Of a stretch of 64,000 nucleotides of DNA, positions 1 to 64,000 are shown piece after piece; positions within the stretch are counted from its first letter, which is position 1; the number at the start of each line of letters is the position of its first letter. The stretch lies in contig CAVVXN010000005.1 of NCBI GenBank assembly GCA_963752285.1, forward strand, positions 32,001 through 96,000, given 5' to 3'. The notes beneath the pieces are model-generated. The model did no database searches. It was not told the origin of the DNA and worked only from the letters and a program-made list of their open reading frames with translations. The position numbers were made by a program, and so were the translations under genes. The DNA is from an uncultured Planctomycetota bacterium. Lineage in GTDB: Bacteria; Planctomycetota; PLA2; JAEUHO01.

Positions 1-2684
<2,684 letters not shown>

Positions 2685-2737
2685 CGGACCACCTCGCCAC
2701 GGGATTGCGAGGTCGTACGGATGGATCCCCAGAGGGG

Positions 2738-3562
2738 TCAGGTCCGGAACAAGATGTCGTAGCCGATGGCGAAGACCGCGGCGTCCGCGAAGACGTGGCT
2801 CACGTAGGGGGCCCAGACGTTGCGGCTCGCCGTGTAGAGCCATGACCACGCGCACGCCGCCACGAACACGCCTCCGCACGCGGTCCACGTGAGCCCCGGC
2901 CCCACGAAGGCCGAGAGCGCGACGTAGTGGTGCACCGTGAAGAGGAGCGCCGCGAAGAGGACGCCGCGCGGGCCCCCGAGGAGGGTCACGGCGTGACGCG
3001 TAACGAACCAGCGCCAGACGTACTCCTCGTAGAGGGAGTTGAGCAGCGTCCAGTAGACGGCGAGCGCGAGGTACCGCGCCGGCGAGTCGAGGCCCGCGCT
3101 TCGGACGACGGGTCCGACGGACCGGAGGAGATCCGCGCGATCCGGGAGGAGCGTGTAGTAGCCGAGGATGGCCACCGCCATCGCCGCACCGCTCGCGAGG
3201 GCGAGGGCCATGCCGTCGCTGACGGGGCGGGGCCAGCCGAGACGCCTCCGCTCGACCCGGGACGAGAAGAGGGCGGGCACGGCGAGCACCCAGACCTTGG
3301 CGAGCAGGAACACCACGCGCCCGACGGGGCCGGGCGCGCCGACCAAGCCGAACCAGGTCGCGAGGCCCGGGATCGGGACGACGAGCAGAAGGGCGAGCGC
3401 CGCGCGTCTGCGGAGCCGGGGGGGCGACACAAGCGCGTGTGGCGGGATCTCGTCCTTCCTCGCGTCGAGCGCCTCCGGGCCGCGGCGCGCGTGCCGGCCG
3501 ACGTTTGCCTCCTCGGGACTCCCCGCCCCGGCCCGGGCCGCCCGTCTTCGATGTGCGCTCAC
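2738..3562 (-). CDS. CPBP/CAAX (Abi) family intramembrane metalloprotease
   Basis: EEYVWR (EExxxR), FTVHH, SHVFAD motifs, multiple TM helices; start uncertain (GTG 3562 behind a TATCAT -10, or GTG 3430). Confidence 0.85.
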   Translation of the reverse strand: MSAHRRRAARAGAGSPEEANVGRHARRGPEALDARKDEIPPHALVSPPRLRRRAALALLLVVPIPGLATWFGLVGAPGPVGRVVFLLAKVWVLAVPALFSSRVERRRLGWPRPVSDGMALALASGAAMAVAILGYYTLLPDRADLLRSVGPVVRSAGLDSPARYLALAVYWTLLNSLYEEYVWRWFVTRHAVTLLGGPRGVLFAALLFTVHHYVALSAFVGPGLTWTACGGVFVAACAWSWLYTASRNVWAPYVSHVFADAAVFAIGYDILFRT

Positions 3563-3674
3563 ACGGCGGATGATAGTCTCGCACGACGTGGAGGGCATCA
3601 CGTGGCTCGGAGTGCGCCCGTCCCGGGCCACGCTCTCGCCGTCCGTCGTCGCGTCCGTGCCCGCGTCGTCCGTC

Positions 3675-4352
3675 TCAACGCGAAGCCGTCAGCGTCTTCT
3701 CGATCTCCTGGAACGCCGCGTTCGCGTTGCTCCGCTCCGTGTCCGGTGTCTCGAAGAGGAGGGACACGACGTGATTCCCGAGAGGGAACGTGTAGATCTC
3801 GGACGTGAAGGAGCGGCGGATCGTCTTGCCGTGGATCTGGTAGCGCATCACCGTCCCCTTCCGGGCGGCGCCGGCAATCTCATGCTCCGCCGGCGCCACG
3901 GCCACGTCGGCGGGTGTAACCCCCGTCGACTCGAGCCTCGCGCGGATGTCGGCGACGACCTTCGATTGGAGGGCCGCGGGGTCGTCCTCGCCAGAGAGGA
4001 CCTGGATCAGCGCCACGAACTGGAGAGGTGACTTCAGCTTGAGGAGGACCCCGGACGCGCGCACCGTCCGCTCGACGCTCAGGTCGTTGGGGTACGAGAA
4101 CGCCACGCCGTCCCCGTGGTAGTGGCCCTCCTGGCGGCGGAGGACGGCGGGGAGCTTCGTTCCGTCGGGCGTGGTGATCTCGAATGCCTCGTCGAGGTCG
4201 ATGGCGTAGACGGCGTCCCCGACCCGGAGCTCGAACGCCCTGCTCTGTGCGGGCGCCGCGGCGCCCGCGGGTTCCCCGCCCGCGGCGACGTCGAGGAGGA
4301 ACATCCCCGTGGCGGCGACGACGAGCGGAACGAGGAAAACGATGGCCTTCAT
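3675..4352 (-). CDS. Secreted hypothetical protein
   Basis: MKAIVFLVPLVVAATG signal peptide, GAGGAG SD; 3' part of ORF 3675..5369. Confidence 0.75.
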   Translation of the reverse strand: MKAIVFLVPLVVAATGMFLLDVAAGGEPAGAAAPAQSRAFELRVGDAVYAIDLDEAFEITTPDGTKLPAVLRRQEGHYHGDGVAFSYPNDLSVERTVRASGVLLKLKSPLQFVALIQVLSGEDDPAALQSKVVADIRARLESTGVTPADVAVAPAEHEIAGAARKGTVMRYQIHGKTIRRSFTSEIYTFPLGNHVVSLLFETPDTERSNANAAFQEIEKTLTASR

Positions 4353-4799
4353 GGGAAACCTCCTCTCGGCACGAGCGCGTACCGCACGCAGGGTAGGGGC
4401 CGGACGTGGGCAAGGCCCGTAGCCCGCTCCCGACCGACGCTCGAACGGGCGGCGCGCGGTCCACCGGTGTGCCCCCAGGGATGCGCGACGGAGGGTGGGA
4501 AGGCCTCCGTCATGTACGCGTTCCCGCAGCCCGACGTGGCAGAGGTCGTGCCGTTCAGCGCCGTGCGGAGGCGTCGGTCGCCGCGCGACGTCGAGGAGGT
4601 CGGCGTCGTGACGGGCCCGGCAAGCGCGTGGCCTCGTCCGCGCCGGCCCGCCGCGCACCCCTCGGCCCGCGCGCGCGTGGGGTAGCATGTGGGCTCGTCC
4701 GGCGGACGCTCGCCGTTGGGGTGTTGGCCGTCCGGCGTGTCGCCCATTCGGCGGTGGCCTCGAGAGGGCGACGCCGATGCCGGGGGAAGAGGAGATCGC

Positions 4800-5216
4800 A
4801 TGCGGAAGATCGACATCGACGCGATCGTGATCGCGTCCCCGTGCGCGGTCCCCTGGGACTCCATGACGGGTGACGAGGTCCGGCGGTACTGCGGCCAGTG
4901 TCGGCTGAACGTCTACGACCTCTCCCAGATGACGCGCGCCCAGATCCAGACGCTGTACGTGGAGACGGGCGGGAGCTTCTGCAAGCGAGTCTGGCGGCGG
5001 CCGGATGGACGGGTCATCACCAAGGACTGCCGCCGCGTCGTGAGCGCGATGCGCCGCCGGCTCCGGGCGATCGGCGCGGCGGCCGCGGGTCTGCTCGCGT
5101 TCGCCGGCCTCGTCGGCTGTGGGGCCGAGCCCGCCCCGAAGGGGTCGAACGGAAGCGAGGCGAACCATGCCGCGCCCACCACCACGCCGGACGCCACGGT
5201 GGCGACCGGCCGTTAA
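4800..5216 (+). CDS. Cys-rich conserved hypothetical protein with C-terminal hydrophobic segment
   Basis: GAGGAG SD; IASPCAVPWDSMTGDEVRRYCGQCRLNVYDLS...FC motif; AAAAGLLAFAGLVGC segment. Confidence 0.75.
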   Translation: MRKIDIDAIVIASPCAVPWDSMTGDEVRRYCGQCRLNVYDLSQMTRAQIQTLYVETGGSFCKRVWRRPDGRVITKDCRRVVSAMRRRLRAIGAAAAGLLAFAGLVGCGAEPAPKGSNGSEANHAAPTTTPDATVATGR

Positions 5217-5219
5217 CGC

Positions 5220-5252
5220 ATCCACTCCCGACCCGAATTTTCGGGATTCGCG
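5220..5252 (-). repeat. REP-like dispersed repeat, copy 1
   Basis: Reverse complement CGCGAATCCCGAAAATTCGGGTCGGGAGTGGAT matches 5560-5590 at 29/31 nt and resembles 9923-9957. Confidence 0.8.
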
Positions 5253-5559
5253 ATCGTCCCGCCGGGCGCGGGTTCCCCGGCGCCCAACCCCATCGAGGAT
5301 TCGCGCCTCCCGGGATCGTTCCTTCCGCAGGGGCACGAGACCGGCCTCGCTACGACGTCCCCGGGCCACGCTCCAGCGGGGAACGCGCTTGATCGAAGGC
5401 GCCTTGGCCGTCGGCCCTGCACCTTCGACCGATGCCGAGCTCGCGGAGGCGCTGGGTCTGGCGAGATTCCGCGGGGGACAGCCTCGGGTCGGGGGCCTGC
5501 GTGGGCCCTCGGCGCGAAGGCGAGCGAGTGGGAGTCGTCGTCCCGAGCGACCGGCCGCT

Positions 5560-5614
5560 CGAATCCCGAAAACGCGGGTCGGGAGTGGATCCTTCGGGTC
5601 GGGAGTGGATCCTT
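5560..5614 (+). repeat. REP-like dispersed repeat, copy 2 with tandem 20-bp duplication
   Basis: CGAATCCCGAAAACGCGGGTCGGGAGTGGAT; CGGGTCGGGAGTGGATCCTT repeated exactly at 5575-5594 and 5595-5614. Confidence 0.8.
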
Positions 5615-8600
5615 GCCCTGCTCCGCCGGCCGGGGTTCACTCGCGATCTTGGAAGGGACGCGGGTCGGCCCGTACCGGATTCTCGGCACCCTCGGGGAAG
5701 GGGCGACGGCGACGGTCTGGCTCGCGGAGGCGCTGCGCGCGGTCCACGACCTCCAGCCCGGCGACCAGGTCGCGCTCAAGATCCTCCGGGAGCACCTCGC
5801 GGTCGGCTCGGGCGTGCAGAGCCGGTTCCTCCGCGAGGCGGCGAGCGGGCGTCGCGTGCTCCATCCCAACGTGGTCCGCGTGTTCGACGCGGGCGTGGAC
5901 CGCACGCAGGCGGTGCCCCGCTACTACCTCGCCATGCCGGTGGTCAAGGGACAGACGTTGCGTCGGCTCCTCGACGAGAGCGGCCCGCAGCCGGAGCCCC
6001 TCTGCCGCCACGTCGGTCGCGAGATCGCGCTCGCCCTTGCGGCCGTCCACGCCGCGGGCCTCGTGCACCGGGACGTGAAGCCGGCCAACGTGGCGCTCAC
6101 GCCCGAGGGAAAGATCCGGGTCATGGACCTCGGCGTCGCGAGTCTGCGCGACGGTTCGACACGCATGACGCAGGCCGGCGACTTCCTCGGCTCCGTCCTC
6201 TACGCGGCCCCGGAGCAGTTCGAGGACGGGGGCCAGGAGATCGACGGCCGCGCGGACCTCTACGCCCTGGGGTGGATCCTCTACGAGCTCCTCCTGGGCT
6301 CGCATCCCTTCTCGTCCGCGACGCTCCCGGAGGCGCTCGCCCTGCAGATCCGAACGAGCCCGAAGCGGCTCTCCGAGGTCGTCGATCGCGTCTCGCCGTT
6401 CTACGACGAGCTCGTCGCGACGCTCCTCGCGAAGGACCCCGACACGCGAGTCCCGACCGCCCGCGAGGTGGCGAGCCTGCTGGAGGAAGGGGAGGGCTCC
6501 GCGTGGTGGTCGCGCCTCCGGAGCGACGTCGGAAACCGAGGGCGGCGGCGCGCCGGGACGGGCGGCGGCGCGCGGACGGGGCTCTACGGCCGCGACGACG
6601 CGATGGAGGGTCTGACCCGCGCCTGGGATCGGGCGCGAGATGGCGAGGGAGGCGCCGTCCTCGTCGTGGGGGAGGCGGGGGTGGGGAAGACCCGCCTCGT
6701 CGAGGCGTTCCTCGACGCCGCGGAGCCGAGCGGGCCGGAGGCTCACGTGCTCACCGGCACGTACCTGCCCGGCGGTTCGTTCGACGGCCCCGGAGGCGCG
6801 TCCGGGGCGCTGGCTTCCGCGCTGGGTCCGGGCTCGCTCGAGGAGGCGCTGCGCCGGCACCTGGGGGACGCGCCGGGGCTCGTCCGCGCGTTCGCGGCGC
6901 TGCTTTGCGGCGAGCCCGCACCGGAGGGGATCCCGGCCCTCGACGACGTGTCGATCCGCGTCGCGTACCTCCGGGTCCTCCGGGGCATGTCCAGGGAGCG
7001 TCCGACGGTCCTCGTGCTCGAAGACGTGCACCTCGCGCCGCCCGAGAGCCGGGATCTCCTCGCGTTCCTGGCGGCGCACGCGCGGGGCCTTCCCTTCCTC
7101 CTCGTCGCCACGTGCCGCGACGAGGACGTGGAGGCGTGGGTCTCTACGATCGCGTCGCTCCCGGGCGCAGGGACCCTGAAGCTCGGCCGGTTGGGCGCCC
7201 GCGAGGTCCACGACCTCCTGGTGGAACGGCTGAGGAGCACGCGGACGGCGCGGGCCGTGGGGCCGCGGCTCGCCGAGGTCTCGGACGGGAATCCCTACTT
7301 CCTGCTCGAGCTCGTGCGCGGCCTCGAGAGCGAGGGGTTCCTCCGGCGCGAACCCGACGGCCAGGTCGTGCTCGTCAAGGACCTCGAGGGCATCCGGGTC
7401 CCCGACGCGGTGCGGGCGCAGGTCGAGAACCGCGTCCACGACCTGTCCGAGGACGACCGTGCCCTGCTCGACGCCGCGTCCGTCATGGGCCACGAGTTCC
7501 TGCCGCACGTCGTCGCGGAGATGGTGGACCGGACGCCGCTCGACGTCCTTCGGCGGCTCGCGCGTCTCGAGGACGACGGCTGGGTGCGCGCGTCGGGCGC
7601 GCGCGTGCGATTCGACCACCAGCTCGTGCGCGAGACCCTCTACGACCTGCTGCCCGAGCTCCTGCGCGCGGAGTACCACGCGCTGCTCGGCCGGCGGGCG
7701 CAACGCGAGGCGGGGGCGTCGGTGCAGGAGTCGGACCGGCACCGGTGGGCGGCCGAGGCCTGCCGCCACTTCCTGCGGGGCGGGCGGGGACGCGCGGCCC
7801 TGCGACATCTCGACGCGGCCCTCGCCCACCTGGAGGCCCAGGCGCTGCACGCGGGGACGGCGCACCTGCTCGATCAGGTGCTCACCGTGAAGGACCTCGT
7901 CCAGGGCGAGGACCGCGTGGACCTCCTCCTCCGTCGCGCACGGGTCCTCGACACGCTCGGCCGCGGCGCCGACCGTGCGCGGGACGTAGCCGAGGCGCGG
8001 CGCCTCTCCGAGGAGATCGGAGACCCGCGCCGGAGCGCGCGCGTCGCGCTCGAAGAGGGTCGGGACGTGTTGCAGCGGGGCGAGGCGGACGCGGCGCTCC
8101 CGATCCTCGACCGCGCGCTCGCCTTCGCCAAGACGTCGTTCGCCGCCGACCTCGAAGCCGAGGCTCGGCTCCTCCGCGGCCGGGCGCACGAGATCCGCGG
8201 TCGGCTCGACGCGTGGCGGCTCGAGGCCGAGGCGGCCCTCGCGATCGCGCACGAGCGACAGGACCCGGCCCTCGAGGCGCGGGCCCGCGGCGCGCTCGCC
8301 CAGCAGCTCTGGTTCTCGGGCGACACCGACCGCGCGCTCGCGGAGTTCGAGCAAAGCCTCGAGCTGATGCGGCACCACGGGGGTCCGCTCGAGGAGGCCA
8401 CGGCGCGCGGCAACCTGGCCCTCGCCCTGGAGAGCCTCGGTCGGAACGAGGAGGCCCGCGAACACCTCGTGCGCGTCCTGGCCTCGTGCCGCGAGCTCGG
8501 CTACCGGCGCGGCGAGGCCCACGCGCTCGGAAACCTCGGGATCGTGGAGAGCCAGCTCGGTCACGCGCGCGAGGCCGTGCGTCGTCTCGAGGAGGACCTC

Positions 8601-9281
8601 GAGATCGAGCGGGAGTGCGGCGAAGAGGGCGACCAGGTGATCGCCCTGCTCGGCCTCGGGCGCGAATGGTGTCAGGTCGGCCGTCACGACACCGCGCGCG
8701 TGTACGTTGAGGCGGCGCTCGCCTCGGCCTCGGAGATGGGCTACCGCCTGGGGATGGGGATCGCGCAGTTCCTGCTCGGCGAGATCGCCGGGGAGGAGGG
8801 GCGCCCCGAGGAGAAGCTCCGTCGGCTGGGCGACGCCCGGGAGCACTTCGAAGCGGTCGGGGCGAGACGGTTCGTGGCCTCCGTCCGCCAGGAGCGCGCT
8901 CGATTCTCGGACGACCTGGTGGACCCGGCGGAGAAGATCGAGACGTGGACCGCGCACTGGTCTGCCGACGCCCCGGACACGGACCCGGGGAACCGCGTCG
9001 AGGCGGGTGCCGAGCTCGCCCGGCGGGGCCTGGCCGACGCGACCACGGTGCGCGCGGCGTACCGCGAGGCCGAGGCGCGGCTGAGCGTGGTCGAGCGCAT
9101 CCGGGCTCTCCTGGGCCTCTGGGAGATGGACCGGGACGCCGCCTCCCTCGAGGCGGCCGGCGCGTTGCTCGCCTCGCTCCGCGCCCACGCGCCCCCCGAG
9201 GCGGTCGAGGTCTTCACGACGGGCGTGCGGCTCCATCGCCGCGTGCTCGAGGCCTTGGAGGACCTGGCACGCAGCGCGTGA
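5613..9281 (+). CDS. Ser/Thr protein kinase with AAA (P-loop) ATPase and TPR domains
   Basis: VALK, HRDVKPAN, MDLG, APE; Walker A GEAGVGKT, Walker B VLEDVH, GNPYF; C-terminal TPR-like helices. Start TTG 5613 or TTG 5649. Confidence 0.92.
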   Translation: MPCSAGRGSLAILEGTRVGPYRILGTLGEGATATVWLAEALRAVHDLQPGDQVALKILREHLAVGSGVQSRFLREAASGRRVLHPNVVRVFDAGVDRTQAVPRYYLAMPVVKGQTLRRLLDESGPQPEPLCRHVGREIALALAAVHAAGLVHRDVKPANVALTPEGKIRVMDLGVASLRDGSTRMTQAGDFLGSVLYAAPEQFEDGGQEIDGRADLYALGWILYELLLGSHPFSSATLPEALALQIRTSPKRLSEVVDRVSPFYDELVATLLAKDPDTRVPTAREVASLLEEGEGSAWWSRLRSDVGNRGRRRAGTGGGARTGLYGRDDAMEGLTRAWDRARDGEGGAVLVVGEAGVGKTRLVEAFLDAAEPSGPEAHVLTGTYLPGGSFDGPGGASGALASALGPGSLEEALRRHLGDAPGLVRAFAALLCGEPAPEGIPALDDVSIRVAYLRVLRGMSRERPTVLVLEDVHLAPPESRDLLAFLAAHARGLPFLLVATCRDEDVEAWVSTIASLPGAGTLKLGRLGAREVHDLLVERLRSTRTARAVGPRLAEVSDGNPYFLLELVRGLESEGFLRREPDGQVVLVKDLEGIRVPDAVRAQVENRVHDLSEDDRALLDAASVMGHEFLPHVVAEMVDRTPLDVLRRLARLEDDGWVRASGARVRFDHQLVRETLYDLLPELLRAEYHALLGRRAQREAGASVQESDRHRWAAEACRHFLRGGRGRAALRHLDAALAHLEAQALHAGTAHLLDQVLTVKDLVQGEDRVDLLLRRARVLDTLGRGADRARDVAEARRLSEEIGDPRRSARVALEEGRDVLQRGEADAALPILDRALAFAKTSFAADLEAEARLLRGRAHEIRGRLDAWRLEAEAALAIAHERQDPALEARARGALAQQLWFSGDTDRALAEFEQSLELMRHHGGPLEEATARGNLALALESLGRNEEAREHLVRVLASCRELGYRRGEAHALGNLGIVESQLGHAREAVRRLEEDLEIERECGEEGDQVIALLGLGREWCQVGRHDTARVYVEAALASASEMGYRLGMGIAQFLLGEIAGEEGRPEEKLRRLGDAREHFEAVGARRFVASVRQERARFSDDLVDPAEKIETWTAHWSADAPDTDPGNRVEAGAELARRGLADATTVRAAYREAEARLSVVERIRALLGLWEMDRDAASLEAAGALLASLRAHAPPEAVEVFTTGVRLHRRVLEALEDLARSA

Positions 9282-9348
9282 ACACGACTCGTGGCTCCCC
9301 GGTGCGCGATCCGTTCCGTCCGTTCGGGAGCCTGTGTGGAGGAGTGGG

Positions 9349-9780
9349 ATGACAGCGAAACGAAAGCGAGTCAAGTCGAGAAGGCGCGACGCCTCCGCTC
9401 CCGTGCGGAAGAAGGGGGGAGGGGGTTCGAAGACGTTCACCCTGATCCCGGTCAGCCTCCCCCCCGTCGGGCACTTCGGTCGATTCACGATCATGAACAC
9501 GACCAGCTTCGGCGTCATCTCGGGGGAGGTGAGGGTGAACGCCACCCCGTACCCCGTGAACGGAGTCCCGGCGTTGACCACCGTCCTGGTCCCCCAGGAG
9601 GACGTCCCGGGGACCCCGAACGCGCTGCAGGTCTCGTACACCCTGAACATCCCGGGATTCCCAGCGTTGGCCGACAGCATCGATGCGCCGGATGGAACGC
9701 ACATCGACGAGGTCGAGCTGACGATCGTCATGGACAAGGGAGTCCCCGTGGTGCACAGCCGGCTCGGCTGCCACACGTAG
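9349..9780 (+). CDS. Hypothetical protein
   Basis: GGAGGAG SD before ATG 9349; coding-like codon usage, beta-rich sequence. Confidence 0.6.
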   Translation: MTAKRKRVKSRRRDASAPVRKKGGGGSKTFTLIPVSLPPVGHFGRFTIMNTTSFGVISGEVRVNATPYPVNGVPALTTVLVPQEDVPGTPNALQVSYTLNIPGFPALADSIDAPDGTHIDEVELTIVMDKGVPVVHSRLGCHT

Positions 9781-9922
9781 TCGGCGCGCCCGACGTGCGG
9801 TGCTCGCCCCCGGTCGCCTGGACTCGGGGGCGGGCCCCTCCGCGCGCGAGCGCGGCGCCGCCACGAGGACCCCCGGAGTCGGGCTTCGGCTGACCCCTCC
9901 GCGTCCGACGGCGGCGTTCCGC

Positions 9923-9957
9923 CGCGAATACCGAAAACGCGGGTCGGGAGTGAATCC
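9923..9957 (+). repeat. REP-like dispersed repeat, copy 3
   Basis: CGCGAATACCGAAAACGCGGGTCGGGAGTGAATCC, 9 nt beyond the stop of the minus-strand gene ending at 9967. Confidence 0.8.
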
Positions 9958-9966
9958 GCCGCGCCC

Positions 9967-11571
9967 TCACCAGCGGGCGGTGAAGACGCGATGGTCGCCC
10001 GTGAAGCGGAAGAGCGGGTTCCCGGTGCGCTCGTAGAAGCGCGCGAGCTCCCGCGATTCCGCCATCGGGGTCACCGTGAGCCCGTTCACGTTCCAGTTGT
10101 CCCCTCCCATACCGCCCCGGAAGGTCGTCGTCAGCATGAGACCGACGATCTCGGAGCGCGGGACCGGGCGCGGGAACCTGAGCTCGACCGTGTGATCCGT
10201 GTTGTCCGCCCATCGCTGACGAGTGTTCACCGCGGGGAAGGTCTGCCGGCTGCCGTCTCGAAACAGCACGGCGACGTCCACGTTGTCGTTGTTCCCGCGG
10301 AGGTCGTCCCCTCCGGTCCGGATCGCGACCTTCAGGTGCGTGGCCAGATCCGCGCCCCCGGGCGCCGGTGTCGGCGACGCCGCCCGCGGCGGGGTCAGCA
10401 CGAGCCGGCGGTGGTCCCCGGTGAACCGGAAGAACGTGCGGTGGTCCACGAGCATGCGACGAACCCCGCCGTCGTAGTAGCTGACGGCGATCCGCTTCGT
10501 GTCCCAGTTGTCTCCCCCGACCCCGCCGCCGAAGGTCGTCTCCAGCGTCAGCGAGGCGATCGTGTCCTTGTGCACCCGGCGAGGGAGGACCACGCGCGCG
10601 AACTCGGTGTAGCCCCCGAGCCAGCGCGCGCCGACGTTGATGTTCGGCAGCGCCATTCGGTTCCCGTCGGTCAGCGTGACCGCGAGACCGACGTTGTCGT
10701 TCCCGCCGCGCAGGTCGTCGTCGCCGGTATCGACCTGCACGACGAGCTCGTCGATCCACCCCCCGCCGAGCGAGGGCAGCGGGCGAATGGTGGGAGGCTC
10801 CGCGGGGACGTACTTGCGGTCCACGAAGTACGTGCGCCACCGCTTCACCCACTGTCCGTCGTGCCGGAGCGCTGGATCCGGGCCGCGGTAGTAGAACGAG
10901 CTCGTCGCCGGATCCGGCACGAGCGTCATCGTGGCGTTCGGCTGGTTCGGGTCGTACACGAAGATCCGCAGGTCCTCCACGTGGGCGCCCAGGTCGCCGC
11001 CATACCGGCCCATGTCGTAGCCGATCGCCAGGACCTGGTGGTTTCCCGGGAGCTTCACGTCGCCGACGCTGCCGCCGAACTCCTGCAGGCCGAGCGGTAC
11101 GGGCCGACCGCTGTCGATCGCGGCCCGGAGCTCCTGCAGGCGGCCGCCGCGCGTGCCCTGAACGCCCCAGCGGAAGAACTCTGCGTTCCGTGCGCCGCCC
11201 GGGTTCAGCCCGACCTCGCCCCACTTGTCGAGGTTCTGCGTGATGGACGTGGCCTGCCGCCGGTAGATGTAACTCTCCAGCACGGTCCCGTTGGCGGGTC
11301 GGTAGTCCTGGCGCGGGATCGGCCGGCCGCGGTTGAAGCAGTCGAGCGCTGCATAGACCATGCCGCCGCAGAGCCCACCGGTGCGGATGTCGAGGTTCGG
11401 CACGAGCTCGTTCTTGAACTCGTTCCGGAACGCGAAGCCGTGCGCCGCGGGGTCGAAACGCGTGCGCACGGGATCGGCGTGCACCTCCGCGACCGTCGGT
11501 CCGAGCAGCAGCCCCGCCAGGAGGCCGAGGCGAAGCGCGCGCGCCCAGGGTGTCCGCCGAATGGTTCTCAC
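9967..11571 (-). CDS. Secreted papain-like (Cys-His-Asp) domain protein with two C-terminal PLAT-like repeats
   Basis: GGAGGAG SD, GTG 11571, signal peptide; GLCGGM / HQVLAIGYD / VYDPN; two repeats TG(D/G)DDLRGxNDN...GGDNW. Confidence 0.75.
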   Translation of the reverse strand: MRTIRRTPWARALRLGLLAGLLLGPTVAEVHADPVRTRFDPAAHGFAFRNEFKNELVPNLDIRTGGLCGGMVYAALDCFNRGRPIPRQDYRPANGTVLESYIYRRQATSITQNLDKWGEVGLNPGGARNAEFFRWGVQGTRGGRLQELRAAIDSGRPVPLGLQEFGGSVGDVKLPGNHQVLAIGYDMGRYGGDLGAHVEDLRIFVYDPNQPNATMTLVPDPATSSFYYRGPDPALRHDGQWVKRWRTYFVDRKYVPAEPPTIRPLPSLGGGWIDELVVQVDTGDDDLRGGNDNVGLAVTLTDGNRMALPNINVGARWLGGYTEFARVVLPRRVHKDTIASLTLETTFGGGVGGDNWDTKRIAVSYYDGGVRRMLVDHRTFFRFTGDHRRLVLTPPRAASPTPAPGGADLATHLKVAIRTGGDDLRGNNDNVDVAVLFRDGSRQTFPAVNTRQRWADNTDHTVELRFPRPVPRSEIVGLMLTTTFRGGMGGDNWNVNGLTVTPMAESRELARFYERTGNPLFRFTGDHRVFTARW

Positions 11572-11608
11572 GTCGATCTCCTCCGCGCGCGACCCCCGGC
11601 CGCGGCAC

Positions 11609-11642
11609 GGTCGATGAACTGCACGCGCGACCGCGGCGCGAC
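11609..11642 (-). promoter_or_regulatory. Bipartite motif GTCGCGCCGCGG-N9-CAGTTCATCGACC, candidate promoter/operator
   Basis: Matches 13110-13143 at 22/25 block positions with identical spacing. Confidence 0.55.
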
Positions 11643-11741
11643 TGGTGCGGACCACGCCGGGGGCGAAGGTCCCGCGTCGCGTCCGCTCCGCCCTCGTCTC
11701 GCCCGCGCGGCCCACGACCCACGGAGGGCCGGGCCCGCGCC

Positions 11742-13064
11742 TCAGGAGCCGGTCTCGAGGCGCAACGGCGACGTGGTCGGCCGCGACCTGGTGAGCCTCT
11801 CGAGCGGGACGCCGGCGCGGTCCATCACCGACACAGCACGTCCTCCGGTGACGGCGTTCACCTGCACGCGCCGGATGTTCCAGTTGTCCGCGTCGATGCC
11901 GGGTCCCTGCACGAGGCTGATCGTGACGTGGCCGAGGCGGCTCATCTCCGCTCCGTGACCCAGCGTCACGATGGCGGTTCGCGTGGAGCCCTCCTTCAGC
12001 TCGGCGCGCTCGTTGAGGGAGACCTGTCCGAGCAGGCTGCCGTCCCGCGCGAACGCGCGGATCACCGCGTCTCCACCGCCGCGCAGGTCGTCCTTGCCGG
12101 TCTCCACGCGTACGACGAGCCGTTCGACGAGCGCCCCGCCGCTCACCGCGACCGTCCGCCTCTCGATTCGACCGGTGAAGCGGTAGGAGGCTCCGTCCCC
12201 GTCTCCGACGATCTCGACGCCCCGGTTCGTGGGCGCCGCCACCAGCGTGCGGAGCGTGACCGGCGGGCGGCCCGGCATCAGGGCCAGCTGCTGGTCCGCC
12301 GGGGTCTCGAGCTCGCCGAGGCCGGCGATCGCGGGGATCACGACCGCCTGCACGCCCACCACCACGTCGGGGTCGAACGTCGAGCCGACGGTGAACCCGA
12401 GGAAGAGGTCCGCCTTCTCGCCGTCGCTGAACAGGTCCTTCGAGAACGCGTTCGTGTCGAAGGCGAACGCCGGGTGGGCGCGCCCCGCCAGGAGCTGGTT
12501 CACGAAGCTGCGCATCACGGCGCCGCTCTCGATCTGGCGGCGCAGCATGGCCGCGAGGCGTCGTGCGACGCGTTCGAGCACGCCGCGCACGACGTGTGGC
12601 GGCGTGTTGCCATTGTCCATCGTGATGAGGATCACGCCCAGCACCTCGGACCGCGCCACGGCCGCCCACGTCCGGTTGTCACGGGGGTCGAGGTGCGGTG
12701 TCGAGACCCCGCTCCAGACGTGGGTGCCCATCCAGGCCGGTAGGGCGCGTGTGTCCCCCGCGTGCAGGTGGCCGTCCCGGGCCCCCTCGGGGTTCCACCG
12801 CGGCTTGTCCACCCAGTCGTGGGGCTCGCGTTCCTGGATCCAGACGCTCGTCGATCCGCGCGTGTTGTGGCGGGAACGAAACATCACGCCCATGACATAC
12901 GGGCGGTCGCCGTCCGCCGCGCGGGTCCGATCGATGCGGATCTGCTCGAGCGTCATCTGGAGGTCGTCCGCCCGGGCCGGCCGGGGGACGGCGAGCAGAG
13001 CGCCGGCGAGGGCGCACGCCAGCGCGACGGCTCGGGACCGAGGGGAGGGCAGGCGATTCGACAT
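11742..13064 (-). CDS. Secreted protein with one C-terminal PLAT-like repeat
   Basis: MSNRLPSPRSRAVALACALAGALLAVPRPARA signal; ETGKDDLRGGGD...DNWNIRRVQV homologous to the repeats of the downstream gene. Confidence 0.8.
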   Translation of the reverse strand: MSNRLPSPRSRAVALACALAGALLAVPRPARADDLQMTLEQIRIDRTRAADGDRPYVMGVMFRSRHNTRGSTSVWIQEREPHDWVDKPRWNPEGARDGHLHAGDTRALPAWMGTHVWSGVSTPHLDPRDNRTWAAVARSEVLGVILITMDNGNTPPHVVRGVLERVARRLAAMLRRQIESGAVMRSFVNQLLAGRAHPAFAFDTNAFSKDLFSDGEKADLFLGFTVGSTFDPDVVVGVQAVVIPAIAGLGELETPADQQLALMPGRPPVTLRTLVAAPTNRGVEIVGDGDGASYRFTGRIERRTVAVSGGALVERLVVRVETGKDDLRGGGDAVIRAFARDGSLLGQVSLNERAELKEGSTRTAIVTLGHGAEMSRLGHVTISLVQGPGIDADNWNIRRVQVNAVTGGRAVSVMDRAGVPLERLTRSRPTTSPLRLETGS

Positions 13065-13109
13065 GGATTCACTCCGCGGGGCCGAGGCCGGTGCTCGGCG
13101 CGTTGCCGT

Positions 13110-13143
13110 GGCCGATGAACTGGTGACGGGGCCGCGTCGAGAC
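13110..13143 (-). promoter_or_regulatory. Bipartite motif GTCTCGACGCGG-N9-CAGTTCATCGGCC, candidate promoter/operator
   Basis: Second copy of the motif, about 45 nt upstream of ATG 13064. Confidence 0.55.
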
Positions 13144-13261
13144 GTCCGATCCCCGAGACGGCGCGCGCTCGGGGGCGACGGTGGGCTCCGAGGCCGGGGG
13201 CGCCCCGCCGGATGCGAGACCGAGGGGCACCGCGTCACCCGCGATCCGCTATCCTGGCCGG

Positions 13262-13894
13262 ATGACCTCGCCGGCGCCGGACCCCGAGGCTGCTCTCCTC
13301 GCCGCCGCGGAGGATCGCGGCGAGGCCCTCGGACGGCTGCTCGAACGCCACCGCCGCCGGTTGCTCAAGATGATCCACCTGCGGATGGACCCGCGCCTCC
13401 AGGCGCGGGTCGGTGCGTCCGACGTGCTCCAGGACGCCTTCTTCGACGCCGGGCGACGCGTCGGGGCGTACCTCGCGGACCCGCGGATGCCCTTCTTCCT
13501 GTGGCTGCGCTTCCTGACCGCGCAGTCGTTGGCCGCGCGTCATCGCGAGCACCTCGGCGCCCGCAGGCGGGACGTGCGCCGCCAGGTGGACGGGGGACGC
13601 CCCGACGCCTCCGGCCCGGCCGTCGTGGACCTCCTGGTCGCGAACGGCACGACACCGACGGAGGGCGTGGCGCGAGAGGAGACCCGGGTTCGGGTGCTCG
13701 CGGCCCTGGAGCGACTCGGCGAGACGGACCGGGAGATCCTCGTGCTCCGCCACTTCGAGGAGCTCGGGAACGAGGAGGCCGCCTTCGAGCTGGGCATCGA
13801 GCCGCCCGCGGCGAGCAAACGCTACGTCCGCGCGTTGCGTCGCCTGAGGGAGGCCCTGTGCGCCGAGGGCCTGGGCGAGGCCGGACTCGCATGA
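13262..13894 (+). CDS. ECF sigma-70 factor, planctomycete kinase-associated type
   Basis: LRMDPRLQARVGASDVLQ region 2; DREILVLRHFEELGNEEAA...SKRYVRAL region 4; ATGA overlap with kinase. Confidence 0.92.
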   Translation: MTSPAPDPEAALLAAAEDRGEALGRLLERHRRRLLKMIHLRMDPRLQARVGASDVLQDAFFDAGRRVGAYLADPRMPFFLWLRFLTAQSLAARHREHLGARRRDVRRQVDGGRPDASGPAVVDLLVANGTTPTEGVAREETRVRVLAALERLGETDREILVLRHFEELGNEEAAFELGIEPPAASKRYVRALRRLREALCAEGLGEAGLA

Positions 13895-16800
13895 ACGCCG
13901 ACGCCTCCGAGGAGCTCGACCGCCTCGCACAGGAGTTCGTCGCGCGACACCGCGAGGGCGACCGACCCTCGGTCTTTGATTTCGCGGCGCGTCACCCCGA
14001 GCGCGCCGCGGACATCCGCGAGCTCTTCCCCGTGCTTCTCCGGATGGAGACGCTCCGGAGCGACGTGGTCGGCCAGCCGTCCGGGACGCGCCTCGGCGAC
14101 TACGTTCTCCTTCGCGAGATCGGCCGAGGTGGGATGGGCGTCGTCTACGAGGCGGTGCAGACCACCCTCCACCGGCGCGTGGCGCTCAAGGTGTTGCCGC
14201 ACGGCGCCACGTTCGACCCGCGCACCTCGGAGCGATTCCGCGCCGAGGCGCGTGCCGCGGGCAGGCTGCACCACGCCAACGTCGTGCCGGTCATCGAGTA
14301 CGGCGAGGAGGACGGCGTCCACTACTACGCGATGCAGTACGTCGAGGGCCGTGGGCTCGATGCCGTGCTCGCGAGCCTGCGGCGGCGCCTTGCGTGCGAG
14401 GGCGACGCGGGGGGCGGCGACCCCCTCGCCGACGCGCTCGCCGATCGTCTGCTCCAGGGGGCCTGCGCGGGGGGCGGCGCCGCGGCAGGGCGGTCTCGGT
14501 CGTCGGGCGCGGGTCGCGGGGTCCGCCCGCGCCGGCCCGGGCGGCGCTACCACGACGCCGTCGTGCGCCTGCTTCTCCAGGCCACGGAAGGGGTCGCGGC
14601 CGCGCACGCGCAAGGCGTGCTGCACCGGGACATCAAGCCGTCGAACCTGATCCTCGATGCGGACGGGAAGCTCTGGGTCGCCGACTTCGGGCTCTGCAAG
14701 GAAGCCGACGGGCGAGAGGACACGCTGCCCGGCGCCGTCGCGGGAACCCTGCGCTACCTCCCCCCGGAGCGTCTGCGTGGTGCGTCGGACGTTCGGGGCG
14801 ACCTCTACGGTCTCGGGATCACGCTCTACGAGATGCTGACACTCGCTCCCGCGTACGCCTCGGAGGATCGCGTGGCGCTCCTGGCCGACATCGCCAGGGC
14901 GCCGCCACGCCGTCCCCGCGCGCTCGATCCGAGAATCCCCGTGGACCTCGAGGCCGTCGTGCGGAAGGCCACGGCGCACGACCCGGGACAGAGGTACGTG
15001 ACGGTCGAGGGCCTCGCGGCGGACCTCGGCGCGTACCTGGAGGGGCGGGCGATCACCGCGCGCGCACCGAGGGCCACGTACCTGCTTCGCGCCTGGGTTC
15101 GACGGCACCGGGCCCTCACGGCGACCGTGCTGCTGGCCGTGGCGGCGCTGGGCACGGGCGCGGCCTTCTACGTGAGGAACCTCGCGCAGGAGCAGGTGGA
15201 GGCGAGGTTCCAGCAGTACGTGGCGAGCATCGCGGCGGCGGAGGGAGCGCTGCGGCTCCAGGACCCCGATACCGCGCGACGCCTCCTCGACGACGCGCCG
15301 CCGGAGCTTCGCAACTGGGAGTGGCAACACCTCGAGAGCCGGCTCGACCGGAGCCTTTGGACGATCGACCTCGGCGGCGCAGAACCCCACGGCGTGGCGT
15401 ACGACCCCGACGGTTCCAAGTTCGCAATCGGCGCCGACGACTGGACCTCCGTGTGCGACGACACGTCCGGCCGGGAGGTCGCGCGGCTCGACCACGAGGG
15501 GAGCGTCACGGGCGTCGCGTGGAGTCCGCGGGGCGACCGCATCGCCGTGGGCACCTGGGAAGGACTGGAGATCTGGAGCTGGCCCGATCCGCACCGGCTC
15601 CACCGCCTGGCCGGAGCGGGTCAGGTGGCGGACCTGTCCTTCAGCCTCGACGGTCGGCGCGTGGCGACGGGTGGCGACGAGGGGCGGTTGCGGGTGTGGG
15701 ACGTGGAGAGCGGCCGCCTCGAGGCGGACCTCGGCGTGCACGCGTGGATCCACGCGCTCGACTTCCGATCCGGGGACGACCGCGTCGCCGTGGGAGGCGG
15801 TGACGGCATCGCCTCCGTCTGGGACGTGGCGACCGGCGCGTGCCTCTGGTCCCGGCGGGCGAGCGACGTCGGGCTCCACGGGATCACGTTCGTCGGTCGG
15901 GATCGCGTGGCCACGCCCTCCGAGGCGCACCACGTGTGCCTGTGGTCCGCGGCCTCGGGCGATCTGCTTCGGATCGTGACGCGGCTGCGCCAGGTGGGGG
16001 CCGCCCAGGTGCGCGCCACGACGGACGGGACGCTGCTCGCGGTCGGCTCCGGGCAGGGACTGGAGATCTGGGACGCGCGCGACTGGACCTGCCGTGCCAC
16101 CTGGCCGGGCCGGTACGCGGTGCTCGACGTCGCGTTCCATCCCTCGCACACGTGCGTCGTGACCGCCTCCATGGGCGCGGTCAAGGCGTGGGCGGCCGAG
16201 CGCGACCCCGACGTGCTGCGGGGCCACATGGACGACGTGACCAGCGTCGCCTACGCGCCGGACGGCGCCTGGTTCGTCTCCGCCGGCGTCGGCGGGGTCG
16301 TCCGGAGGTGGGACGCGAACACCGGCGAGCAGGCCCGTGCGTGGATCGGGCACCGCTGGTCCGTGACCGCGCTCGCCGTCTCGCCCGACGCCCGCCTCGT
16401 CGCCGCCGGCGACGCGACGGGAGAGGTGCTGCTCTGGGACGTGGAGCGCGACGAGGTCGCGTTGCGGATCGACGCGCACGAAGGCGCCCCCGTGCACGAC
16501 CTCGCATTCCGCCACGACGGCACCCGACTCGCCACGGCCGGCGCGGACGGCCGGCTCGCCGTGTGGGACGTCGCGACCGGCAAGCCGCTCGCGACCGTTC
16601 GGGCGACCGACGGGAGCCTGGGCTGCGTCGAGGTGACGCCCGACGACCGGTACGTCCTGACCGGCGACGCGTCCGGCGCGGTCCGGGTGTGGGACGCCGC
16701 GACCTTGGCGCCGGTCCGGGACCTCTCGCCCCACGGCGACCTCGTGACCGGTATCGACTGTTGCGCGACCCGGGGTCTCGTCGCGACCGTGTCGCAGGAC

Positions 16801-17736
16801 GACACGCTCCGACTCTGGAACCTCGACGACGGGAGCCTTCGGCGCGTCACGCCGCTGCCGTCACCCCTCGACGTCGCCTTCAGCCCCGACGGGAGCCGCC
16901 TGGCCGCGGGCTGCATGGACGGGACCGTCCGCCTCTTCGACACGGCGAGCGGCCGGCTGGTCGCGACCCTCCAGCACGTGGACTGGGTCTACGCCGTAGC
17001 GTGGAGCCCGGACGGCGAACGGCTGCTGTCGGCGAGCAGCGCCGCCGAGGTCCGCGTCTGGGGCACGCGACCGCTCGGTGTGCGCCGTCCCCGCGAGGCC
17101 GACCCTTCGCGCCGACGCCGCGCCGTGGCCCTCGTCGCCGCGCTGGCGGAGGCGGACCCCGATCCCGACGTCCTCGTGCGTCGGGTTCGCACCCGGACGG
17201 ACCTCGGTCCGGACCTTCGCGAAGCCGCGCTGCGCGAGGCGTATCGTCTTCTCGGGAGCGAGGAGGGGCTGATCGCGCGGCTCTGGCGGGCTGCGACGTC
17301 GCGCGACGCGGACCCGCTCCGGCTTCGCATCGCACGGGGGCTGGCGGCGGACATGACCCGCGCGGCGGGCCACCGGAACCGGCCCGACACGCGCCGGAAC
17401 ACCCTCTGGGCGGCGCTGACCTTCCGTAGCGGCGACTACGACCTCGCGCTCGAGCGCCTCCGGACCTCGATGATGCTGAACGAGGACCGGTTCCCCGAGC
17501 TCTTCGCCGTGGACCTCGCGCTCCTCGCGCTGAGCCACGCGGCGCTGGGCCACGACCGCGACGGGAAGGAGGCGCTCGCACGTCTCGAGGCGCACCTGGA
17601 CGACCATCCGAAGGCACGGACCCCGCGGGTCGAGGCGTTCCTCGCCGAGGCGCGGGAGGCCGTGAGGAAGGCCACGACCTCCCCGGCGGGGGCGTCCGGC
17701 CGCGAGACGGCGGGCGCCGCGACCGGAGGCGGCTGA
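13891..17736 (+). CDS. Ser/Thr protein kinase with TM helix and WD40 repeats
   Basis: GRGGMG, VALK, HRDIKPSN, ADFG; TM segment ALTATVLLAVAALGTGAAFYV; many GH...WD repeats; TPR-like tail. Confidence 0.93.
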   Translation: MNADASEELDRLAQEFVARHREGDRPSVFDFAARHPERAADIRELFPVLLRMETLRSDVVGQPSGTRLGDYVLLREIGRGGMGVVYEAVQTTLHRRVALKVLPHGATFDPRTSERFRAEARAAGRLHHANVVPVIEYGEEDGVHYYAMQYVEGRGLDAVLASLRRRLACEGDAGGGDPLADALADRLLQGACAGGGAAAGRSRSSGAGRGVRPRRPGRRYHDAVVRLLLQATEGVAAAHAQGVLHRDIKPSNLILDADGKLWVADFGLCKEADGREDTLPGAVAGTLRYLPPERLRGASDVRGDLYGLGITLYEMLTLAPAYASEDRVALLADIARAPPRRPRALDPRIPVDLEAVVRKATAHDPGQRYVTVEGLAADLGAYLEGRAITARAPRATYLLRAWVRRHRALTATVLLAVAALGTGAAFYVRNLAQEQVEARFQQYVASIAAAEGALRLQDPDTARRLLDDAPPELRNWEWQHLESRLDRSLWTIDLGGAEPHGVAYDPDGSKFAIGADDWTSVCDDTSGREVARLDHEGSVTGVAWSPRGDRIAVGTWEGLEIWSWPDPHRLHRLAGAGQVADLSFSLDGRRVATGGDEGRLRVWDVESGRLEADLGVHAWIHALDFRSGDDRVAVGGGDGIASVWDVATGACLWSRRASDVGLHGITFVGRDRVATPSEAHHVCLWSAASGDLLRIVTRLRQVGAAQVRATTDGTLLAVGSGQGLEIWDARDWTCRATWPGRYAVLDVAFHPSHTCVVTASMGAVKAWAAERDPDVLRGHMDDVTSVAYAPDGAWFVSAGVGGVVRRWDANTGEQARAWIGHRWSVTALAVSPDARLVAAGDATGEVLLWDVERDEVALRIDAHEGAPVHDLAFRHDGTRLATAGADGRLAVWDVATGKPLATVRATDGSLGCVEVTPDDRYVLTGDASGAVRVWDAATLAPVRDLSPHGDLVTGIDCCATRGLVATVSQDDTLRLWNLDDGSLRRVTPLPSPLDVAFSPDGSRLAAGCMDGTVRLFDTASGRLVATLQHVDWVYAVAWSPDGERLLSASSAAEVRVWGTRPLGVRRPREADPSRRRRAVALVAALAEADPDPDVLVRRVRTRTDLGPDLREAALREAYRLLGSEEGLIARLWRAATSRDADPLRLRIARGLAADMTRAAGHRNRPDTRRNTLWAALTFRSGDYDLALERLRTSMMLNEDRFPELFAVDLALLALSHAALGHDRDGKEALARLEAHLDDHPKARTPRVEAFLAEAREAVRKATTSPAGASGRETAGAATGGG

Positions 17737-17775
17737 GCCCGGTCCACCGTCCGCGGCTCCCGGCGGGGCGCGCGG

Positions 17776-18834
17776 TCAGCGGTCGAGGCGTCGGGGCCCT
17801 TGGAGGTGTCTGAGGACCCGGCGCCGCCGTCGGCGGACCCATTCGCGGGAGCGGCGGAGACGCTCGCGAAGGCCGCCCCGGGGCATCGACGCGAACGGGG
17901 TCGCGTACCGCTTCCGGGCCCAGTCGCACTCCAACCAGTCCCCGAGAAACGTCCGTTCGAGGAGCGCGCGGGCCCGCGAAGACGAGAGCTCCACCCGAGG
18001 GATGTACGCAGCGGGGAAGTACGGAAACGGTGCGAAGAGCTTGCTGGCGGCCACGCGGTAGATCTCGAGGTCCGGGTTCAGGACCTTGGCGAACGCGGAC
18101 AGCGCCGAGGAGCACTTGAGGACGGAGCGGCACCTGGAGAGCAGCACGCAGTCGAGCACCGCGCGGTCCCGGCTCTCGCGCGGAGAGCGGGGCGGGTCCT
18201 TGTGGTGCTCGACGGGTCCCAGGTGGACGACCGTATGGCGGGAGAACCGGTCCCGGATCTTCGCGACCACGTCGTGCTCGTCGGTCGCGACGAACACGGC
18301 GTCCACCGGCGGGCGCTCGCACAGGAAGGCGTGTGCGAGCTCCACGAACTCCTCCTGGCTCACGGGATTCGTGTCCCAGGCCGAGGTGAGCTTGTCCCGG
18401 CCCCGATAGTGGAGGCCCAGGGTTCGCTCCGGGAGATCCACCGCGTCCGCCCGCTGGAGGATCCCCGGGGGCACGCGGAAGTAGGCGTGCCAGAGCCCGT
18501 GGGCGTGCGCCCAGTCCGCCCCGAGCGCGTGGAGCCGCCTCCGGCGCAGCTCGAGCAGGCTCACGGTGCGATCGATCGTCGCCGGCGCCTCGTACGCGAG
18601 CTCGAACGCGCCCGGAAGGACCGTGTGCTCGGGCGCGCTCCCGTAGAGCTTCGACCGGATCCGCCACGTCGGGTAGATGCCCCGTTCGCGCAGGTACGGC
18701 AGCACCTGCATGACCCACAGGACCACCTGCCCGAAGAGGCCCTCGGTGAGCTCGTCCGGCTGGGTCTCCACCCGCCATCCCCGGCTCCGTCCCGCCCGGG
18801 ACGCCGAGGTCCAGAGGTACGAGCCGATCGACAT
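17776..18834 (-). CDS. NodZ/O-fucosyltransferase-like glycosyltransferase
   Basis: LGLHYRGRDK (HxRxxD), VFVATDE and AVLDCVLLSRC motifs typical of GT-B fucosyltransferases. Confidence 0.65.
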   Translation of the reverse strand: MSIGSYLWTSASRAGRSRGWRVETQPDELTEGLFGQVVLWVMQVLPYLRERGIYPTWRIRSKLYGSAPEHTVLPGAFELAYEAPATIDRTVSLLELRRRRLHALGADWAHAHGLWHAYFRVPPGILQRADAVDLPERTLGLHYRGRDKLTSAWDTNPVSQEEFVELAHAFLCERPPVDAVFVATDEHDVVAKIRDRFSRHTVVHLGPVEHHKDPPRSPRESRDRAVLDCVLLSRCRSVLKCSSALSAFAKVLNPDLEIYRVAASKLFAPFPYFPAAYIPRVELSSSRARALLERTFLGDWLECDWARKRYATPFASMPRGGLRERLRRSREWVRRRRRRVLRHLQGPRRLDR

Positions 18835-19207
18835 CGGGGGTCTCCACCTCGCGGCCGTTGTTCCGGGTCCTCTGCGCGCCGCGCGCCCGGCCCGGGACGG
18901 GGGCCGCGCCGCGGTCCGCCACGGTGCCCCGCGGTGCGCCCGGGGGCCGCACGCGCGCTCCCGGCCCGCGCGCCGTAGAGGCCCTTCGCGGCGTGAGTCT
19001 ACGCGCGGGGTGGCGAGGCGAAACGTCCCCCCCTCGACGGGATCCCACCCGGTTCGGATCCCCCCGGCCCGTCGGAGGGGCCGGCGAAGGGGATCTCCCG
19101 CTACCTCGACGGGAGCGGCTCGGGTCGGTCGTTCGTCGGGGTCCCGAGCGCGGCCCCACGCGTCTTCGACCCGGGCGACGGGCTCGTCCGGGCGGTCGTG
19201 GACCACG

Positions 19208-19229
19208 CGAGACGCCGGTAGGCGTCTCG
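19208..19229. terminator. Perfect 9-bp hairpin downstream of the mannosidase, possible terminator
   Basis: CGAGACGCC-GGTA-GGCGTCTCG; no U-tract. Confidence 0.35.
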
Positions 19230-19284
19230 AGAACGCGCAGACGTCGGACGGGCCCCGCGCGGTCCACCGCCGCGGTCGTCCCGC

Positions 19285-22200
19285 TCACTTCGACGGCGAG
19301 ACGGGCTCCACGACGAGGGTGCCGAGCGACCAGGCGCCGAGCGTCGTTCGGACCGTGTGTCCCTCGGGCGCCTGCTCCTCGGCGAGGTCCTCCATCAGGT
19401 TGGTTCGCCACGCGCGCGCGACCGGGAAGGGGAAGGTGACCGTCACCTCGGCCGCGCGGCCCTCCTTCTCGACGAGGCGCACCACGAACCGCGGCGGGTC
19501 CGAGGGGAGGCGGGTCCGCTTCATCGCCGCGATCTCGACGTGATCGCAGTCGCTCGTGACGAGGGCCCGCCCGGCCGGGAGCGTTCCCCGCTCCGAGGCC
19601 GACGTGAGGATCGCCCGGAGCGGGAGGTTCAGCTCCGCGCCCCTCCGGTAGCTCTTGGCCTCCTGCCATCCCGCCACGTGGGGGTAGAGCGCATAGGTGA
19701 ACCGCGCCTCGCCCATGTCGGCCCCGGGATCGGGGTACTTGGGCGCGCGGAGGAGGGACAGGGCCAGCCGGTGGTCGAGGACGTCGTAGCCGTACTTCGC
19801 GTCGTCGAGGAGCGAGAGGCCGAAGGCGCCCGAGCGGTCCGTCTCGTCGGCCCACCGCTGCCCCCAGACCTCCCACTTCGCCTTCTCCGCGGCGGTCTTC
19901 GGATGCGTCGTCCGGTCGATCGTCCCGTAGGGGATCTCGAACGTCGCGGCGTCGGCGTCCGCGGCGACGTCGAACACGGCCTTGAGCATCTCGTGGGACG
20001 CGTGCCAGTCGGCCTTCGTGCGGATCTCGAGCCAGGGGACGCCCCGCGTCACGACGATCTCCTGCTCGAAGCTCGAGTCGCCGTGCGGGACGTGGACGTG
20101 GACGGAGGCCGAGAGGGGCGGGGTCGCGGACGCGGTGACCGAGTCGGCCACGAGCTCCGTCCGGGCGCCGTCCCGCCCGATGTTCCACGCGTCCCACTGG
20201 CTCGGCAGGTCCTGCCGGATCTCGAGGACGTTCCCGCCCCCGGGACCCAGCACCTCGCGCCGCTCGGGCAGGAGCACCAGCGAGACGACGCGGCCGGTCT
20301 TCTTGTCGATGCGGGCCTCGAGCGAGGCGTTCGCGAGGACGAACGCGTCCGGCGCCTCGCGCACGGTAGGACCCTCCTCGGCGGGGTCCGCCGGAGGGGT
20401 CCCGCCGCCCCCCGGGACCGGCGAGGTCCAGTACGTCCGGTACCCGACGCCCGGCACGTCTTCGGCGAGGAACCGAAGACGGCCGTCTTCCCAGCGGGAC
20501 GGCACGGGGAGACCGTGCTCGTCCACCGCGCCGAGCGCGATCTTCGAGGTCGTGTGCACCTCGACGACGCCGGTCACCGGCCAGGAGTGCGCGTTCCAGA
20601 CGATCACGGGGTGGCCCGCGTGACCCGTCGTGTCGACGTGGCGCGCCAGCGCGCGGGCCGCCTCCTTGACGACGCCCCCCGCGAGCTGGGCCGCCTCGTC
20701 GTAGTCCTGGTGCGCGTCCTCGTAGATCTCGTGGATCCCCGAGCCCGGCAGGAGGTCGTGGAACTGGTTGAAGAGCGTCCGCTTCCAGGCGCCGTCGAGC
20801 GCGTCGATCGGGGTACGCGTAGCCCGCGTCGAGGGCCGCCGCGATCGACGCCAGCTTCTCGGCGAGCTCGAGCGAGGCCTCCATGCGGCGGTTTCGCATC
20901 TTCATGTCGCCGTGCGTCGTGTACGTGCCGCGGTGGTACTCGAGGTAGAGCTCGGTGTCCCACACGGGCACGTCGGGGTACTTCGCGCGGACGCGGTCGA
21001 GGAACGCCTCCGGGCTCGCGTGCTCGACGGTCGGGAACACGCGCATCTTCGACATCTCGACCGTCCGCTCGATCATCTCGCGCGTGGGGCCGCCGCCGTG
21101 GTCGCCCACGCCGTAGAGGTCGAGCAGGTCCACCAGGCCGGGCTGCTGCTCGAGCTGCGTCCGCATGTGGGTCGCGAGGACCTCGGGCCGCGCGTCGTCC
21201 ACGTAGTCGAACGGGAAGTACGTCAGGACCTCCGAGCCGTCCGGGGACCTCCACCGGAAGAGCCGGTGCGGGAACTTCGTCGTGTCGTTCCAGCCGATCT
21301 TCTGCGTGATGAAGGCGTCGATGCCGGCGCCCCGGAAGATCATGGGCAGCGTCCAGGCGTAGCCGAAGGAGTCGGGGTTCCAGCCCACGTGGACGTCCAC
21401 GCCGAAGTGGTCGCGCGCGTAGCCCTTGCCGTAGAGGAGCTGGCGTACGAACGACTCGCCCGACGGCAGGTCGCAGTCGGGCTCGACCCACATGCCCCCG
21501 ACGACGTCCCACCGGCCGTCCTTCACCGCGGCCGCGAGGTCCCGGCTCATCTCCGGGAACAGCTCGTCCACCCACGCGTTCGTCTGCATCGAGCTCTGGG
21601 CGAAGCGGAAGAAGGGGAACTCGTGCGTGAAGAGGAGCGCCTGGCGGTAGGTCAGGTCTACGACGTGCTGGGTCTCCTTCCGCTGCCACATCCAGGCCAT
21701 GTCGATGTGACTGTTGCCGATGAACGTGATCCGCTGCCGCTTGACCTCCTTCGCGCCGGCTTCGACCGCCGCGTCGATCGCGCGCCACGCCGCGTCGAAG
21801 GCCGCGCCGTCGCCCGCGGCGTAGGCCGTGAGAAGTCCGGCGAAGCGGGCCTCGCCGTCCCCGAACAGGTCGGGACGAAAGCGCGCGCCCCAGGTCCAGT
21901 CGTTCGAGAGCGAGGCGAAGTCGTAGCGGGGCGCCGCGAGGTCCGCGCGGAGGGGCGGGTCGCCCATCACGATCGAGAGGAGCGCCTGCGGGTCGAGCGG
22001 AAGGGGCTCCGGGGGGCCCGCGTCGCCGGGTCGGCCCGTCCAGGCGAGGGCGGCTGCGGGCCGGACGCCGGCGGCGACCTTCTCGATCGCCGCGCGCGCG
22101 TCGAGGAGCAGCCGGACGGGGACGAGCGCGCCGGCACCCGCCTCGAACGGCTTCGTGACGCCGAGCGCGGCGACCTCGAGGCGCGCGTCCCGCGCCGGCT

Positions 22201-22894
22201 CCGTCCCGAGATTCCGGACGCGGACGTCGAGGGCGATCTCGCCCGGCGGCGCGAGTGTCGGCTCCGCGCGGATCCCCGCGACGACGAGGAACGGCCGGGT
22301 CGAGGCCGGCGCGTAGTCGGCGGGGCGCTGCGCAACGGCCTCGAGACCCTCGACCCCGACGAGGCGTGCCGACCCCCCGAAGCCGCCCTCGTTGTTCGCG
22401 ACCTGGAGGAGGAGCCGGTTCCACCCCTCCCCGAGCCGGACGGGCACGCGGTCCTGGTCGGGGCCCCAGCTCCGGAGCGCCCAGTGACGCAGGACCTCGG
22501 CGCCGTTCAGGTACGCGCGGATGCCGTCGTCGCTGCCGACGGAGAGGACGGCCGTCGTCTCGGCGGGCGCGTGGACGTACGCGAGGAGGTACGCGCTCAC
22601 CACGTCGGTCTTCGAGAAGCCCGCGCCGAGGAGGTTGGCCTGGCCCTCCGCGTCGGCGGCGAGGGGCACCCACGTCCGCTCGGCCGTCGCATCGCCGCGC
22701 TGCGGCGCGAGGTCCACGACGCCCGCGGGCGGCGGCGTGTCGAAGGGGTTCTGTCCCGCGGCGAAGGGGAACGGGCCGAGCACGAGCCACCTCGTCACGG
22801 GGAGCGAGGGGACGGTCGCGTCGTCGTCGGCGTGGACCGCGCGCGCGGCGAACGCCGTCGCCACGAGGAGCCCGGTGATCAGGAGAGTCCGCAT
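19285..22894 (-). pseudogene. GH38 alpha-mannosidase with N-terminal accessory domain; one +1 frameshift at 20810-20813 (pseudogene or sequencing error)
   Basis: Signal peptide; SHIDMAWMW, WVEPD, GWNPDSFG, YGVGDHGGGP, ELYLEYHRG in one frame, then W-x4-FNQFHDLLPGS, FEIPYG, KYG, LSLLRAP in another; span 3610 nt = 3n+1. Confidence 0.88.
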
Positions 22895-23853
22895 CACTTG
22901 CCCTTCCGGTCGAGCGCGACCGCCGCGAGGATCACGGCGCCCTTTACGACCTTCTGCCAGTAGGTGGAGACGTCGAGCAGGACGAGGCCGTTGTCGAGCA
23001 CGCCGATCACCAAGGCGCCGAGGACCGTGCCCCACAGGGTGCCCCGTCCGCCCATGAGGCTGCATCCGCCGACGACGACCGCCGCGATCGCGTTCAGCTC
23101 GAAGAGGTCGCCGGCCTTCGGGTCGCCCGTGCCGAGGCGAGCGGCGAGGACCAGACCGCCGAGCGCCGCGAGGAACCCCATGCCCCCGTAGACGAGGAGC
23201 TTCACGCGGCCGACGCGTACGCCGCTCAGGCGTGCCGCCTCCTCGTTCCCGCCGACGGCGTACACGTGGCGGCCGAACGTGGTGCGCGCGAGGAGGAACG
23301 CGGTGGCGAGCACGACCAGCGCCGTCAGGAGGACCGGCAAGGGAACCGGCCCCACGCGCGCCGTGCCCCAGAACGTGAAGGAGTCCGAGAGGCCGCCCAC
23401 GCTCTGCCCGCCGGTGTAGAGGAAGGCGAGGCCGCGGATCGCGGTCATCGAGGCGAGCGTCGCGATGAAGGGGGCCACGCGGAGGAACACGACCGCCGCG
23501 CCGTTCGCGAGGCCGACGAGGGCGCCGGCGCCGAGCGCCACCGCCGCGGCGACCGGGACGGGTGTGCCGCGCGCCGCGAGATCGGCGCCCACGACGCCGC
23601 CGAACGCGACCACCGACCCGACCGAGAGGTCGATGCCGGCCGTCAGGATCACGAGGGTCATCCCCGTCGCGAGGACGGTGTTCACCGAGATCTGGAGAAG
23701 GACGTTCAGGAGGTTCTGGCCCGTGAGGAACGCGTGGTTCGGAGTCGCGACGGCGAGGAACGCGCAGAAGAGCACGAACGCGCCGGCGAGGCCGACGCCT
23801 CGGACCCGCGCGGCGAGCCCGGGACGCGTCGCCGGCGGGGGCGCGGACGTCAT
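22894..23853 (-). CDS. Sugar ABC transporter permease (RbsC-like)
   Basis: GMTLVILTAGIDLSVG, FGRHVYAVGGNEEAARLSG, ELNAIAAVVVGG. Confidence 0.95.
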   Translation of the reverse strand: MTSAPPPATRPGLAARVRGVGLAGAFVLFCAFLAVATPNHAFLTGQNLLNVLLQISVNTVLATGMTLVILTAGIDLSVGSVVAFGGVVGADLAARGTPVPVAAAVALGAGALVGLANGAAVVFLRVAPFIATLASMTAIRGLAFLYTGGQSVGGLSDSFTFWGTARVGPVPLPVLLTALVVLATAFLLARTTFGRHVYAVGGNEEAARLSGVRVGRVKLLVYGGMGFLAALGGLVLAARLGTGDPKAGDLFELNAIAAVVVGGCSLMGGRGTLWGTVLGALVIGVLDNGLVLLDVSTYWQKVVKGAVILAAVALDRKGK

Positions 23854-25349
23854 CACGCGAGCCCCATCGCGAGGCGGAGGAGGTCCTCCGGCGCGGGGCC
23901 CGGGAGGTCCACGGCACCCGAGACGCGCCCCTCGCAGAGGACGACGGCGCGGTCGGCGACGCCGAGGACCTCGGACAGGTCGGAGGAGATCATCAGGATC
24001 CCCACCCCGCGCTCGGCCAGGGCCCCGAGGAACTCGTAGATCTCGTAGCGCCCGCCGACGTCCACGCCGCGGGTCGGCTCGTCGCAGACGAGGAGACGGC
24101 AGGTCCCGAGGAGCCAGCGGGCGAGGGCCACCTTCTGCTGATTCCCGCCCGAGAGGCGGCGCACTTCCGTGTCGAGGGTCGGCGTCCGGATCGCGAGGCG
24201 CTCGACGATCGCCTGGACGTCCGTTCGCTCGCGCGCGCGGTCGATCGTGCGAATCCACCGCGCCGCGTAGGCCGAGAGGTGGGGGAGCGTGACGTTCGCG
24301 GCGACGCCCAGGGTCGCCACCAGACCCTCGTCCTTGCGATCCTCGCTCACCCAGCCGACGCCGGCCTCGATCGCCTCGCGGGGATGGCGGAGCTCGACGA
24401 CGCGGTCTCCGAGACGGATCGCGCCGGCGTCCGGCGTCTCCGCTCCGAAGAGGAGGCGGCCGACCTCCGTCCGACCTGCGCCGACGAGCCCGGCCAGCGC
24501 GACGATCTCGCCCTCACGCACCGTGAACGAGACGTCCCGCACGCGCGGCGCCCGGCAGAGTCCCTTGGCCTCGAGCAGCACGCGCCCCGGCCGACGCGTG
24601 CGCGCGGGGAACTGCCCGCCCAGCGGCCGGCCGACCATCGCCTGGACGAGCGCGGCCTCGTCGGTCTCTCCCGCGGGGGTGTCGGCGACGACCGCGCCGT
24701 CGCGCATGACGACCACCCGGTCGGCCAGACGGAAGACCTCGTCCAGCCGATGCGTGATCAGGACGACGGCCACGCCCTCCGCCGCGAGGCGCCGCACGAT
24801 CGTGAAGAGTCGCTCGGTCTCGTGCGCCGAGAGCGAGGAGGTCGGCTCGTCCATCGCGAGAGAACGGACCGAGCCGGAGAGCGCCTTCGCGATCTCGACG
24901 ATCTGTTGCGAAGCAACCGAGAGCGTCTCCACCCGCGCCGCGGGGTCGATCGAGCGGTCGAGCTCGGCGAGCAGCGCGCGGGCGCGTTCCCGCGTCGCCA
25001 CGGCGTCGTAGAGCCCGCGCCGCCGCGGCAGTCGGCCCAGCAGCACGTTCTCGGCGACGCTCAGGGGACCGACGAGCTCCAGCTCCTGGTAGATCAGCGT
25101 GACGCCGCGCGCGCGGGTCGCACCGGGATCGCCGAGCGGGAGCGGCTCGCCCTCGAGCAGCACGCGACCCGCGTCGGGACGGATCGCGCCCGCCACGGCC
25201 TTCATCAGCGTGGACTTGCCGGCCCCGTTCTCGCCCAGGAGCGCGCACACCTCGCCGGCCCGGAGCCCCAGGGACACGCCTCGCACGGCCTGCACGCCGC
25301 CGAACGAGTGAGAGAGGTTCTCGATCTCGAGCCGATGCGCCGGGCGCAT
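23853..25349 (-). CDS. Sugar ABC transporter ATP-binding protein (RbsA-like, two NBDs)
   Basis: GENGAGKST, DEPT, GLVGAGRTE, LSGGNQQK. Confidence 0.95.
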   Translation of the reverse strand: MRPAHRLEIENLSHSFGGVQAVRGVSLGLRAGEVCALLGENGAGKSTLMKAVAGAIRPDAGRVLLEGEPLPLGDPGATRARGVTLIYQELELVGPLSVAENVLLGRLPRRRGLYDAVATRERARALLAELDRSIDPAARVETLSVASQQIVEIAKALSGSVRSLAMDEPTSSLSAHETERLFTIVRRLAAEGVAVVLITHRLDEVFRLADRVVVMRDGAVVADTPAGETDEAALVQAMVGRPLGGQFPARTRRPGRVLLEAKGLCRAPRVRDVSFTVREGEIVALAGLVGAGRTEVGRLLFGAETPDAGAIRLGDRVVELRHPREAIEAGVGWVSEDRKDEGLVATLGVAANVTLPHLSAYAARWIRTIDRARERTDVQAIVERLAIRTPTLDTEVRRLSGGNQQKVALARWLLGTCRLLVCDEPTRGVDVGGRYEIYEFLGALAERGVGILMISSDLSEVLGVADRAVVLCEGRVSGAVDLPGPAPEDLLRLAMGLA

Positions 25350-26281
25350 CAGTGCGCGCCGGAGGCCGCGTCTTCCTTCTCGAGGCTCTCGCGCGTGAGG
25401 AGGCTCACGTCCACCGGCTCCACCGAGGGGACCTTCTCGCCCTTCAGCCAGGCGGCGACGGCCTCGACGACCTGGCGTCCGATCTCGCGCGGATGCTGCA
25501 CCACGTCCGCCTGCAGCGCGCCGCCCTTGCGGATCGCGTCGCGCGCCTCGGGTGTCGCGTCGTAGCCCACGACGACCACGTCCTCCTTCCCGAGCCCGTC
25601 GAGCGCGCGCAGCACGCCCATCGCGGTCTCGTCGTTGATCGCGAAGATGCCCTTGATCTGGGGATGCGCCTGGAGGGTGTTCGTCGCCACGTCCAACGCC
25701 ATCTCTCGCTTGCCCTCCGCGGACGGACGCGCCACGATCTCGATGCCCGGGTGCTTCGCGATCTCCTCCGTGAAGCCGCGCACGCGATCTTGAACGCTCG
25801 CGACCTGCGGGTGGTCCACGATGGCGACGGCCCCGGCGTCGGCGAGCTGCTTCGCGAGGAACGCGCCGGCGAGCCGACCGCCCTGCACGTTGTCCGACGC
25901 GACGTGGCAGGTCACGTCCAGGCCCTCCGCGGCGATGTCCGCCGTGAAGACGCCGACGCCCGCGTCCTGTGCGCGCCGGAGCGCCTGCGCGATCCCCCGA
26001 CTGTCTACGGGGCAGGCGATGATCGCCTTCGCGCCACGCACGACGAAGTTCTCGACCTGGGCGGTCTGCTGGGCCAGGTCCTTCTCGGCCGACTGGACGA
26101 GGAGATGGAGATGCGCCTTCGCGGCCGCGTCGCGCATGCCCGCTTCGAGCTCGCGGTAGAAGAAGTCCTGCTGGTCGAGGAGCGTGACGCCGACGACGGG
26201 CTCCCCGGAGTCCTTCGTGCCGCAGGCGGGCACGAGGAGGGCGAGCGACGCGAGGAGGAAGGGGCGGAAGAGCGGGTGCAT
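25349..26281 (-). CDS. Sugar ABC transporter substrate-binding lipoprotein (RbsB-like)
   Basis: Lipobox-like LVPAC; VASDNVQGG, FAIND, VVGYD. Confidence 0.92.
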   Translation of the reverse strand: MHPLFRPFLLASLALLVPACGTKDSGEPVVGVTLLDQQDFFYRELEAGMRDAAAKAHLHLLVQSAEKDLAQQTAQVENFVVRGAKAIIACPVDSRGIAQALRRAQDAGVGVFTADIAAEGLDVTCHVASDNVQGGRLAGAFLAKQLADAGAVAIVDHPQVASVQDRVRGFTEEIAKHPGIEIVARPSAEGKREMALDVATNTLQAHPQIKGIFAINDETAMGVLRALDGLGKEDVVVVGYDATPEARDAIRKGGALQADVVQHPREIGRQVVEAVAAWLKGEKVPSVEPVDVSLLTRESLEKEDAASGAH

Positions 26282-26409
26282 GGGGGGCTCCGGGCCGGCC
26301 GGCGCTCTCGCCTCCGGCCGCGCCGAAGGCGCGAACCTAGCCCCCGGGTCCCCGGGCGACAAGCGCGGGTCGGTCGCATCCGGCGGGAGGACGGGGCGCG
26401 CGAGCGGGC

Positions 26410-26482
26410 GCCGCCGGGCCTCGAGTCGGTGCGGGCGCGCCGGACGGGAGAAAAGCGGCGGAAAGCGCCCCGCCTCCGTGCC
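26410..26482 (+). repeat. 73-bp direct repeat, copy A
   Basis: Ungapped match to 27345-27417, 62/73 identical by manual count. Confidence 0.85.
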
Positions 26483-26513
26483 GCGCGCGCACCGTGCGAC
26501 GTTCTCAATCCGT

Positions 26514-27359
26514 ATGCGGAACCCCTCCGATCCGAGGCAGCGCCGGCCGATCCTGGGCCTGGGCCTCCTGCTGGCGGCGCTCGCCGCGGGCCCCGCCCGT
26601 GCGGGCGACCCCGCACCCCGGAAGCCGGCGTGTTCCCTCCCCGACGATCCCGCGGTGGCGGTGATCACCCTCGACCACGTCGGCGGTCTGGCGCCGCCCC
26701 GGAAGACGAAGGCGCCCTACCTCTCGTTTTTCGCCGACGGCCGGGTCCGGGCGGTCGATCTCTCCGGTCGAGGGCGCGACGCCGAGGGACACCTGTCCCT
26801 GGCGTCCCTTCGCGAGCTCCTGGCGTACGTGATCGAGACGGAGCGCTTCTTCTCCGCCGAGGACGAGACCCTGGACGAGCTCGTGAGGCGCCGGGCCCGC
26901 GAGGCCGGCGCGCCCCCGGCGGTGCTCGACGCCTCGACGACGCGGATCGATGTCCAGACGCGCGAGCAGCACGTGCGCCGCGAGCTCTACGCCCTGAGAA
27001 GCGTCGCGGAGCGGTTCCCCGACCTGGAGCGCGTGCAGCGTCTCGACCGCGTCGCGAGGCGGCTGGAGAACGAGGCGGCCGTCGTCCTGGCCGGCGGCCT
27101 CGATCGCGTGCGCTCGCTCGTCGACGAGGCGAACCGTCGGCTCCAGGCGGAGCACCCCGGCGCGCTGCCGCTCGCGGCGGAGAGCCTTCGCTACCAGGGG
27201 ACGGACCCCGACGACGTCCGGCGGTTCACGCTGCGCGCGACCGAGGCCGGTGGGGCCGACGCGAAGGCGGGCTGGTCGAGCGCGGCGATCCGGATCCCGC
27301 CCGCGCCGGCCGAGGGGTCGCCGGCTGCGCCGACGATCGACGTCGCCGCCGGGCCCTGA
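26514..27359 (+). CDS. Secreted hypothetical protein
   Basis: Signal peptide RRPILGLGLLLAALAAGPARA; coding-like composition. Confidence 0.7.
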   Translation: MRNPSDPRQRRPILGLGLLLAALAAGPARAGDPAPRKPACSLPDDPAVAVITLDHVGGLAPPRKTKAPYLSFFADGRVRAVDLSGRGRDAEGHLSLASLRELLAYVIETERFFSAEDETLDELVRRRAREAGAPPAVLDASTTRIDVQTREQHVRRELYALRSVAERFPDLERVQRLDRVARRLENEAAVVLAGGLDRVRSLVDEANRRLQAEHPGALPLAAESLRYQGTDPDDVRRFTLRATEAGGADAKAGWSSAAIRIPPAPAEGSPAAPTIDVAAGP

Positions 27360-27417
27360 GCCGGCGCGGGCGCGCCGGACGGGGGAAGAGCGGCGGAATT
27401 TGCCCCGCCTCGGTACC
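27345..27417 (+). repeat. 73-bp direct repeat, copy B (includes the last codons and stop of 26514..27359)
   Basis: Match to 26410-26482. Confidence 0.85.
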
Positions 27418-27422
27418 CGCGG

Positions 27423-29969
27423 TCAGTCGGCGGGGGGACGGACGAACGCGGCTCGACGGGGAGGCGGCATCGGTGCGTCCGGCCCCTTGACGGCGTGCCA
27501 CACCAGCTCGGAGAACGCGAGGTCGTCCACCTCGTCCGCCTTCTCGAGGTCGATCCCCTCCGATTCCGCGGCGCCCCACGCGCTCGCCACGTTCTTCTCG
27601 TCCGTCGGCCAGGTGGCCTCGCGTGCGGCGTAGGGCGTGAGGTCCGGGACGTCGGTGAAGCAGGCGTACATCGGACGGGCGGCGGCGTCGTACTGGCTCA
27701 TCGGCGGCAGCCCCAGGATCAGCTCCATCGTCCGGAGGAGGCTGCACGTCGAGTACATGTCGTGCACGACCGCGCCCCGCCGGACGTACGGGCCCGCGAC
27801 GAGCGCGACGGACCGGTGTGCGTCCACGTGGTCGGGCCCGTTCTGCGCGTCGTCCTCGACGACGAACACGGCGGTCGTGGGCCAGAACCGGCTGTGCGAG
27901 AGCCCCTCGAGAAGGCGGCCCAGGGCCAGGTCGTTGTCGGCGACCGCCGCCCGCGGGGTCGGCCGGCCCACGCGCGTGCCCGAGGTGTGGTCGTTCGGCA
28001 AGCGGATCACCACGAGTCGCGGCAGCTCGCCCGACGTCTCGATCTCCGCGAGCTCCGCGAGGAAGCGATCGGCGCGTTTCGTGTCGGGGTAGCCCAGGTC
28101 GAAGCTCCGGTAGAGCGGGTCGAAGTGACCTTCGAGCGCCGGCACGTTCGTCGTCCCCGGGTCGTCGGGCGTGTCGCCGTTCTCGACGAACTCCCCGTAG
28201 CTCCGGTACGAGATGCCGGCCCGCTTCGCGAGGTCCCACAGGTAGCCGTTCGAGGGGAAGGCGACCGGGAAGCTCCCCTCGGACGGGTAGCCGAGGTCGC
28301 GGACCTTCCCGTCGGGGCCCCTCGCTCGGCCCTTCCCGCCGTACGTAACGGGCCACGTCCGCTCGACGAAGTCCGTCGCGTACGCGCCCATCGACCACTC
28401 GTGCCCGTCCGCCGAGACCTCGGCGTCCACGTAGAAGTTGTCGAGGAGCACGAAGTCTCGCGCGATGGCGTGGTGGTTCGGGCTGACCTCCTCCGGGAAG
28501 AGACAGAGGTCGGGATCCCCGTCGCCGCGCGGGTCGTCGCCGAGGACCTGGTCGTAGGTCCGGTTCTCCTTGATCACGTACACGCAGTGGCGGATCGGCG
28601 ACGGGTCGCCGGGGCGCGCGGGAATCGGCGATCCCGGGGGCCGCGGGGCGTCGCTCCGGACCGCGGCCGCGCGGGCCAGCGGGGCGAGCCCGTACGCCCT
28701 GGCCGTCAGCGACCGGAGCGCGGTCGGGTTCGGGACCGGGAAGACCGAGAGGGATCCCTTGAACATCGACCCCGTGTAGTCGTCCTGGCTCTCCTCGTGG
28801 TGGCCCGGGGCCGGGCCGCCCGGGTTGGCGTGCGACCCGCCCGAGCCCTTCCCGTTGGCGACGAAGACCGTCGTTCCGTCGGGCGAGAACCGAACGGACG
28901 TCGGGTACATCCCGACGGGCACGAACCCGAGCCCTCGGCTCCGCCCGCGCGCGGAGACGTCGATCACCGCCACGTCGTCGTTGTCCGCGTTCGCCACGAG
29001 GAGCGTCCTTCCGTCGGGAGAGACGGCGACCGAGTCGGGCGTGGAACCCGGGGGCACGTGGGGATACAGCGCCGAGCCGATCGTCTCCTCGACGCGTCGC
29101 CGCGCCACGTCGATCACGCTGACGGTGTTCGCGTTGCCGTGGCTCACGAAGAGCCGGCTGCCGTCGGGGGAGAAGGTCATCTCCGACGGGTGCGGCCCCG
29201 TCTCGAGCCGCGCGACCTCCTCGAGCGTGTCCGCGTCGAGGAGCGCGACGGTCCCCGCACCCCACAGCGAGACGGCGACGACGTCGCCCCTCCGGCGGCA
29301 CTCGAACGGGAACGAGTCCTTCGGGAGCGCGGCGCCGAGGGACATCGTCCCGTCCGCGTCGAGGCGGACGATCCGGTCGGCGCGTTGCAGCGCGACGAGG
29401 ATCCCGCCCCGGCCGTCCGTGCAGAGGCCCGCGGGGAGCGACGCCCCCTCGCCCACGGCGGCGGGCCAGGTGTCGATGCGTCTCGCCTGCCCGGTCTCCG
29501 GGTCGAACCGAAAGACGTCCACCACGTCGCGGACGCCGCCGCTCACGAAGAGTCGCTCGCCGTCCTCGCTGAACGCCATCCCGCTCCACGACGACGGGAG
29601 GCGGATCTCGGCCACGACCTCCTCGGCCCGCGCGTCGAAGACCGTCACGCCGTGCCCTCGGTTGCCCGCGTGCTGGACCGCGAGCCATCGCCCCGCGGGA
29701 TGCCACACCATGCGGACGGGCAGGTCCCACGCGAGCGGCACCTGCTTTCCGTACGGGTCGAGACCCCAGCCGTTCGGAAGCAGGATCGACCCGTCCTCCC
29801 GCGGGCCGGGCCGCTCCGTGGCGCCGGGGGCGAACGCCAAGAGCTCGGGCGGCGCCGGCGAACGGATCGCGGCGCCGGGTCGCGGCGTCGCGCGGCAAGG
29901 GGGGGGCGGCGCTCTGCGGCACGTGCACGAGGCGAGGAGGAGGAGGAAGAGGAGGACCGAGGTACGCAT
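27423..29969 (-). CDS. Bifunctional YncE/YVTN beta-propeller and phosphoesterase (alkaline phosphatase superfamily) lipoprotein
   Basis: LLASC lipobox-like; SPDG propeller repeats; YVIKENRTYDQVLGD, VSADGHEW, LPNDHT, VEDDAQNGPDHVDAHRS. Confidence 0.92.
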   Translation of the reverse strand: MRTSVLLFLLLLASCTCRRAPPPPCRATPRPGAAIRSPAPPELLAFAPGATERPGPREDGSILLPNGWGLDPYGKQVPLAWDLPVRMVWHPAGRWLAVQHAGNRGHGVTVFDARAEEVVAEIRLPSSWSGMAFSEDGERLFVSGGVRDVVDVFRFDPETGQARRIDTWPAAVGEGASLPAGLCTDGRGGILVALQRADRIVRLDADGTMSLGAALPKDSFPFECRRRGDVVAVSLWGAGTVALLDADTLEEVARLETGPHPSEMTFSPDGSRLFVSHGNANTVSVIDVARRRVEETIGSALYPHVPPGSTPDSVAVSPDGRTLLVANADNDDVAVIDVSARGRSRGLGFVPVGMYPTSVRFSPDGTTVFVANGKGSGGSHANPGGPAPGHHEESQDDYTGSMFKGSLSVFPVPNPTALRSLTARAYGLAPLARAAAVRSDAPRPPGSPIPARPGDPSPIRHCVYVIKENRTYDQVLGDDPRGDGDPDLCLFPEEVSPNHHAIARDFVLLDNFYVDAEVSADGHEWSMGAYATDFVERTWPVTYGGKGRARGPDGKVRDLGYPSEGSFPVAFPSNGYLWDLAKRAGISYRSYGEFVENGDTPDDPGTTNVPALEGHFDPLYRSFDLGYPDTKRADRFLAELAEIETSGELPRLVVIRLPNDHTSGTRVGRPTPRAAVADNDLALGRLLEGLSHSRFWPTTAVFVVEDDAQNGPDHVDAHRSVALVAGPYVRRGAVVHDMYSTCSLLRTMELILGLPPMSQYDAAARPMYACFTDVPDLTPYAAREATWPTDEKNVASAWGAAESEGIDLEKADEVDDLAFSELVWHAVKGPDAPMPPPRRAAFVRPPAD

Positions 29970-30034
29970 GGGGCCGGGATCATAGTGGATCCCCCCCGTG
30001 GCGGGACGCCCCGCCGACGCCGATCCCCTGCCGG

Positions 30035-30063
30035 CCCCACGCCCGTCCGCGGACGGGGTGGGG
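30035..30063 (-). terminator. Hairpin immediately after VOC gene stop
   Basis: CCCCAC-G-CCCGTCC / GGACGGG-GTGGGG inverted repeat; no U-tract. Confidence 0.4.
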
Positions 30064-30064
30064 A

Positions 30065-30412
30065 TCAGGTCTTCGACCAGATCATTACGCTGCGGCAGCC
30101 GCCCGGGTCACGGAACGACGCCCAGTAGCCGTAGTCCTTGCCGATCTTCGTCTTGCCCTTGACGACCGTGCCGCCGAGCGCCTCCACGCGGGCGAGCGTC
30201 GCCGGGATGTCGTCCACCCCGACGTAGATGGCGACCCCGTGGCCCGGCGGAGGGTCCACCTGCTCGATCCCCCCGAGGCCGCCGCCGGGCGTCTCGACCA
30301 TCACGTACCGGTCGCTGGAGGGGGTCGTCTTCCAGCCGAAGAGCGCCGCGTAGAACGCGCTGGTCTTCTCGACGTCCGTGGTGGGGATCTCCCAGTACAC
30401 GATCTCGCTCAT
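30065..30412 (-). CDS. VOC family (glyoxalase/bleomycin resistance) protein
   Basis: IVYWEIP...FYAALFGW...IYVGVDDI...GG...FRDPGG. Confidence 0.9.
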   Translation of the reverse strand: MSEIVYWEIPTTDVEKTSAFYAALFGWKTTPSSDRYVMVETPGGGLGGIEQVDPPPGHGVAIYVGVDDIPATLARVEALGGTVVKGKTKIGKDYGYWASFRDPGGCRSVMIWSKT

Positions 30413-30640
30413 GCCGTCTCCCGGTCGCCAGCGCCTTGCGCGCCGACCTTCTACCGCTCCGGCGCGCCCCGGGCAACGCGGCCCGTCCGCCGGTCCTGGG
30501 TCGCGCGCGCCGCGAGACGCCTCTTTCGGCCCCCCGGGCCTCGCCGGGGTCCCACCGGATCGGCGGCGGGCGCGAGGCAGGGAACCGGAAGCGTGGCCGA
30601 CGTGTCCGACTCCCGGGGGCTGCTTCCGATGGAGGAGCGC

Positions 30641-31219
30641 ATGAGGTACCGACGGGCCGTTCTGTGCGTGACCGGGCTCGTCCTCGCCCTGGCCGGCCCC
30701 GGTGTGACGGCGGAGCCGGGGGGCCAGGGGCCGGACCTTCGGCGGGTGACGCTCGACGACCTGATCGACGCCGCGAAGCGGGTCCGGCCGGACATCCAGA
30801 TGAAGGTCACCTGGTGCGGGCCCCAGACGAAGAGCGTCCCGACGATCGTGCTCGGGACGCTGGGCCACCGCCTGAACGCCGACAAGTACGTCCCGCTCCG
30901 ACGGGAAGGCTGGAGCTACGCCAACGACGATCCCCCGTCGATCCGCTACTACCAGCTCACGCCCGACGAGTGGACGCGGGCGCTCACGGCGATGAAGGCG
31001 GCCGGCTGGGCGGGGAAGGTGAACCCCTCGGAGCCCGAGTTCGAGCGACGCATCCACGTCGTCCTGGTCAGCACGGGCTGGCAGGACCGGAGCTACGACT
31101 GGGCCGAGCTCTTCCTCGACGCCGACACGCCCTCCCTCCGCGCGCTCTTCCTCGGCGCGCTCGCGGAGCACGACCCCGCCGGCCTGCTCGTCGAGAATCG
31201 TCTCTTCCGCGGCTCCTGA
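30641..31219 (+). CDS. Secreted hypothetical protein
   Basis: GGAGGAG SD; signal peptide MRYRRAVLCVTGLVLALAG. Confidence 0.75.
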   Translation: MRYRRAVLCVTGLVLALAGPGVTAEPGGQGPDLRRVTLDDLIDAAKRVRPDIQMKVTWCGPQTKSVPTIVLGTLGHRLNADKYVPLRREGWSYANDDPPSIRYYQLTPDEWTRALTAMKAAGWAGKVNPSEPEFERRIHVVLVSTGWQDRSYDWAELFLDADTPSLRALFLGALAEHDPAGLLVENRLFRGS

Positions 31220-31495
31220 CGAACGCCGGGGCCGTACCGGCAACGGGACCGTGGCCCTCGCGTCGCGCATTCGGAATGCGAGGAGCCGTCCTCACAGGCG
31301 ATCGCGTCGCGCATCGCCACGCGGATGCTCCCGCTCTCGACGCGGTCGTGCCCGCGGAGGCCGCGGCCGGCGCGCGCGCGCGAGGGGGCTCCACGTGCGT
31401 CCGAGGATCGGCGCCCGGGACCTGCCGGGCCGGAGGGTCCGGTCCGCGGATCGGTGGGGCCCACCGGTCGGGCCTCGCGGGCTCATCGCCCGGGC

Positions 31496-33151
31496 TCATC
31501 GCCCGGGGTCGGCGCCCACCAGCTCGACCTCCACCCCGGCGGGCGCCGCGTGTGCGAGGGCGTCCACGACCCAAGCGAGCCGTGCACGCGTGGGGGGATC
31601 GGGGGGGGCGAATCGCAGCGTGGCGCACGGTCGTCCCTGGTGGCGCGTGAGCACGCGGGGCCGCAGGGACAGGCGTGCGCTCGCGACCTCGCCGAGCGGG
31701 ACGCTCCGCCCGTCGCGGACCCCGACCGGGAGCGAGGTCCGCTCCAACGGGCTCCGAGCGCCCTGTCCGTACCGGACACGGACCCGACGCGCGCGGCCGT
31801 CCACACGACACGTCGCAAGGAGCACGAGCCCGTCCCCCGCGGCCTCGAGGAGGCGGCGGACGTCCCGTTCCTCGAGCCCCAGGGCACGAAGTCGATCCGC
31901 GTCGAACCGCCACGACGGGCTCGGCGCCACGTCGAGTCCCGCGCGCGTAAACCGCGCCGTGGGGACCGCTTCGCGAACCTGCGCCTCGGCGCGCGCCATC
32001 TGCGCCTCGAGCACGGAGCGGTCGTCGCCGGTGAACCGGATCGCGGGCGCGGTCCGGAGGTCGTCGGCCGCGGACACGGCCGCGGACGGCACGGCGGCCG
32101 TCATCGCACGGACGAGATCCCCCGTCGCCGTGGGGTCCGCGGGCCCAAGGAGCACGCGGGCGAAGGTGCCGGCCAGGGGCTCCTCGTCCTTCCCGTCCTC
32201 GACGATCACGATCGGCTGCGCGCGGTCCGAAGCCGTCTCCGCGACGGCGCGCCGTGCCGCCTCCAGGGCTCGTTCCTTCGACGTGCCGGCAGGGAACGCG
32301 AGGCGGACCTCGTCCCACCGGTCGAGTAGCGCGAGGTCCACACCCGGCACCGGGGACGACCTCCGGAACGCGTCGAGCGCGCGGGCGACGCCCACCCGCG
32401 CGACGCGGACGGCCTCCGACACGTGCACCGCGAACAGCACCGCGGGGCCGTTCGCGAGGCGGACCCAGCCGTCGTCGGTCGCGAGCGCTGTCCGGACCTC
32501 CGCGACGTCTCGCACGCGCACGTCGGGCGCCACGACGACGTCGCCGAGGGCCTCCGGCGACGCGAGCGGCTCCGTGGGGCCGGTCGGGACCAAGGAGAGC
32601 GCGTCGAGGACGCGCGCCCACGCGAGACCGCGCGCCGCGAGCCGCTCCGGCGAGACCACCACCTCGACCTCCGGCGTCGGGGCGCCGATCGGATCGACGC
32701 GTCGGACGCCGGCAACGCGCGCGAGCGCCTCGCCGACCGCCTCGGTCGGCGCGACGAGGTCGGCAATCGTCCCGTCGCGCCGGAGGACGACGTAGAGCGT
32801 CGCGGTCGGCCCCGCGTCGAGGAAGACCTCGACCTGGACGTTCGGGGGCAGGGCCGCGGCCGCCACCCGGTCGCGCACGGCGGCGAGGAGATCGGACGGG
32901 CTCGCGGGGAAGGAGAGACGGAGGAACGCCGCGCCGTCGCGCGTGACGTCGTCGAGCGAGGCGAGCCCCGGGAGGTCCTTCAGCGCGGACTCGAGGGGGA
33001 GCACGCCCTGCATCTCGAGCGCCTCCGCCGTCGCCCCGGGCGCGCGGAGGCGGAGGACCACGCTCTCGGCCGCCGGTCCCGCTCGCGCCCGGCCGGCGGC
33101 GAGCGCGACGCCGAGGAGACTCGTTCCGAGGAGCAAGGCCTTCCGCCGCAT
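31496..33151 (-). CDS. AcrB/RND-like protein consisting only of the periplasmic porter and docking domains
   Basis: Signal peptide; PGATAEALE..VLPLESAL..LPGL, VAGVRRV...PERLAARGL, VRVRDVAEV, PAGTS, GDDRSVL, DGRSVPLGEVA, TRHQGRP; no TM helices. Confidence 0.75.
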   Translation of the reverse strand: MRRKALLLGTSLLGVALAAGRARAGPAAESVVLRLRAPGATAEALEMQGVLPLESALKDLPGLASLDDVTRDGAAFLRLSFPASPSDLLAAVRDRVAAAALPPNVQVEVFLDAGPTATLYVVLRRDGTIADLVAPTEAVGEALARVAGVRRVDPIGAPTPEVEVVVSPERLAARGLAWARVLDALSLVPTGPTEPLASPEALGDVVVAPDVRVRDVAEVRTALATDDGWVRLANGPAVLFAVHVSEAVRVARVGVARALDAFRRSSPVPGVDLALLDRWDEVRLAFPAGTSKERALEAARRAVAETASDRAQPIVIVEDGKDEEPLAGTFARVLLGPADPTATGDLVRAMTAAVPSAAVSAADDLRTAPAIRFTGDDRSVLEAQMARAEAQVREAVPTARFTRAGLDVAPSPSWRFDADRLRALGLEERDVRRLLEAAGDGLVLLATCRVDGRARRVRVRYGQGARSPLERTSLPVGVRDGRSVPLGEVASARLSLRPRVLTRHQGRPCATLRFAPPDPPTRARLAWVVDALAHAAPAGVEVELVGADPGR

Positions 33152-33203
33152 CTCGCGGATGCTACGGTCGCCCGCCGGGGCGACCCCGGGGTACGCTCTT
33201 CGC

Positions 33204-34061
33204 ATGAAGCCCGGCGGCCTCGTCGTGCCGATCCTCCTCGCGGCGACCCTCGCCTTCGCCGTGCCCGAGGGCTGGCACACTTCGAGAAAGGACGGCCTCG
33301 CGGCCGCCACCACCAGCGGGAAGCCGCTCTTCCTCGTGACGCTCTGGCCCCCGAACGTGTGAGGGTCCTGCGACGCCTGGCGGAGCCGGGTGGAGACGGA
33401 CGAAGGGGTGGGGAAGGCCCTCTCGCGGTTCGAGTGCGTGGAGGAGGTCTACGACGGGCTTGGAGGGAACGTGATCGCCTGGACGAAGGCGCACGGAGGC
33501 ACGAGCGACGATCCCTCGGCGCAGGTCTTCGTGCTGGGCCGGGACGGCGCCTTCGTCGCGCGGGCGTCCGACGCGACCGCGCACGACCCGAAGGCCCTCG
33601 CGACCTGGCTCGGCGAGCAGTCGAAGGCGTACGAGCGGGCCCATCCGAAGACCGCGCTCCCCCTCGTTCGCGCCGAGGTCGCGATCGAGGGCCAGGGCGA
33701 GGACGAGAAGGCGGTGTGCGCGGCCCTCGACGACGCGAAGCGGCGGGGCGCGCCGGCCCTCCTCTACTTCGGGCGCGACGCGGCGCCCGCGGGCGACAGG
33801 AAGCTCGGGAAGGAGGTCGAGGCGTCGCAGAAGCTCGAGCGGGGCGCGCTCGACGCGAAGTCGGCGGCCCAGGCCGCGAAGGGCTGGGTGCTCCTGCGCT
33901 TCGACCTCGCGGACCCGACGCACGCGCGGCTCGCGAAGTCGTTCGGGGTCGGGGCGGCGCCGGACGTGGTGCTGGTGGTGCCGGGCGGGGACGCGCCGAT
34001 CGACCTCGGCGTCCCGAGCGCGGCGACGCTGTGCTACCGGTTGAAGAAGCACGCGCCCTGA
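33204..34061 (+). CDS. Candidate selenoprotein: exported tandem thioredoxin-fold protein with UxxC (U53-G-S-C56)
   Basis: ORFs 32943..33362 and 33390..34061 share a frame, separated only by TGA 33360-33362: ...W-x4-DGLAAATTSGKPLFLVTLWPPNV-U-GSC-DAW...; hairpin follows. Confidence 0.85.
33365..33401 (+). promoter_or_regulatory. Bacterial SECIS-like stem-loop
   Basis: Lower stem GTCC/GGAC; upper stem CGCCTGGC(33374-33381)/GCCGGGTG(33385-33392); apical loop GGA 19 nt after TGA. Confidence 0.7.
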
Positions 34062-34192
34062 ACGGCGCGGCGTCGGCCGAGACGGTCGGGCGTGCTCGGC
34101 TCCGGCGGGACCGCACGGCCGCCGGATCCCGGATTCGGGACGTCCCCTCGTGGCGTGGGAGAACAAAGCCCCGGACAGGAGACCCCGTCCCC

Positions 34193-34681
34193 ATGCACGA
34201 GCACGAGCCGCTCCCGGACTCCGTACGCGAGACCATCGACCTCTGGGTCTCGGACTTCGCCGAGCGTCCGGCCGCGGTGGAGCCCCTCGCGCGCGTGGGG
34301 ACGCACGGGCTCGAGGTCCTGGCCAGCTTCCTCGGGGCCGCGTGCCACGGCGGCGTGGAGCCGCCCGACATCGAGGGGGGAGAGGTCGCCCACGCGCTCC
34401 TCGACCACGTCGCGACCCTGGCGCTGCCGCCCGCGTCGCGCGACGCGGTGCCCGATCTCGTCGCGGCCTTCCTCGCCGACCTGGAGGAGGTCGGCCGGCT
34501 CTCGGGCGGGCGCGCGCTCGCGGCCCAGGTGCGCGCGACGGCGCCGGCCTACCGCGAACGTGCGTCCGGGCGTACCCACGTCGAGAAGCGGGTCGCGCCC
34601 AAGGTCGGCCGGAACGACCCCTGTCCCTGCGGGTCCGGGAAGAAGTACAAGCGCTGCTGCATGAACGCGCTGGACCGCTGA
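34193..34681 (+). CDS. SEC-C motif (Zn-binding) domain protein
   Basis: C-terminal KVGRNDPCPCGSGKKYKRCC; AGGAG SD. Confidence 0.88.
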   Translation: MHEHEPLPDSVRETIDLWVSDFAERPAAVEPLARVGTHGLEVLASFLGAACHGGVEPPDIEGGEVAHALLDHVATLALPPASRDAVPDLVAAFLADLEEVGRLSGGRALAAQVRATAPAYRERASGRTHVEKRVAPKVGRNDPCPCGSGKKYKRCCMNALDR

Positions 34682-34709
34682 GCCGTTCGGCTCGCACGGG
34701 GAGGGCCCC

Positions 34710-35258
34710 ATCTCCGCACCCGACGCATCCTCCGCGCGAGCGGCCGCCATCCGGGGCTACGTCTCGACGACCCTCGCGCTCCTCGGAGACGAGGATGCCG
34801 TCGAGGTCCTCGCGCGGACCCCCGTCCGCGTCGCCGCGCTGGTCGCGGACACGGAGCGCGCCGTCCTCGACCAGCCGGAGGCGCCGGGCAGGTGGTCGGT
34901 ACGCGAGGTCGTCGCGCACCTGGCGGACGTCGAGATCGCGTGGGCCTGGCGGCTCCGGCGCGTGCTGGCCGAGGACCGGCCGGCGCTGTCGGGCTTCGAC
35001 CAGGACCTCTGGTCCGCGCGCTTCCGCTACGCCGAAGCGCCGCTGGAGCCGAGCGTCCGGCTGCTCGTCACGCTCCGAGAGTCGAACGTCGCCTTGCTCC
35101 GGGATCTCCGGCCCGGCGACCTCGAACGGGTGGGCGTGCACGAGGAGCGCGGCCCCGAGAGCCTCGTGCGGATGATCGGCCTCTACGCGGGGCACGACCT
35201 CGTCCACCTGCGCCAGATCGACCGCATCCTGGCCGCCGCGGCGACCGGGAGCGCGTGA
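34710..35258 (+). CDS. DinB family protein; no canonical start (candidate ATC 34710)
   Basis: PGRWSVREVVAHLADVE, FDQDLW, AGHDLVHLRQI; the first motif lies upstream of the first GTG (34962). Confidence 0.8.
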   Translation: MSAPDASSARAAAIRGYVSTTLALLGDEDAVEVLARTPVRVAALVADTERAVLDQPEAPGRWSVREVVAHLADVEIAWAWRLRRVLAEDRPALSGFDQDLWSARFRYAEAPLEPSVRLLVTLRESNVALLRDLRPGDLERVGVHEERGPESLVRMIGLYAGHDLVHLRQIDRILAAAATGSA

Positions 35259-35430
35259 GCGAGGCGAGGCGCGCGCTTCGCTCCGGCTCGTCGCGTCCGC
35301 GGACCCGAGGAGCTCTTGCACCGAGGTCCGGGCGCGCGACGGCGGGTCTGCCGCGACGCCCAGCACGCGTCTCGTCGGGTGGCGCGGCCCCGGGTTGCGC
35401 GCCGGCGGGCCCCCGCGGACACTCGGTCGC

Positions 35431-37770
35431 GTGACCGCATCGACCGTCTCCGTCGGGGCGTGGCGGGTGGGGGTGGCCCTCGCGCTGGCCGTCCTCGTCT
35501 CGGCGTCCGCCGCCGGGGACGACGCGCCGCGCCGCGCCGCGGGCTGGCGCCTTCCCGACGCCTCGCCCGACGCGATCCTCTTCTGGGCGGGCTCCGCAGC
35601 GCGGAAGATCCGACCCGACGAGGAGGTGCCCGAAGCGCGGTCCGAGGCCATGACGGTTCGGGCCGCGCGAAACGAGGTGGACGCCGTAGAGCTCGTGGTG
35701 CGGCCGGCGCGGGCGATCGACGGGTTCGTCGTGCGGGTGTCGGAGCTCGCACCGCCGACGGGGTCGCGCGCTTCTCCCGCACCCACCGTGGAGGTGCTCC
35801 GGGTCGCGACCGTGATCGTGACCACGCCGACCGACGAGAGCGCGTCGCCGGGCCCGTGGCCCGACCCGCTCCTCCCGATCGAGGGAGCGCTCTCGCTCCC
35901 GGCGGGCGGGAACCAGGCGTTCTGGCTGCGGGTGCACGTCCCGAAGTACGCGGCGGCCGGCACGTGGAGGGGCACGGTCGATCTCACGGCCCCGGGACTC
36001 GCGGCGCGCGTGCCCCTCCTCGTCACCGTCTACGACTTCACGCTGCCCGACCGTACGACGCTCCGCACGGCCTTCGGGTTCTCGGCCGGGGAGGTGATCC
36101 GGTACCACCGGCTGCGGACCCCCGAGGACCGGCGGCGCGTGGTGGACCTCTATCTCGACGACCTCGCGGCGCACCATCTCTCCCCGTACGACCCAGCTCC
36201 CCTCGACCCGATCCGCGTGACGTGGCCGAGCGTTTCCCCGCCGCGCTCCCCGTACGCCGACTGGACGAACGCGCGCATCGTCGGGAACGAGGTGCACACG
36301 GGGCATGGCGCCCTCCTCCTGTACGACGACCGTCCCGACGAGAACATGTCGGTCGGCTACGCGCCGCTCGTCACGATCCCGCCGGGCGGGTTTTACGTTT
36401 CCTTCTGGTACCGGACGGCCGTTCCGGGCGCGCGCTTCCTGCTCGCGATGGAGCACTTCGACGAGGCGAAGCGGTGGCTCTCGGGGCGGAACCTCGACAC
36501 CCTCGTCGAGGGCGACGGGACCTGGCAGCACTTCGAGGCCCGTGTCATCGAGTTCCCTCCGGGTGCGCGCTTCGTCCGCTTCCGCGCGTACGCGGCCCCG
36601 TGGACCGAGAAGGGGGAGGGCATCGGCCTCGTGTGGCTGGACGACGTGTCCGTCGAGGACCCCGACACCGGCGCCTCGCTCGTCCCGGGAGGCGACTTCG
36701 AGCCCGTCCGTCGGACGGAGACCGTCCTGCCGCCCGACCAGCTCGTGCCGCACTTCGACTTCGAAGCGTGGGACCGCGCGATGATGCGCGCCTTCCAGGC
36801 GCGCCACGTGAGCTCGTTTCGGGTGGACGTTCCCGGGCTCGGAAGCGGGACGTTCTTCGGCGCCCAGGCGCCCGGCCTGCTCGGGTTCGGTGAGGACACG
36901 CCCGAGTACCCTCTCCTCTTCGACGCGTACGTGAAGGGGGTCGAGGCCCACCTGCGCGAGAAAGGGTGGCTCGACGACGCCTATGTCTACTGGTTCGACG
37001 AGCCGGACCCTGCCCAGTACGAGCACGTGCGCAAGGGCTTCCTCAGGCTCCGGGGCGCGGCGCCGGGCCTTGCCGGCATGCTGACCGAGCAGGTCGAGGA
37101 CGCCCTCGTCGGCGGCCCGTCGATCTGGTGCTGCCTCACGCCGCGCTTCGACGCGACACGGGTCGCCGAACGCCAGCGGGCCGGCGAGCACGCCTGGTGG
37201 TACGTCTGCACGGCGCCCAAGGCCCCGTACGCGGGTCTGTTCCTCGACCACGCGGCGCCCGAGATGCGGGTCCTGCTCTGGCAGACGTGGAAGCGCCAGG
37301 TCGAGGGCCTCCTCGTCTGGCAAACGGACTACTGGACCAGCCCGACCGCGTACCCGGATCCCGGCGCGCCGCAGGACCCCTACGCGGACCCGATGAGCTG
37401 GACGACCGGCTACGGCGTGCCCGTGGGCACGCGACACCCGTGGGGGAACGGCGACGGCCGGTTCCTCTACCCGGCGCCCGGCGCGCGGCCCGACGCCTCC
37501 CAGCCGCCCGTGCTCGCCGGCCCCGTGGACTCGATCCGGATCGAGCAGCTCCGCGACGGCATCGAGGACTACGAGTACCTCGCCCTGCTCCGCCGGCGCC
37601 TCGCGGCGCGCGGCGCGTCGCTCTCCCCCGAAGACCGGGCGCGGTACGAGGCGCTCCTCGAGGTCCCGGCGTCGATCACCGAGTCGCTCACGCGCTTCAC
37701 GGACGACGGCGAGCCGATCGAACGCCGCCGCGACGAGATCGCGCGGGCCATCGAGGCCCTCTCCGACTGA
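35431..37770 (+). CDS. DUF4091/GH123-like glycoside hydrolase with inserted CBM-like domain
   Basis: Signal peptide; AARNE, YWFDEP, WWYVC, GNGDGRFLYP, SIRIEQLRDGIEDYEYL. Confidence 0.85.
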   Translation: MTASTVSVGAWRVGVALALAVLVSASAAGDDAPRRAAGWRLPDASPDAILFWAGSAARKIRPDEEVPEARSEAMTVRAARNEVDAVELVVRPARAIDGFVVRVSELAPPTGSRASPAPTVEVLRVATVIVTTPTDESASPGPWPDPLLPIEGALSLPAGGNQAFWLRVHVPKYAAAGTWRGTVDLTAPGLAARVPLLVTVYDFTLPDRTTLRTAFGFSAGEVIRYHRLRTPEDRRRVVDLYLDDLAAHHLSPYDPAPLDPIRVTWPSVSPPRSPYADWTNARIVGNEVHTGHGALLLYDDRPDENMSVGYAPLVTIPPGGFYVSFWYRTAVPGARFLLAMEHFDEAKRWLSGRNLDTLVEGDGTWQHFEARVIEFPPGARFVRFRAYAAPWTEKGEGIGLVWLDDVSVEDPDTGASLVPGGDFEPVRRTETVLPPDQLVPHFDFEAWDRAMMRAFQARHVSSFRVDVPGLGSGTFFGAQAPGLLGFGEDTPEYPLLFDAYVKGVEAHLREKGWLDDAYVYWFDEPDPAQYEHVRKGFLRLRGAAPGLAGMLTEQVEDALVGGPSIWCCLTPRFDATRVAERQRAGEHAWWYVCTAPKAPYAGLFLDHAAPEMRVLLWQTWKRQVEGLLVWQTDYWTSPTAYPDPGAPQDPYADPMSWTTGYGVPVGTRHPWGNGDGRFLYPAPGARPDASQPPVLAGPVDSIRIEQLRDGIEDYEYLALLRRRLAARGASLSPEDRARYEALLEVPASITESLTRFTDDGEPIERRRDEIARAIEALSD

Positions 37771-37831
37771 ACCTCCGAGGGGACCCGCGTGCACGGCCTC
37801 CACGCCGGCACGATGCACGGCGGAAGGCGCC

Positions 37832-38285
37832 ATGGAGCTCCGGGCGTGGGACCCCGATCGGGACCGGGCCGCCGTGGTCCGCGTGTTCCGCGCGTGCGGC
37901 TGGGCCGGCGACGCCGACGACGACCGGCGCGCTCGCCCGGACGCACCTCGACGGCGAGAGCGTCGCGTTCCGGCTGTCGCTCACGGATCCCCGGCCGGAC
38001 CTCCTCTCCCCGGAGACGCGGCGGAGGTATCCGGGCCTCGGCGGCCCGTGGGTCGTCACCCTGGGTCCCGAGTCGGGGGCCGTACGGGGACGAGGCGACG
38101 CGACGCGGCCCGAGCTCTCTGCCGCCGTGGGCACGTTCACGCGCCTCTGGCTCGGCGTGAGGCGGCGCTCGGACCTCGCGTTCTCGTGTCCCGACCTCGC
38201 GGCGCCGCCCGCTCTCCTCGCACGTCTCGACGCCCTGCTCCGTCTGCCGCCCCCGCTCTCGGATTGCGACTACGGACCCGCGTAG
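37832..38285 (+). pseudogene. Internally deleted remnant of an Eis-like GNAT acetyltransferase
   Basis: N-terminus MELRAWDPDRDRAAVVRVFRACGW in one frame joined near 37925 to an SCP2-like tail (AVGTFTRLWLGVR...DL..P.ALLARLD) in another frame. Confidence 0.6.
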
Positions 38286-38327
38286 GATGCCGCACGTGCG
38301 ACGAGTAGCGACCTCGCGGAGGTGGAG

Positions 38328-39131
38328 ATGGACCGGCGCGCTCTTCTCGTCCCGTTGTGTCTCGTCGTCGCGTGGGTTCCCGCTCGCGCGCGTGCCGAGG
38401 AGCCGGCTGGCGACGCGGTCCTCGCCAGGGTGAGGGACATCCTGGAGTCGAAGGACGCGTACGCGGCGGCCGAGTACGTGCAGCGGCTCGGCCCCCCGCC
38501 GGAGGTGGCGAAGGCCTACGCGCAGCTCGTGATGGACCTGTACGGGAAGGCGAAGGACGCCGCGGCGGTGGTCGAGGTGGGGCGCGCCGGCATCCTCTAC
38601 GTCCTGACGAGGGCCGAGGACCTCGCGGCGACCGATCCCGAGAAGGCGTCCGCGTGGCGGGCGCACGCGAAGTCGATAGCGTACAACGTCGGCTCGTTCA
38701 CGTGGCCCGGGTGGGGCGAGGAGGGCATCCGGCTCACCGACGACCTCGTCCGGGCGGGCCGCGAGGCCGCGGACCTGGACCTCCGGCTGGCGGAGGAGCT
38801 CGACGAGCCCGCGGGCGCGCGCGCGGCCGCCCACTGGCTCGTGGGCGCCCACCGCCTCGCGCGGGGCGACTTCGACGGCGCCTCCGAGGCGTTCGGGTCG
38901 GCGCGCGACATGTCGCACAAGGCCAACGACGTGGACGGCGAGCGCATGGCGGTGGGGTACACCGCGCTCGCGCACGCGCTCGACGGCGAGGCCGACGGCG
39001 CCGATCAGCTGGCGGCCGCGCTCTACGACCTCCGTAGGCGCACGACCGAGAACGCGACCTTCTACGCCGACCAGATCGAGAAGGCGAAGCCCGCGCTCTC
39101 GGCGTGGCTCGGGCAGAAGTCCCATCGCTGA
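38328..39131 (+). CDS. Secreted helical/TPR-like hypothetical protein
   Basis: GGAGG SD; signal peptide ending ARA; alpha-helical repeats. Confidence 0.75.
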   Translation: MDRRALLVPLCLVVAWVPARARAEEPAGDAVLARVRDILESKDAYAAAEYVQRLGPPPEVAKAYAQLVMDLYGKAKDAAAVVEVGRAGILYVLTRAEDLAATDPEKASAWRAHAKSIAYNVGSFTWPGWGEEGIRLTDDLVRAGREAADLDLRLAEELDEPAGARAAAHWLVGAHRLARGDFDGASEAFGSARDMSHKANDVDGERMAVGYTALAHALDGEADGADQLAAALYDLRRRTTENATFYADQIEKAKPALSAWLGQKSHR

Positions 39132-39343
39132 CCTCGCCGCGGTCCGACCGTCGTCCGAGCGCCGCGTCCCGGTGTCGGGCGCGCGCGCGTGGGGAGCGCG
39201 ACGACCCGTCCGGACTCCGCGCGGCGGCGCTCGAGAACCGGTTGGGGGGGGCGTGTGCGGGGGAGTACGCTCCGGGCCTCCCATCGGCCCCGGGGAGGGG
39301 CATGGGAGGCCGCCGGCGCGTCGCGGCGCGAGGGAGGCCCGTC

Positions 39344-40591
39344 ATGCCGAACATCGACACGGGGAACACCGCGTTCATGCTGCTCTGCTGCAGCCTCGTC
39401 ATGCTCATGACGCCGGGACTCGCGTTCTTCTACGGCGGGCTCGTCGGGCGCAAGAACGTCCTCTCGATCATGATGCAGAGCTTCGTCTCGATGGGGTGGA
39501 CGACGGTGCTCTGGTGGGCCTGCGGGTTCTCCCTCTGCTTCTCGGGAACCCACGCGGCCGGGACCGACGTCGGGGGCGTGATCGGGAACTTCGACTGGGC
39601 GTTCCTCCACGGCATCACGCTCGCGACCCCCTCTCCCAACCCGTCGATCCCCATGCTCGTGTTCTGCGCCTACCAGATGATGTTCGCGATCATCACCCCC
39701 GCCCTGATCACGGGCGCCTTCGCGAATCGCATCACGTTCAAGGCCTACATGCTGTTCCTCACGGGTTGGCTGCTTCTCGTCTACTTCCCGTTCGTGCACA
39801 TGGTGTGGGGCGGCGGCCTCCTGGCGGAGTGGGGGGTCAAGGACTTCGCGGGCGGCATCGTGGTGCACAACATCGCCGGCATCGCCGCGCTCGCCTCCGT
39901 CCTCTACGTCGGCCGCAGGAAGGTCGAGGACCGCGGCCCGCACAGCATCCCGCTCGTGGCCCTCGGCACGGGGCTCCTGTGGTTCGGATGGTACGGGTTC
40001 AACGCCGGCTCCGAGTTCCGCGTGGACTCGGTCACGGCCGTCGCGTTCCTGAACACCGACATCGCGGCGTCGTTCGCGGCGATCTCGTGGCTCGTCGTCG
40101 CCTGGACGCTGCAGCGGAAGCCCAAGTTCCTCGGCCTGCTCACCGGCGCCGTCGCGGGGCTCGCGACGATCACGCCCGCGGCCGGCTACGTGTCGCCCGC
40201 CGCGGCCGCCGCCATCGGCGCGATGGCGGGCTGCGTGTGCTACGGCGCCGTGGCCCTCAAGAACCGGTGGAAGTGGGACGACGCCTTGGACGTCTGGGGC
40301 GTCCACGGCGTGGGCGGTTTCCTGGGGATCGTGCTCCTCGGCGTGTTCGCGACCACGGCGTGGAACCCCGTAAGCAGCGGCGGCGTGGACGGATTGCTCG
40401 CGGGCAACGCCGGCTTCTTCGTGAAGCAGCTCGGCGCGGTCCTCGTCTCGTCCGGCTGGGCGTTCGTCTTCACGCTCGGCATGCTGTGGGGCATCGACCG
40501 GCTGACGCCCGTGCACGTCGCCGAGGGACACGAGGAGCGTGGCCTCGACGACGCGCTCCACGGGGAGACGGCGTATCTCGAAGGGGCGTGA
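39344..40591 (+). CDS. amt: Ammonium transporter
   Basis: LMTPGLAFFYGG, DFAGGIVVH, WFGWYGFN, GLATITPAAG, DDALDVWGVHG (twin His). Confidence 0.96.
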   Translation: MPNIDTGNTAFMLLCCSLVMLMTPGLAFFYGGLVGRKNVLSIMMQSFVSMGWTTVLWWACGFSLCFSGTHAAGTDVGGVIGNFDWAFLHGITLATPSPNPSIPMLVFCAYQMMFAIITPALITGAFANRITFKAYMLFLTGWLLLVYFPFVHMVWGGGLLAEWGVKDFAGGIVVHNIAGIAALASVLYVGRRKVEDRGPHSIPLVALGTGLLWFGWYGFNAGSEFRVDSVTAVAFLNTDIAASFAAISWLVVAWTLQRKPKFLGLLTGAVAGLATITPAAGYVSPAAAAAIGAMAGCVCYGAVALKNRWKWDDALDVWGVHGVGGFLGIVLLGVFATTAWNPVSSGGVDGLLAGNAGFFVKQLGAVLVSSGWAFVFTLGMLWGIDRLTPVHVAEGHEERGLDDALHGETAYLEGA

Positions 40592-40674
40592 GGAGCCGTC
40601 CCGCAGGGCGACGGATCGCGACGCGGAGACGACGTTCGCGCGCTCCCGGTTCCCGGGGTATCCATGGCCTGCCG

Positions 40675-43600
40675 ATGGGCACCGAAGTCTCTCGCCCGAT
40701 GCCGCCGCCCGAGCCCCGTCCCGGGGACGACGGTTCGGGGGGGGACGCACCGTGGCCCCGCCCGGACGACCGGGTGGGGGGCTACCGCGTCCTTCGGTCC
40801 GTCGGCCAGGGCGGGATGGGACGCGTGTTCCTCGCGGAGCGCGACGGGCGTCGCGTCGCGCTGAAGGTCATGCGGATCGGCCTGGCGTCGGAGACCACGA
40901 CGCGCCGTAGGTTCGAGCGCGAGGCGCGCCTCGGGCTCGCCGTGCGCCACGAGTACGTCGTCTCCGCGTACGACGCGGGTACCCTCGACCGCGAGGGCGA
41001 GACGTACGGCTATCTCGCGATGGAGTACGTCGAGGGCCAGACGCTCCGCGCGCTCGCCGTCGAGCTGTCGCGTGTGCCGGAGGAGCTCTGCCGTCACGTG
41101 GGCCGCGCCATCGCGAGCGGGCTCGCCGCGATCCACGCGGCCGGCGCGGTGCACCGAGACCTCAAGCCGAGCAACGTGATCATCACGCCCGAGCAGATCG
41201 TGAAGATCATGGACCTCGGCGTCGCCCACGTGGTGGACGACGCCTCCCGGCTCTCGCGCACGGGGGAGTTCCTGGGGTCCGTCCTCTACGCCGCGCCCGA
41301 GCAGTTCGGCTCGGAGCCCGTGGTGGACGCGCGTACGGACCTGTATGCGCTCGGTCTCGTCCTCTACGAGCTCCGGACCGGTCACAACCCGTTCGAGCAC
41401 CCCGAGCTCGTGGGCGTCGTGCGAAACGTGCTGGAGCTCGCCCCGCCCCGACTGGGCGATCTCGAGCCCCAGACCTCACCGTTCCTCGAGGAGGTCGTGC
41501 ATACCCTCCTCGAGAAGGAGCCCGGGCGGCGCTTCGCGAGCGCACGCGCCCTCCTCCAGGTCCTGGAGGAAGGCGAGGACTCCGACTGGTGGCGCCGGCG
41601 CGAGCACGAGAGGAGGGTCCGGGGCACGCGACCGCTCCGACGTCTCGCGCGCCGCGCCGAGGTAACGCTCTGCGGCCGGGAGGAGGAGCTCGGGGCGCTC
41701 GTCGCGGCGTTCGAGCGGGCGCGGTCGGGCGAGGGCCAGGTGGTCGTCGTGGAGGGCGAGGCCGGCATCGGCAAGAGCCGCCTCGTGGACGAGCTGGTGG
41801 CGCGGCTCGCGGAGCGCGGCGCGTCGGTGCAGTTCCTCCTCGGCGCGCACCCGCCCGGAGGCGCGCCCGCGCGGACGGACGCCTTCCTCGCGCTCGTCCG
41901 CGACCACATCGGTACGGAGGGCGTGGAGGAGGCGATCGCTCCCTCGCTTCGCGAGACGCCCTATCTCGTCCCCGGCTTCGCCGCGCTGCTGCGGGGCGAG
42001 ATGGCGCCGCCCGGCGCCGTGACCCTCGGGGAGGAGGCGCGGCAGACCGCGTTGGCCGCCGTCCTCTCGGGCCTGGCCGCGGAACGGCCGACGATCGTGG
42101 CCGTCGAGGACCTCCAGCTCGCCAGCGCGGAGGAGCGACGCACCTTCCTCGCGGTCGCGGGCGCCGTCCGGGGCCACCGTCTGCTCCTCGTCGGCACGAC
42201 GCGCCCCGGGCTTCCGGCGACCTGGCATGCGGCGCTGGAGGGCGCGGTCGAGACCACGAGGATCCGCCTCGCCCGACTCGGCGCGAAGGACCTCGCGCGC
42301 CTCCTGGAGGACGGCGTCGGGTCGCGGGTGGCCGCCGAGCTCGGCTGGAAGATCGCGCAGAAGTCCGACGGCAACCCCTATTTCGCGCTGGAGATCCTGA
42401 AGAGCCTCAAGGACGCCAACCGGATCCTGCAGGGCGCCGACGGCGCGTGGCGGATCACGGGGACCCTCCGGGACGTCGAGATCCCGTCGTCGGTCGTGGA
42501 CCTGGTCGCGGCGCGGCTCGACGCCCTCGACGACGACGAGCGCGAAATCCTGGAGGTCGCCGCCTGCTGCGGGCACGAGTTCGACGCCGCGCTCGTCGCG
42601 ACGGCTCTGGGGCGCGAGCGGATCCCCCTGCTCCGCGCGCTGGGTCGCATCGAGCGGGGACCCGGGCTCGTGCGCTCGACGGGAGCGCGGTTCCGCTTCG
42701 ACCATCACCAGGTGCAGGAGACGCTCTACGCCCGTCTCTCGCCGCCCCTGCGCTCGGAGTACCACGTGCTCCTCGCCAAGGCGATCGAAGCGTCGTCTTC
42801 TCCGGCCGACGAGGACCCGCGCCGCGCCGTCGAGCTCTGCCACCACTTCCTCCACGGCGGCCGGCACGCCGACGCCTCCCCGTACCTGGCGCCCGCGCTC
42901 GCCTGGCTCTACCAGACCGCGCAGTACGAGGCCGTCGTGGACCTCGCCGAGCGCGCGCTCGCCGGACCCGCGGAACGCCGCCGGCGCCTCGAGATCCTCC
43001 TCTCCCTGGGCTCCGCGCTCCAGCCGCTCGGCCGGTGGGCGCGGTGGGAGGAGATCCTCGCCGAGATGGTCCGTCTCGCCGACGAGGAGGGCGACCTCGC
43101 GCTCCGCGCACAGAGTCGTTCGGCGCTCGGCTGGTTCTACTGCGAGGTGGGACGTCACGGGGAGGGCCAGGCGGCGTTCGAGGAGCAGCTCCAGCTGGCG
43201 ATTCGACTCGGCGACCGGGCCCTCGAGGCCGTCGCGCTCGGGAACGCCCGCGGCTACGGCATCGACACCGGCCACTTCGAGGAGGCCAAGGACGCGTACC
43301 TCCGCCAGGTCGCGATCGCACGGGAGATCGGGAACCGGAAGATCGAGCAGCAGGGGCTCGGCAACCTCGGGCTCTCGCTCGAGTACCTCGGGCGCTGGGC
43401 GGGGGCGCTCGACGCGTTCCGCGGCTCGCTGGCGCTCTCCGAGGTGAGCGGCGACCGCGTGAACTCCGGTCTGTGCCACGTCGCGCTCGGGCGGATGCTG
43501 CCCCTGCTCGGCGAGCCGGAGCGCGGGCACGCGCACCTCGAGGTCGCGCTCTCGACGTTTCGTGCGCTCGGGCCGCGGCGCGCCGAGACCTACGCGCTCC

Positions 43601-44115
43601 ACCGCCTGGGCATCGTGGCGGAGCAGGCAGGCGACCTCGCGCGCGCCGAGGCGTTGTACGAAGCGGGCCTCTCCATGCGCCGCGAGCTCGGGTACCGCGG
43701 CGGCGTCGCGCGAAGCCTTCGCACGCTCGGCGCGCTCCAGGTGGCTCGCGGGCGCACGGAGGAGGGAGCCGCGCGGCTCGAGGAGGCGGAGGCCGTCGCG
43801 CGGGCCGTGGAGGACCACGGCGACTGGGTCCTCGCCGCCGCGTACCTCGCCCTGCTCGGGCGGCGGGACGCTTCGGCCGCCGAGTCCCTCTTCGCCGAGC
43901 TCGAACCGCGACTCCGTGCGGCGGACCGCCTGGAGGCCCTCTACGTGCTCTGGCGGACGACGGGCGGGGACGGGCACCTCGCGGCCGCGCGGCGTCTCCT
44001 CGACGACCTGGTCCTCTACGCGCCGCCGGACCACCGGAAGGGAATGGTCGAGCGCGTGCCGCTCCACCGCGCGGTTCGCGAGGGGAGGGGCAGGGGACCG
44101 GTCCCCACCCCTTGA
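40675..44115 (+). CDS. Ser/Thr protein kinase with AAA ATPase and TPR domains (paralog of 5613..9281)
   Basis: GQGGMG, VALK, HRDLKPSN, MDLG, APE; GEAGIGKS, VEDLQ, GNPYF; TPRs. Confidence 0.92.
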   Translation: MGTEVSRPMPPPEPRPGDDGSGGDAPWPRPDDRVGGYRVLRSVGQGGMGRVFLAERDGRRVALKVMRIGLASETTTRRRFEREARLGLAVRHEYVVSAYDAGTLDREGETYGYLAMEYVEGQTLRALAVELSRVPEELCRHVGRAIASGLAAIHAAGAVHRDLKPSNVIITPEQIVKIMDLGVAHVVDDASRLSRTGEFLGSVLYAAPEQFGSEPVVDARTDLYALGLVLYELRTGHNPFEHPELVGVVRNVLELAPPRLGDLEPQTSPFLEEVVHTLLEKEPGRRFASARALLQVLEEGEDSDWWRRREHERRVRGTRPLRRLARRAEVTLCGREEELGALVAAFERARSGEGQVVVVEGEAGIGKSRLVDELVARLAERGASVQFLLGAHPPGGAPARTDAFLALVRDHIGTEGVEEAIAPSLRETPYLVPGFAALLRGEMAPPGAVTLGEEARQTALAAVLSGLAAERPTIVAVEDLQLASAEERRTFLAVAGAVRGHRLLLVGTTRPGLPATWHAALEGAVETTRIRLARLGAKDLARLLEDGVGSRVAAELGWKIAQKSDGNPYFALEILKSLKDANRILQGADGAWRITGTLRDVEIPSSVVDLVAARLDALDDDEREILEVAACCGHEFDAALVATALGRERIPLLRALGRIERGPGLVRSTGARFRFDHHQVQETLYARLSPPLRSEYHVLLAKAIEASSSPADEDPRRAVELCHHFLHGGRHADASPYLAPALAWLYQTAQYEAVVDLAERALAGPAERRRRLEILLSLGSALQPLGRWARWEEILAEMVRLADEEGDLALRAQSRSALGWFYCEVGRHGEGQAAFEEQLQLAIRLGDRALEAVALGNARGYGIDTGHFEEAKDAYLRQVAIAREIGNRKIEQQGLGNLGLSLEYLGRWAGALDAFRGSLALSEVSGDRVNSGLCHVALGRMLPLLGEPERGHAHLEVALSTFRALGPRRAETYALHRLGIVAEQAGDLARAEALYEAGLSMRRELGYRGGVARSLRTLGALQVARGRTEEGAARLEEAEAVARAVEDHGDWVLAAAYLALLGRRDASAAESLFAELEPRLRAADRLEALYVLWRTTGGDGHLAAARRLLDDLVLYAPPDHRKGMVERVPLHRAVREGRGRGPVPTP

Positions 44116-44121
44116 CGAGGG

Positions 44122-44868
44122 TCAAGACCGAACGGCGCTCAGGAGCGCGGCCACCTCGGCGTCGCCGAGCCGGCGCGCGGCCCCGGGAGCGAGGTCGCCG
44201 AGCGGGATCGGACCGAACGCGACGCGCACGAGCACCTCCACCTCGTGCCCGTCCGCCTCGAGCCGACGACGGATCTGCCGGTTCTTCCCCTCGCGGAGCA
44301 CGATCCGGAGCCAGGTCGAACGCGGTCCCTCGCGCTCGACCTCGACCTCCATCGGCCCGAGCACGAGATCGTCAACCTCGCGCGGCTCCGTCCGCCACGC
44401 CGCGAGCACGTCCGCCGTGGGATGGCCCCGGACCTTCACGCGGTAGACCTTCTCGGCGTGGGACGACGGGTCGAGGAGGCGCGCAGCGAGCAGGTGGTCG
44501 TTCGTGAGGAGGAGCAGGCCGGCGCTCGCGCGGTCCAGCCTCCCGACGGGCGCGAGACCCGGTGCGCGCGGCGCAGGGACCAGGCCCATCACGGTGGGCC
44601 GACCCTCGGGGTCCGCCGTCGTCGCGACGACGCCGCGCGGCTTGTTGACCGCCCACCACTCGATCTCCGCCGCCGTGGGCGGGGTGACGGGCGCGTCGTC
44701 GAGCGTCACCCGGTCGCGGTCCGGGTCCACGCGGCGCGCGCCGTCCGTGCACACGCGGCCGTTCAGCCGGACGCGCCCGGCACGGACGATCGCGCGGGCC
44801 GCGACACGCGTGGCGGCGTGGCAGCGGGAGAGGTAGCGGACGAGCGGAAGTCCCGGCACGTCCGCCAT
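44122..44868 (-). CDS. rRNA pseudouridine synthase (RsuA/RluB family)
   Basis: S4 domain, NKPRG, VGRLD, GLLLLTND, EGKNRQIRR. Confidence 0.93.
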   Translation of the reverse strand: MADVPGLPLVRYLSRCHAATRVAARAIVRAGRVRLNGRVCTDGARRVDPDRDRVTLDDAPVTPPTAAEIEWWAVNKPRGVVATTADPEGRPTVMGLVPAPRAPGLAPVGRLDRASAGLLLLTNDHLLAARLLDPSSHAEKVYRVKVRGHPTADVLAAWRTEPREVDDLVLGPMEVEVEREGPRSTWLRIVLREGKNRQIRRRLEADGHEVEVLVRVAFGPIPLGDLAPGAARRLGDAEVAALLSAVRS

Positions 44869-45100
44869 CCTGCACCGGAGGGGCCCCCGGGCCACCGTCG
44901 GGGACCGAGCGTCGGACCGGTCGCCGAGACCGATAGGACCTCAGGGGCCGTGGGGACGCGGGCTGTGATCGCGTCGGGTCGTTCGGACCGGAACGTGCTC
45001 GCCGACGCCGGGGCGGGCCACCAGGCGTCGGGCCGGGCGTAGGTTCGGACCGGCGTGGCCCCGGCGATGCGCCCCGGCGCGCGCCGAAGGGAGACGAGCC

Positions 45101-45568
45101 ATGACGAAGGGCAGGTTCGACGCGGCGGCCCTCGCCCCGGGCGCGTTCCACGCCATGCTGGGGCTCGAGAGGTACCTCGCCGGGTGCGGCCTCGAAGCGA
45201 AGCTGCTGCACCTCGTGAAGCTCCGGGCGTCGCAGGTCAACGGCTGCGCGTACTGCATCGACATGCACTGGAAGGACGCCCGAGCGCTCGGCGAGACGGA
45301 GCAGCGTCTGTACGGGCTCGACGCCTGGCGGGAGGCGCCCTACTACACGGACCGCGAGCGCGCCGCGCTCGCGTGGACGGAGGCCGTGACCCTCGTTCAC
45401 GTCGGTCAGGTTCCGGACGAGGTCTACGACGCGGTGCGCGCGCACCTGAGCGAGCAGGAGGTCGCCGACCTCACCGTCGCGGCCGCGACGATCAACGCCT
45501 GGAACCGCATCGCGATCGCGAGTCGCGCTCCGGCGGGCTCGTACCGGCCGTCCCACGCGCGGGTCTGA
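45101..45568 (+). CDS. Carboxymuconolactone decarboxylase/AhpD family protein
   Basis: LVKLRASQVNGCAYCIDMH, ERAALAWTEAVT, INAWNRI. Confidence 0.93.
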   Translation: MTKGRFDAAALAPGAFHAMLGLERYLAGCGLEAKLLHLVKLRASQVNGCAYCIDMHWKDARALGETEQRLYGLDAWREAPYYTDRERAALAWTEAVTLVHVGQVPDEVYDAVRAHLSEQEVADLTVAAATINAWNRIAIASRAPAGSYRPSHARV

Positions 45569-45865
45569 CGCTCTCGACCGGGCGTCGCGGCGCCGGGTCT
45601 CGGCCGGAGACCCGGCGCGGCGTGCGTGCGGAGGGTGCGTCGCCCCGCGGGCGAAGCCCGTGCCCGCCACGGCCTCCCGGTCGGGAACGACCACCATGGC
45701 CGGATGCCGCCGGTCCCCGCCGGACGCGGCTCTTCCGTTCGGCGCGCCACGCGTCGGCGCGCGGCCCTGCCGCCCCGTGGGCGCGCGAAGGTCTCGAACC
45801 GAGGGACGCTCGGCGGCGGCCCCTCGCGGCGCTCGCGTCCCCCGAACCCGAGCTACCGTCGCGCG

Positions 45866-47650
45866 ATGGCGCTGCTCGGACTCACCGGGGTCACCGTCAC
45901 GCACGGCGGGCCGCCGGTCCTCGACGACGTCTCGCTCGTCGTGGACGAGGGGGAGCGGATCGCGCTCCTCGGGCGGAACGCCTCCGGGAAGTCCACCCTC
46001 CTGTCCGTGATCGCGGGCGAGCTCGAGCCCGACGCGGGCGAGCGCACGCTCCGGCAGGGGCTGCGGATCGCGCGTCTCCCCCAGGAGGTGCCGCGCGGCC
46101 TTCGCGGGACGGTGGCGGAGGTGGTCGGAGCGGGCCTCCCGACGGAGGAGGCGTGGCGCTCGAGGGAACGACTCGACCGGCTCTTCGCGGGACTGCGGCT
46201 CGACCCGGCAAGCGAGACCTCGAGGCTGAGCGCGGGCCTCTCCCGTCGGGTCCTCCTGGCGCGGGCGCTGGCCGCCTCGCCCGACCTGATGCTCCTCGAC
46301 GAGCCGACCAACCACCTCGACATCGCCGCGATCCGGTGGCTGGAGGCGCAGCTGACCGCCCGCGGCGGCGCGACGTTGTTCGTGACGCACGATCGAGCGT
46401 TCCTGCGGGGCCTCGCGACGCGCATCCTGGAGCTCGATCGTGGGCGGTTGACGTCGTGGCCGGGCGACCACGCGACCTACCTCCTCCGGCGGGAGGAGCG
46501 CGCGGCCGAGGAGACGCGCCGAAACGAGCGGGCCGACCGCAAGCTGGCGAAAGAGGAGGCGTGGCGGCGGAAAGGCGTCAAGGCGCAGCGCACGAGAGGC
46601 GAGGCCCGCGTCGTCGCGCTCGAGCAGATGCGCCGCGAGCGCCGGGCGCGTCGCGAAGCCACGGGCACGGCGGCGATCGCGATCGCCGAGGCGGAGCGCT
46701 CGGGGCGGCTCGTCCTGGACGGGAGAGGGCTCGTCGCGGGATACGGCGAGGTCGCGCTCCTTCGGCCGATGGATCTCCTGGTGATTCGAGGGGACAGGAT
46801 CGGGCTCGTCGGTCCGAACGGGAGCGGGAAGACGACGCTCGCCCGGACGTTGGTCGGGGACCTGCCGCCCGTGTCGGGGCGCGTGAAGCGCGGGACCGGT
46901 CTCGAGCCCGTCTGGTTCGATCCGCTCCACGCCGCCCTCGATCCCGCGAGCACCGTGGGGGAGTGCGTCTCCGGCGGGGTCCCGTTCGTCGAGGTCGGGG
47001 GGAAGCAGCGACACGTGACCTCCTACCTCGCCGACTTCCTCTTCGAGGCGGACGCCGCGCGCCAACCCGTGTCACGGCTCTCGGGGGGTGAGCGCGCCCG
47101 CCTCCTCCTCGCGCGTCTCTTCGCGCGTCCGAGCAACCTGCTGGTGCTGGACGAGCCGACCAACGACCTCGACGTCGAGACGCTCGACGTCCTGGAGGAC
47201 GCGTTGCTCGCCTACGGCGGGACGGTCCTCCTCGTGAGCCACGACCGCGACTTCCTCGACCAGACCGTGACGAGCCTCCTCGTCTTCGACGGCGCGGGCG
47301 GCGTCCGGGAGGTGGTGGGGGGGTGGAGCGAGTGGGCGAGGATCGAGGACCGCGAGCGAGCGGCCGAGTGCGCGGCGTCGCCCGCCCCGCCGGTCCGTCG
47401 CCCGCGGGCCGAGGCCGAGCGGGACGCCGCCCGTCGGGCGGCGAGGGCCCGGCGGGCGCTCGAGGAGCTGGAGCGCGAGGTCGAACGCCTGGAGGCCGAG
47501 CGCCGCGCGCTCCACGACCGGATGGGCGACCCGGCGTTCTGGAGCGGCCCTTCCGAGGACGTCGAGGCGACGAAGCGCCGGCTCGAGGCGCTCGAGGGGG
47601 ACCTCGTGGACGCCTACGAGCGGTGGACGAGCGCGGCCGAGGACGAGTGA
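45866..47650 (+). CDS. uup: ABC-F family ATPase, Uup-like
   Basis: GRNASGKST, LDEPTNHLD, THDR, GVKAQRTR linker, GPNGSGKTT, LSGGERARL, DEPTNDLD, coiled-coil tail. Confidence 0.85.
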   Translation: MALLGLTGVTVTHGGPPVLDDVSLVVDEGERIALLGRNASGKSTLLSVIAGELEPDAGERTLRQGLRIARLPQEVPRGLRGTVAEVVGAGLPTEEAWRSRERLDRLFAGLRLDPASETSRLSAGLSRRVLLARALAASPDLMLLDEPTNHLDIAAIRWLEAQLTARGGATLFVTHDRAFLRGLATRILELDRGRLTSWPGDHATYLLRREERAAEETRRNERADRKLAKEEAWRRKGVKAQRTRGEARVVALEQMRRERRARREATGTAAIAIAEAERSGRLVLDGRGLVAGYGEVALLRPMDLLVIRGDRIGLVGPNGSGKTTLARTLVGDLPPVSGRVKRGTGLEPVWFDPLHAALDPASTVGECVSGGVPFVEVGGKQRHVTSYLADFLFEADAARQPVSRLSGGERARLLLARLFARPSNLLVLDEPTNDLDVETLDVLEDALLAYGGTVLLVSHDRDFLDQTVTSLLVFDGAGGVREVVGGWSEWARIEDRERAAECAASPAPPVRRPRAEAERDAARRAARARRALEELEREVERLEAERRALHDRMGDPAFWSGPSEDVEATKRRLEALEGDLVDAYERWTSAAEDE

Positions 47651-47833
47651 ACGACGGGCCCGAGTCCGTCACGGGCTCCCGTCGCCCGGGTCACGGGCCG
47701 CGGCGATCTCGCTCCGGTTCGTGCCCTCGGCGCTGGGCGGCGGTCGCCTCCGAGACGCCTCGTCGCTTCGCGCGACGGTCCACGCGCGGTGTCGAAGGGA
47801 TCCGCGAACGCGCCCAGCCCGCGCGCGCGGGAC

Positions 47834-48772
47834 TCAGCTGCGCTCGGGCGTCGTTCTCTTCGGCCTCGGGGCCGGCGCGTCGAACGAGACCGAGCGGCGC
47901 GAGAGGCTCCCGTGCTCGAAGCCCGTGACCGGGAAGCGGACGACGTCGTCGTCGAAGGACGCGGCGACGGCGAGGAGCAGCGGGACCAGGTGCTCGACCG
48001 TCGGGTGGTTCGTCCGTGCGGCCGGCGCGCGCCGTTCCCAGTCGAGGAGGGCGTCCACGTCGCGGCGGCGCAGCGCCTCCGTGGCCCACGCGTCGAACTC
48101 GGACGCCCACGCGACGACGGGCGCGTCCGGGCGCGGGTCGATCTGCCGCAGGTTGTGCGTGAGGTTGCCGCTCCCGAGGAACCACACGCCCTCGTCGCGC
48201 AGCGGTCTGAGCGCGCGACCGATGCGCCAGAGCGCCTTCGGGTCGTGCGAGGGCAGCGAGAGGAGGAGCACCGGCACGTCGGCCTGGGGCGCCATCCACC
48301 GGAGCGGGACCCACGCGCCGTGGTCGAGGCCGCGCGTCGGGTCCTCGTACACGGTACCGAGCGGCGCGAGCCGCTTCGCCACGTCCTTCGCGAGCGCGGG
48401 CGCCCCCGGGGCGGGGTAGCGGACCTGGTACAGCTCGCGCGGGAAGCCGCGAAAGTCGTAGACGAGCGGCCGCGTCCGCGTCGCCCCGATCGTCACCGGC
48501 GCGCGTTCGTAGTGCGCCGAGACGACGAGGATCGCGTCGGGTCGCGCGACCGCCTCGCCCCACCGGACGAGCGGCGCGCCCTTCTCCCGGTCGAGCGCGG
48601 TCATCGGCGAGCCGTGGCCGACGTAGGAGGACGGCGCGCGCCGAGGCGCCGCGCCGTCCGCCCACGCGCGCCGATCCGGCCACGCGAGGGCCACGCCCGC
48701 CGCCGCGAGGCCGGCGAGCACGCCGCGGCGCGAGAGAGGGGGTCCGGACGGCGAGGAGGACGCTCGACTCAC
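47834..48772 (-). CDS. DODA/LigB-type (YgiD-like) extradiol dioxygenase with Tat-like signal
   Basis: GHGSPM, VSAHY, YDFRGFP, GLDHGAW, GSGNLTHNL, HPTVEH; N-terminal SRRGVL. Confidence 0.9.
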   Translation of the reverse strand: MSRASSSPSGPPLSRRGVLAGLAAAGVALAWPDRRAWADGAAPRRAPSSYVGHGSPMTALDREKGAPLVRWGEAVARPDAILVVSAHYERAPVTIGATRTRPLVYDFRGFPRELYQVRYPAPGAPALAKDVAKRLAPLGTVYEDPTRGLDHGAWVPLRWMAPQADVPVLLLSLPSHDPKALWRIGRALRPLRDEGVWFLGSGNLTHNLRQIDPRPDAPVVAWASEFDAWATEALRRRDVDALLDWERRAPAARTNHPTVEHLVPLLLAVAASFDDDVVRFPVTGFEHGSLSRRSVSFDAPAPRPKRTTPERS

Positions 48773-48823
48773 GGTCGGGCCAGCGTAGGACCCGCGGCAG
48801 GGGAGGGGGCGGTCGGCGGGTTC

Positions 48824-49471
48824 CTACCCCGTACAGGTGAACACGCTCGACACGCGACCCTCGGCGTCGAAGCGGATCACGAGGAACGCAAGATCGAGCT
48901 CCAGCTCCATGAAGCCGGGAGGGAGGCCCATGTCGTACGACCACTCGCCCGGAGACCGGGAGCCGTCCGGAGGACCGAGCAGCGCCGCCACCTCCTGCGT
49001 GGTGAGCCCCCGGAGACGACCCGAGTCCACGAGGTCGTCGACCATGCGCTGGCGCTCCTCCGTGCGCTCGCCCGTCGATGCGCGCCACCTCGCGGCGTCG
49101 AAGTCGGTGCGTCGGACGTACGCGACGACCTTCGGAGCGAAGGCCAAGCCGGCGAAGAGCAGGTACGGGCTCGAGACGCCGAGCCCGAACGCGGCCCACC
49201 GGGCCCGGACCGCGCCGCGCGCGCGGAGGACGGCGAGCGCCCCGACGGCGAGGAAGGGAACGGCGAGGGCCAGGGCCCCCAGAACCGTCGGGAGACGAGA
49301 CGACGGCGCGGGCGCGGTCGCGCGCAGGAGGAGGGAGTGGACGTACCACACGACGATCGTGCACCCGAGCCCGCCCACGAAGCCGGTGAGCGACATCGTC
49401 CATCGGGAGGGTCGGAGACGCTCCCACGCCGTCCCGGCGAGGAGGTCGGGTTCCCTGTCGCCCGTATCCAC
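48824..49471 (-). CDS. Membrane hypothetical protein
   Basis: Three hydrophobic segments then RQRMVDDL...GLTTQEVAALLGPPD (SmpA/OmlA-like). Confidence 0.7.
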   Translation of the reverse strand: MDTGDREPDLLAGTAWERLRPSRWTMSLTGFVGGLGCTIVVWYVHSLLLRATAPAPSSRLPTVLGALALAVPFLAVGALAVLRARGAVRARWAAFGLGVSSPYLLFAGLAFAPKVVAYVRRTDFDAARWRASTGERTEERQRMVDDLVDSGRLRGLTTQEVAALLGPPDGSRSPGEWSYDMGLPPGFMELELDLAFLVIRFDAEGRVSSVFTCTG

Positions 49472-49527
49472 GCCCCGATGCTACACGACCGCCCCGTCGC
49501 GTCGGGGCACGCGCGGCCGGCGCCGGG

Positions 49528-50370
49528 TCAGGCAGCCGGGGCCGGTTCGAGCGAGGTGCGGCGAATCGTGCCCTTCCCCTCGCGCTTCGCCGCGTACATG
49601 AGGCGGTCGGCGGCGCGCACGATTTCGTCGGCCGGAGGCAGCGGCGGCGCCGCCGTGACCAAGCCCACGCTCACGCCCATCGGCCAGCCGTGGGCCCGTA
49701 CGGCCTCCTGGATCGCGGAGAGCATCCGGGCGAGCGCGGTCGAGGCCGCCTCGGCGCCCGTCTCGGGGAGGAGGAGCGCGAACTCGTCCCCCCCGAGCCG
49801 CGCGAGGAGATCGCCCCGACGGAGCGTCGCCTGCCCCTCGCGCGCGACGACCTGGAGGGCCAGGTCGCCCGCCGCGTGCCCCGCCGCGTCGTTCACCTGC
49901 TTGAAGTCGTCGAGATCCAGGTAGGCGAGACTCAACGTGCGACCATGCCGATTGCTCCGCGCCACCTCGAGCTCGAGCCCCTCGCGGAAGGACCGGGCGT
50001 TCGCGACGCCGGTCAGCGCGTCGATCGTCGCGGAGGCCTGGAGCCGTCCCTGGAGGACACGCAGGCGTCCGAGGAGCGACGCGGTGACGACGAAGAAACC
50101 CAGGCGGATCGCGGCGTTCCAGTATGCGATCGCGGCGTGCGAGTACCCGTGGCCGCCCGCGACGTCCGCCGCGTGCCAGGCGCCGGCGGAGACGAGGCTC
50201 GCCAACCCGCCGAGTCGCGTCCCCCCGGACCACGTCACGAGCGCGACCGGGACCAGGTAGAAGAGCGAAACGCCGATCTCGGATCCCGTCGCCAGGTCGA
50301 GGTACCCGATCATCGGGATCAGGGCGAAGCCCGCGAACACGGGTAGACGGGCGTCCGTGCGGGCACGCAT
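49528..50370 (-). CDS. Membrane-bound diguanylate cyclase
   Basis: TM N-terminus; DALTG, DLDDFKQVND..GH..GD, RxxD I-site, intact GGDEF. Confidence 0.93.
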   Translation of the reverse strand: MRARTDARLPVFAGFALIPMIGYLDLATGSEIGVSLFYLVPVALVTWSGGTRLGGLASLVSAGAWHAADVAGGHGYSHAAIAYWNAAIRLGFFVVTASLLGRLRVLQGRLQASATIDALTGVANARSFREGLELEVARSNRHGRTLSLAYLDLDDFKQVNDAAGHAAGDLALQVVAREGQATLRRGDLLARLGGDEFALLLPETGAEAASTALARMLSAIQEAVRAHGWPMGVSVGLVTAAPPLPPADEIVRAADRLMYAAKREGKGTIRRTSLEPAPAA

Positions 50371-50720
50371 GCGAGGAGCATACGCCGCGGGCTCGGCGGC
50401 CCGCGCGGTCGATTCCCTGGGGCCAGAGGCCCGGGGCCGGCCGGATCGGCCCGCTCGGGTCGCGCTCCGCCGACCCGGAGGGACACCAGCCCGCGGGGTC
50501 GCACCGCGAGAGCCCCGTGCGAGTCGGGGCGCCGTGGCGTCGGGGTAACGCCACGCCTCCGGGGACGCGCGCGACCGCAAAGCGCCACCGCCCCGGGGCC
50601 GGCTCCCGGCTCTCGCGGGAATCGTGCGGGCGCGGGCGATACCCTGGAGAGCGGTTTGCCGGGACCCCGGGTTCCCCCGAGCCCCGAGGCCCGAACCGGG
50701 AACCATCGCGAGGCCCACCC

Positions 50721-53063
50721 ATGTCCCGATCCCGCGCACCTGGACGGAGCGCCGACGCCGTTCGGCGGTGGCTCCGTCTGTTCCCCGTCGCCCTGCTGCT
50801 GCTGCTCCCCTTCGCCCCGTCGTCCCGCGCCGGGGACGACGACCCGTCGGCGAAGCCCCAGCCGCCGTCGGGGTCCACGCCCGCGCCTGCCCCTGCGCCC
50901 GCGCCGGGCGCGGAGACGTCGCCCAAGTCCACCCCGGGGGGGCCGCCGTCGGACAGCCCGGACATGCCGACCGAGCCGACCGCCCGCCGCCAGTGGCGGG
51001 AGTCCACCTGGCCGGCGCCGACCGCGGCCGACTGGGCCAAGCCCGTCCTGATCCCCTTCCAGCGGACCTGGGACGACGCCGTCGCCGTCTCGAAGGAGAC
51101 CGGCAAGCCGATCCTCGTCTGCATCAACATGGACGGCGAGATCGCGAGCGAGAACTGGGCCGGCATCCGCTACCGTTCGCCCGAGATCGCCGAGCTGTTC
51201 AAGAACTACGTGTGCGTGATCGCGTCGGTCTACCGACACAACCCGCGCGACTACGACGACCAGGGCCACCGGATCCTCTGCCCGCGCTTCGGCAGCGTGA
51301 CGTGCGGTGAGCACATCGCGATGGAACCGGTCATCTACAAGAAGTACTGCGACGGCAAACGCATCTCCCCCCGTCACATCGCGGTGGACCTCCAGAAGAA
51401 CGAGGTCTTCGACGTCTACTACGCCAACGACACGGCGTCGATCGTGCGGGCGATCCGGGACGGACTGAACGGGCTCCCGCCGCCGAACCCGCCGATCGTC
51501 CGCGGGGACCGGCCGATCGTGGACCGCGTGGCGAGCCGCGCGCTCGCCGACCGGCAAGCCGTGGAGGCCGCGTACGTGGCCGGCGACGCGGAGACGAGGA
51601 AGAAGCTCCTCGAGGCCGCGATGAAACACCCCGAGGCCGACCCCCTCGACCTGCTCCGCCTGGCCGTGTTCGGTCTCGACGTGAACCAGAGCAAGCTCGC
51701 GCGCGAGGCCCTCGCCGAGACGAGGTCGCCCCAGGCGACGACGCTGATCTCGGAGAGCCTCCAGGTCTCCATGGACCCCGGGGAGCGCGACGCCCTGATC
51801 GGGGCGCTCAAGCGGCTGGGCGAGACCTCGCCCCTGGCCCGCTGGCTCGCGGGCGTACACGAGGGTCTCACGGCGCACACCACCGTGGACGTCGCGGGCT
51901 GGTCGGAGGCGCTCGCGGGCGGCACGTACCCCGCCCCAGGGCCGGACGCCGAGACCGACACCTGGCACACCGAGGAGATGGCGCGCGCCGCCGACGAGCA
52001 CCCCGACGATCCCGCGCCCCGGCTCCAGCTCGCCGAGGCGAGCCTCGCGCTCGCGGGCGACACGGAGAAGGCGTTCCCCGAGAGCTCCAAGCTGGCGCGG
52101 AGCATGGCCCGCGCGGCGTACGAGGACGCGAAGACGGCCGCGCTCGAGGCGGAGAAGCTCGGTGCGACCGGTTGGGGCGTCGACTCGACGGTGGCCCTCG
52201 CGTCGTACTACCTCGGGGACCTCGACACGGCGTACGCCCGTTCCGAGAAGGCGATGAAGGAGATTCCGGCCGGCGACGCGACCTGGCAGTCCATGGCGCT
52301 CGTGACCATCTTCGCCGAGTCGCGTTGGAAGGGGATCAAGGCCGCCGTCCACGAGAAGAAGCCCTGGCCGCCGACGTGGCTGGCGGACGTCGATGCGGCG
52401 TACGCGGTGCTCCGCAAGCACCCGCTGGGCACGGACAGCCAGGTTCTCTGGCACTACGACTTCCTCGTCTGGCTCGGCGCGGATCACCATGCGGACCAGG
52501 TCCTCGCGGAGGGCATCGAGCGGTTCACCGACTCGGTCCCCCTCCACCAGCGGTTCCGCAACCGTCTCCTGGCCCGGGAGGGCGCCGAGAAGATGCAGGA
52601 CGCGTACGACGCGCTGTTGAAGGAGCACGGGCCCTCGGCCACGCTCGCCTCGTTCGCGGGCCTCGGTTCCGTGGCCGCGGCGGAGGACTACCGCCGCCAC
52701 CGGAAGTGGGACGACGCCGTAGAGGCCTATGGCCGCGCCGTCGCCCACTACGAGGAGGCCGCGAAGGCCGAACCCGCGTTCCAGGCCGCCTCGGACCGCG
52801 CCATCGCGCTGGCCCTCGCCGGCGAGGCGCGCGTGTTGTTCGAGATCGGCAAGGACGCCGAGGCCACGGACGTCTCGCTCACGGGCATCGCGCGGGACCC
52901 GCAGGCCACCGCCACGCAGGACGGCATGGGGATGACCCCCGGCGAGACCGCGCAGGCGATCCTCTCGCAGTGCCGCCGGAACGGCGAGGACGACCTCGCG
53001 GACCGCATCGAGAAGGTGTTCTCGACGCTCGACCCCGACCTCCTCCCGACGGAGCGGGACTGA
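50721..53063 (+). CDS. Secreted protein with thioredoxin-like N-domain and HEAT/TPR-like helical C-terminus
   Basis: Signal peptide, Pro-rich linker, IPFQRTWDDAVAVSKETGKPILVCINMD, helical repeats. Confidence 0.75.
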   Translation: MSRSRAPGRSADAVRRWLRLFPVALLLLLPFAPSSRAGDDDPSAKPQPPSGSTPAPAPAPAPGAETSPKSTPGGPPSDSPDMPTEPTARRQWRESTWPAPTAADWAKPVLIPFQRTWDDAVAVSKETGKPILVCINMDGEIASENWAGIRYRSPEIAELFKNYVCVIASVYRHNPRDYDDQGHRILCPRFGSVTCGEHIAMEPVIYKKYCDGKRISPRHIAVDLQKNEVFDVYYANDTASIVRAIRDGLNGLPPPNPPIVRGDRPIVDRVASRALADRQAVEAAYVAGDAETRKKLLEAAMKHPEADPLDLLRLAVFGLDVNQSKLAREALAETRSPQATTLISESLQVSMDPGERDALIGALKRLGETSPLARWLAGVHEGLTAHTTVDVAGWSEALAGGTYPAPGPDAETDTWHTEEMARAADEHPDDPAPRLQLAEASLALAGDTEKAFPESSKLARSMARAAYEDAKTAALEAEKLGATGWGVDSTVALASYYLGDLDTAYARSEKAMKEIPAGDATWQSMALVTIFAESRWKGIKAAVHEKKPWPPTWLADVDAAYAVLRKHPLGTDSQVLWHYDFLVWLGADHHADQVLAEGIERFTDSVPLHQRFRNRLLAREGAEKMQDAYDALLKEHGPSATLASFAGLGSVAAAEDYRRHRKWDDAVEAYGRAVAHYEEAAKAEPAFQAASDRAIALALAGEARVLFEIGKDAEATDVSLTGIARDPQATATQDGMGMTPGETAQAILSQCRRNGEDDLADRIEKVFSTLDPDLLPTERD

Positions 53064-53106
53064 CGGTGAACGAGACTCTCGACCGCCACGGAAGGAGCCG
53101 CGGCCC

Positions 53107-54096
53107 TTGACCGACGTACGCGCCCTCGGGCCCGAGATCGAGAAGGACAGCGCCTTCCTCCGGGACGTGATCCGGGAGGTCGAACGCGTGATCGTCGGTC
53201 AGAAGGCCCTGATCCGGAGCCTCTTGATCGGGCTCCTGGCCGACGGCCACGTCCTGCTGGAGGGTCTGCCCGGCCTCGCGAAGTCGCTCGCCGCGCAGTC
53301 GGTGGCGAACGCGCTCGGCGGCACGTACCGGCGCATCCAGTTCACGCCGGACCTCCTTCCGTCCGACCTCCTCGGAACGCAGGTCTACAACCCGCGGACG
53401 AGTGAGTGGTCGATTCGCGAGGGTCCGATCTTCGCGAACTTCGTGCTCGCCGACGAGATCAACCGCGCGCCGGCCAAGGTGCAGTCGGCGCTCATGGAGT
53501 CGATGCAGGAACGTCAGGTGACCCTCGCGGGCGAGACCCGTGCGTTGCCCCGGCCGTTCCTCGTGCTCGCCACGCAGAACCCCGTGGAGCTCGAGGGCAC
53601 GTACCCGCTGCCGGAGGCGCAGATCGACCGGTTCATGCTGAAGGTGGTCGTCGATTACCCGACCCAGGAGGAGGAGCCCGAGATCATCCTCCGGATGGTC
53701 GGCACCGGGGCGCAACCGACCGCCCGGCAGGTCGCCACGCCGGAGCACGTGCTCGCCGCCCGGGCGCGGCTCGACGAGGTGTACGTGGACGAGAAGCTCC
53801 TCCGGTACGTCGTAGACCTCGTCTTCGCGACACGGCGCCCCCGTGAGGCCGGCCTCGCGAGCCTCCAGCCGCTGATCCTCTACGGCGCCTCGCCCCGCGC
53901 GTCGATCGCGCTCGTGAGGGCGGGCCGCGCGCGCGCGTTCCTCGAGGGCCGGGGGTACGTGACGCCGCACGACGTGAAGGCGGTGGCCCTCGAGGTGCTC
54001 CGGCACCGGGTGATCACCACGTACGAGGCGGAGGCCGAGGGGATCGGCTCGGAAAGCGTGATCCAGACGGTGCTGGACGCCGTGAAGGTCCCGTGA
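53107..54096 (+). CDS. moxR: MoxR family AAA+ ATPase
   Basis: HVLLEGLPGLAKS, RIQFTPDLLPSD, DEINRAPAKVQSAL, ATQNP, YPLPEAQIDRF, GASPR. Confidence 0.95.
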   Translation: MTDVRALGPEIEKDSAFLRDVIREVERVIVGQKALIRSLLIGLLADGHVLLEGLPGLAKSLAAQSVANALGGTYRRIQFTPDLLPSDLLGTQVYNPRTSEWSIREGPIFANFVLADEINRAPAKVQSALMESMQERQVTLAGETRALPRPFLVLATQNPVELEGTYPLPEAQIDRFMLKVVVDYPTQEEEPEIILRMVGTGAQPTARQVATPEHVLAARARLDEVYVDEKLLRYVVDLVFATRRPREAGLASLQPLILYGASPRASIALVRAGRARAFLEGRGYVTPHDVKAVALEVLRHRVITTYEAEAEGIGSESVIQTVLDAVKVP

Positions 54097-54102
54097 GCCC
54101 GC

Positions 54103-55032
54103 ATGTCCGGGACGAGGCTCTCGCGCGACGACCCGACCCTCGCCGAGGTGCTGAAGGAGGTCCGGCGCATCGACGTACAGACCCGGCGCCTCGTCACGGG
54201 CACGATGGCGGGGGGCTACCTCTCCGTGTTCCGGGGTTCGGGCATCGAGTTCGACACCGTGCGCGAGTACGACGACGGCGACGACCCGCGTTCGATCGAC
54301 TGGAACGTCACGGCCCGCATGGGCCGGCCGTTCGTCAAGACGTACGTGGACGAGCGCGAGCTCACGATCCTCTTCCTCCTCGACCTCTCCGCGTCGATGG
54401 GGGGCGGTTTCGCGCTCCGGTCCGCGCGCCAGACGGCCGCGCGCGTCGCCGCGTGCCTGGCGTTCTCCGCGGTCCGGAACGGCGACAAGGTCGGGCTCGT
54501 GGCCTTCAGCGAGGGCGTCGACACGTGGGTGCCGCCTCGCAAGGGCGTCGCGCATGCGCTCCGGATCGTCCGGGACTGCCTCGCCCACCCCGCGGCGAGC
54601 GCCACGACCCGCCTCGCGCCGGCGCTGGACTTCGCGACCCACGCCGTGCGCCGTCACGCCGTGCTGTTCGTGCTGTCCGACTTCCTCACGACCGGTTGGG
54701 AACGGCCTCTCGCCCTCTGCGCGAAGCGTCACGACGTGATCGCGGTCCGCCTCCTCCTGCCGGAGCTCGAGGCCCCCCCGGGCCGCGGTCTGCTCCGGCT
54801 CGAAGACCCGGAGACGAAGGCGCGGCTCCTCTTCGACGGCTCGAGCCGCCGCGCCCGCGAGGCCTGGCGCCGGCGCGTCGAGGCCTGGCGCGCCGACACG
54901 GATCGAAGCCTTCGCCGCGCGCGGGTGGACGTGATGGACGTCCGCGTCCCGACGAAGGTGGAGGCGAACGGCGTGGCGGAGCCGATCCTCGCCTTCTTCC
55001 GCATGCGGGAGCAGCGGGGAGCCAAGCGATGA
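54103..55032 (+). CDS. DUF58 domain protein
   Basis: GIEFDTVREY..GDD.RSIDWNVTAR, LDLSASM, SDF. Confidence 0.93.
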   Translation: MSGTRLSRDDPTLAEVLKEVRRIDVQTRRLVTGTMAGGYLSVFRGSGIEFDTVREYDDGDDPRSIDWNVTARMGRPFVKTYVDERELTILFLLDLSASMGGGFALRSARQTAARVAACLAFSAVRNGDKVGLVAFSEGVDTWVPPRKGVAHALRIVRDCLAHPAASATTRLAPALDFATHAVRRHAVLFVLSDFLTTGWERPLALCAKRHDVIAVRLLLPELEAPPGRGLLRLEDPETKARLLFDGSSRRAREAWRRRVEAWRADTDRSLRRARVDVMDVRVPTKVEANGVAEPILAFFRMREQRGAKR

Positions 55033-55964
55033 GGCCGCGCGTCCTCCTCGTCCTCCTCGTCCTCCTCGTCCCGCTCGCGGTCGGGGCGTGCGATCGCCCG
55101 GCGCCCATCCCCGACGTGGACCTCGCGCTCCGCGTCTCGACCTCCACGAGGGAGACCGAGCTCGGCAAGGCCTTCCCCCTCGAGATCGTGCGCGTGTGGT
55201 CGAAGCGGCTCGATCCCGAGGCGTTCGACGAGGCCGTCCTCTCGCCGCTCGTCGTGAGGCTCGAGACGACGGACCGCCGCGAGAACGCGACCCACGTCGA
55301 GGAGATCCGGCGCTACCGCGCGTACGCCTTCGCGGCGAAGGACGTCGTGGTGCCGGCCGCGTCCTTCCACGCGGCCCCGAAGGGCGGAGGCGAGGCGCGC
55401 GTCGCGAAGTCCGAGCCGCTCCACCTCCACGTCCTCCCCGCGATCGACCCGAGGACGCCCGGCCCCGTGGAGCTTCCGGACGGTCCGCTCCCCGAGCGGA
55501 GTCCCGTCGTGCCCGTCGCCGTGGCGCTCGGCGTCCTCGCCACGTTCGTCCTGGCCCGCGCGCTCGCGCGGCGCCGCCGCGTCCCGTCTCCGGTGGTCGC
55601 GCCGGTCCCGCGCACGCCGGCGGACCGCGCGCTCGACGCCCTCGCTCGTCTCGAGGCGGACGGCGTCGCGAGCGAGGCGGCGCGGCTCGCGGTCGCGTCG
55701 GGCGTCGCGGGCGTGCTCCGGGACTACCTCGCCGAGCACCTGGACCTCCCCGCCTGGGTTCGGACCCGCGAGGAGATCCTCGCGCGCGCCGCCTCGACGC
55801 CGGGCGTGACGCCGGCCGTGCTCCACGAGCTCGCGTCCCCGCTGGAGACGGCCGAGCTCGCGAAGTTCGCGCGGCACGTGCCCACGGCCGGCGAGATCCC
55901 GGACGCCCTCGGGCACGCACGCGCGTTCGTGCGCGCGACCGCGGCCCGGAGGGCGTCGTCGTGA
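55029..55964 (+). CDS. Bat-operon membrane/lipoprotein, hypothetical
   Basis: Lipobox-like AVGAC, internal TM, LRDYL...TREE...AKFA tail; overlaps both neighbours by 4 nt. Confidence 0.75.
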   Translation: MRPRVLLVLLVLLVPLAVGACDRPAPIPDVDLALRVSTSTRETELGKAFPLEIVRVWSKRLDPEAFDEAVLSPLVVRLETTDRRENATHVEEIRRYRAYAFAAKDVVVPAASFHAAPKGGGEARVAKSEPLHLHVLPAIDPRTPGPVELPDGPLPERSPVVPVAVALGVLATFVLARALARRRRVPSPVVAPVPRTPADRALDALARLEADGVASEAARLAVASGVAGVLRDYLAEHLDLPAWVRTREEILARAASTPGVTPAVLHELASPLETAELAKFARHVPTAGEIPDALGHARAFVRATAARRASS

Positions 55965-56968
55965 GCGCGCTCTTCGAACGCCTCACCGGCCTCTCGCTCC
56001 TCCTCCCGGGGCTGCTCCTCCTCGCCGTCCTCGTGCCCCTCGCCTGGGCCTGGCGTCGGCGGCGCGGGACGCCGGCCGTCCTCTTCGCGCCCGGCGCGCT
56101 CCTCGGCGGGAACGGCGGCGTTCCCCGTTCCTGGCGCGCGCGGCTCCTGCCGGTGCCCCGCGTGCTCCAGCTCGGGGGGCTCGTCCTGCTCGTCGTGGCC
56201 CTCGCCCGGCCGGTCGCGAAGATCCTGCTTCCGGCCCGCTCCGTGGGCCTGGACGTCGTGCTGTGCCTCGACGTGTCGTCGTCCATGGCGTCGAACGACA
56301 TGGACCGTCGGGCCACGCGCCTCGAGGTGGCCCGCGCCGCGGCGTCCGAGTTCGTCCGGGAGCGGAAGGACGACCGGATCGGGCTCGTCACGTTCGCGCG
56401 CTACCCGGACCTCGTTGGCCCCCCGACCCGCGACCACGACGCGCTGGCCCGCCTCCTCGCCGACGTGCGGACGGTGGGGGACGACGGCCCCGAGGACGCC
56501 ACCGGCATCGGGACGGCCCTCGCGCGGGCCGCGGACGTCTTGAGCCGGACGAGCCACCGCTCACGCGTCGTGATCCTCCTGACCGACGGCGAGGAGAACG
56601 TGGCCCTGGTGGGGAAGCCCGGCGAGATCGCGCCGGCGCACGCCGCCCAGCTCTGCCAGAAGCTCGGGATCAAGGTGTACGCCATCGCCGCCGGGACGGG
56701 GAAGCGGGACGCGAAGGGCGCTTGGGTTCCCCTCGACACGCGCGCCCTCTCCACCGTGGCCGCGCGGACGGGCGGCGGGTTCTTCGAGGCGCGCGACGCC
56801 GCGTCCGTTCGTCGGGTGTACGCCGACATCGACCGTCTCGCGAAGGCTCCGCTCGAGGCGCCGACCGCGGTCGTCGAAGACCGGTTCCTCGGATTCCTCC
56901 TGGCCGGCGTCGCGCTCCTCTTCGTGGCCCGACTTCTGCAGGCGACGCTCTGGGACGTGTTGCCTTGA
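55961..56968 (+). CDS. vWA domain protein, BatA-like
   Basis: ALARP, MIDAS DVSSSM, DRIGLVTFA, TGIG, ILLTDGEEN. Confidence 0.9.
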   Translation: MSALFERLTGLSLLLPGLLLLAVLVPLAWAWRRRRGTPAVLFAPGALLGGNGGVPRSWRARLLPVPRVLQLGGLVLLVVALARPVAKILLPARSVGLDVVLCLDVSSSMASNDMDRRATRLEVARAAASEFVRERKDDRIGLVTFARYPDLVGPPTRDHDALARLLADVRTVGDDGPEDATGIGTALARAADVLSRTSHRSRVVILLTDGEENVALVGKPGEIAPAHAAQLCQKLGIKVYAIAAGTGKRDAKGAWVPLDTRALSTVAARTGGGFFEARDAASVRRVYADIDRLAKAPLEAPTAVVEDRFLGFLLAGVALLFVARLLQATLWDVLP

Positions 56969-58803
56969 CGTTCGCCCAGGTCTTCCTCCGACCGGAGCTC
57001 TGGCCGGTGCTCCTCGTGGCGCCGGCCGTGGGAACCCTGCTCTGGGCGCTCGACCGCCGGCGCCACGTCCGGCTCGTCGAGCGGATCGGCCCGCGCGTCC
57101 AGGCGCTCGCGGAGGAGCGGAGCGTCGGCCGGCGCACGTTCCGGCGCCGGGCGTTCACGGGGTCGCTCTTCTTCGCGGGCCTCGCGGTGCTCGGCGTGGA
57201 CCTCGGCAGCGCCCACGCCGCGGCCTCCTGGTCGGGGCCGGACCTCGTGCTCTGCCTCGACGTCTCGCGGTCGATGGAGGCGCAGGACGTCGTGCCGAGC
57301 CGCCTCGCCCGCGCGAAGGCGGAGATCTCGGCCTTCGGACAGGTCGCAGCGGGCGCGCGCGTGGGGCTCGTCGAGTTCGCCGGCGCGCCGCGACTTCGCG
57401 CGCCCCTGACCGAGGACCTCGCGTCGCTCGCCCTCCTCGCCGAGGAGGCGGACCCCACCGACGTGTCGCGCGGGGGGACCGACCTCGGCGCCGCGATCGA
57501 CGAGGCCGCGGCGCTCCTCGAGAGCGGCCGCGTCGATGACAGGCGCGCGTCCGCCGTCGTGCTCCTGACCGACGGCGAGGACCACGGGGGCCGGGGCTTC
57601 GCCGCGGCGCAGCGCGCCCTCGCGCGGGGCCACCGGGTCGAGGTCCTGGGCCTCGGGACGGCGCTCGGCGCGAAGATCCCGCTCGCCGACACCGGAGGTC
57701 GCGGGTTCCTCCTCGACGCGCACGGCACGGAGGTGGTCTCGCGCCTCGACCCGCAAAGCCTCGAAGCCCTCGCGCGCGCGGGCGGCGGCACGTTCACGCC
57801 GGCGGATCGCGAACCGGGCACCCTCGCGCGTCTCTACGCCTCCGAGCTTCGAAGTCTCGCGTCCACGGCCGCGAACGACCCCGCCGCCGCGCGACGGCAG
57901 GAGGGCTTCCCGTGGCCCATCGGCGTCGCGTTCCTCCTCGCGCTCGTGGACCTCGCGGTCGCCGATCGACGCGTCGTCCGAACGCGGGTCCCCACGGCCC
58001 CCGCGCGTCCCGTCCGTGCGCGCGCGAGCGGACGGCGCCCGCGGAGCGCGCCGCGCGCGGCCTCCACCGCGGTCTCGCTCGCGCTCGTGCCGCTGCTCCT
58101 CCTCCTCGCCGGCTGCGACCGCACGGCAGCGGGACGCCGGGCGTGGGCCGCGGGTCGCGTCGACGAGGCCGGCCGCGCGTTCGCCGCGTCGGCCGTGGCC
58201 GCGGGCGACGGCGCGAGCGCGGAGCTCCTCTACGACCGCGCGCTCGCGGCGCTGGCGCTCCATCACGGCGACGAGGCGCTCGCGGCCGCGAAGGCCGCCG
58301 CGGCGCGGGGCGGTCCCGCCTTTCGGGCGCGCTACGCGTTCGTGGAGGGGAGCGTCGCATATCGGGACTCGCACGACGCCGACGCGGAGGCGACGCGTCT
58401 CGGCGGGAACCAGCAGGCCGCCCTCCACGCGCTGACGCGCGCGGAGGACGCGGTGGCGTTCTGGCAGGCGGCGGCCGCGTCGCGTGCCGACTGGCCGGAG
58501 GCCCGGCGGAACGTCGAGCGGGGAACGCTCTGGCTCGAACACCTGAGGACCACGAAGGGCGGGAAGCCGAAGCCGAAGCCGAGCCCGAAGCCGCCGCCGG
58601 GTCGGGGCCCGAAGCCGAAGCCCCCCGAGCCGACGAAGCCGCCCCCAAGCGAGCCGGCGATCGACGCGCGGACCGAGACGAGGGAGCTCTCGCCGGCGGG
58701 CGTGCTGCGCGTCCTCGAGACGCTCCGCGTGCGCGAGCAGGAGAAGCTCCGCCTCCGCCGGGCGGAGGCGAAGGCGCACCCGTCGGGCGGGAGGGACTGG
58801 TGA
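56965..58803 (+). CDS. vWA domain protein, BatB-like, fused to BatC-like TPR region
   Basis: TTGA overlap; DVSRSM, PSRL, GTDL, LTDGEDH; then TPR-like region, ARRNVE, KP-rich linker, terminal RDW. Confidence 0.85.
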   Translation: MTFAQVFLRPELWPVLLVAPAVGTLLWALDRRRHVRLVERIGPRVQALAEERSVGRRTFRRRAFTGSLFFAGLAVLGVDLGSAHAAASWSGPDLVLCLDVSRSMEAQDVVPSRLARAKAEISAFGQVAAGARVGLVEFAGAPRLRAPLTEDLASLALLAEEADPTDVSRGGTDLGAAIDEAAALLESGRVDDRRASAVVLLTDGEDHGGRGFAAAQRALARGHRVEVLGLGTALGAKIPLADTGGRGFLLDAHGTEVVSRLDPQSLEALARAGGGTFTPADREPGTLARLYASELRSLASTAANDPAAARRQEGFPWPIGVAFLLALVDLAVADRRVVRTRVPTAPARPVRARASGRRPRSAPRAASTAVSLALVPLLLLLAGCDRTAAGRRAWAAGRVDEAGRAFAASAVAAGDGASAELLYDRALAALALHHGDEALAAAKAAAARGGPAFRARYAFVEGSVAYRDSHDADAEATRLGGNQQAALHALTRAEDAVAFWQAAAASRADWPEARRNVERGTLWLEHLRTTKGGKPKPKPSPKPPPGRGPKPKPPEPTKPPPSEPAIDARTETRELSPAGVLRVLETLRVREQEKLRLRRAEAKAHPSGGRDW

Positions 58804-60209
58804 TGCGCCGGGTCCCGCTCCTCGTGCTGTCGCTCCTCCTCGTCCCCCTCGCGAACGGGCGGGCTCAAGCGGGCGACGCGGACGAGACCGCGCGCGCGAC
58901 GATCGAGGTCGTCGGCCCGTCGCGCCCCCTCTACGTACACGAGCGGTTCCGCCTCGTCCTCCGCGTGACGATCGACCGGGACTTCTTCGAGAAGAACGCG
59001 GTCCCGCTCTTCCGCCAGCGGCTGGACGTCCCGATCCAGGCCGAGGCGCCGTGGGCCGGGAAGCTCCAGGGCGCGCGGGTCCTTGTGCCCGAGCCCGGCG
59101 CGACGGCACGGGCCGACGGCGACCTGCGGCGCCTCTCGCTGAACGGGGACGTCGCGCGCGCGCGTCTCGTGGGGACCCGCGAGGTCGAGGGCCGGAGCTT
59201 CTCCGTGCTCGAGATCGAGCGACGCTACGTCGCCGAGGTTCCGGGGCGGATCCACGTCGCTCGTCCCTCGCTCCTCTACGCGTACGCGACGCGCTTCCAG
59301 GAGGACTTCGCCGGCGACCGCATCGCCCTCGATCGCCGGGACGTGACGGTCGAGGGCGCGCCGCTCGAGCTCGACGTCCTGCCGCTCCCGGTCGCGGGGC
59401 GGCCAAAGGGGTTCGTGGACGCCGTCGGGAGCCTTCGTCTCTCCGCGTCGATCGCGGGCGGCTCGGGCGACGGCGGCCGCGAGCCGCTCGCGCTCCGCCT
59501 CGAGATCTCCGGCGACGGCGACCTCGAGACGCTGACGCCTCCCACGGTCGACGCGATCGAGGGCTTCCACGTCTTCGGCGTGTCGGACCGGATGGAGGAC
59601 GGCGTGCGCGTCGTGACCTACGAGATCGCCTCGGAGTCCGGCGCGACCCACGTTCCTCCGATCGAGCTCGCGACGTTCGATCCCGGTCCGCCCGCGCGCT
59701 ACGCCGTGCTCCAAAGCGACCCCCTGTCGCTCCCGGGCGTCGTCGCCCCGTCGCGCACACCCTCGTCCGCGGGCTCGTCCGGGCCGGCGGCCAGGTCGCC
59801 GAGGGACGCCGGTCGGCCCGGGCTCGCGGCGTTGGCCCTCGCGCTGCTCGTCCTGGTCGGTCTGGGCGTCGTCGCCGCGCGGAAGCGACGGGGTCGGGCC
59901 GCCGTTTTGCGGGCCGCCGCCGCTCCCGCCCGGGTTCCGGTTGCGCCCGCGTCGGACGATCCCGTGGACGGCCTCGCCGCGGCCCTCGCGTCGCGCCTCG
60001 GCGTGTCGCCGACCGCGGTGATCGCGCCCGACCTCGCGTCGCGACTCGTCCGGGCCGACGTCGATCCCCGCCTCGCGGCCGAGGCCGCGGCGCTCCTCGA
60101 GGCGCTGGTCGGCGCGCGCTACGGCGGGCAGCCGGTTCCGGACGCCGCCACGCGGGTCGCCGCCCTCGCCGCCTGCCTCGCCCGAGGGGACGGACCTACT
60201 CGTACGTGA
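58803..60209 (+). CDS. BatD-like protein
   Basis: Signal peptide, VLPLP...FVDAVG, ISGDGDL, FDP...Y, C-terminal TM, ARYG. Confidence 0.8.
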   Translation: MRRVPLLVLSLLLVPLANGRAQAGDADETARATIEVVGPSRPLYVHERFRLVLRVTIDRDFFEKNAVPLFRQRLDVPIQAEAPWAGKLQGARVLVPEPGATARADGDLRRLSLNGDVARARLVGTREVEGRSFSVLEIERRYVAEVPGRIHVARPSLLYAYATRFQEDFAGDRIALDRRDVTVEGAPLELDVLPLPVAGRPKGFVDAVGSLRLSASIAGGSGDGGREPLALRLEISGDGDLETLTPPTVDAIEGFHVFGVSDRMEDGVRVVTYEIASESGATHVPPIELATFDPGPPARYAVLQSDPLSLPGVVAPSRTPSSAGSSGPAARSPRDAGRPGLAALALALLVLVGLGVVAARKRRGRAAVLRAAAAPARVPVAPASDDPVDGLAAALASRLGVSPTAVIAPDLASRLVRADVDPRLAAEAAALLEALVGARYGGQPVPDAATRVAALAACLARGDGPTRT

Positions 60210-61461
60210 GCGAGAGGTACACGCGCTGGACCTCGTTCCCCACGAGCACCTTCCCGAGCGGGACGAGGCGGGAGGCGCCGAGGGGGAACGTCCCGGTCAA
60301 CACCTGCGTCTCCGGCAGGTCGATCACGACGCGGGGACCGTTCGGGAGCTCCGTGGTGAACGGCTGCGTGTCGCGCGTGTGGCGCCACGACACGGAGAGC
60401 TCCGGGCCGGACGCGCCCAGCACCACCTCGGCGCGCGCGCCCGTCACGAGCGTGGCCACGACCGGCACGTAGACGCGCGGCGCGCCCTTCGACGGCTCCT
60501 TGGACTCTTTGTCCACCGCGTCGTAGTCCTGCAGGTACGCGCGCTCGAGGAGCTCGGCCCTCCGCGTCCCGACGACGGGCGACGGCGGGAGATCGAGGGT
60601 CGCCACGACGACCGGCGCCGCGGCACGATGCTCCGGCGCGCGGACGATCCGGAGCCGCGGGTGCGTTCCCGCGCCGGGCGCGTCGGAGAGTGCCGCGGCC
60701 ATCGCCGCGAGGTCCGGCACGCGCAAGGGATCCCATCCCAGCGCGTCGGGACGACTCTCCGGGCCCGCCGCCTCCGGCTCGGTGGAGGGCTCGGGCTCCT
60801 CGCTCGGCAGGGGTTTCGGGGCGGGCGCGCGGACGTCCCCGACCTCGTGGACCGTCACCCGGACGCGGCAGGCCGGTTCGCGGCCGCGCGCGGGGAGGAC
60901 TCCGAGATCGATCTCGCGATCGAGCGGGACGCGCGTCGCCCCGACGAGGTCCGAGACGTCGATCCGGGGGAGCTGGATCCTCCCCGGAGCGCTCTCCGCG
61001 ACGAGCCGCACCTCGCGCTCGGGGATCGGCGTGTTCAGCTTCGTGCGGAGGACGTGGAAGGCGAGGCGCGCGTGACCGTCCGGCGTCGCGGTCGGCATCA
61101 CGAGCGACTCGATCTCGACGCCCTCCGCGAGGGTGCCGATCACCGGGTCCGCGATCAGGGCGCCTTCGGTGACCTCGGCGTCGAACGTCTGGATGAACGA
61201 CGTCTCGTCCCCGACGCTCGCCGTGGCCAGGTCCGAAGGTCGGACGAGCACGCGGGGCGCCTGGATGACACGGGCATCGACACCCTCCGCGACGAGCTTC
61301 CAGTCGAGGAAGTAGGCCCCTTCGGTTCCGAGCGCCGCCGCCATGGGCAGCGGAGCAGGTTGCGCCTCCGCGCGCGGCGCGGGCGCCCTCGCGACGGGTG
61401 ACGTCCGACAGCCGGTCGCGGTGAGGACGAGGAGAACGGAGACGAGGGGGGTGACGCGCAT
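60196..61461 (-). CDS. Lipoprotein with two degenerate secretin-like segments
   Basis: GGAGG SD, lipobox-like TATGC; QAPRVLV...SFIQTFDAEV...IADPVIGTLAEG...IQLP and a second similar segment. Confidence 0.6.
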   Translation of the reverse strand: MRVTPLVSVLLVLTATGCRTSPVARAPAPRAEAQPAPLPMAAALGTEGAYFLDWKLVAEGVDARVIQAPRVLVRPSDLATASVGDETSFIQTFDAEVTEGALIADPVIGTLAEGVEIESLVMPTATPDGHARLAFHVLRTKLNTPIPEREVRLVAESAPGRIQLPRIDVSDLVGATRVPLDREIDLGVLPARGREPACRVRVTVHEVGDVRAPAPKPLPSEEPEPSTEPEAAGPESRPDALGWDPLRVPDLAAMAAALSDAPGAGTHPRLRIVRAPEHRAAAPVVVATLDLPPSPVVGTRRAELLERAYLQDYDAVDKESKEPSKGAPRVYVPVVATLVTGARAEVVLGASGPELSVSWRHTRDTQPFTTELPNGPRVVIDLPETQVLTGTFPLGASRLVPLGKVLVGNEVQRVYLSLTYE

Positions 61462-61659
61462 GCCGATCCTCCGCCTCGATCCTCGCTCTACCCCGATCAT
61501 CGAGGGGTCACTCGCGGGTCACGTCTCCGTGCGCGCCTCGCTTCGACCCCGGGCGAGCCTGTGGGCCGGACGGCGGGCGTGGGCGACCTCGACCGCGCCC
61601 GTTCGCGCGGCTACGGTGCTCCCCCCGCTTCCTCGGAAGCCCGACCTGGAGGACCGCCC

Positions 61660-62853
61660 CTGCGACGTGCCCTCGACTGGATCCGCGACTTCCTGCGCCT
61701 GGAAGCCGCCGGCGGCCTGCTCCTCCTCGGCGCCGCGGCGCTGGCGCTCCTGGCGGCGAACTCGCCCCTCGCCCACCTCTACGAACGGCTCCTCGACACG
61801 CCGTTCGAGATCCGGCTCGGCTCGCTCGCGCTCGCGAAGCCGCTGCTGCTCTGGATCGACGACGGCTTGATGGCGGTGTTCTTCCTGCTGGTGGGCCTCG
61901 AGATCAAGCGGGAGATCCTGGAGGGCGAGCTCTCTTCGTGGAACCAGGCGTCGCTCCCGCTCTTCGCCGCGATCGGAGGGATGCTCGCGCCGGCGCTCGT
62001 CTACTCGCTCGTGAACGCGGGCCACCCCGAGACCGCCGGCGGGTGGGCGATCCCCGCGGCGACGGACATCGCGTTCGCCCTCGGCATCCTCTCCCTGGCC
62101 GGCAAGGGAGTTTCGTCCTCGCTCAAGGTCTTCCTCCTCGCGCTCGCGATCATCGACGACCTCGGCGCGATCGTGATCATCGCCGTCCTGTACACGTCGG
62201 ACCTGTCGCTCGTCTCGCTGGTCCTCGCGGGCGTCGGTCTCGGGGGCCTGTTCGTCCTCAACCGGCGCGGAGTCGTCCGGATCGCTCCGTACATGCTCGT
62301 CGGCGTGTTCATCTGGGTGTGCGTCCTCGAGTCGGGCGTGCACGCGACGCTCGCGGGCGTCGCCGTCGCGTTCTTCATCCCTCTCCGCACGAAGGGCGAC
62401 GCTCCGTCCCCGCTCCGGCACCTCGAGCGCGCGCTCCATCCCTGGGTGGCGTTCGGCATCATGCCTCTCTTCGCGTTCGCGAACGCGGGCGTCTCGTTCG
62501 CCGGGATGTCGCTCTCGAGCTTCGCGGCGCCGCTTCCGCTCGGCATCGCCGCGGGTCTCTTCGTCGGGAAGCAGCTCGGCGTGTTCGGCGCCTCGTTCCT
62601 CGTCGTGAAGATCGGGCTCTGCCGACTGCCCGAGGCCGTGCGCTGGCGCCAGCTCTACGGCGTGGCGCTCCTGACCGGCATCGGGTTCACGATGAGCCTC
62701 TTCATCGGGAGCCTCGCGTTCGAGTCCGCCCACCTCGAGGGCCCGGTCCGGGTGGGCGTCCTCTCGGGCACGCTCCTCTCCGCGCTCGCGGGCTCCGGCG
62801 TCCTGTGGCTCGTCACCCGCCGAGGCGGCGACGCCGACCCCGCTCCGGCGTAG
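61660..62853 (+). CDS. nhaA: Na+/H+ antiporter NhaA (probable CTG start)
   Basis: EAAGG, GLEIKRE, ATDIAFA, AIIDDLG, SGVHAT, FANAG, GIGFTMSLFI; GGAGGA SD 6 nt before CTG 61660. Confidence 0.95.
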   Translation: MRRALDWIRDFLRLEAAGGLLLLGAAALALLAANSPLAHLYERLLDTPFEIRLGSLALAKPLLLWIDDGLMAVFFLLVGLEIKREILEGELSSWNQASLPLFAAIGGMLAPALVYSLVNAGHPETAGGWAIPAATDIAFALGILSLAGKGVSSSLKVFLLALAIIDDLGAIVIIAVLYTSDLSLVSLVLAGVGLGGLFVLNRRGVVRIAPYMLVGVFIWVCVLESGVHATLAGVAVAFFIPLRTKGDAPSPLRHLERALHPWVAFGIMPLFAFANAGVSFAGMSLSSFAAPLPLGIAAGLFVGKQLGVFGASFLVVKIGLCRLPEAVRWRQLYGVALLTGIGFTMSLFIGSLAFESAHLEGPVRVGVLSGTLLSALAGSGVLWLVTRRGGDADPAPA

Positions 62854-62860
62854 GCCGTCC

Positions 62861-64000
62861 TCACCGCCCGGGCTCGTCCCGCCACACCGGGTCGTCGGGC
62901 TTCCCGTGTCGATCGAGCCAGCGAAAGACCGCGTCGAGCTCGTCCCGGGGCACCGCGAGGCTCGGCGAGGGGAAGTCGGAGCCCCGCCCGGGCCGGACGA
63001 TCCGCGTCAGCGCGACGCAGGCGTCCTTCAGACAGTCGTCGACGGTCGACGTGCGGGTCCCCAGGCTCTGGAGCGGGGCGAGCGCCGTGCGGAGACGCGC
63101 CGCGGTCGCGAGGCGCGCAGCGCCGTCGAGGTCGTTCATCGCGCCGAGGGTCGTGAGCGCCGCGGAGATCCGGGGCCACTCGCTCGCCGCTCCCGCCACG
63201 CCGCGCGTGGCGAGCCACGCCTCGAGCGCCGGCGCCCCGAGCCGCCGGAGCGTCTCCATCGCCTCCGAGCACCACGCGAACTGGAAGGCGTCGGGCGACG
63301 AGGGCGTGTCCTCGAGGGCGAGGATCCGCTCCATGAGGGCCGCCGAGACGCGGCGATCCGTCGCCGCGAGCACGCGGAGGCACGACAGCGCGATCGCCCG
63401 ACGTAGCTCGCGGTCGCGCAGCGTGGAGCCGAGGTGGAGCGTGCACCCCCGGAGGAGGAGCTCTTCCGCGCGGAGGCACCAGGCGTCGTGCTCCGCGGAG
63501 AGGGGCGCGCCCTTCGGACGGTACGTCGGGTACGTTCGCTCCACGAACCGGAGCGCGTCGAGCGTGGCGTCGAGCGCCGCGACGGCGGGCTTCTCGAGCT
63601 GGACCTCGATCCGGTCGAGGAACGGGTTCGCCGACGCGAGGGGGAGGGCCGCCGGCGGGGGCACCTCCTCCGGCGCCGGAGGCGGCCCCGTCGTGTCGCG
63701 CGGCGTGACGGTGGGGGGACCGTCCGGGTCGCGCGGGGTGATCGGCCGGTACACGGACGCCGCGCGCAGGAGGAACAGGAGGGCGAACGACGAGTCGAGC
63801 GTGTCCGTGACCACGATCGCGCCCGGGGGGACGTCGCGTCCGCCCGCCCCCGCGGCGCTCCAGAGGCCGTCCTTCGCCTGCGCCGCCAGGAGCCACCGGG
63901 CTCCGTCCCGGTACCACGCCACGCCGCCGACCTCCTCTTCCCCCAGGAACACGCACGCCTTCTCGAGCGCGAAGAGCCGGTAGTACGCGTAGACCGCGCC
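62861..64000 (-). CDS. Prenyltransferase/squalene-oxidase-repeat-like helical protein (3' part; runs off window end)
   Basis: Frame open to base 64000: YYRLFALEKAC...WYRDGARWLLAAQAKDGLW...SFALLFL. Confidence 0.7.
   Translation of the reverse strand, partial: GAVYAYYRLFALEKACVFLGEEEVGGVAWYRDGARWLLAAQAKDGLWSAAGAGGRDVPPGAIVVTDTLDSSFALLFLLRAASVYRPITPRDPDGPPTVTPRDTTGPPPAPEEVPPPAALPLASANPFLDRIEVQLEKPAVAALDATLDALRFVERTYPTYRPKGAPLSAEHDAWCLRAEELLLRGCTLHLGSTLRDRELRRAIALSCLRVLAATDRRVSAALMERILALEDTPSSPDAFQFAWCSEAMETLRRLGAPALEAWLATRGVAGAASEWPRISAALTTLGAMNDLDGAARLATAARLRTALAPLQSLGTRTSTVDDCLKDACVALTRIVRPGRGSDFPSPSLAVPRDELDAVFRWLDRHGKPDDPVWRDEPGR

Follow-up and report, generated by a model that had tools for sequence, protein, structure and literature searches.

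We describe here a maintained gene for an exported and complete RND periplasmic headpiece, which lies on the minus strand of the 64,000-nucleotide stretch of DNA that was analysed (the window). The protein is almost certainly a genuine member of a family of TM-less RND headpiece proteins. RND pumps are central to the export of drugs, metals and lipids and, to our knowledge, their headpiece has been studied almost only within the twelve-helix, trimeric, proton-driven machine. Although the RND superfamily is well established, a natural and diverse family with this architecture appears to be undescribed: the freely available full-text literature that was searched, a review of RND pumps included, gave no account of RND headpiece proteins that lack TM helices by nature.

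Gene, export signal and architecture of the headpiece protein

The reading frame of the headpiece gene is intact, running uninterrupted across 551 codons to its stop (Table 1). Its GC3 is 0.91, as in the neighbouring real genes (the genomic GC content is 74%), and the third-position GC frame signal is unbroken from about position 31600 to about 33100. Upstream of 33151 the frame offers two alternative starts, ATG (33205) and GTG (33313). The start at 33151 was preferred because the divergent plus-strand gene begins at 33204, and also because the homologue from the same genus likewise opens with M-R-x-x-R followed by a hydrophobic core. In the public protein collection the gene is present solely as a form of 505 aa starting at M47, one of only four Met in the protein. 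It must be noted that, in the segment 33013-33151 (-), this call loses the first porter strand as well as the signal peptide, and that the protein would consequently seem cytoplasmic.

The N-terminus consists of MRRK, a hydrophobic core of 16 residues and ARA ahead of G25; it was classed as signal-peptide-like by the heuristic used, and cleavage is predicted after Ala24. In the structural model the helix formed by residues 2-19 (within residues 1-23) aligns to TM1 of AcrD, AdeJ and AcrB, from chain residue 10 onward. No hydrophobic segment was found past residue 24, a Kyte-Doolittle value of 1.6 is not reached by any 19-residue span beyond residue 60, and the twelve TM helices with their proton relay are absent. 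The intact frame of 551 aa and the cleavable-looking signal peptide are as an earlier note on this DNA had described them. Its further statement that every TM helix had been removed stands for TM2-7 and TM8-12 and does not for TM1, whose place survives as a signal or anchor. As a separate observation, the segment 33077-33151 (-) is reminiscent of Tat signals: residues 2-3 are RR, the core is weakly hydrophobic and the c-region (RARA) is basic. The RR of this putative Tat-like signal is missing from the same-genus copy.

The RND/AcrB-like similarity that the note had proposed was borne out by the HMM alignment it had suggested, the match to Pfam ACR_tran (PF00873) reaching an E-value of 3.3e-23 and 81.8 bits (cut-off 28) in three stretches confined to the periplasmic parts of that Pfam model. 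The NCBIfam models RND_permease_1 and RND_permease_2, CusA/CzcA (TIGR00914) and OqxB scored weakly (in this order, 46.3 bits with a cut-off of 1250, 36 with 1250, 21 with 701 and 15.8 with 2200) because they were built for the full-length pump. Sequence matches in the PDB placed residues 30-186 on CusA 53-218 and residues 361-546 on AcrB-type 662-852. A profile built from the alignment of 71 short-family members (A1) matched ZneA, CusA and AcrB with E-values of 4.5e-92, 8e-91 and 3.5e-73, respectively, in two blocks each, A1 positions 6-290 corresponding to loop 1 and about 296-557 to loop 2 in the three pumps alike. Among the best 60 of the 83 PDB sequences matched, the engineered loop fusions 5en5 and 7b8r were the only ones aligned to A1 in one stretch. 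The headpiece protein itself matches A1 end to end in a single block (positions 1-557, E 1.7e-118), while the seven full-length RNDs of the same genome match it in two.

Structure prediction of the monomer gave a consistent picture. The AlphaFold2 model built with A1 had a mean pLDDT of 90.4 and a pTM of 0.86, and the top 12 PDB chains retrieved with Foldseek were all AcrBper (E 8e-37 to 1e-34, TM 0.71-0.73). With VIA-align, Z scores of 32.9, 32.1, 32.0 and 31.1 were obtained for MtrD, ZneA, AcrB and CusA, respectively, with an rmsd of 3.0-3.6 over 517-520 residues. On MtrD, residues 24-551 of the model superpose on chain residues 36-864 (rmsd 3.2, 520 residues), and the C-terminal residue 551 falls on AcrB 867 (aligned range 39-867) and on CusA 866 (40-866). 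This superposition on pump headpieces indicates that the entire headpiece is kept, subdomain packing included. In the predicted structure all four porter and both docking subdomains are present, without the proton-driven membrane domain.

The missing parts were located by aligning 80 full-length RNDs and 71 short proteins to the A1 profile. At profile position 290 (residue 276), the median insert is 234 aa in the full-length RNDs, corresponding to TM2-7, and 0 in the short proteins. The join motif LDRWDEVRLAFPAGTS occupies residues 276-291, and PAGVEVELVG, at residues 537-546, stands directly ahead of the would-be TM8; both the direct joining of the two loops and this end point had been recognised in the earlier note. 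A second difference was found at profile position 206 (residue 195), with a median insert of 18 aa in full-length RNDs versus 2 in the short proteins and in the headpiece protein. Three further inserts of full-length RNDs, of 4-6 aa each, lie in PC1 and PC2. In the alignments with ZneA and CusA, the 18-aa stretch forms a beta-hairpin that follows the DN helices and precedes the conserved 'RDVA' strand, and it is presumably the exact equivalent of the hairpin residues of AcrB. Judged by these alignments, the short family is a group that has lost about 18 residues of the trimer-locking DN hairpin. The DC hairpin is kept in the headpiece protein. Both hairpins, DN and DC, link adjacent protomers in the RND trimer according to PMC8277102.

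Table 1. Features of the headpiece gene and of its product, with positions in the window.
Feature	Residues	Position	Strand	Basis or remark
TM-less RND ectodomain gene		31496..33151	(-)	551 codons + stop; stop codon 31496-31498
N-terminal signal peptide (predicted) at the place of RND TM1	1-24	33080..33151	(-)	Sequence and model alignment
Loop 1 half	25-278	32318..33079	(-)	A1 6-290 on ZneA 16-319, CusA 20-331
Loop 1 subdomains (approximate)	PN1 29-112; PN2 117-166 + 235-285; DN 167-234		(-)	Read from model secondary structure
Short loop in place of the long DN inter-protomer beta-hairpin	~190-200	32552..32584	(-)	Insert medians, ZneA/CusA alignments
Direct loop 1-loop 2 join, TM2-TM7 gone	275-290	32282..32329	(-)	Insert medians
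Loop 2 half, ending at the would-be TM8 start	279-546	31514..32317	(-)	A1 296-547 on ZneA 556-834
Loop 2 subdomains (approximate)	PC1 286-369; PC2 370-416 + 490-546; DC 417-489		(-)	Read from model secondary structure

At the level of single positions, no alignment column was conserved in at least 60% of the short members and in at most 20% of the full-length RNDs, and no family-specific site was thus found. The three-methionine metal site of the Cu(I)/Ag(I) pump CusA lies in the PC1/PC2 cleft; the column aligned to one of these Met, as mapped from the printed alignment, is L, V or I in 61 of the 71 short members. Of the 71 short proteins, 37 have Cys at both columns 166 and 241 of the profile, compared with 0 of the 80 full-length RNDs; this family-specific pair is probably a periplasmic disulfide in PN2/DN. 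Both the headpiece protein and its same-genus relative are without this pair.

Family membership, distribution and phylogeny

When 1.84 billion cluster representatives were searched exhaustively with HMMER, 279 proteins were obtained at E<=1e-3. The best 150 of these plus the query comprised 72 short proteins (480-640 aa and free of hydrophobic segments beyond residue 60), 39 full-length RNDs (at least 950 aa) and 40 fragments or proteins of intermediate length. The count of 72 takes in the query and its own database copy, so that same-architecture, TM-free homologues, for which the earlier note had proposed a search, are represented by 70 other clusters at 50% identity. For many of these short proteins the alignment with the query is one unbroken stretch from end to end, and the identity of family members to the query ranges from 20 to 35%. 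Five of the 10 members that were looked up have a source name, in each case 'multidrug efflux pump subunit AcrB'.

The N-termini of the short proteins are varied. By the same heuristic, 29 of 71 are lipobox-like, 21 signal-peptide-like, 17 long-anchor-like and 4 unclear; in addition, 44 of the 71 short proteins have Cys at the lipobox column of the alignment, versus 1 of 80 full-length RNDs. The predicted picture is of a family in which some members are tethered to a membrane, whether through a lipoprotein anchor or through one helix, and others are freed by a signal peptide, as is the case here.

A further copy was found in another genome of the same genus (G001). This copy is 36% identical over residues 6-545, and its frame, counted from the probable start, is open for 545 aa. 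In a search of 41 related genomes, only the own genome of the query (G000) and G001 gave a contiguous match, and the same two genomes were again the only ones among 401 genomes of the phylum, with three candidates scored per genome. For calibration, two other proteins of the window were 51% and 70% identical to their best matches in G001; therefore, the headpiece protein evolves faster than those two. PSD1, PSCyt2 and DUF1501 genes lie beside the G001 copy, which is consistent with Planctomycetota.

Further short members were located in two Kofleriaceae MAGs (L093 and L121) and on one metagenome contig (L124). In a locus search with alignment A3, 2 of the 80 genome loci and 1 of the 80 metagenome loci listed were of the short type. 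The A1 profile, run on 201 genomes of the phylum with six candidates scored per genome, detected the first loop in all full-length RNDs at about 1e-60, and in a word-indexed A1 search limited to 8000 candidates the matches listed were full-length RNDs, with the own copy as the only short member. The L121 protein, compared with 151 genomes of the G415 phylum at E 1e-8, a strict threshold for a family of about 25% identity, returned only itself. Matches in the ESM Atlas were to clusters of RND fragments only. A look-up of sequencing runs gave three DNA runs with small word shares and listed no RNA run.

Two phylogenetic analyses were carried out, and it must be considered that these trees are unrooted, derive from a profile built on the short family, and include sequences of skewed composition and long branches. 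A FastTree analysis of 71 short and 73 full-length ectodomains placed 68 of the 71 short proteins on one side (SH-like 96), with the headpiece protein as sister to the same-genus copy (SH 99). In a quick IQ-TREE tree (LG+G4) of 28 short and 28 full-length sequences, 22 short rows were grouped (SH-aLRT 93) around a core of 19 short rows that includes the headpiece protein (support 99), and six short rows were placed among full-length rows. A constraint joining 25 short rows, a group chosen after the first tree had been viewed, was 4.7 log-likelihood units above the free search and was not rejected (p-AU 0.57). We interpret these results as a single principal lineage of old origin, to which one or two separate losses of the membrane domain should perhaps be added.

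Three short, TM-free proteins, P0145, P0027 and P0095, stand among full-length pumps in both trees. P0027 pairs with P0095, and P0145 is sister to the full-length P0134 (SH-aLRT 95). The placement of the three hints that the membrane domain may have been lost more than once.

Genomic surroundings

Besides the single short headpiece gene, the genome carries seven full-length RND genes. All seven have an MFP (PF16576) match within about 1.2 kb, and six of them have OMF (PF02321) matches within about 3 kb. The headpiece gene, in contrast to these seven, stands outside any MFP/OMF operon: no MFP or OMF match was found in the window, the nearest lying about 80 kb off, which agrees with the earlier note. 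Neither was an MFP, OMF or RND neighbour found in the available DNA of five short-member loci examined, three of which have short flanks. When the own genome was searched with PF00873 for a partner gene encoding only the TM part of an RND, none was found nearby, two partial matches being located about 280 kb and about 535 kb away.

The headpiece gene is flanked by a convergent secreted-looking gene and by the divergent thioredoxin-like gene; glyoxalase, SEC-C, DinB and GH123 proteins are also encoded nearby. DinB is found near both same-genus copies. The SEC-C zinc motif (PF02810, E 6.5e-10) ends a small protein encoded at about 34150-34681 (+), between the thioredoxin-like and DinB genes. A large Ser/Thr kinase with AAA_16 and TPR is encoded at 39172-44115 (+), no more than about 6 kb from the G000 headpiece gene, and its counterpart in G001 (L123, 2634-6935 (+)) lies just upstream of the headpiece gene, with DinB in between. 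Ser/Thr kinases are near four of the five short-member loci, L121 and L093 included. Kinases are plentiful in these taxa, and their proximity may be due to chance in kinase-rich genomes.

The divergent thioredoxin-like gene (33204-34061 (+)) deserves a separate comment. It contains an in-frame TGA at 33360-33362, in the context ...LWPPNV-TGA-GSC..., after which the frame is open to 34061. If TGA is read as Sec, the product would be a secreted thioredoxin-like protein of 285 aa with UxxC at the place of CxxC. A match to Thioredoxin_7 spans the TGA (E 5.3e-6, 26.9 bits, slightly below the cut-off of 27), and a hairpin begins 3 nt past it (-31.1 kcal/mol, z -1.6), 14 of 200 shuffles folding equally well. 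A tRNA-SeC is present in the genome. The product of this gene is a candidate selenoprotein.

Possible function and significance

The closest known counterpart of the headpiece protein is AcrBper, its best Foldseek match (E 8e-37, TM 0.72), in which loop 1 is likewise fused straight to loop 2 without a TM domain. AcrBper, which was reportedly described for the first time in 2016, is an engineered construct in which the linker is artificial, the DN hairpin complete and the crystal form trimeric, whereas the headpiece protein is natural, about 19% identical to it, provided with its own export signal, joined without a linker and shorter by about 18 hairpin residues. As for natural pumps, the periplasmic loops of the HME and HAE-1 permeases ZneA, CusA, MdtB, MexK, AcrB and MtrD are homologous to those of the headpiece protein (profile E 1e-92 to 1e-73), and the PN1-PN2-DN plus PC1-PC2-DC fold is common to both (Z 31-33). 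Unlike these permeases, the headpiece protein is without TM2-12, and consequently has neither proton relay nor transport cycle, and its DN hairpin is shortened.

The best explanation as a whole, to which we assign a probability of about 0.42, is that the headpiece protein works by itself in the periplasm, binding molecules or handing them over without energy input and outside any tripartite pump. Its porter clefts would hold amphiphilic or lipid-like molecules, and its role would be that of a buffer, chaperone or carrier. Three considerations lead to this proposal. Without a transmembrane proton relay, the RND transport cycle should be impossible. Given the loss of the DN hairpin and the lack of MFP and OMF partner genes, assembly into the trimeric funnel that tripartite pumps have is improbable; the hairpin argument draws on the sequence alignment and on the general structure of the pumps. 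The conserved porter clefts are the likeliest functional surface, from which we infer a passive binder or carrier. Passive ligand binding as the actual job of the protein is a tentative assignment, for which we see somewhat less than an even chance. In PMC8617272, engineered AcrBper is reported to fold and to bind drugs in the deep pocket without the TM domain, and its crystals are reported to be trimeric. Since AcrBper is trimeric in crystals, oligomers of the headpiece protein could also form. A broader version of the proposal, in which a diverse, probably ancient family of tethered or free periplasmic proteins has retained the complete headpiece, has shed both proton engine and trimer lock, and works in the form of monomeric, energy-independent carriers that take up lipids or amphiphiles at one membrane and pass them on, is at present rather doubtful.

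The earlier note had suggested a soluble periplasmic porter or docking protein that would serve as a ligand sink, an adaptor or a pump modulator. The maintained, exported headpiece agrees with that suggestion, and its docking part is weakened by the loss of about 18 residues from the DN hairpin. As a rival reading, an accessory or modulator of tripartite pumps would dock on MFP or OMF, or would mix or compete with full-length trimers as an adaptor, a plug or a dominant-negative regulator. The retention of both docking subdomains with an intact DC hairpin is in line with such a role, and seven full-length RND systems in the genome are possible contacts. We consider it unlikely, however, given that the inter-protomer hairpin of DN is cut down family-wide, that the five short-member loci examined offer no pump component or RND as a neighbour, and that the short family is set apart from the sampled full-length RNDs and is not a recent paralogue of one pump.

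A structural or tethering protein of the envelope, using the RND-like fold as a scaffold in a role unrelated to small-molecule binding, would account for the failure to find conserved pocket residues and for the very high divergence, both within the family and against the same-genus copy when this is compared with the two calibration proteins. It would also fit the membrane tethering of the majority of members, as judged from heuristic N-termini and the lipobox Cys column. Even so, a scaffold would have no need of the four-subdomain porter arrangement, which is kept with its clefts at an rmsd of about 3 A to working pumps, and this role seems to us quite unlikely.

According to another explanation, the protein is a bitopic inner-membrane protein whose uncleaved TM1 packs on a separately encoded membrane partner, forming a split transporter. 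The alignment of residues 1-23 to TM1 and the long, anchor-like hydrophobic segments at the N-terminus of 17 of the 71 members speak for it. The lipobox Cys at the aligned position of 44 of the 71, on the other hand, means that no helix is conserved there, the partial ACR_tran matches of the genome are far from the gene, and the hydrophobic core is here just 16 residues long and followed by A-R-A, all of which makes a split transporter highly improbable. Finally, that a full-length pump gene has decayed to leave this remnant, or that the gene is an artefact of assembly, could be proposed from its rarity in its own phylum, where this query found a contiguous match in G000 and G001 only among both 41 and 401 genomes, but, in agreement with the earlier note, which had argued against decay, this is almost certainly not the case in view of the intact frame and normal codon bias, the two deletions exactly at domain borders, the confidently predicted fold, the same-genus copy, the 70 independent clusters of the same build and with the same ends from other assemblies, and the signal sequences and stop codons that the homologues have of their own, which argue against fragments of longer genes.

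In practical terms, the label 'multidrug efflux pump subunit AcrB', which automatic annotation puts on short members, inflates the counts of efflux pumps in metagenomes. The short family also supplies natural, soluble models of how porter domains recognise ligands. That a natural family consists of the headpiece only means that this module can exist independently, and raises the question of which job a pump headpiece does without energy input or pump partners. If true, the carrier reading would be a bacterial use of the RND fold as a soluble carrier and the natural counterpart of AcrBper.

Follow-up and report, generated by a model that had tools for sequence, protein, structure and literature searches.

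The locus raises the question of whether a TGA in the middle of an otherwise open reading frame is a genuine stop, an artefact, or a codon that is read as an amino acid, in particular as selenocysteine (Sec). It lies in a 64-kb stretch of DNA from an uncultured Planctomycetota bacterium, which was analysed at its full length and is referred to here as the window. A first-pass annotation had described a frame running from ATG 33204 to position 34061 (285 aa), interrupted solely by TGA 33360-33362, and this was confirmed: a single frame of 285 codons leads from ATG 33204 to TGA 34059-34061, with TGA 33360-33362 as the sole internal stop. The codons that follow the internal TGA are GGG TCC TGC, giving the motif U-G-S-C. 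We conclude that the gene at 33204-34061 very probably encodes a two-domain thioredoxin-fold oxidoreductase, with export and activity as predicted properties, whose nucleophile is a Sec encoded by UGA 33360-33362, and that it is almost certainly one real gene, cut in two by annotation software at the Sec codon. The features discussed below are collected in Table 1.

Table 1. Features of the locus, with positions counted from the first nucleotide of the window.
Feature	Position	Strand	Description and basis
Whole gene, proposed selenoprotein	33204..34061	+	285 codons with the Sec codon counted, followed by the stop TGA 34059-34061; residues 13-285 covered by homologues in the alignment
Gene-caller small ORF, 5' part	33159..33362	+	67 aa; P0099
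Signal-peptide-like N-terminus, residues 1-19	33204..33260	+	K2, hydrophobic core, then A-F-A; putative cleavage site
Domain 1, residues 24-146	33273..33641	+	Catalytic thioredoxin fold, Thioredoxin_7 type, DsbD-gamma-like; PF13899, model, Foldseek 1vrs_E
In-frame TGA, very probably read as Sec (U53)	33360..33362	+	Same aligned codon in 7/7 loci; Cys in strong full-length homologues; 30 ORFs end just upstream
Redox motif U-G-S-C, codons 53-56	33360..33371	+	N-terminus of helix 54-63, after strand 42-47; U53 and C56 invariant in the alignment
SECIS-like hairpin	33365..33401	+	Lower stem 33365-33368/33398-33401, upper stem 33374-33381/33385-33392, loop GGA 33382-33384
Gene-caller ORF, 3' part	33390..34061	+	GTG start, 223 aa; P0002 is 96% identical
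Invariant Pro104 in D-P-S loop	33513..33515	+	D103, P104 and S105 invariant; before strand 107-111 in the model
Domain 2, residues 159-282	33678..34049	+	Second thioredoxin fold without CxxC, like a redox-inactive b-type domain; model topology and Foldseek

Long open frames are frequent in the window, which has a GC content of 74% (32 ORFs of at least 40 aa in 5.5 kb). The frame at 33204..34061 is more than a chance open frame, as judged from its codon-position GC pattern and from a Pfam match that spans the TGA. GC3 across the frame was 0.965, and a pattern of high GC3 (0.92-1.0) with GC2 of about 0.5 continued unbroken in one frame on either side of TGA 33360-33362. The Pfam match was to Thioredoxin_7 (PF13899), over residues 24-83 of the window protein, with an E value of 5.3e-6 and 26.9 bits against a gathering cutoff of 27. 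As for the start of the gene, alignment of the homologues favours ATG 33204 as the probable start over the alternative ATG 33159, the one picked by the gene caller (P0099). Elsewhere in the window, junctions between ORFs of one frame (19285, 45568, 48824, and 54096) were examined as candidates for further selenoproteins and were rejected as ordinary gene ends.

The first-pass annotation had named homologues with either a conserved TGA or a Cys at position 53 as a check on the Sec reading, and both were found. An in-frame TGA was present at the same aligned codon in 7/7 homologous loci from Planctomycetota metagenome-assembled genomes (MAGs; 43-50% identity), all of which had the motif U-x-x-C, i.e., U-[S/G/T/A/N]-[P/S]-C. 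The middle residues varied across the family (SP, GP, TP, AS, and NP), and the terminators of the seven loci were TAG in four and TGA in three. Invariant columns of the family alignment were located upstream of the TGA (G23, W24, S38, G39, T46, and W48) and also downstream of it (C56, D103, P104, and S105). Cys occupied the Sec site in 15 of the 16 relatives that cover the site in the alignment, P0012 among them, with Ser in the sixteenth, P0071. Gene context offered no functional clue, as no neighbor of the window gene recurs beside the homologues and the gene alone is common to all 8 loci.

A profile search resulted in 215 matches, 150 of which were listed, and the following counts of half-ORFs and Cys forms refer to those listed. 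Thirteen strong full-length relatives had C-x-x-C at the Sec site, a count restricted to strong matches in a single stretch; the automatic "full-length" class of 38 rows was rejected as a Cys-form count, since it was inflated by short generic thioredoxins matching both profile domains. Among the same 150 matches, 30 ORFs of 45-90 aa (one being the window's own) ended at the residue before the Sec site, while 37 began 7-23 codons past it. That annotation pipelines would split the gene into two ORFs had been anticipated from the window sequence, and these N-terminal and C-terminal half-ORFs among the listed public matches bear this out. On the tree, Sec-type and Cys-type rows were interspersed, as is expected for exchange between Sec and Cys. 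The Atlas result for a natural Cys form (P0019) consisted only of clusters automatically named "thioredoxin-like domain-containing protein," commonest in Planctomycetota.

A basic-then-hydrophobic N-terminus was seen in all 7 loci and in the N-terminal ORFs, and residues 1-21 of the window protein had a pLDDT of <50 in an AlphaFold2 model. Judged by this signal-peptide-like N-terminus, the protein is probably periplasmic. The model (pLDDT 87.6) contained two beta-alpha-beta thioredoxin topologies, and together with Foldseek searches it supported the earlier description of a tandem thioredoxin fold whose second domain lacks a CxxC motif. U53-x-x-C56 was placed at the N-terminus of helix 54-63, after strand 42-47, which is the canonical CxxC position. 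The model thus had the arrangement of a catalytic thioredoxin fold: the second strand leads to the helix that begins with the redox motif, and a loop containing proline precedes the fourth strand. The position of Pro104 in the model matches that of the thioredoxin-fold cis-proline, and this residue is likely to be in the cis state. Foldseek aligned domain 1 with 1vrs_E over 114 columns (target-normalised TM 0.68, rmsd 2.5). For the protein as a whole, 256-286 columns were aligned with two-domain chains of QSOX1, PDI, and ERp57, in line with a thioredoxin fold for domain 2. PF13899 was matched by 9/9 family members at E values up to 0.01 (best 9.3e-10), and the Cys forms bear a precomputed PF13899 label, some also PF13098. 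The match of Thioredoxin_7 to domain 2 was weak (E 0.17).

Bacterial Sec insertion involves an RNA hairpin, and the first-pass annotation had noted an 8-bp stem with a GGA loop 19 nt past the TGA, above a GTCC/GGAC lower stem. RNAfold reproduced this structure, i.e., an 8-bp upper stem, the GGA loop 19 nt after the TGA, and a lower stem GUCC/GGAC. The minimum free energy (MFE) over 66 nt was -31.1 kcal/mol (z = -2.0), with 7 of 200 shuffles folding equally well. A filter was applied that accepts a perfect hairpin of at least 5 bp if its loop lies 16-37 nt past the codon and carries G as the first or second base; these limits on distance and on G reportedly follow the bSECISearch description. 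A hairpin passing this filter was found at 8/8 sites (the window and the 7 loci). At 6/8 sites its energy was -7.5 kcal/mol or lower, a level attained by 13.3% of 2113 other in-frame positions. Because the 8 sequences are related, a binomial p of 1e-4 overstates this excess. Fixed-register pairing was found in 76.8% of cells versus 75.9% in shuffles, and covariation was not significant. When 96 nt around the TGA in the 8 sequences were analyzed with RNAalifold, the hairpin was not recovered and a different 5-pair helix was chosen (covariation term 0.17). When positions within each gene were ranked by 45-nt MFE, the site came in the leading 6% in 4/8 genes and was average in the other four. The arms of the hairpin are also codons of a conserved D-x-W-R-x-x-V peptide, which is present in the Cys forms too, and constraint on the RNA and on the protein are therefore inseparable here. 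Rfam searches of the whole window at the gathering threshold, and of 33300-33480 at E values up to 10, gave nothing relevant, with one chance match of snoRNA type (E 0.15). Statistical support for the hairpin as a candidate SECIS element is only moderate, and the hairpin is weak evidence when taken alone.

Sec insertion genes have been reported in some Planctomycetes, according to a passage in PMC4807772. A Pfam search of 42 ORFs in the 64-kb window found no selA, selB, or selD, and an NCBIfam search of 64 ORFs found none of them in flanks of up to 10 kb around the 7 loci. Using ARAGORN, no tRNA-Sec was detected in the window or in these flanks. The tRNA-Ser with anticodon tga at two of the loci (L003 and L006) is a serine tRNA of the ordinary kind and not tRNA-Sec.

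These results bear on alternative readings of the TGA. The one that survives best, and is still unlikely, is that the UGA is read through without a Sec system, for example by near-cognate insertion of Trp or Cys or by a suppressor tRNA, which would give W/C-x-x-C at low efficiency. Cys is functional at the site in relatives, and the Sec machinery was seen neither in the window nor in the flanks of the 7 loci, both of which agree with such read-through. However, according to passages of PMC12013277 and PMC1088965, selenoproteins are defined by a signature in which UGA is conserved where a CxxC-type redox motif has its attacking residue, and homologues have Cys there. The hairpin at the expected place and the interspersion of Sec and Cys rows on the tree also argue against read-through of this kind, as does the use of TGA as main terminator of the window, which would make a general suppressor costly.

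It is more improbable again that TGA 33360-33362 is a real stop, leaving either a pseudogene or two genes, one for an exported peptide of 52-67 aa and the other for a protein of 223 aa. A nonsense mutation would not persist at one codon in 8/8 loci (43-50% identity) while both flanks are conserved as protein. Furthermore, the TGA lies within a single thioredoxin fold and within a single Pfam match, the Cys forms are continuous proteins, and the 3' ORFs have predicted starts inside helix 54-63 or just past it. In favour of a real stop are the facts that gene callers annotate two ORFs throughout public data, that GTG 33390 could start a second ORF, and that the search of the window and the flanks of the 7 loci for Sec machinery was negative. 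A genetic code in which TGA stands for an amino acid throughout the genome (type 4 or 25) would explain an open frame and nothing more, and is refuted by the stop usage of the window, where TGA terminates 38/43 other complete gene calls and the three other same-frame TGA junctions examined are ordinary gene ends followed by non-coding-looking sequence; its probability is minimal. Just as improbable is a sequencing or assembly error at 33360-33362, for although at least one related MAG contig (L001) has a disrupted rpoD frame near 16250-16282, which shows that such data do contain errors, 8 independent assemblies share the same TGA, and another 29 N-terminal ORFs, each representing a 50%-identity cluster, imply it.

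The selenoprotein reading, as put forward in the first-pass annotation, is thus supported by the comparative criteria customary in the field, namely, the conserved TGA, the Cys at this site in full-length homologues, the conservation of the protein on both sides, and a hairpin 3' of the UGA, the last with moderate statistical support. With Sec encoded at this codon, SelB in complex with Sec-tRNA(Sec) would bind the hairpin starting 11 nt past the UGA, and Sec would be inserted in place of termination. The signal peptide would direct export of the protein through the inner membrane. In the extracytoplasmic space, the U-x-x-C of domain 1 could attack substrate disulfides (or sulfenic acids), with the enzyme acting as a reductase or isomerase, while domain 2 may be a non-catalytic substrate-binding module, as in the a-b domain pairs of PDI. 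Recycling of the enzyme might depend on a DsbD-type electron donor in the membrane. This donor, the route by which the window protein is exported, and the direction in which it catalyses are predictions.

Among single-domain structural matches, the gamma domain of DsbD (PDB 1vrs, 1uc7, and 2fwg) came closest to domain 1, with target-normalised TM values of 0.64-0.68, rmsd of 2.5-3.2, and 21-22% identity. This is a periplasmic thiol-disulfide exchange domain, and DsbD has a membrane-embedded central domain between its alpha and gamma periplasmic domains. In contrast, the window protein consists of 285 residues in two soluble thioredoxin folds, with structural similarity limited to the gamma domain. 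It has neither a membrane domain nor an alpha domain, is predicted to be free and exported, carries an extra thioredoxin-fold domain, and has Sec in place of Cys; the DsbD model NF001419 was weakly matched by 2/9 family members. The top Foldseek matches were QSOX1, PDI, ERp57, and ERp72 (E 5e-8 to 1e-5 over 250-290 columns, with QSOX1 Trx1-Trx2 at 5e-8), which, like the window protein, have a catalytic thioredoxin domain and, after it, another thioredoxin fold (Trx1-Trx2 in QSOX1, a-b pairs in the others). Identity to these proteins was 8-17% and global TM only 0.24-0.32, which implies either another orientation of the domains or one that is not fixed. They are eukaryotic and Cys-based, and the likeness is architectural rather than one of demonstrated homology. 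The only solved structure found by sequence profile was PDB 3fk8_A, a "Disulphide isomerase" of 133 aa (E 0.0011, very weak, profile positions 16-131), whose C-x-x-C aligns on the Sec site; unlike the window protein, it is a single-domain, Cys-based protein.

Among known selenoproteins, the Trx7/PDZ family NF041199 is alike in having an N-terminal Thioredoxin_7-type domain with Sec in a CxxC-type motif. It was the sole NCBIfam model touched by the window protein (12.5 bits, where the equivalog cutoff is 300, along positions 2-58 of a 390-position profile), and it was weakly matched by 8/9 family members (best E 0.0016). However, NF041199 has a PDZ domain and a motif listed as CxxU (PMC13188914 Table 1), whereas neither the window protein nor the family members had a PDZ match, Sec comes first in the motif (UxxC), and the second domain is a thioredoxin fold. 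Thioredoxin-fold selenoproteins with Sec first in UxxC are also listed in PMC13188914 Table 1, namely, the thiol:disulfide interchange protein family (PF13098, UxxC) and the Trx, DsbA-like, DsbG-like, SaoT, and HUIPC-motif proteins, several of which are exported; the window protein is of this general kind. Thioredoxin_2 (PF13098) gave no match in the window protein at E values up to 1 and was matched by 1/9 members (E 0.0038), and the models NF041057, NF040730, NF047660, and NF045500 were unmatched by the 9 members at E values up to 0.1. A distant clan-level relation to PF13098 remains, given the precomputed PF13098 labels on some Cys forms. The tetrapeptide U-G-S-C is shared by chance with the UGSC-containing protein NF041046, a model without a match in the window protein at E values up to 1 or in the 9 members at E values up to 0.1. 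Since the middle motif residues are variable in the family, UGSC does not serve as its motif.

The family of the window protein is without an NCBIfam model, and none of the 119 families in Table 1 of a 2026 review (PMC13188914), the table used for the comparison, matches it. Both results are consistent with the earlier suggestion of a possibly undescribed family. The family is apparently found mainly in Planctomycetota and unlisted in compilations. We are somewhat inclined to regard the window gene as the founding example of an uncompiled selenoprotein family, so far from Planctomycetota MAGs, whose exported members combine a Thioredoxin_7 domain with a redox-inactive thioredoxin fold. Most detected members would then be Sec forms mis-annotated as two hypothetical ORFs, with Sec and Cys exchanged at least five times, and the protein may be a bacterial counterpart of the PDI a-b module that brings selenium chemistry to the periplasm.

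The recoding mechanism and the chemistry are canonical, and the finding extends a known theme without opening a new one. If confirmed, it would add one family to a 2026 compilation of approximately 119 families and subfamilies of prokaryotic selenoproteins. It also documents a systematic annotation error, in which representatives of dozens of clusters at 50% identity appear as two "hypothetical protein" entries, one of about 55 aa and the other of about 225 aa. The many close Sec/Cys pairs would provide a natural system for studying the benefit of selenium to an extracytoplasmic thiol-disulfide oxidoreductase. For the organisms themselves, confirmation would mean that Planctomycetota widely export a selenoenzyme.

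Translation of the frame opened by ATG 33204 gave 52 residues, the TGA at 33360-33362, and 232 further residues up to a terminal TGA at 34059-34061; the internal TGA is followed by GGG TCC TGC, giving the motif U-G-S-C. Open frames are cheap in the window because of its G+C content (71-77% throughout), and 32 ORFs of at least 40 aa overlap the region 31000-36500. Over the whole frame, G+C by codon position was 0.73/0.52/0.965, and in 150-nt windows GC3 stayed at 0.90-1.0 with an unchanged pattern on both sides of the TGA; upstream of 33204, the codon-position pattern was that of an opposite-strand gene. Translation and GC3 pattern bore out the single frame with a sole internal TGA described in the first-pass annotation, which read it as a hidden exported selenoprotein. 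Pfam Thioredoxin_7 covered residues 24-83, spanning the TGA (E 5.3e-6; 26.9 bits against a cutoff of 27), and neither half alone matched it at E ≤0.1. Two opposite-strand ORFs also lie over the gene, 32980-34371 (-) with 463 aa and 33162-36026 (-) with 954 aa; their codon-position G+C is unfit for coding, and they were rejected as artefacts of 75% G+C.

With the read-through protein as query, a word-indexed search returned 17 relatives at 41-96% identity, 16 of which were 199-251 aa long and started downstream of the TGA position; the one full-length relative (P0012, 263 aa) has C-N-S-C at the site. A scan of species-representative genomes gave seven loci, each titled as a Planctomycetota MAG, whose tblastn matches begin near residue 22. 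Upon translation, the very codon aligned to the window's TGA was an in-frame TGA in all seven (U-S-P-C, U-G-P-C twice, U-T-P-C twice, U-A-S-C, and U-N-P-C), and their own terminators were TAG in four and TGA in three. Every locus has, 50-60 codons upstream of the TGA, an ATG with a basic residue and then a run of hydrophobic ones behind it, and in the full-length family alignment G23, W24, S38, G39, T46, W48, U53, C56, W59, and R60 were invariant. These invariant columns and the shared N-terminal pattern show that selection acts at the protein level on the part before the TGA.

A search of 1.84 billion cluster representatives with the profile of this alignment produced 215 matches at E ≤0.001, 150 of them listed and classed by profile coordinates. 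Among the 150 listed, at least 30 ORFs of 45-90 aa had their last residue at profile position 51-52, just ahead of the site; all 30 stopped after '...VT-x-W-x-x-x-x', and one was the window's own ORF from 33159. Within their first 8 residues, at least 37 others entered the profile at positions 63-71, the place of the first ATG/GTG after the TGA, so that the gene is split into two ORFs in databases, as had been anticipated. At least 13 of those listed were strong single-stretch full-length matches (E 1.7e-47 or better); 25 of the 38 rows automatically labelled full-length, being weak, generic thioredoxin-like proteins aligned in more than one stretch, were not counted. Cys occupied the Sec position in 15 of the 16 site-covering relatives aligned to the window protein (Ser in P0071), and C56 was invariant in that alignment; counting the seven loci, homologues have either Cys or a conserved TGA at position 53, apart from the Ser of P0071. 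A word-indexed search with the Cys form P0019 yielded further Cys forms along with more truncated forms of 216-222 aa at 62-64% identity to P0019. Wherever the sources gave a name, it was 'hypothetical protein'.

A quick IQ-TREE tree was calculated from 225 kept columns after the site and 64 rows, comprising eight DNA-verified TGA forms, 35 truncated ORFs inferred to be TGA forms, and 21 Cys forms (the database entries P0002, P0008, and P0017, shorter fragments and weak matches were left out). It needed 12 Sec/Cys state changes, with no direction assigned, at least eight of them forced by branches with SH-aLRT ≥95, and the 29 verified rows by themselves still needed five. P0175, labelled as a fragment, differed very little from the Cys form P0171; it may be cut by a contig end, and some fragment labels may be wrong.

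No SelA, SelB or SelD domain was found among the 42 window ORFs scanned, the window held no tRNA and no Rfam family at gathering threshold, and the flanks of the seven loci contained no Sec machinery among 64 ORFs and no tRNA-Sec. This absence says little, since window and flanks are small samples of multi-megabase genomes, and full Sec-insertion gene sets have been reported for several Planctomycetes (PMC4807772). We consider it improbable that the UGA is read through without a Sec system. In two related loci, a 90-nt tRNA gene lies 2-3 kb downstream (L003:4843-4932 and L006:13898-13987); considered as a tRNA-Sec, it turned out to be an ordinary serine tRNA (anticodon tga).

Reassignment of TGA was ruled out, as 38 of the 43 other composition-based gene calls in the window stop with TGA (four with TAG, one with TAA; 45 calls in all, one running off the end and one being the 5' half of the gene studied). 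The stop is kept at one codon inside a single thioredoxin fold in eight assemblies at 43-50% identity, and neither a pseudogene nor two separate genes nor a sequencing error can account for this. The TGA was judged on these eight independent assemblies because such MAG contigs carry errors: at L001:16240-16285, an rpoD homologue is split in two, its reading frame having a pair of adjacent stops while another frame reads through, which suggests a small assembly indel. Four other same-frame abutting pairs of coding-looking ORFs in the window were ordinary gene ends. A carboxymuconolactone decarboxylase (AhpD-like) family gene at 45101-45568 (+) has no internal TGA, and its TGA at 45566-45568 looks like an ordinary end; PMC13188914 lists CMD-like proteins as a selenoprotein family, with CxxU. 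For 33204-34061, the conserved UGA falls, within one frame, where the attacking residue of a thioredoxin-type motif stands, relatives have Cys there, and the selenoprotein reading, essentially right, is very probably the correct one.

None of the genes neighbouring it in the window recurred beside the homologues at the seven loci. At one of the eight loci, a VKOR-family gene lies about 1 kb downstream (L002:11779-12846 (-); NF011480, E 1.3e-15, over the first 133 residues of a 356-aa ORF). As drivers of disulfide formation, VKOR proteins make a functional link to the selenoprotein at this locus conceivable. Elsewhere in the window, tightly packed or overlapping genes form a MoxR-DUF58-VWA cluster at 53107-56968 (+), large proteins at 5217-9281 (+) and 40675-44115 (+) have a common Ser/Thr kinase + AAA_16 + TPR architecture, and a very long open frame at 12187-17736 (+) combines a kinase domain with numerous WD40 repeats.

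Hairpin elements, neighbouring genes and the MoxR-DUF58-VWA cluster in the window
Feature	Position	Strand	Remark
SECIS-like hairpin, upper stem	33374-33381/33385-33392	+	8 bp, minimum-energy fold
SECIS-like hairpin, loop	33382-33384	+	GGA
SECIS-like hairpin, lower stem	33365-33368/33398-33401	+	minimum-energy fold
551-aa ORF, divergent, without Pfam match	31499-33152	-	neighbour
SEC-C-motif protein	34193-34681		neighbour
DinB_2 protein	34665-35258		neighbour
GH123-like protein			neighbour
MoxR-type AAA ATPase	53107-54096	+	cluster
DUF58/VWA	54103-55032	+	cluster
ORF without match	55029-55964	+	cluster
VWA protein	55961-56968	+	cluster

Folding of the 66 nt that begin with the TGA gave a minimum-energy structure (-31.1 kcal/mol, z -2.0, equalled by 7 of 200 shuffles) with the stems and loop noted in the first-pass annotation. 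In the window and in L001, L005, L006, and L007, a 7-8-bp stem begins 11 nt past the TGA, its 5' arm taking in the codon of the invariant Trp59 and its loop opening in the Arg60 codon. L003 has a 6-bp stem shifted by one in register and using other codons, L002 another 5-bp hairpin, with loop GGU and roughly 8 nt further along, and in L004 our filter selected a GUG-looped 5-bp stem lying further downstream; only by eye was a stem shifted in register, as in L003, noticed in L004. The filter (perfect stem of at least 5 bp, loop of 3-7 nt with G in the first two, loop start 16-37 nt past the codon), whose numeric limits reportedly stem from the bSECISearch description, was passed by all eight sites. 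A hairpin of -7.5 kcal/mol or better was present at 6/8 sites versus 13.3% of 2113 other in-frame positions in the same genes (binomial p ~1e-4, the eight sequences being relatives), and one of -10 kcal/mol or better at 5/8 versus 7.4%. Some bacterial SECIS elements match no model, and SECIS-like structures are commoner as G+C rises (PMC12013277). A fixed-register pair count showed no excess (76.8% paired versus 75.9% in shuffles), RNAalifold did not find the hairpin helix, the 45-nt MFE of the site was in the top 6% of its own gene in four genes and average in the other four, and the arms consist of conserved codons whose encoded residues occur in Cys forms too. Given these results, the kinship of the sequences and the G+C effect, the hairpin is compatible with and suggestive of a SECIS, short of proof.

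An AlphaFold2 model made from the family alignment (mean pLDDT 87.6, pTM 0.67; residues 1-21 below 50) contained two predicted thioredoxin folds. In domain 1 (about 24-146), strand 42-47 is followed by helix 54-63 with U53 at its start, and an invariant D103-P104-S105 loop precedes strand 107-111; the modelled geometry is that of a classical thioredoxin-fold active site, with a presumed cis-proline. Domain 2 (about 159-282) has the thioredoxin strand-helix order again with R-D-A-A-P-A-G-D replacing CxxC, bearing out the second, CxxC-less domain proposed at first. Cys171 (33714-33716), at the start of its helix 173-180, is present in the window and 6/7 loci (7/8 TGA forms); many of the Cys forms have it too, though some relatives lack it. 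The top Foldseek match in the PDB was a QSOX1 oxidoreductase fragment (E 5.2e-8), followed by human PDI and ERp57; these two-domain thioredoxin proteins aligned over 256-286 columns with a global TM of just 0.24-0.32, so the mutual domain orientation differs. The best single-domain match was the C-terminal (gamma) domain of DsbD (1vrs_E, TM 0.68, rmsd 2.5, 114 columns, 22% identity; 2fwg, TM 0.66; 1uc7_A, TM 0.64), and the sole solved relative by sequence profile was 3fk8_A, a 133-aa 'disulphide isomerase' with CxxC on the Sec site (E 0.0011).

By analogy with established bacterial Sec insertion, SelB with Sec-tRNA(Sec) would deliver Sec on recognising the hairpin that lies immediately 3' of the UGA. 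Judging from its N-terminus, the protein would be exported by the general secretion route with removal of about 19 residues, and fold and motif suggest that the U53 selenolate would attack, C56 resolve, and domain 2 bind substrate. A thioredoxin-like G-P separates U from C in two of the eight TGA forms, and Pro precedes Cys in four more, which leans to a reducing or isomerising role, though the dipeptide varies. On fold and motif, a thiol-disulfide reductase/isomerase specifically is a tentative assignment, and the protein may act as an oxidase instead.

Table 1 of a 2026 review (PMC13188914) has 119 families/subfamilies, and that table includes neither a Thioredoxin_7 family with UxxC nor a two-thioredoxin-fold family. 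Two of its entries come closest: Trx7/PDZ (NF041199, CxxU) and the family of thiol:disulfide interchange proteins (PF13098, UxxC). NF041199 scored 12.5 bits (cutoff 300) against the window protein, over its first 58 profile positions only, and had weak matches from 8/9 family members; PF13899 was matched by 9/9 and PF13098 by 1/9. The other thioredoxin-like selenoprotein models gave, for the nine members at E ≤0.1, only single weak matches (TsoB and VPGUxxT type 2). NF041046 (UGSC family) was unmatched and the two middle motif residues vary in the family, so U-G-S-C is a coincidence of name. The portions covered of PMC9312934, PMC1088965, PMC1794560, PMC12013277, and PMC13326102 mention no such family, a term search of PMC2398784 gave no match, and full-text literature searches, with BSepDB web tables, supplementary tables and the review's groundwater-MAG study (ref 66) outside their scope, found no description. 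The initial suggestion of a possibly undescribed family holds to this extent, that the window gene appears to represent a family unlisted so far. As first observed and, in essence, interpreted, it is a genuine selenoprotein gene, mis-annotated at present, and in kind a further thioredoxin-fold UxxC selenoprotein with canonical recoding.

Follow-up and report, generated by a model that had tools for sequence, protein, structure and literature searches.

Thioredoxin folds that carry a UxxC motif are the commonest class of selenoproteins. The first residue of the motif acts as the nucleophile and the second one resolves, and selenocysteine (Sec) reaches the UGA codon as Sec-tRNA delivered by SelB on an in-frame SECIS element. 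Among solved structures, the closest folds to both domains of the protein described here are those of the DsbD C-terminal (gamma) domain, DsbH and B. fragilis 3f9u (Z 12-14), which are Cys-based, whereas our analysis of a window of 64,000 nucleotides from an uncultured Planctomycetota bacterium (source genome G000, 4.64 Mb, 89% complete) points to a free exported tandem pair of thioredoxin domains, of which the first carries Sec and the second lacks a CxxC. The order of a catalytic and then a non-catalytic thioredoxin domain is also that of the a-b type proteins PDI, ERp57 and QSOX, the top Foldseek matches, but these are eukaryotic and Cys-based and the analogy extends only to how such proteins work, since the whole-chain TM-score of ~0.3 (rmsd >9, identity 9-16%) indicates that the two domains are not arranged as in PDI or QSOX.

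Several catalogued selenoprotein families resemble this protein in part. The Trx7/PDZ (seleno)protein NF041199 also has a Trx7-type N-terminal domain with Sec and was the most frequent weak NCBIfam match (22 of 68 alignment members, E<=0.01), but it gave 12.5 bits against a cut-off of 300 with only positions 2-58 of 390 matched, its catalogued motif is CxxU (Table 1 of PMC13188914) and not the UxxC seen here, and the second domain here is a thioredoxin, with no PDZ match. The 'Thiol:disulfide interchange protein' selenoproteins (PF13098) share the UxxC in a thioredoxin fold, the in-frame SECIS and the Cys homologues; our protein appears to be set apart by its tandem architecture and degenerate second domain, and PF13098 had no match at E<=0.1 in the query or 14 homologues. 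The UGSC-containing protein NF041046 has in common the literal U-G-S-C of this gene, and no match to it appeared in 16 proteins (E<=0.1) or in the 68 members (E<=0.01). VPGUxxT (NF041382, NF041383) and TsoB (NF045694) have Trx7/DsbD-like Sec domains and matched weakly in 4 of the 68 members each, but the best score among 16 proteins was 25 bits against cut-offs of 350, 275 and 805, and their motif is absent here.

With 16 proteins scored, every NCBIfam model (release June 2026) stayed below its cut-off, and matches among the 68 members of the alignment were weak (best E 4.4e-6). Table 1 of PMC13188914 (119 families) holds no tandem-thioredoxin UxxC entry and no PF13899 entry. We found no literature on this tandem-thioredoxin family, which Haft and Tolstoy 2025 (mSystems), Deng et al. 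2026 or BSepDB (PMC13326102) could list. The family is therefore taken to be apparently uncatalogued, which we consider likely, and the suggestion of the first-pass annotation that it may be undescribed holds for the catalogues compared (NCBIfam and Table 1). It appears to be a new family of a well-known kind, the UxxC thioredoxin-fold selenoproteins: the protein resembles them in how it would work but belongs to none of the modelled families compared.

Reading frame and the codon at position 53

From its ATG, the frame contains a single internal stop, the TGA of residue 53, directly followed by GGG TCC TGC to give U-G-S-C, and it ends at a second TGA at 34059-34061 (Table 1). Table-11 ORF calling breaks the gene into a short upstream piece and a 223-aa ORF that starts at the internal GTG, and the same break is visible in protein databases: 16 of 17 matches in one search start 3' of the Sec position, all 12 short N-terminal matches checked in a second search (87 matches) stop one residue before it, and the homologues, where a name is given, are called 'hypothetical protein'. 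The first-pass annotation, which had anticipated that pipelines would split the gene, also placed the frame, the TGA, the stem and the loop at coordinates that proved correct throughout. A scan of the gene for promoters and terminators gave no sigma-70 promoter match and one terminator-like hairpin on the minus strand (34052-34069), at chance level.

Table 1. Coordinates of the gene, its predicted elements and other thioredoxin-fold TGA genes of the source genome. Positions are those of the window unless a contig is named.
Feature	Position	Strand	Basis or remark
Whole gene, 285 aa with TGA 33360 read as Sec	33204..34061	+	Cys orthologues align full-length
Predicted Sec-pathway signal peptide, residues 1-19, cleavage predicted after A-F-A	33204..33260	+	Hydrophobicity
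Domain 1, catalytic thioredoxin fold of DsbD-gamma/Trx7 type, ~residues 21-147	33264..33644	+	VIA-align; PF13899 26.9 bits (cut-off 27)
In-frame TGA, almost certainly Sec53, position 1 of U-x-x-C	33360..33362	+	Codon comparison across genomes and metagenome loci
Lower GTCC/GGAC stem, outer bounds	33365..33401	+	Predicted in this gene; not conserved
Cys56, putative resolving cysteine	33369..33371	+	Cys in 52/52 sequences
bSECIS upper stem-loop, apical GGA loop 33382-33384, on Trp59-Arg60 codons	33374..33392	+	Fold prediction
Internal GTG, table-11 start of 223-aa 'hypothetical' fragment	33390..33392	+	P0002 begins there
Family signature Y83-D-G-L-x-G-x-x-I-x-W93-T-x-x-x-G98...P104	33450..33515	+	Conservation
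Domain 2, degenerate thioredoxin fold without CxxC, ~residues 150-285, keeps Pro (P253)	33651..34058	+	VIA-align, profile alignment
Thioredoxin-fold TGA gene L071, motif UVPC	G000:C5:252206	-	Hairpin
Thioredoxin-fold TGA gene L073, motif UGPC	G000:C5:1821586	+	Hairpin
Thioredoxin-fold TGA gene L072, motif TPGU	G000:C4:141550	-	Hairpin
Thioredoxin-fold TGA gene L074, motif UPWC	G000:C5:1051408	-	Hairpin

Matches at E<=0.001 were obtained in 31 of 401 genomes of the phylum, 25 of them at E<1e-20. In these 25, the codon at position 53 is TGA in 22 (including G000 and G292) and Cys only in three (G187, G204, G220), and G089 carries a paralogue with TGT besides its Sec copy. The counts do not include six weak matches (G391, G001, G321, G214, G276, G295). 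Two of these, G001 and G321, are other thioredoxin types; G391 (same genus, 80% complete; L047) matched only in the C-terminal part, at profile positions 152-283, and its Sec domain was not found with family queries. A metagenome scan with two patterns, one of them written with Cys at the site, returned 19 loci, 17 with TGA and 2 with TGC, several of them near-copies. A profile search of the class matched 17 of 40 genomes, four of which had not come up before and have one TGA somewhere inside the match, and a further homologue, P0014, is labelled Planctomycetota in NCBI. Single-protein pattern scans of the genome contigs yielded no confirmed relative, exact 8-residue patterns being too strict at 45-50% identity, and no close paralogue was found in G000, where a profile search gave two weak matches. 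At one locus (L070, G292:C9) the TGA is at the Sec site and the gene is frameshifted downstream, through assembly error or decay. Across genomes and metagenome loci, position 53 varies between TGA and TGC/TGT only, with both flanks conserved. The in-frame UGA persists among orthologues and stands opposite Cys in homologues, as expected of a bacterial selenoprotein gene.

The source genome has selA, selB, selC and selD, all above cut-offs. Its tRNA-Sec was called by ARAGORN and scored 70 bits with RF01852 (cut-off 47), and selD has one in-frame TGA, at its U-x-x-K site. In this genome selA and selD lie adjacent on the same strand (G000:C1:734626-736999(+), L009 and L018), selD being itself a selenoprotein. 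All 22 TGA genomes carry selA or selB, as does each of the 24 strong-match genomes other than G000 (selB was not found in G365, nor selA in G148), and the three Cys-only genomes have selA, selB and tRNA-Sec. Since selA occurs in 290 of the 401 genomes and related genomes are not independent cases, the co-occurrence of gene and Sec machinery supports the reading only modestly. The first-pass annotation had read the UGA as Sec and pointed to selA, selB, selD and tRNA-Sec as the genes to look for; all of them were found, homologues carry TGA or Cys at position 53, and the frame continues beyond it.

It could still be argued that translation really stops at the TGA, that the codon is a sequencing error or that it was reassigned to Trp or Gly, leaving a pseudogene or two genes, given that the assembly holds further isolated in-frame TGAs within coding-like stretches (68 candidates, most of them outside a redox context) and that the hairpin of this gene reaches only a z of about -2. 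Such an origin would hardly leave the codon as TGA in 21 genomes besides G000 and in 17 metagenome loci, swapped only with TGC/TGT between conserved flanks, or a selected SECIS loop codon. Elsewhere in G000 TGA is a stop: this very gene terminates with one, and tRNA-Sec is the sole tRNA found with a TCA anticodon. An error at the codon, for which a look at the reads had been proposed, is opposed by a public contig (X6 record 17, possibly from the source sample) that equals the window over 33324-33556 with 0 differences and spans the TGA, and by a metagenome relative (L078, 96% identity) with the same TGA. Among other contigs, X1 record 4 was excluded (no listed difference at the codon, 8 of its 14 differences being unlisted), and X2 and X4 cover other positions than the codon. 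A stop, error or reassignment is accordingly very improbable and, as far as conservation can tell, refuted in practice, and TGA 33360 almost certainly encodes selenocysteine.

The predicted SECIS hairpin

The 8-bp stem with a GGA loop that had been noticed 19 nt after the TGA was recovered by fold prediction, with 33374-33381 paired to 33385-33392 and two G-U pairs. In a simplified bSECIS test, our own version with constraints from the Fig. 2 legend of PMC13188914 and not bSECISearch, the gene passes with loop GGA, spacing 19, 8 pairs and -13.6 kcal/mol (30-nt window). Taken alone, the hairpin of this gene is weak evidence. It exceeds chance only modestly (z -2.09), since 7 of 200 dinucleotide shuffles fold equally well, and against synonymous recoding the z is -1.59, with 46% of recodings passing the bSECIS model too.

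The family as a whole gives a clearer signal. From 44 loci, 5 were removed as region duplicates, which left 34 Sec and 5 Cys genes; 31 of the 34 Sec genes pass the simplified model against 11.7 expected (synonymous recoding, family codon usage), and 3 of the 5 Cys genes pass against 2.5 expected. The three Sec genes that remain fail it, and some of those that pass do so via a hairpin shifted to another register. In 23 of 32 Sec genes the Arg of the loop is encoded by CGT, compared with 42 of 510 Arg codons elsewhere in these genes, a bias whose p-value of 1.7e-16 is overstated because the sequences are related; CGT places G-U in the loop, and the CGG of G000 places G-G there. These codon statistics indicate that the hairpin is under selection across the family. 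Covariation lends the stem only weak support: no convincing consensus emerged when RNAalifold was run on 20 SECIS regions, the count of two-sided changes was equalled by 28 of 500 shuffles, and the named stem has 71.9% of cells paired against 24-47% in slid controls, but 84 of 500 shuffles reach that value. The inner stem pairs are nearly constant among members. As for the lower GTCC/GGAC stem, also part of the initial description, pairing of 33365-33368 with 33398-33401 is predicted in this gene, but it was not conserved among orthologues, and since it lies on codons that vary among them it is probably outside the conserved element.

Fold, predicted export and proposed function

The predicted signal peptide ends in A-F-A and follows the A-x-A rule for signal-peptide cleavage. 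A hydrophobic N-terminal segment was seen by hydrophobicity scan in all 36 sequences that include the N-terminus, and a later 19-residue window above 1.6 occurs in two of the 36, one each, and nowhere in this protein. The protein is very likely exported, and the scan agrees with the signal peptide and periplasmic location predicted at first reading.

An AlphaFold2 model of the mature chain built with 68 sequences (pLDDT 96.6, pTM 0.88) shows a strand at 23-28 and then a helix at 35-43, with U at 34 (mature numbering), so that (C/U)xxC is at the helix start. Fold, (C/U)xxC and Pro loop are those of a thioredoxin-fold oxidoreductase, in which P104 would by alignment be the cis-Pro. The best VIA-align match of domain 1 is 3f9u (Z 14.4, rmsd 2.5, 122 aligned) and that of domain 2 is the DsbD C-terminal domain 1vrs (Z 13.0, rmsd 2.3, 112 aligned). 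A profile match to DsbD-gamma/DsbH/Trx-type domains had an E of 4e-5, and for Pfam Thioredoxin_7 (PF13899) the query scored 26.9 bits against a cut-off of 27, with 9 of 14 homologues passing. The two domains align to each other (probability 84%, E 7.7e-6), and the domain 2 position that matches Cys56 is Ala in 28, Cys in 18 and Ser in 15 of 65 sequences, so that domain 2 looks like a duplicate with its active site lost. Structure model and profile alignment both bear out the second thioredoxin-like domain without CxxC that had been described from the letters.

Conservation is concentrated in domain 1, where all 33 full-length rows share T46, W48, U/C53, C56, W59, Y83, G88, W93, G98 and P104 without exception. 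P104, which aligns with the thioredoxin cis-Pro position, is found in 68 of 68 sequences and is preceded by Asp in 58 and His in 9. UGSC is the motif in only 6 of 35 Sec members, the others having UAPC, UGPC, USPC, UTPC, UNPC and so on. G067 and G104 have this Sec domain fused instead to a C-terminal domain that is helical (L044:1465-2457(+) and L045:1006-2031(-)) and has a three-Cys cluster, C-x6-D-x3-C-x2-C, L044 weakly matching the C-terminal part of NF041382. These fusion proteins are possibly a sister selenoprotein family, and they suggest that the C-terminal part is an exchangeable accessory.

We estimate a probability of about 0.6 that this exported soluble selenoprotein is a periplasmic thiol-disulfide reductase or isomerase, a function that would agree, through fold and motif, with the Sec redox enzyme first proposed. 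After export and signal-peptide cleavage, Sec53 would attack a disulfide or an oxidised thiol of an envelope protein, Cys56 would resolve the intermediate to leave an Se-S bond, and the DsbD of G000 would reduce this bond again, while the YDGLxG..W..G..DP segment by the active site and the non-catalytic domain 2 may select and hold substrates, as PDI b-type domains do. A search of 5 genomes found the DsbD transmembrane domain in all 5, and in G000 the DsbD frame has a pair of Cys at its N-terminal end, WCGNC at its C-terminal end and both membrane Cys motifs. The selenoprotein is probably fed by DsbD; as DsbD is common (10 of 14 control genomes), its presence is no proof of partnership.

No conserved redox partner, substrate or operon gene was found beside the selenoprotein gene with Pfam on 63 of 111 neighbouring genes. 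Upstream, a bifunctional-nuclease-domain gene occurs in 8 loci of family f1, and a small SoxA/TsdA-type cytochrome c gene is present in 6 loci of family f55, its domain confirmed in 4 of 4 scanned. In the window itself, the divergent upstream gene (31499-33151(-), ~551 aa) has a partial AcrB/AcrD/AcrF match of 81.8 bits over about half the profile length, and the downstream gene (34193-34681(+)) has a C-terminal SEC-C motif, which is SecA-type and metal-binding, not selenocysteine.

The cytochrome gene, which lies ~0.6-1.1 kb upstream on the same strand in the six f55 loci, raises the possibility of a reductase dedicated to one pathway, acting for example on apocytochrome c CxxCH, as CcmG/ResA do, or on a small molecule. 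The best structural match, 3f9u, bears the annotation of a putative exported protein domain related to cytochrome c biogenesis, and strong conservation of the YDGL..W..DP segment suggests that the substrate is a specific one. A gene on the opposite strand, however, separates the cytochrome gene from the selenoprotein gene, the f1 neighbour is a different one and G000 has neither, and this protein lacks the membrane anchor that CcmG and ResA carry, so we regard a dedicated role as unlikely. A DsbA-like oxidase, or a scavenger of peroxide or sulfenic acid that protects envelope cysteines, seems somewhat less likely again. The predicted exported location would suit it, and so would the Asp or His before the conserved Pro, unlike the Ile that precedes the cis-Pro of cytoplasmic thioredoxin. 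Reducing thioredoxins typically have x-Pro ahead of the second Cys, and oxidases x-His; of 52 sequences here, 21 have Pro at this place, 19 have Ser and none has His, which argues against a DsbA-type oxidase. Table 1 of PMC13188914 does list UxxC selenoproteins of DsbA-like and DsbG-like type, but the structural matches of this protein are of DsbD-gamma/Trx/DsbH type, with no DsbA title among the 50 VIA matches listed, and G000 already has two exported Prx-like Sec candidates. A periplasmic reductase or isomerase fed by DsbD is thus the function we favour.

Selenocysteine, cysteine and the wider selenoproteome

Changes from Sec to Cys are described as rare in bacteria and mainly known in FdhA and SelD (PMC13188914). 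In our 52-row tree, which includes 12 Cys rows from protein sets only, without DNA, 10 Sec/Cys changes are needed and 6 are forced by well-supported branches. Removal of 19 rows, these 12 and 7 near-copies, leaves 33 DNA-verified rows, for which 4 changes are needed and 3 forced, and a single Cys clade is rejected (AU p=0.006). On these trees, Cys forms arose several times. Rooting on three divergent Sec members makes Sec ancestral and the Cys forms reversions, which they probably are; the root is uncertain because the divergent database proteins P0044 and P0046 have Cys, and the distant homologue P0076 apparently Ser, at the Sec position. The Cys genes of G220 and G187 retain the CGT loop codon. 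Taken further, the family may be Sec-ancestral with at least three reversions to Cys in Sec-competent genomes, two of them keeping the SECIS loop codon, contrary to the published view, and its protein a PDI-like periplasmic selenium disulfide isomerase, with one catalytic and one substrate-binding domain, that forms part of a DsbD-fed envelope selenoproteome of the phylum. As a combined proposal this is tentative, and we hold it to be less likely than not.

A coding-score survey of G000 gave 68 in-frame TGA candidates and is incomplete, because it missed selD. Four of the survey genes are clear thioredoxin-fold Sec genes, each with a signal-like N-terminus; two resemble TlpA/ResA and two Prx (Table 1), and all four proteins are below NCBIfam cut-offs. 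In another genome, G321, the minus strand of locus L049 encodes an exported Trx7-type protein whose match contains two in-frame TGAs (FR*VP*LDC) and which may be a double-Sec form of UxxU type. Another G000 gene (L075, G000:C5:358694(-)) has an in-frame TGA in GLGFG-U-VGAG and a strong hairpin (-29 kcal/mol), with no family at cut-off; its TGA may encode Sec, terminate translation in the ordinary way or be erroneous.

The family described here is an addition to the bacterial selenoproteome that is mis-annotated wherever names are given, and since the active site is missing from the annotated fragment, searches by function cannot find it. Heavy use of Sec in the phylum is indicated by selA in 290 of 401 genomes and by at least five exported thioredoxin-fold Sec candidates in G000; the main text of the 2026 review (PMC13188914) does not contain the term 'planctomycet'. 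With Sec as the majority state and natural Sec/Cys pairs in Sec-competent genomes, the benefit of selenium to a periplasmic thioredoxin becomes directly testable in this family.
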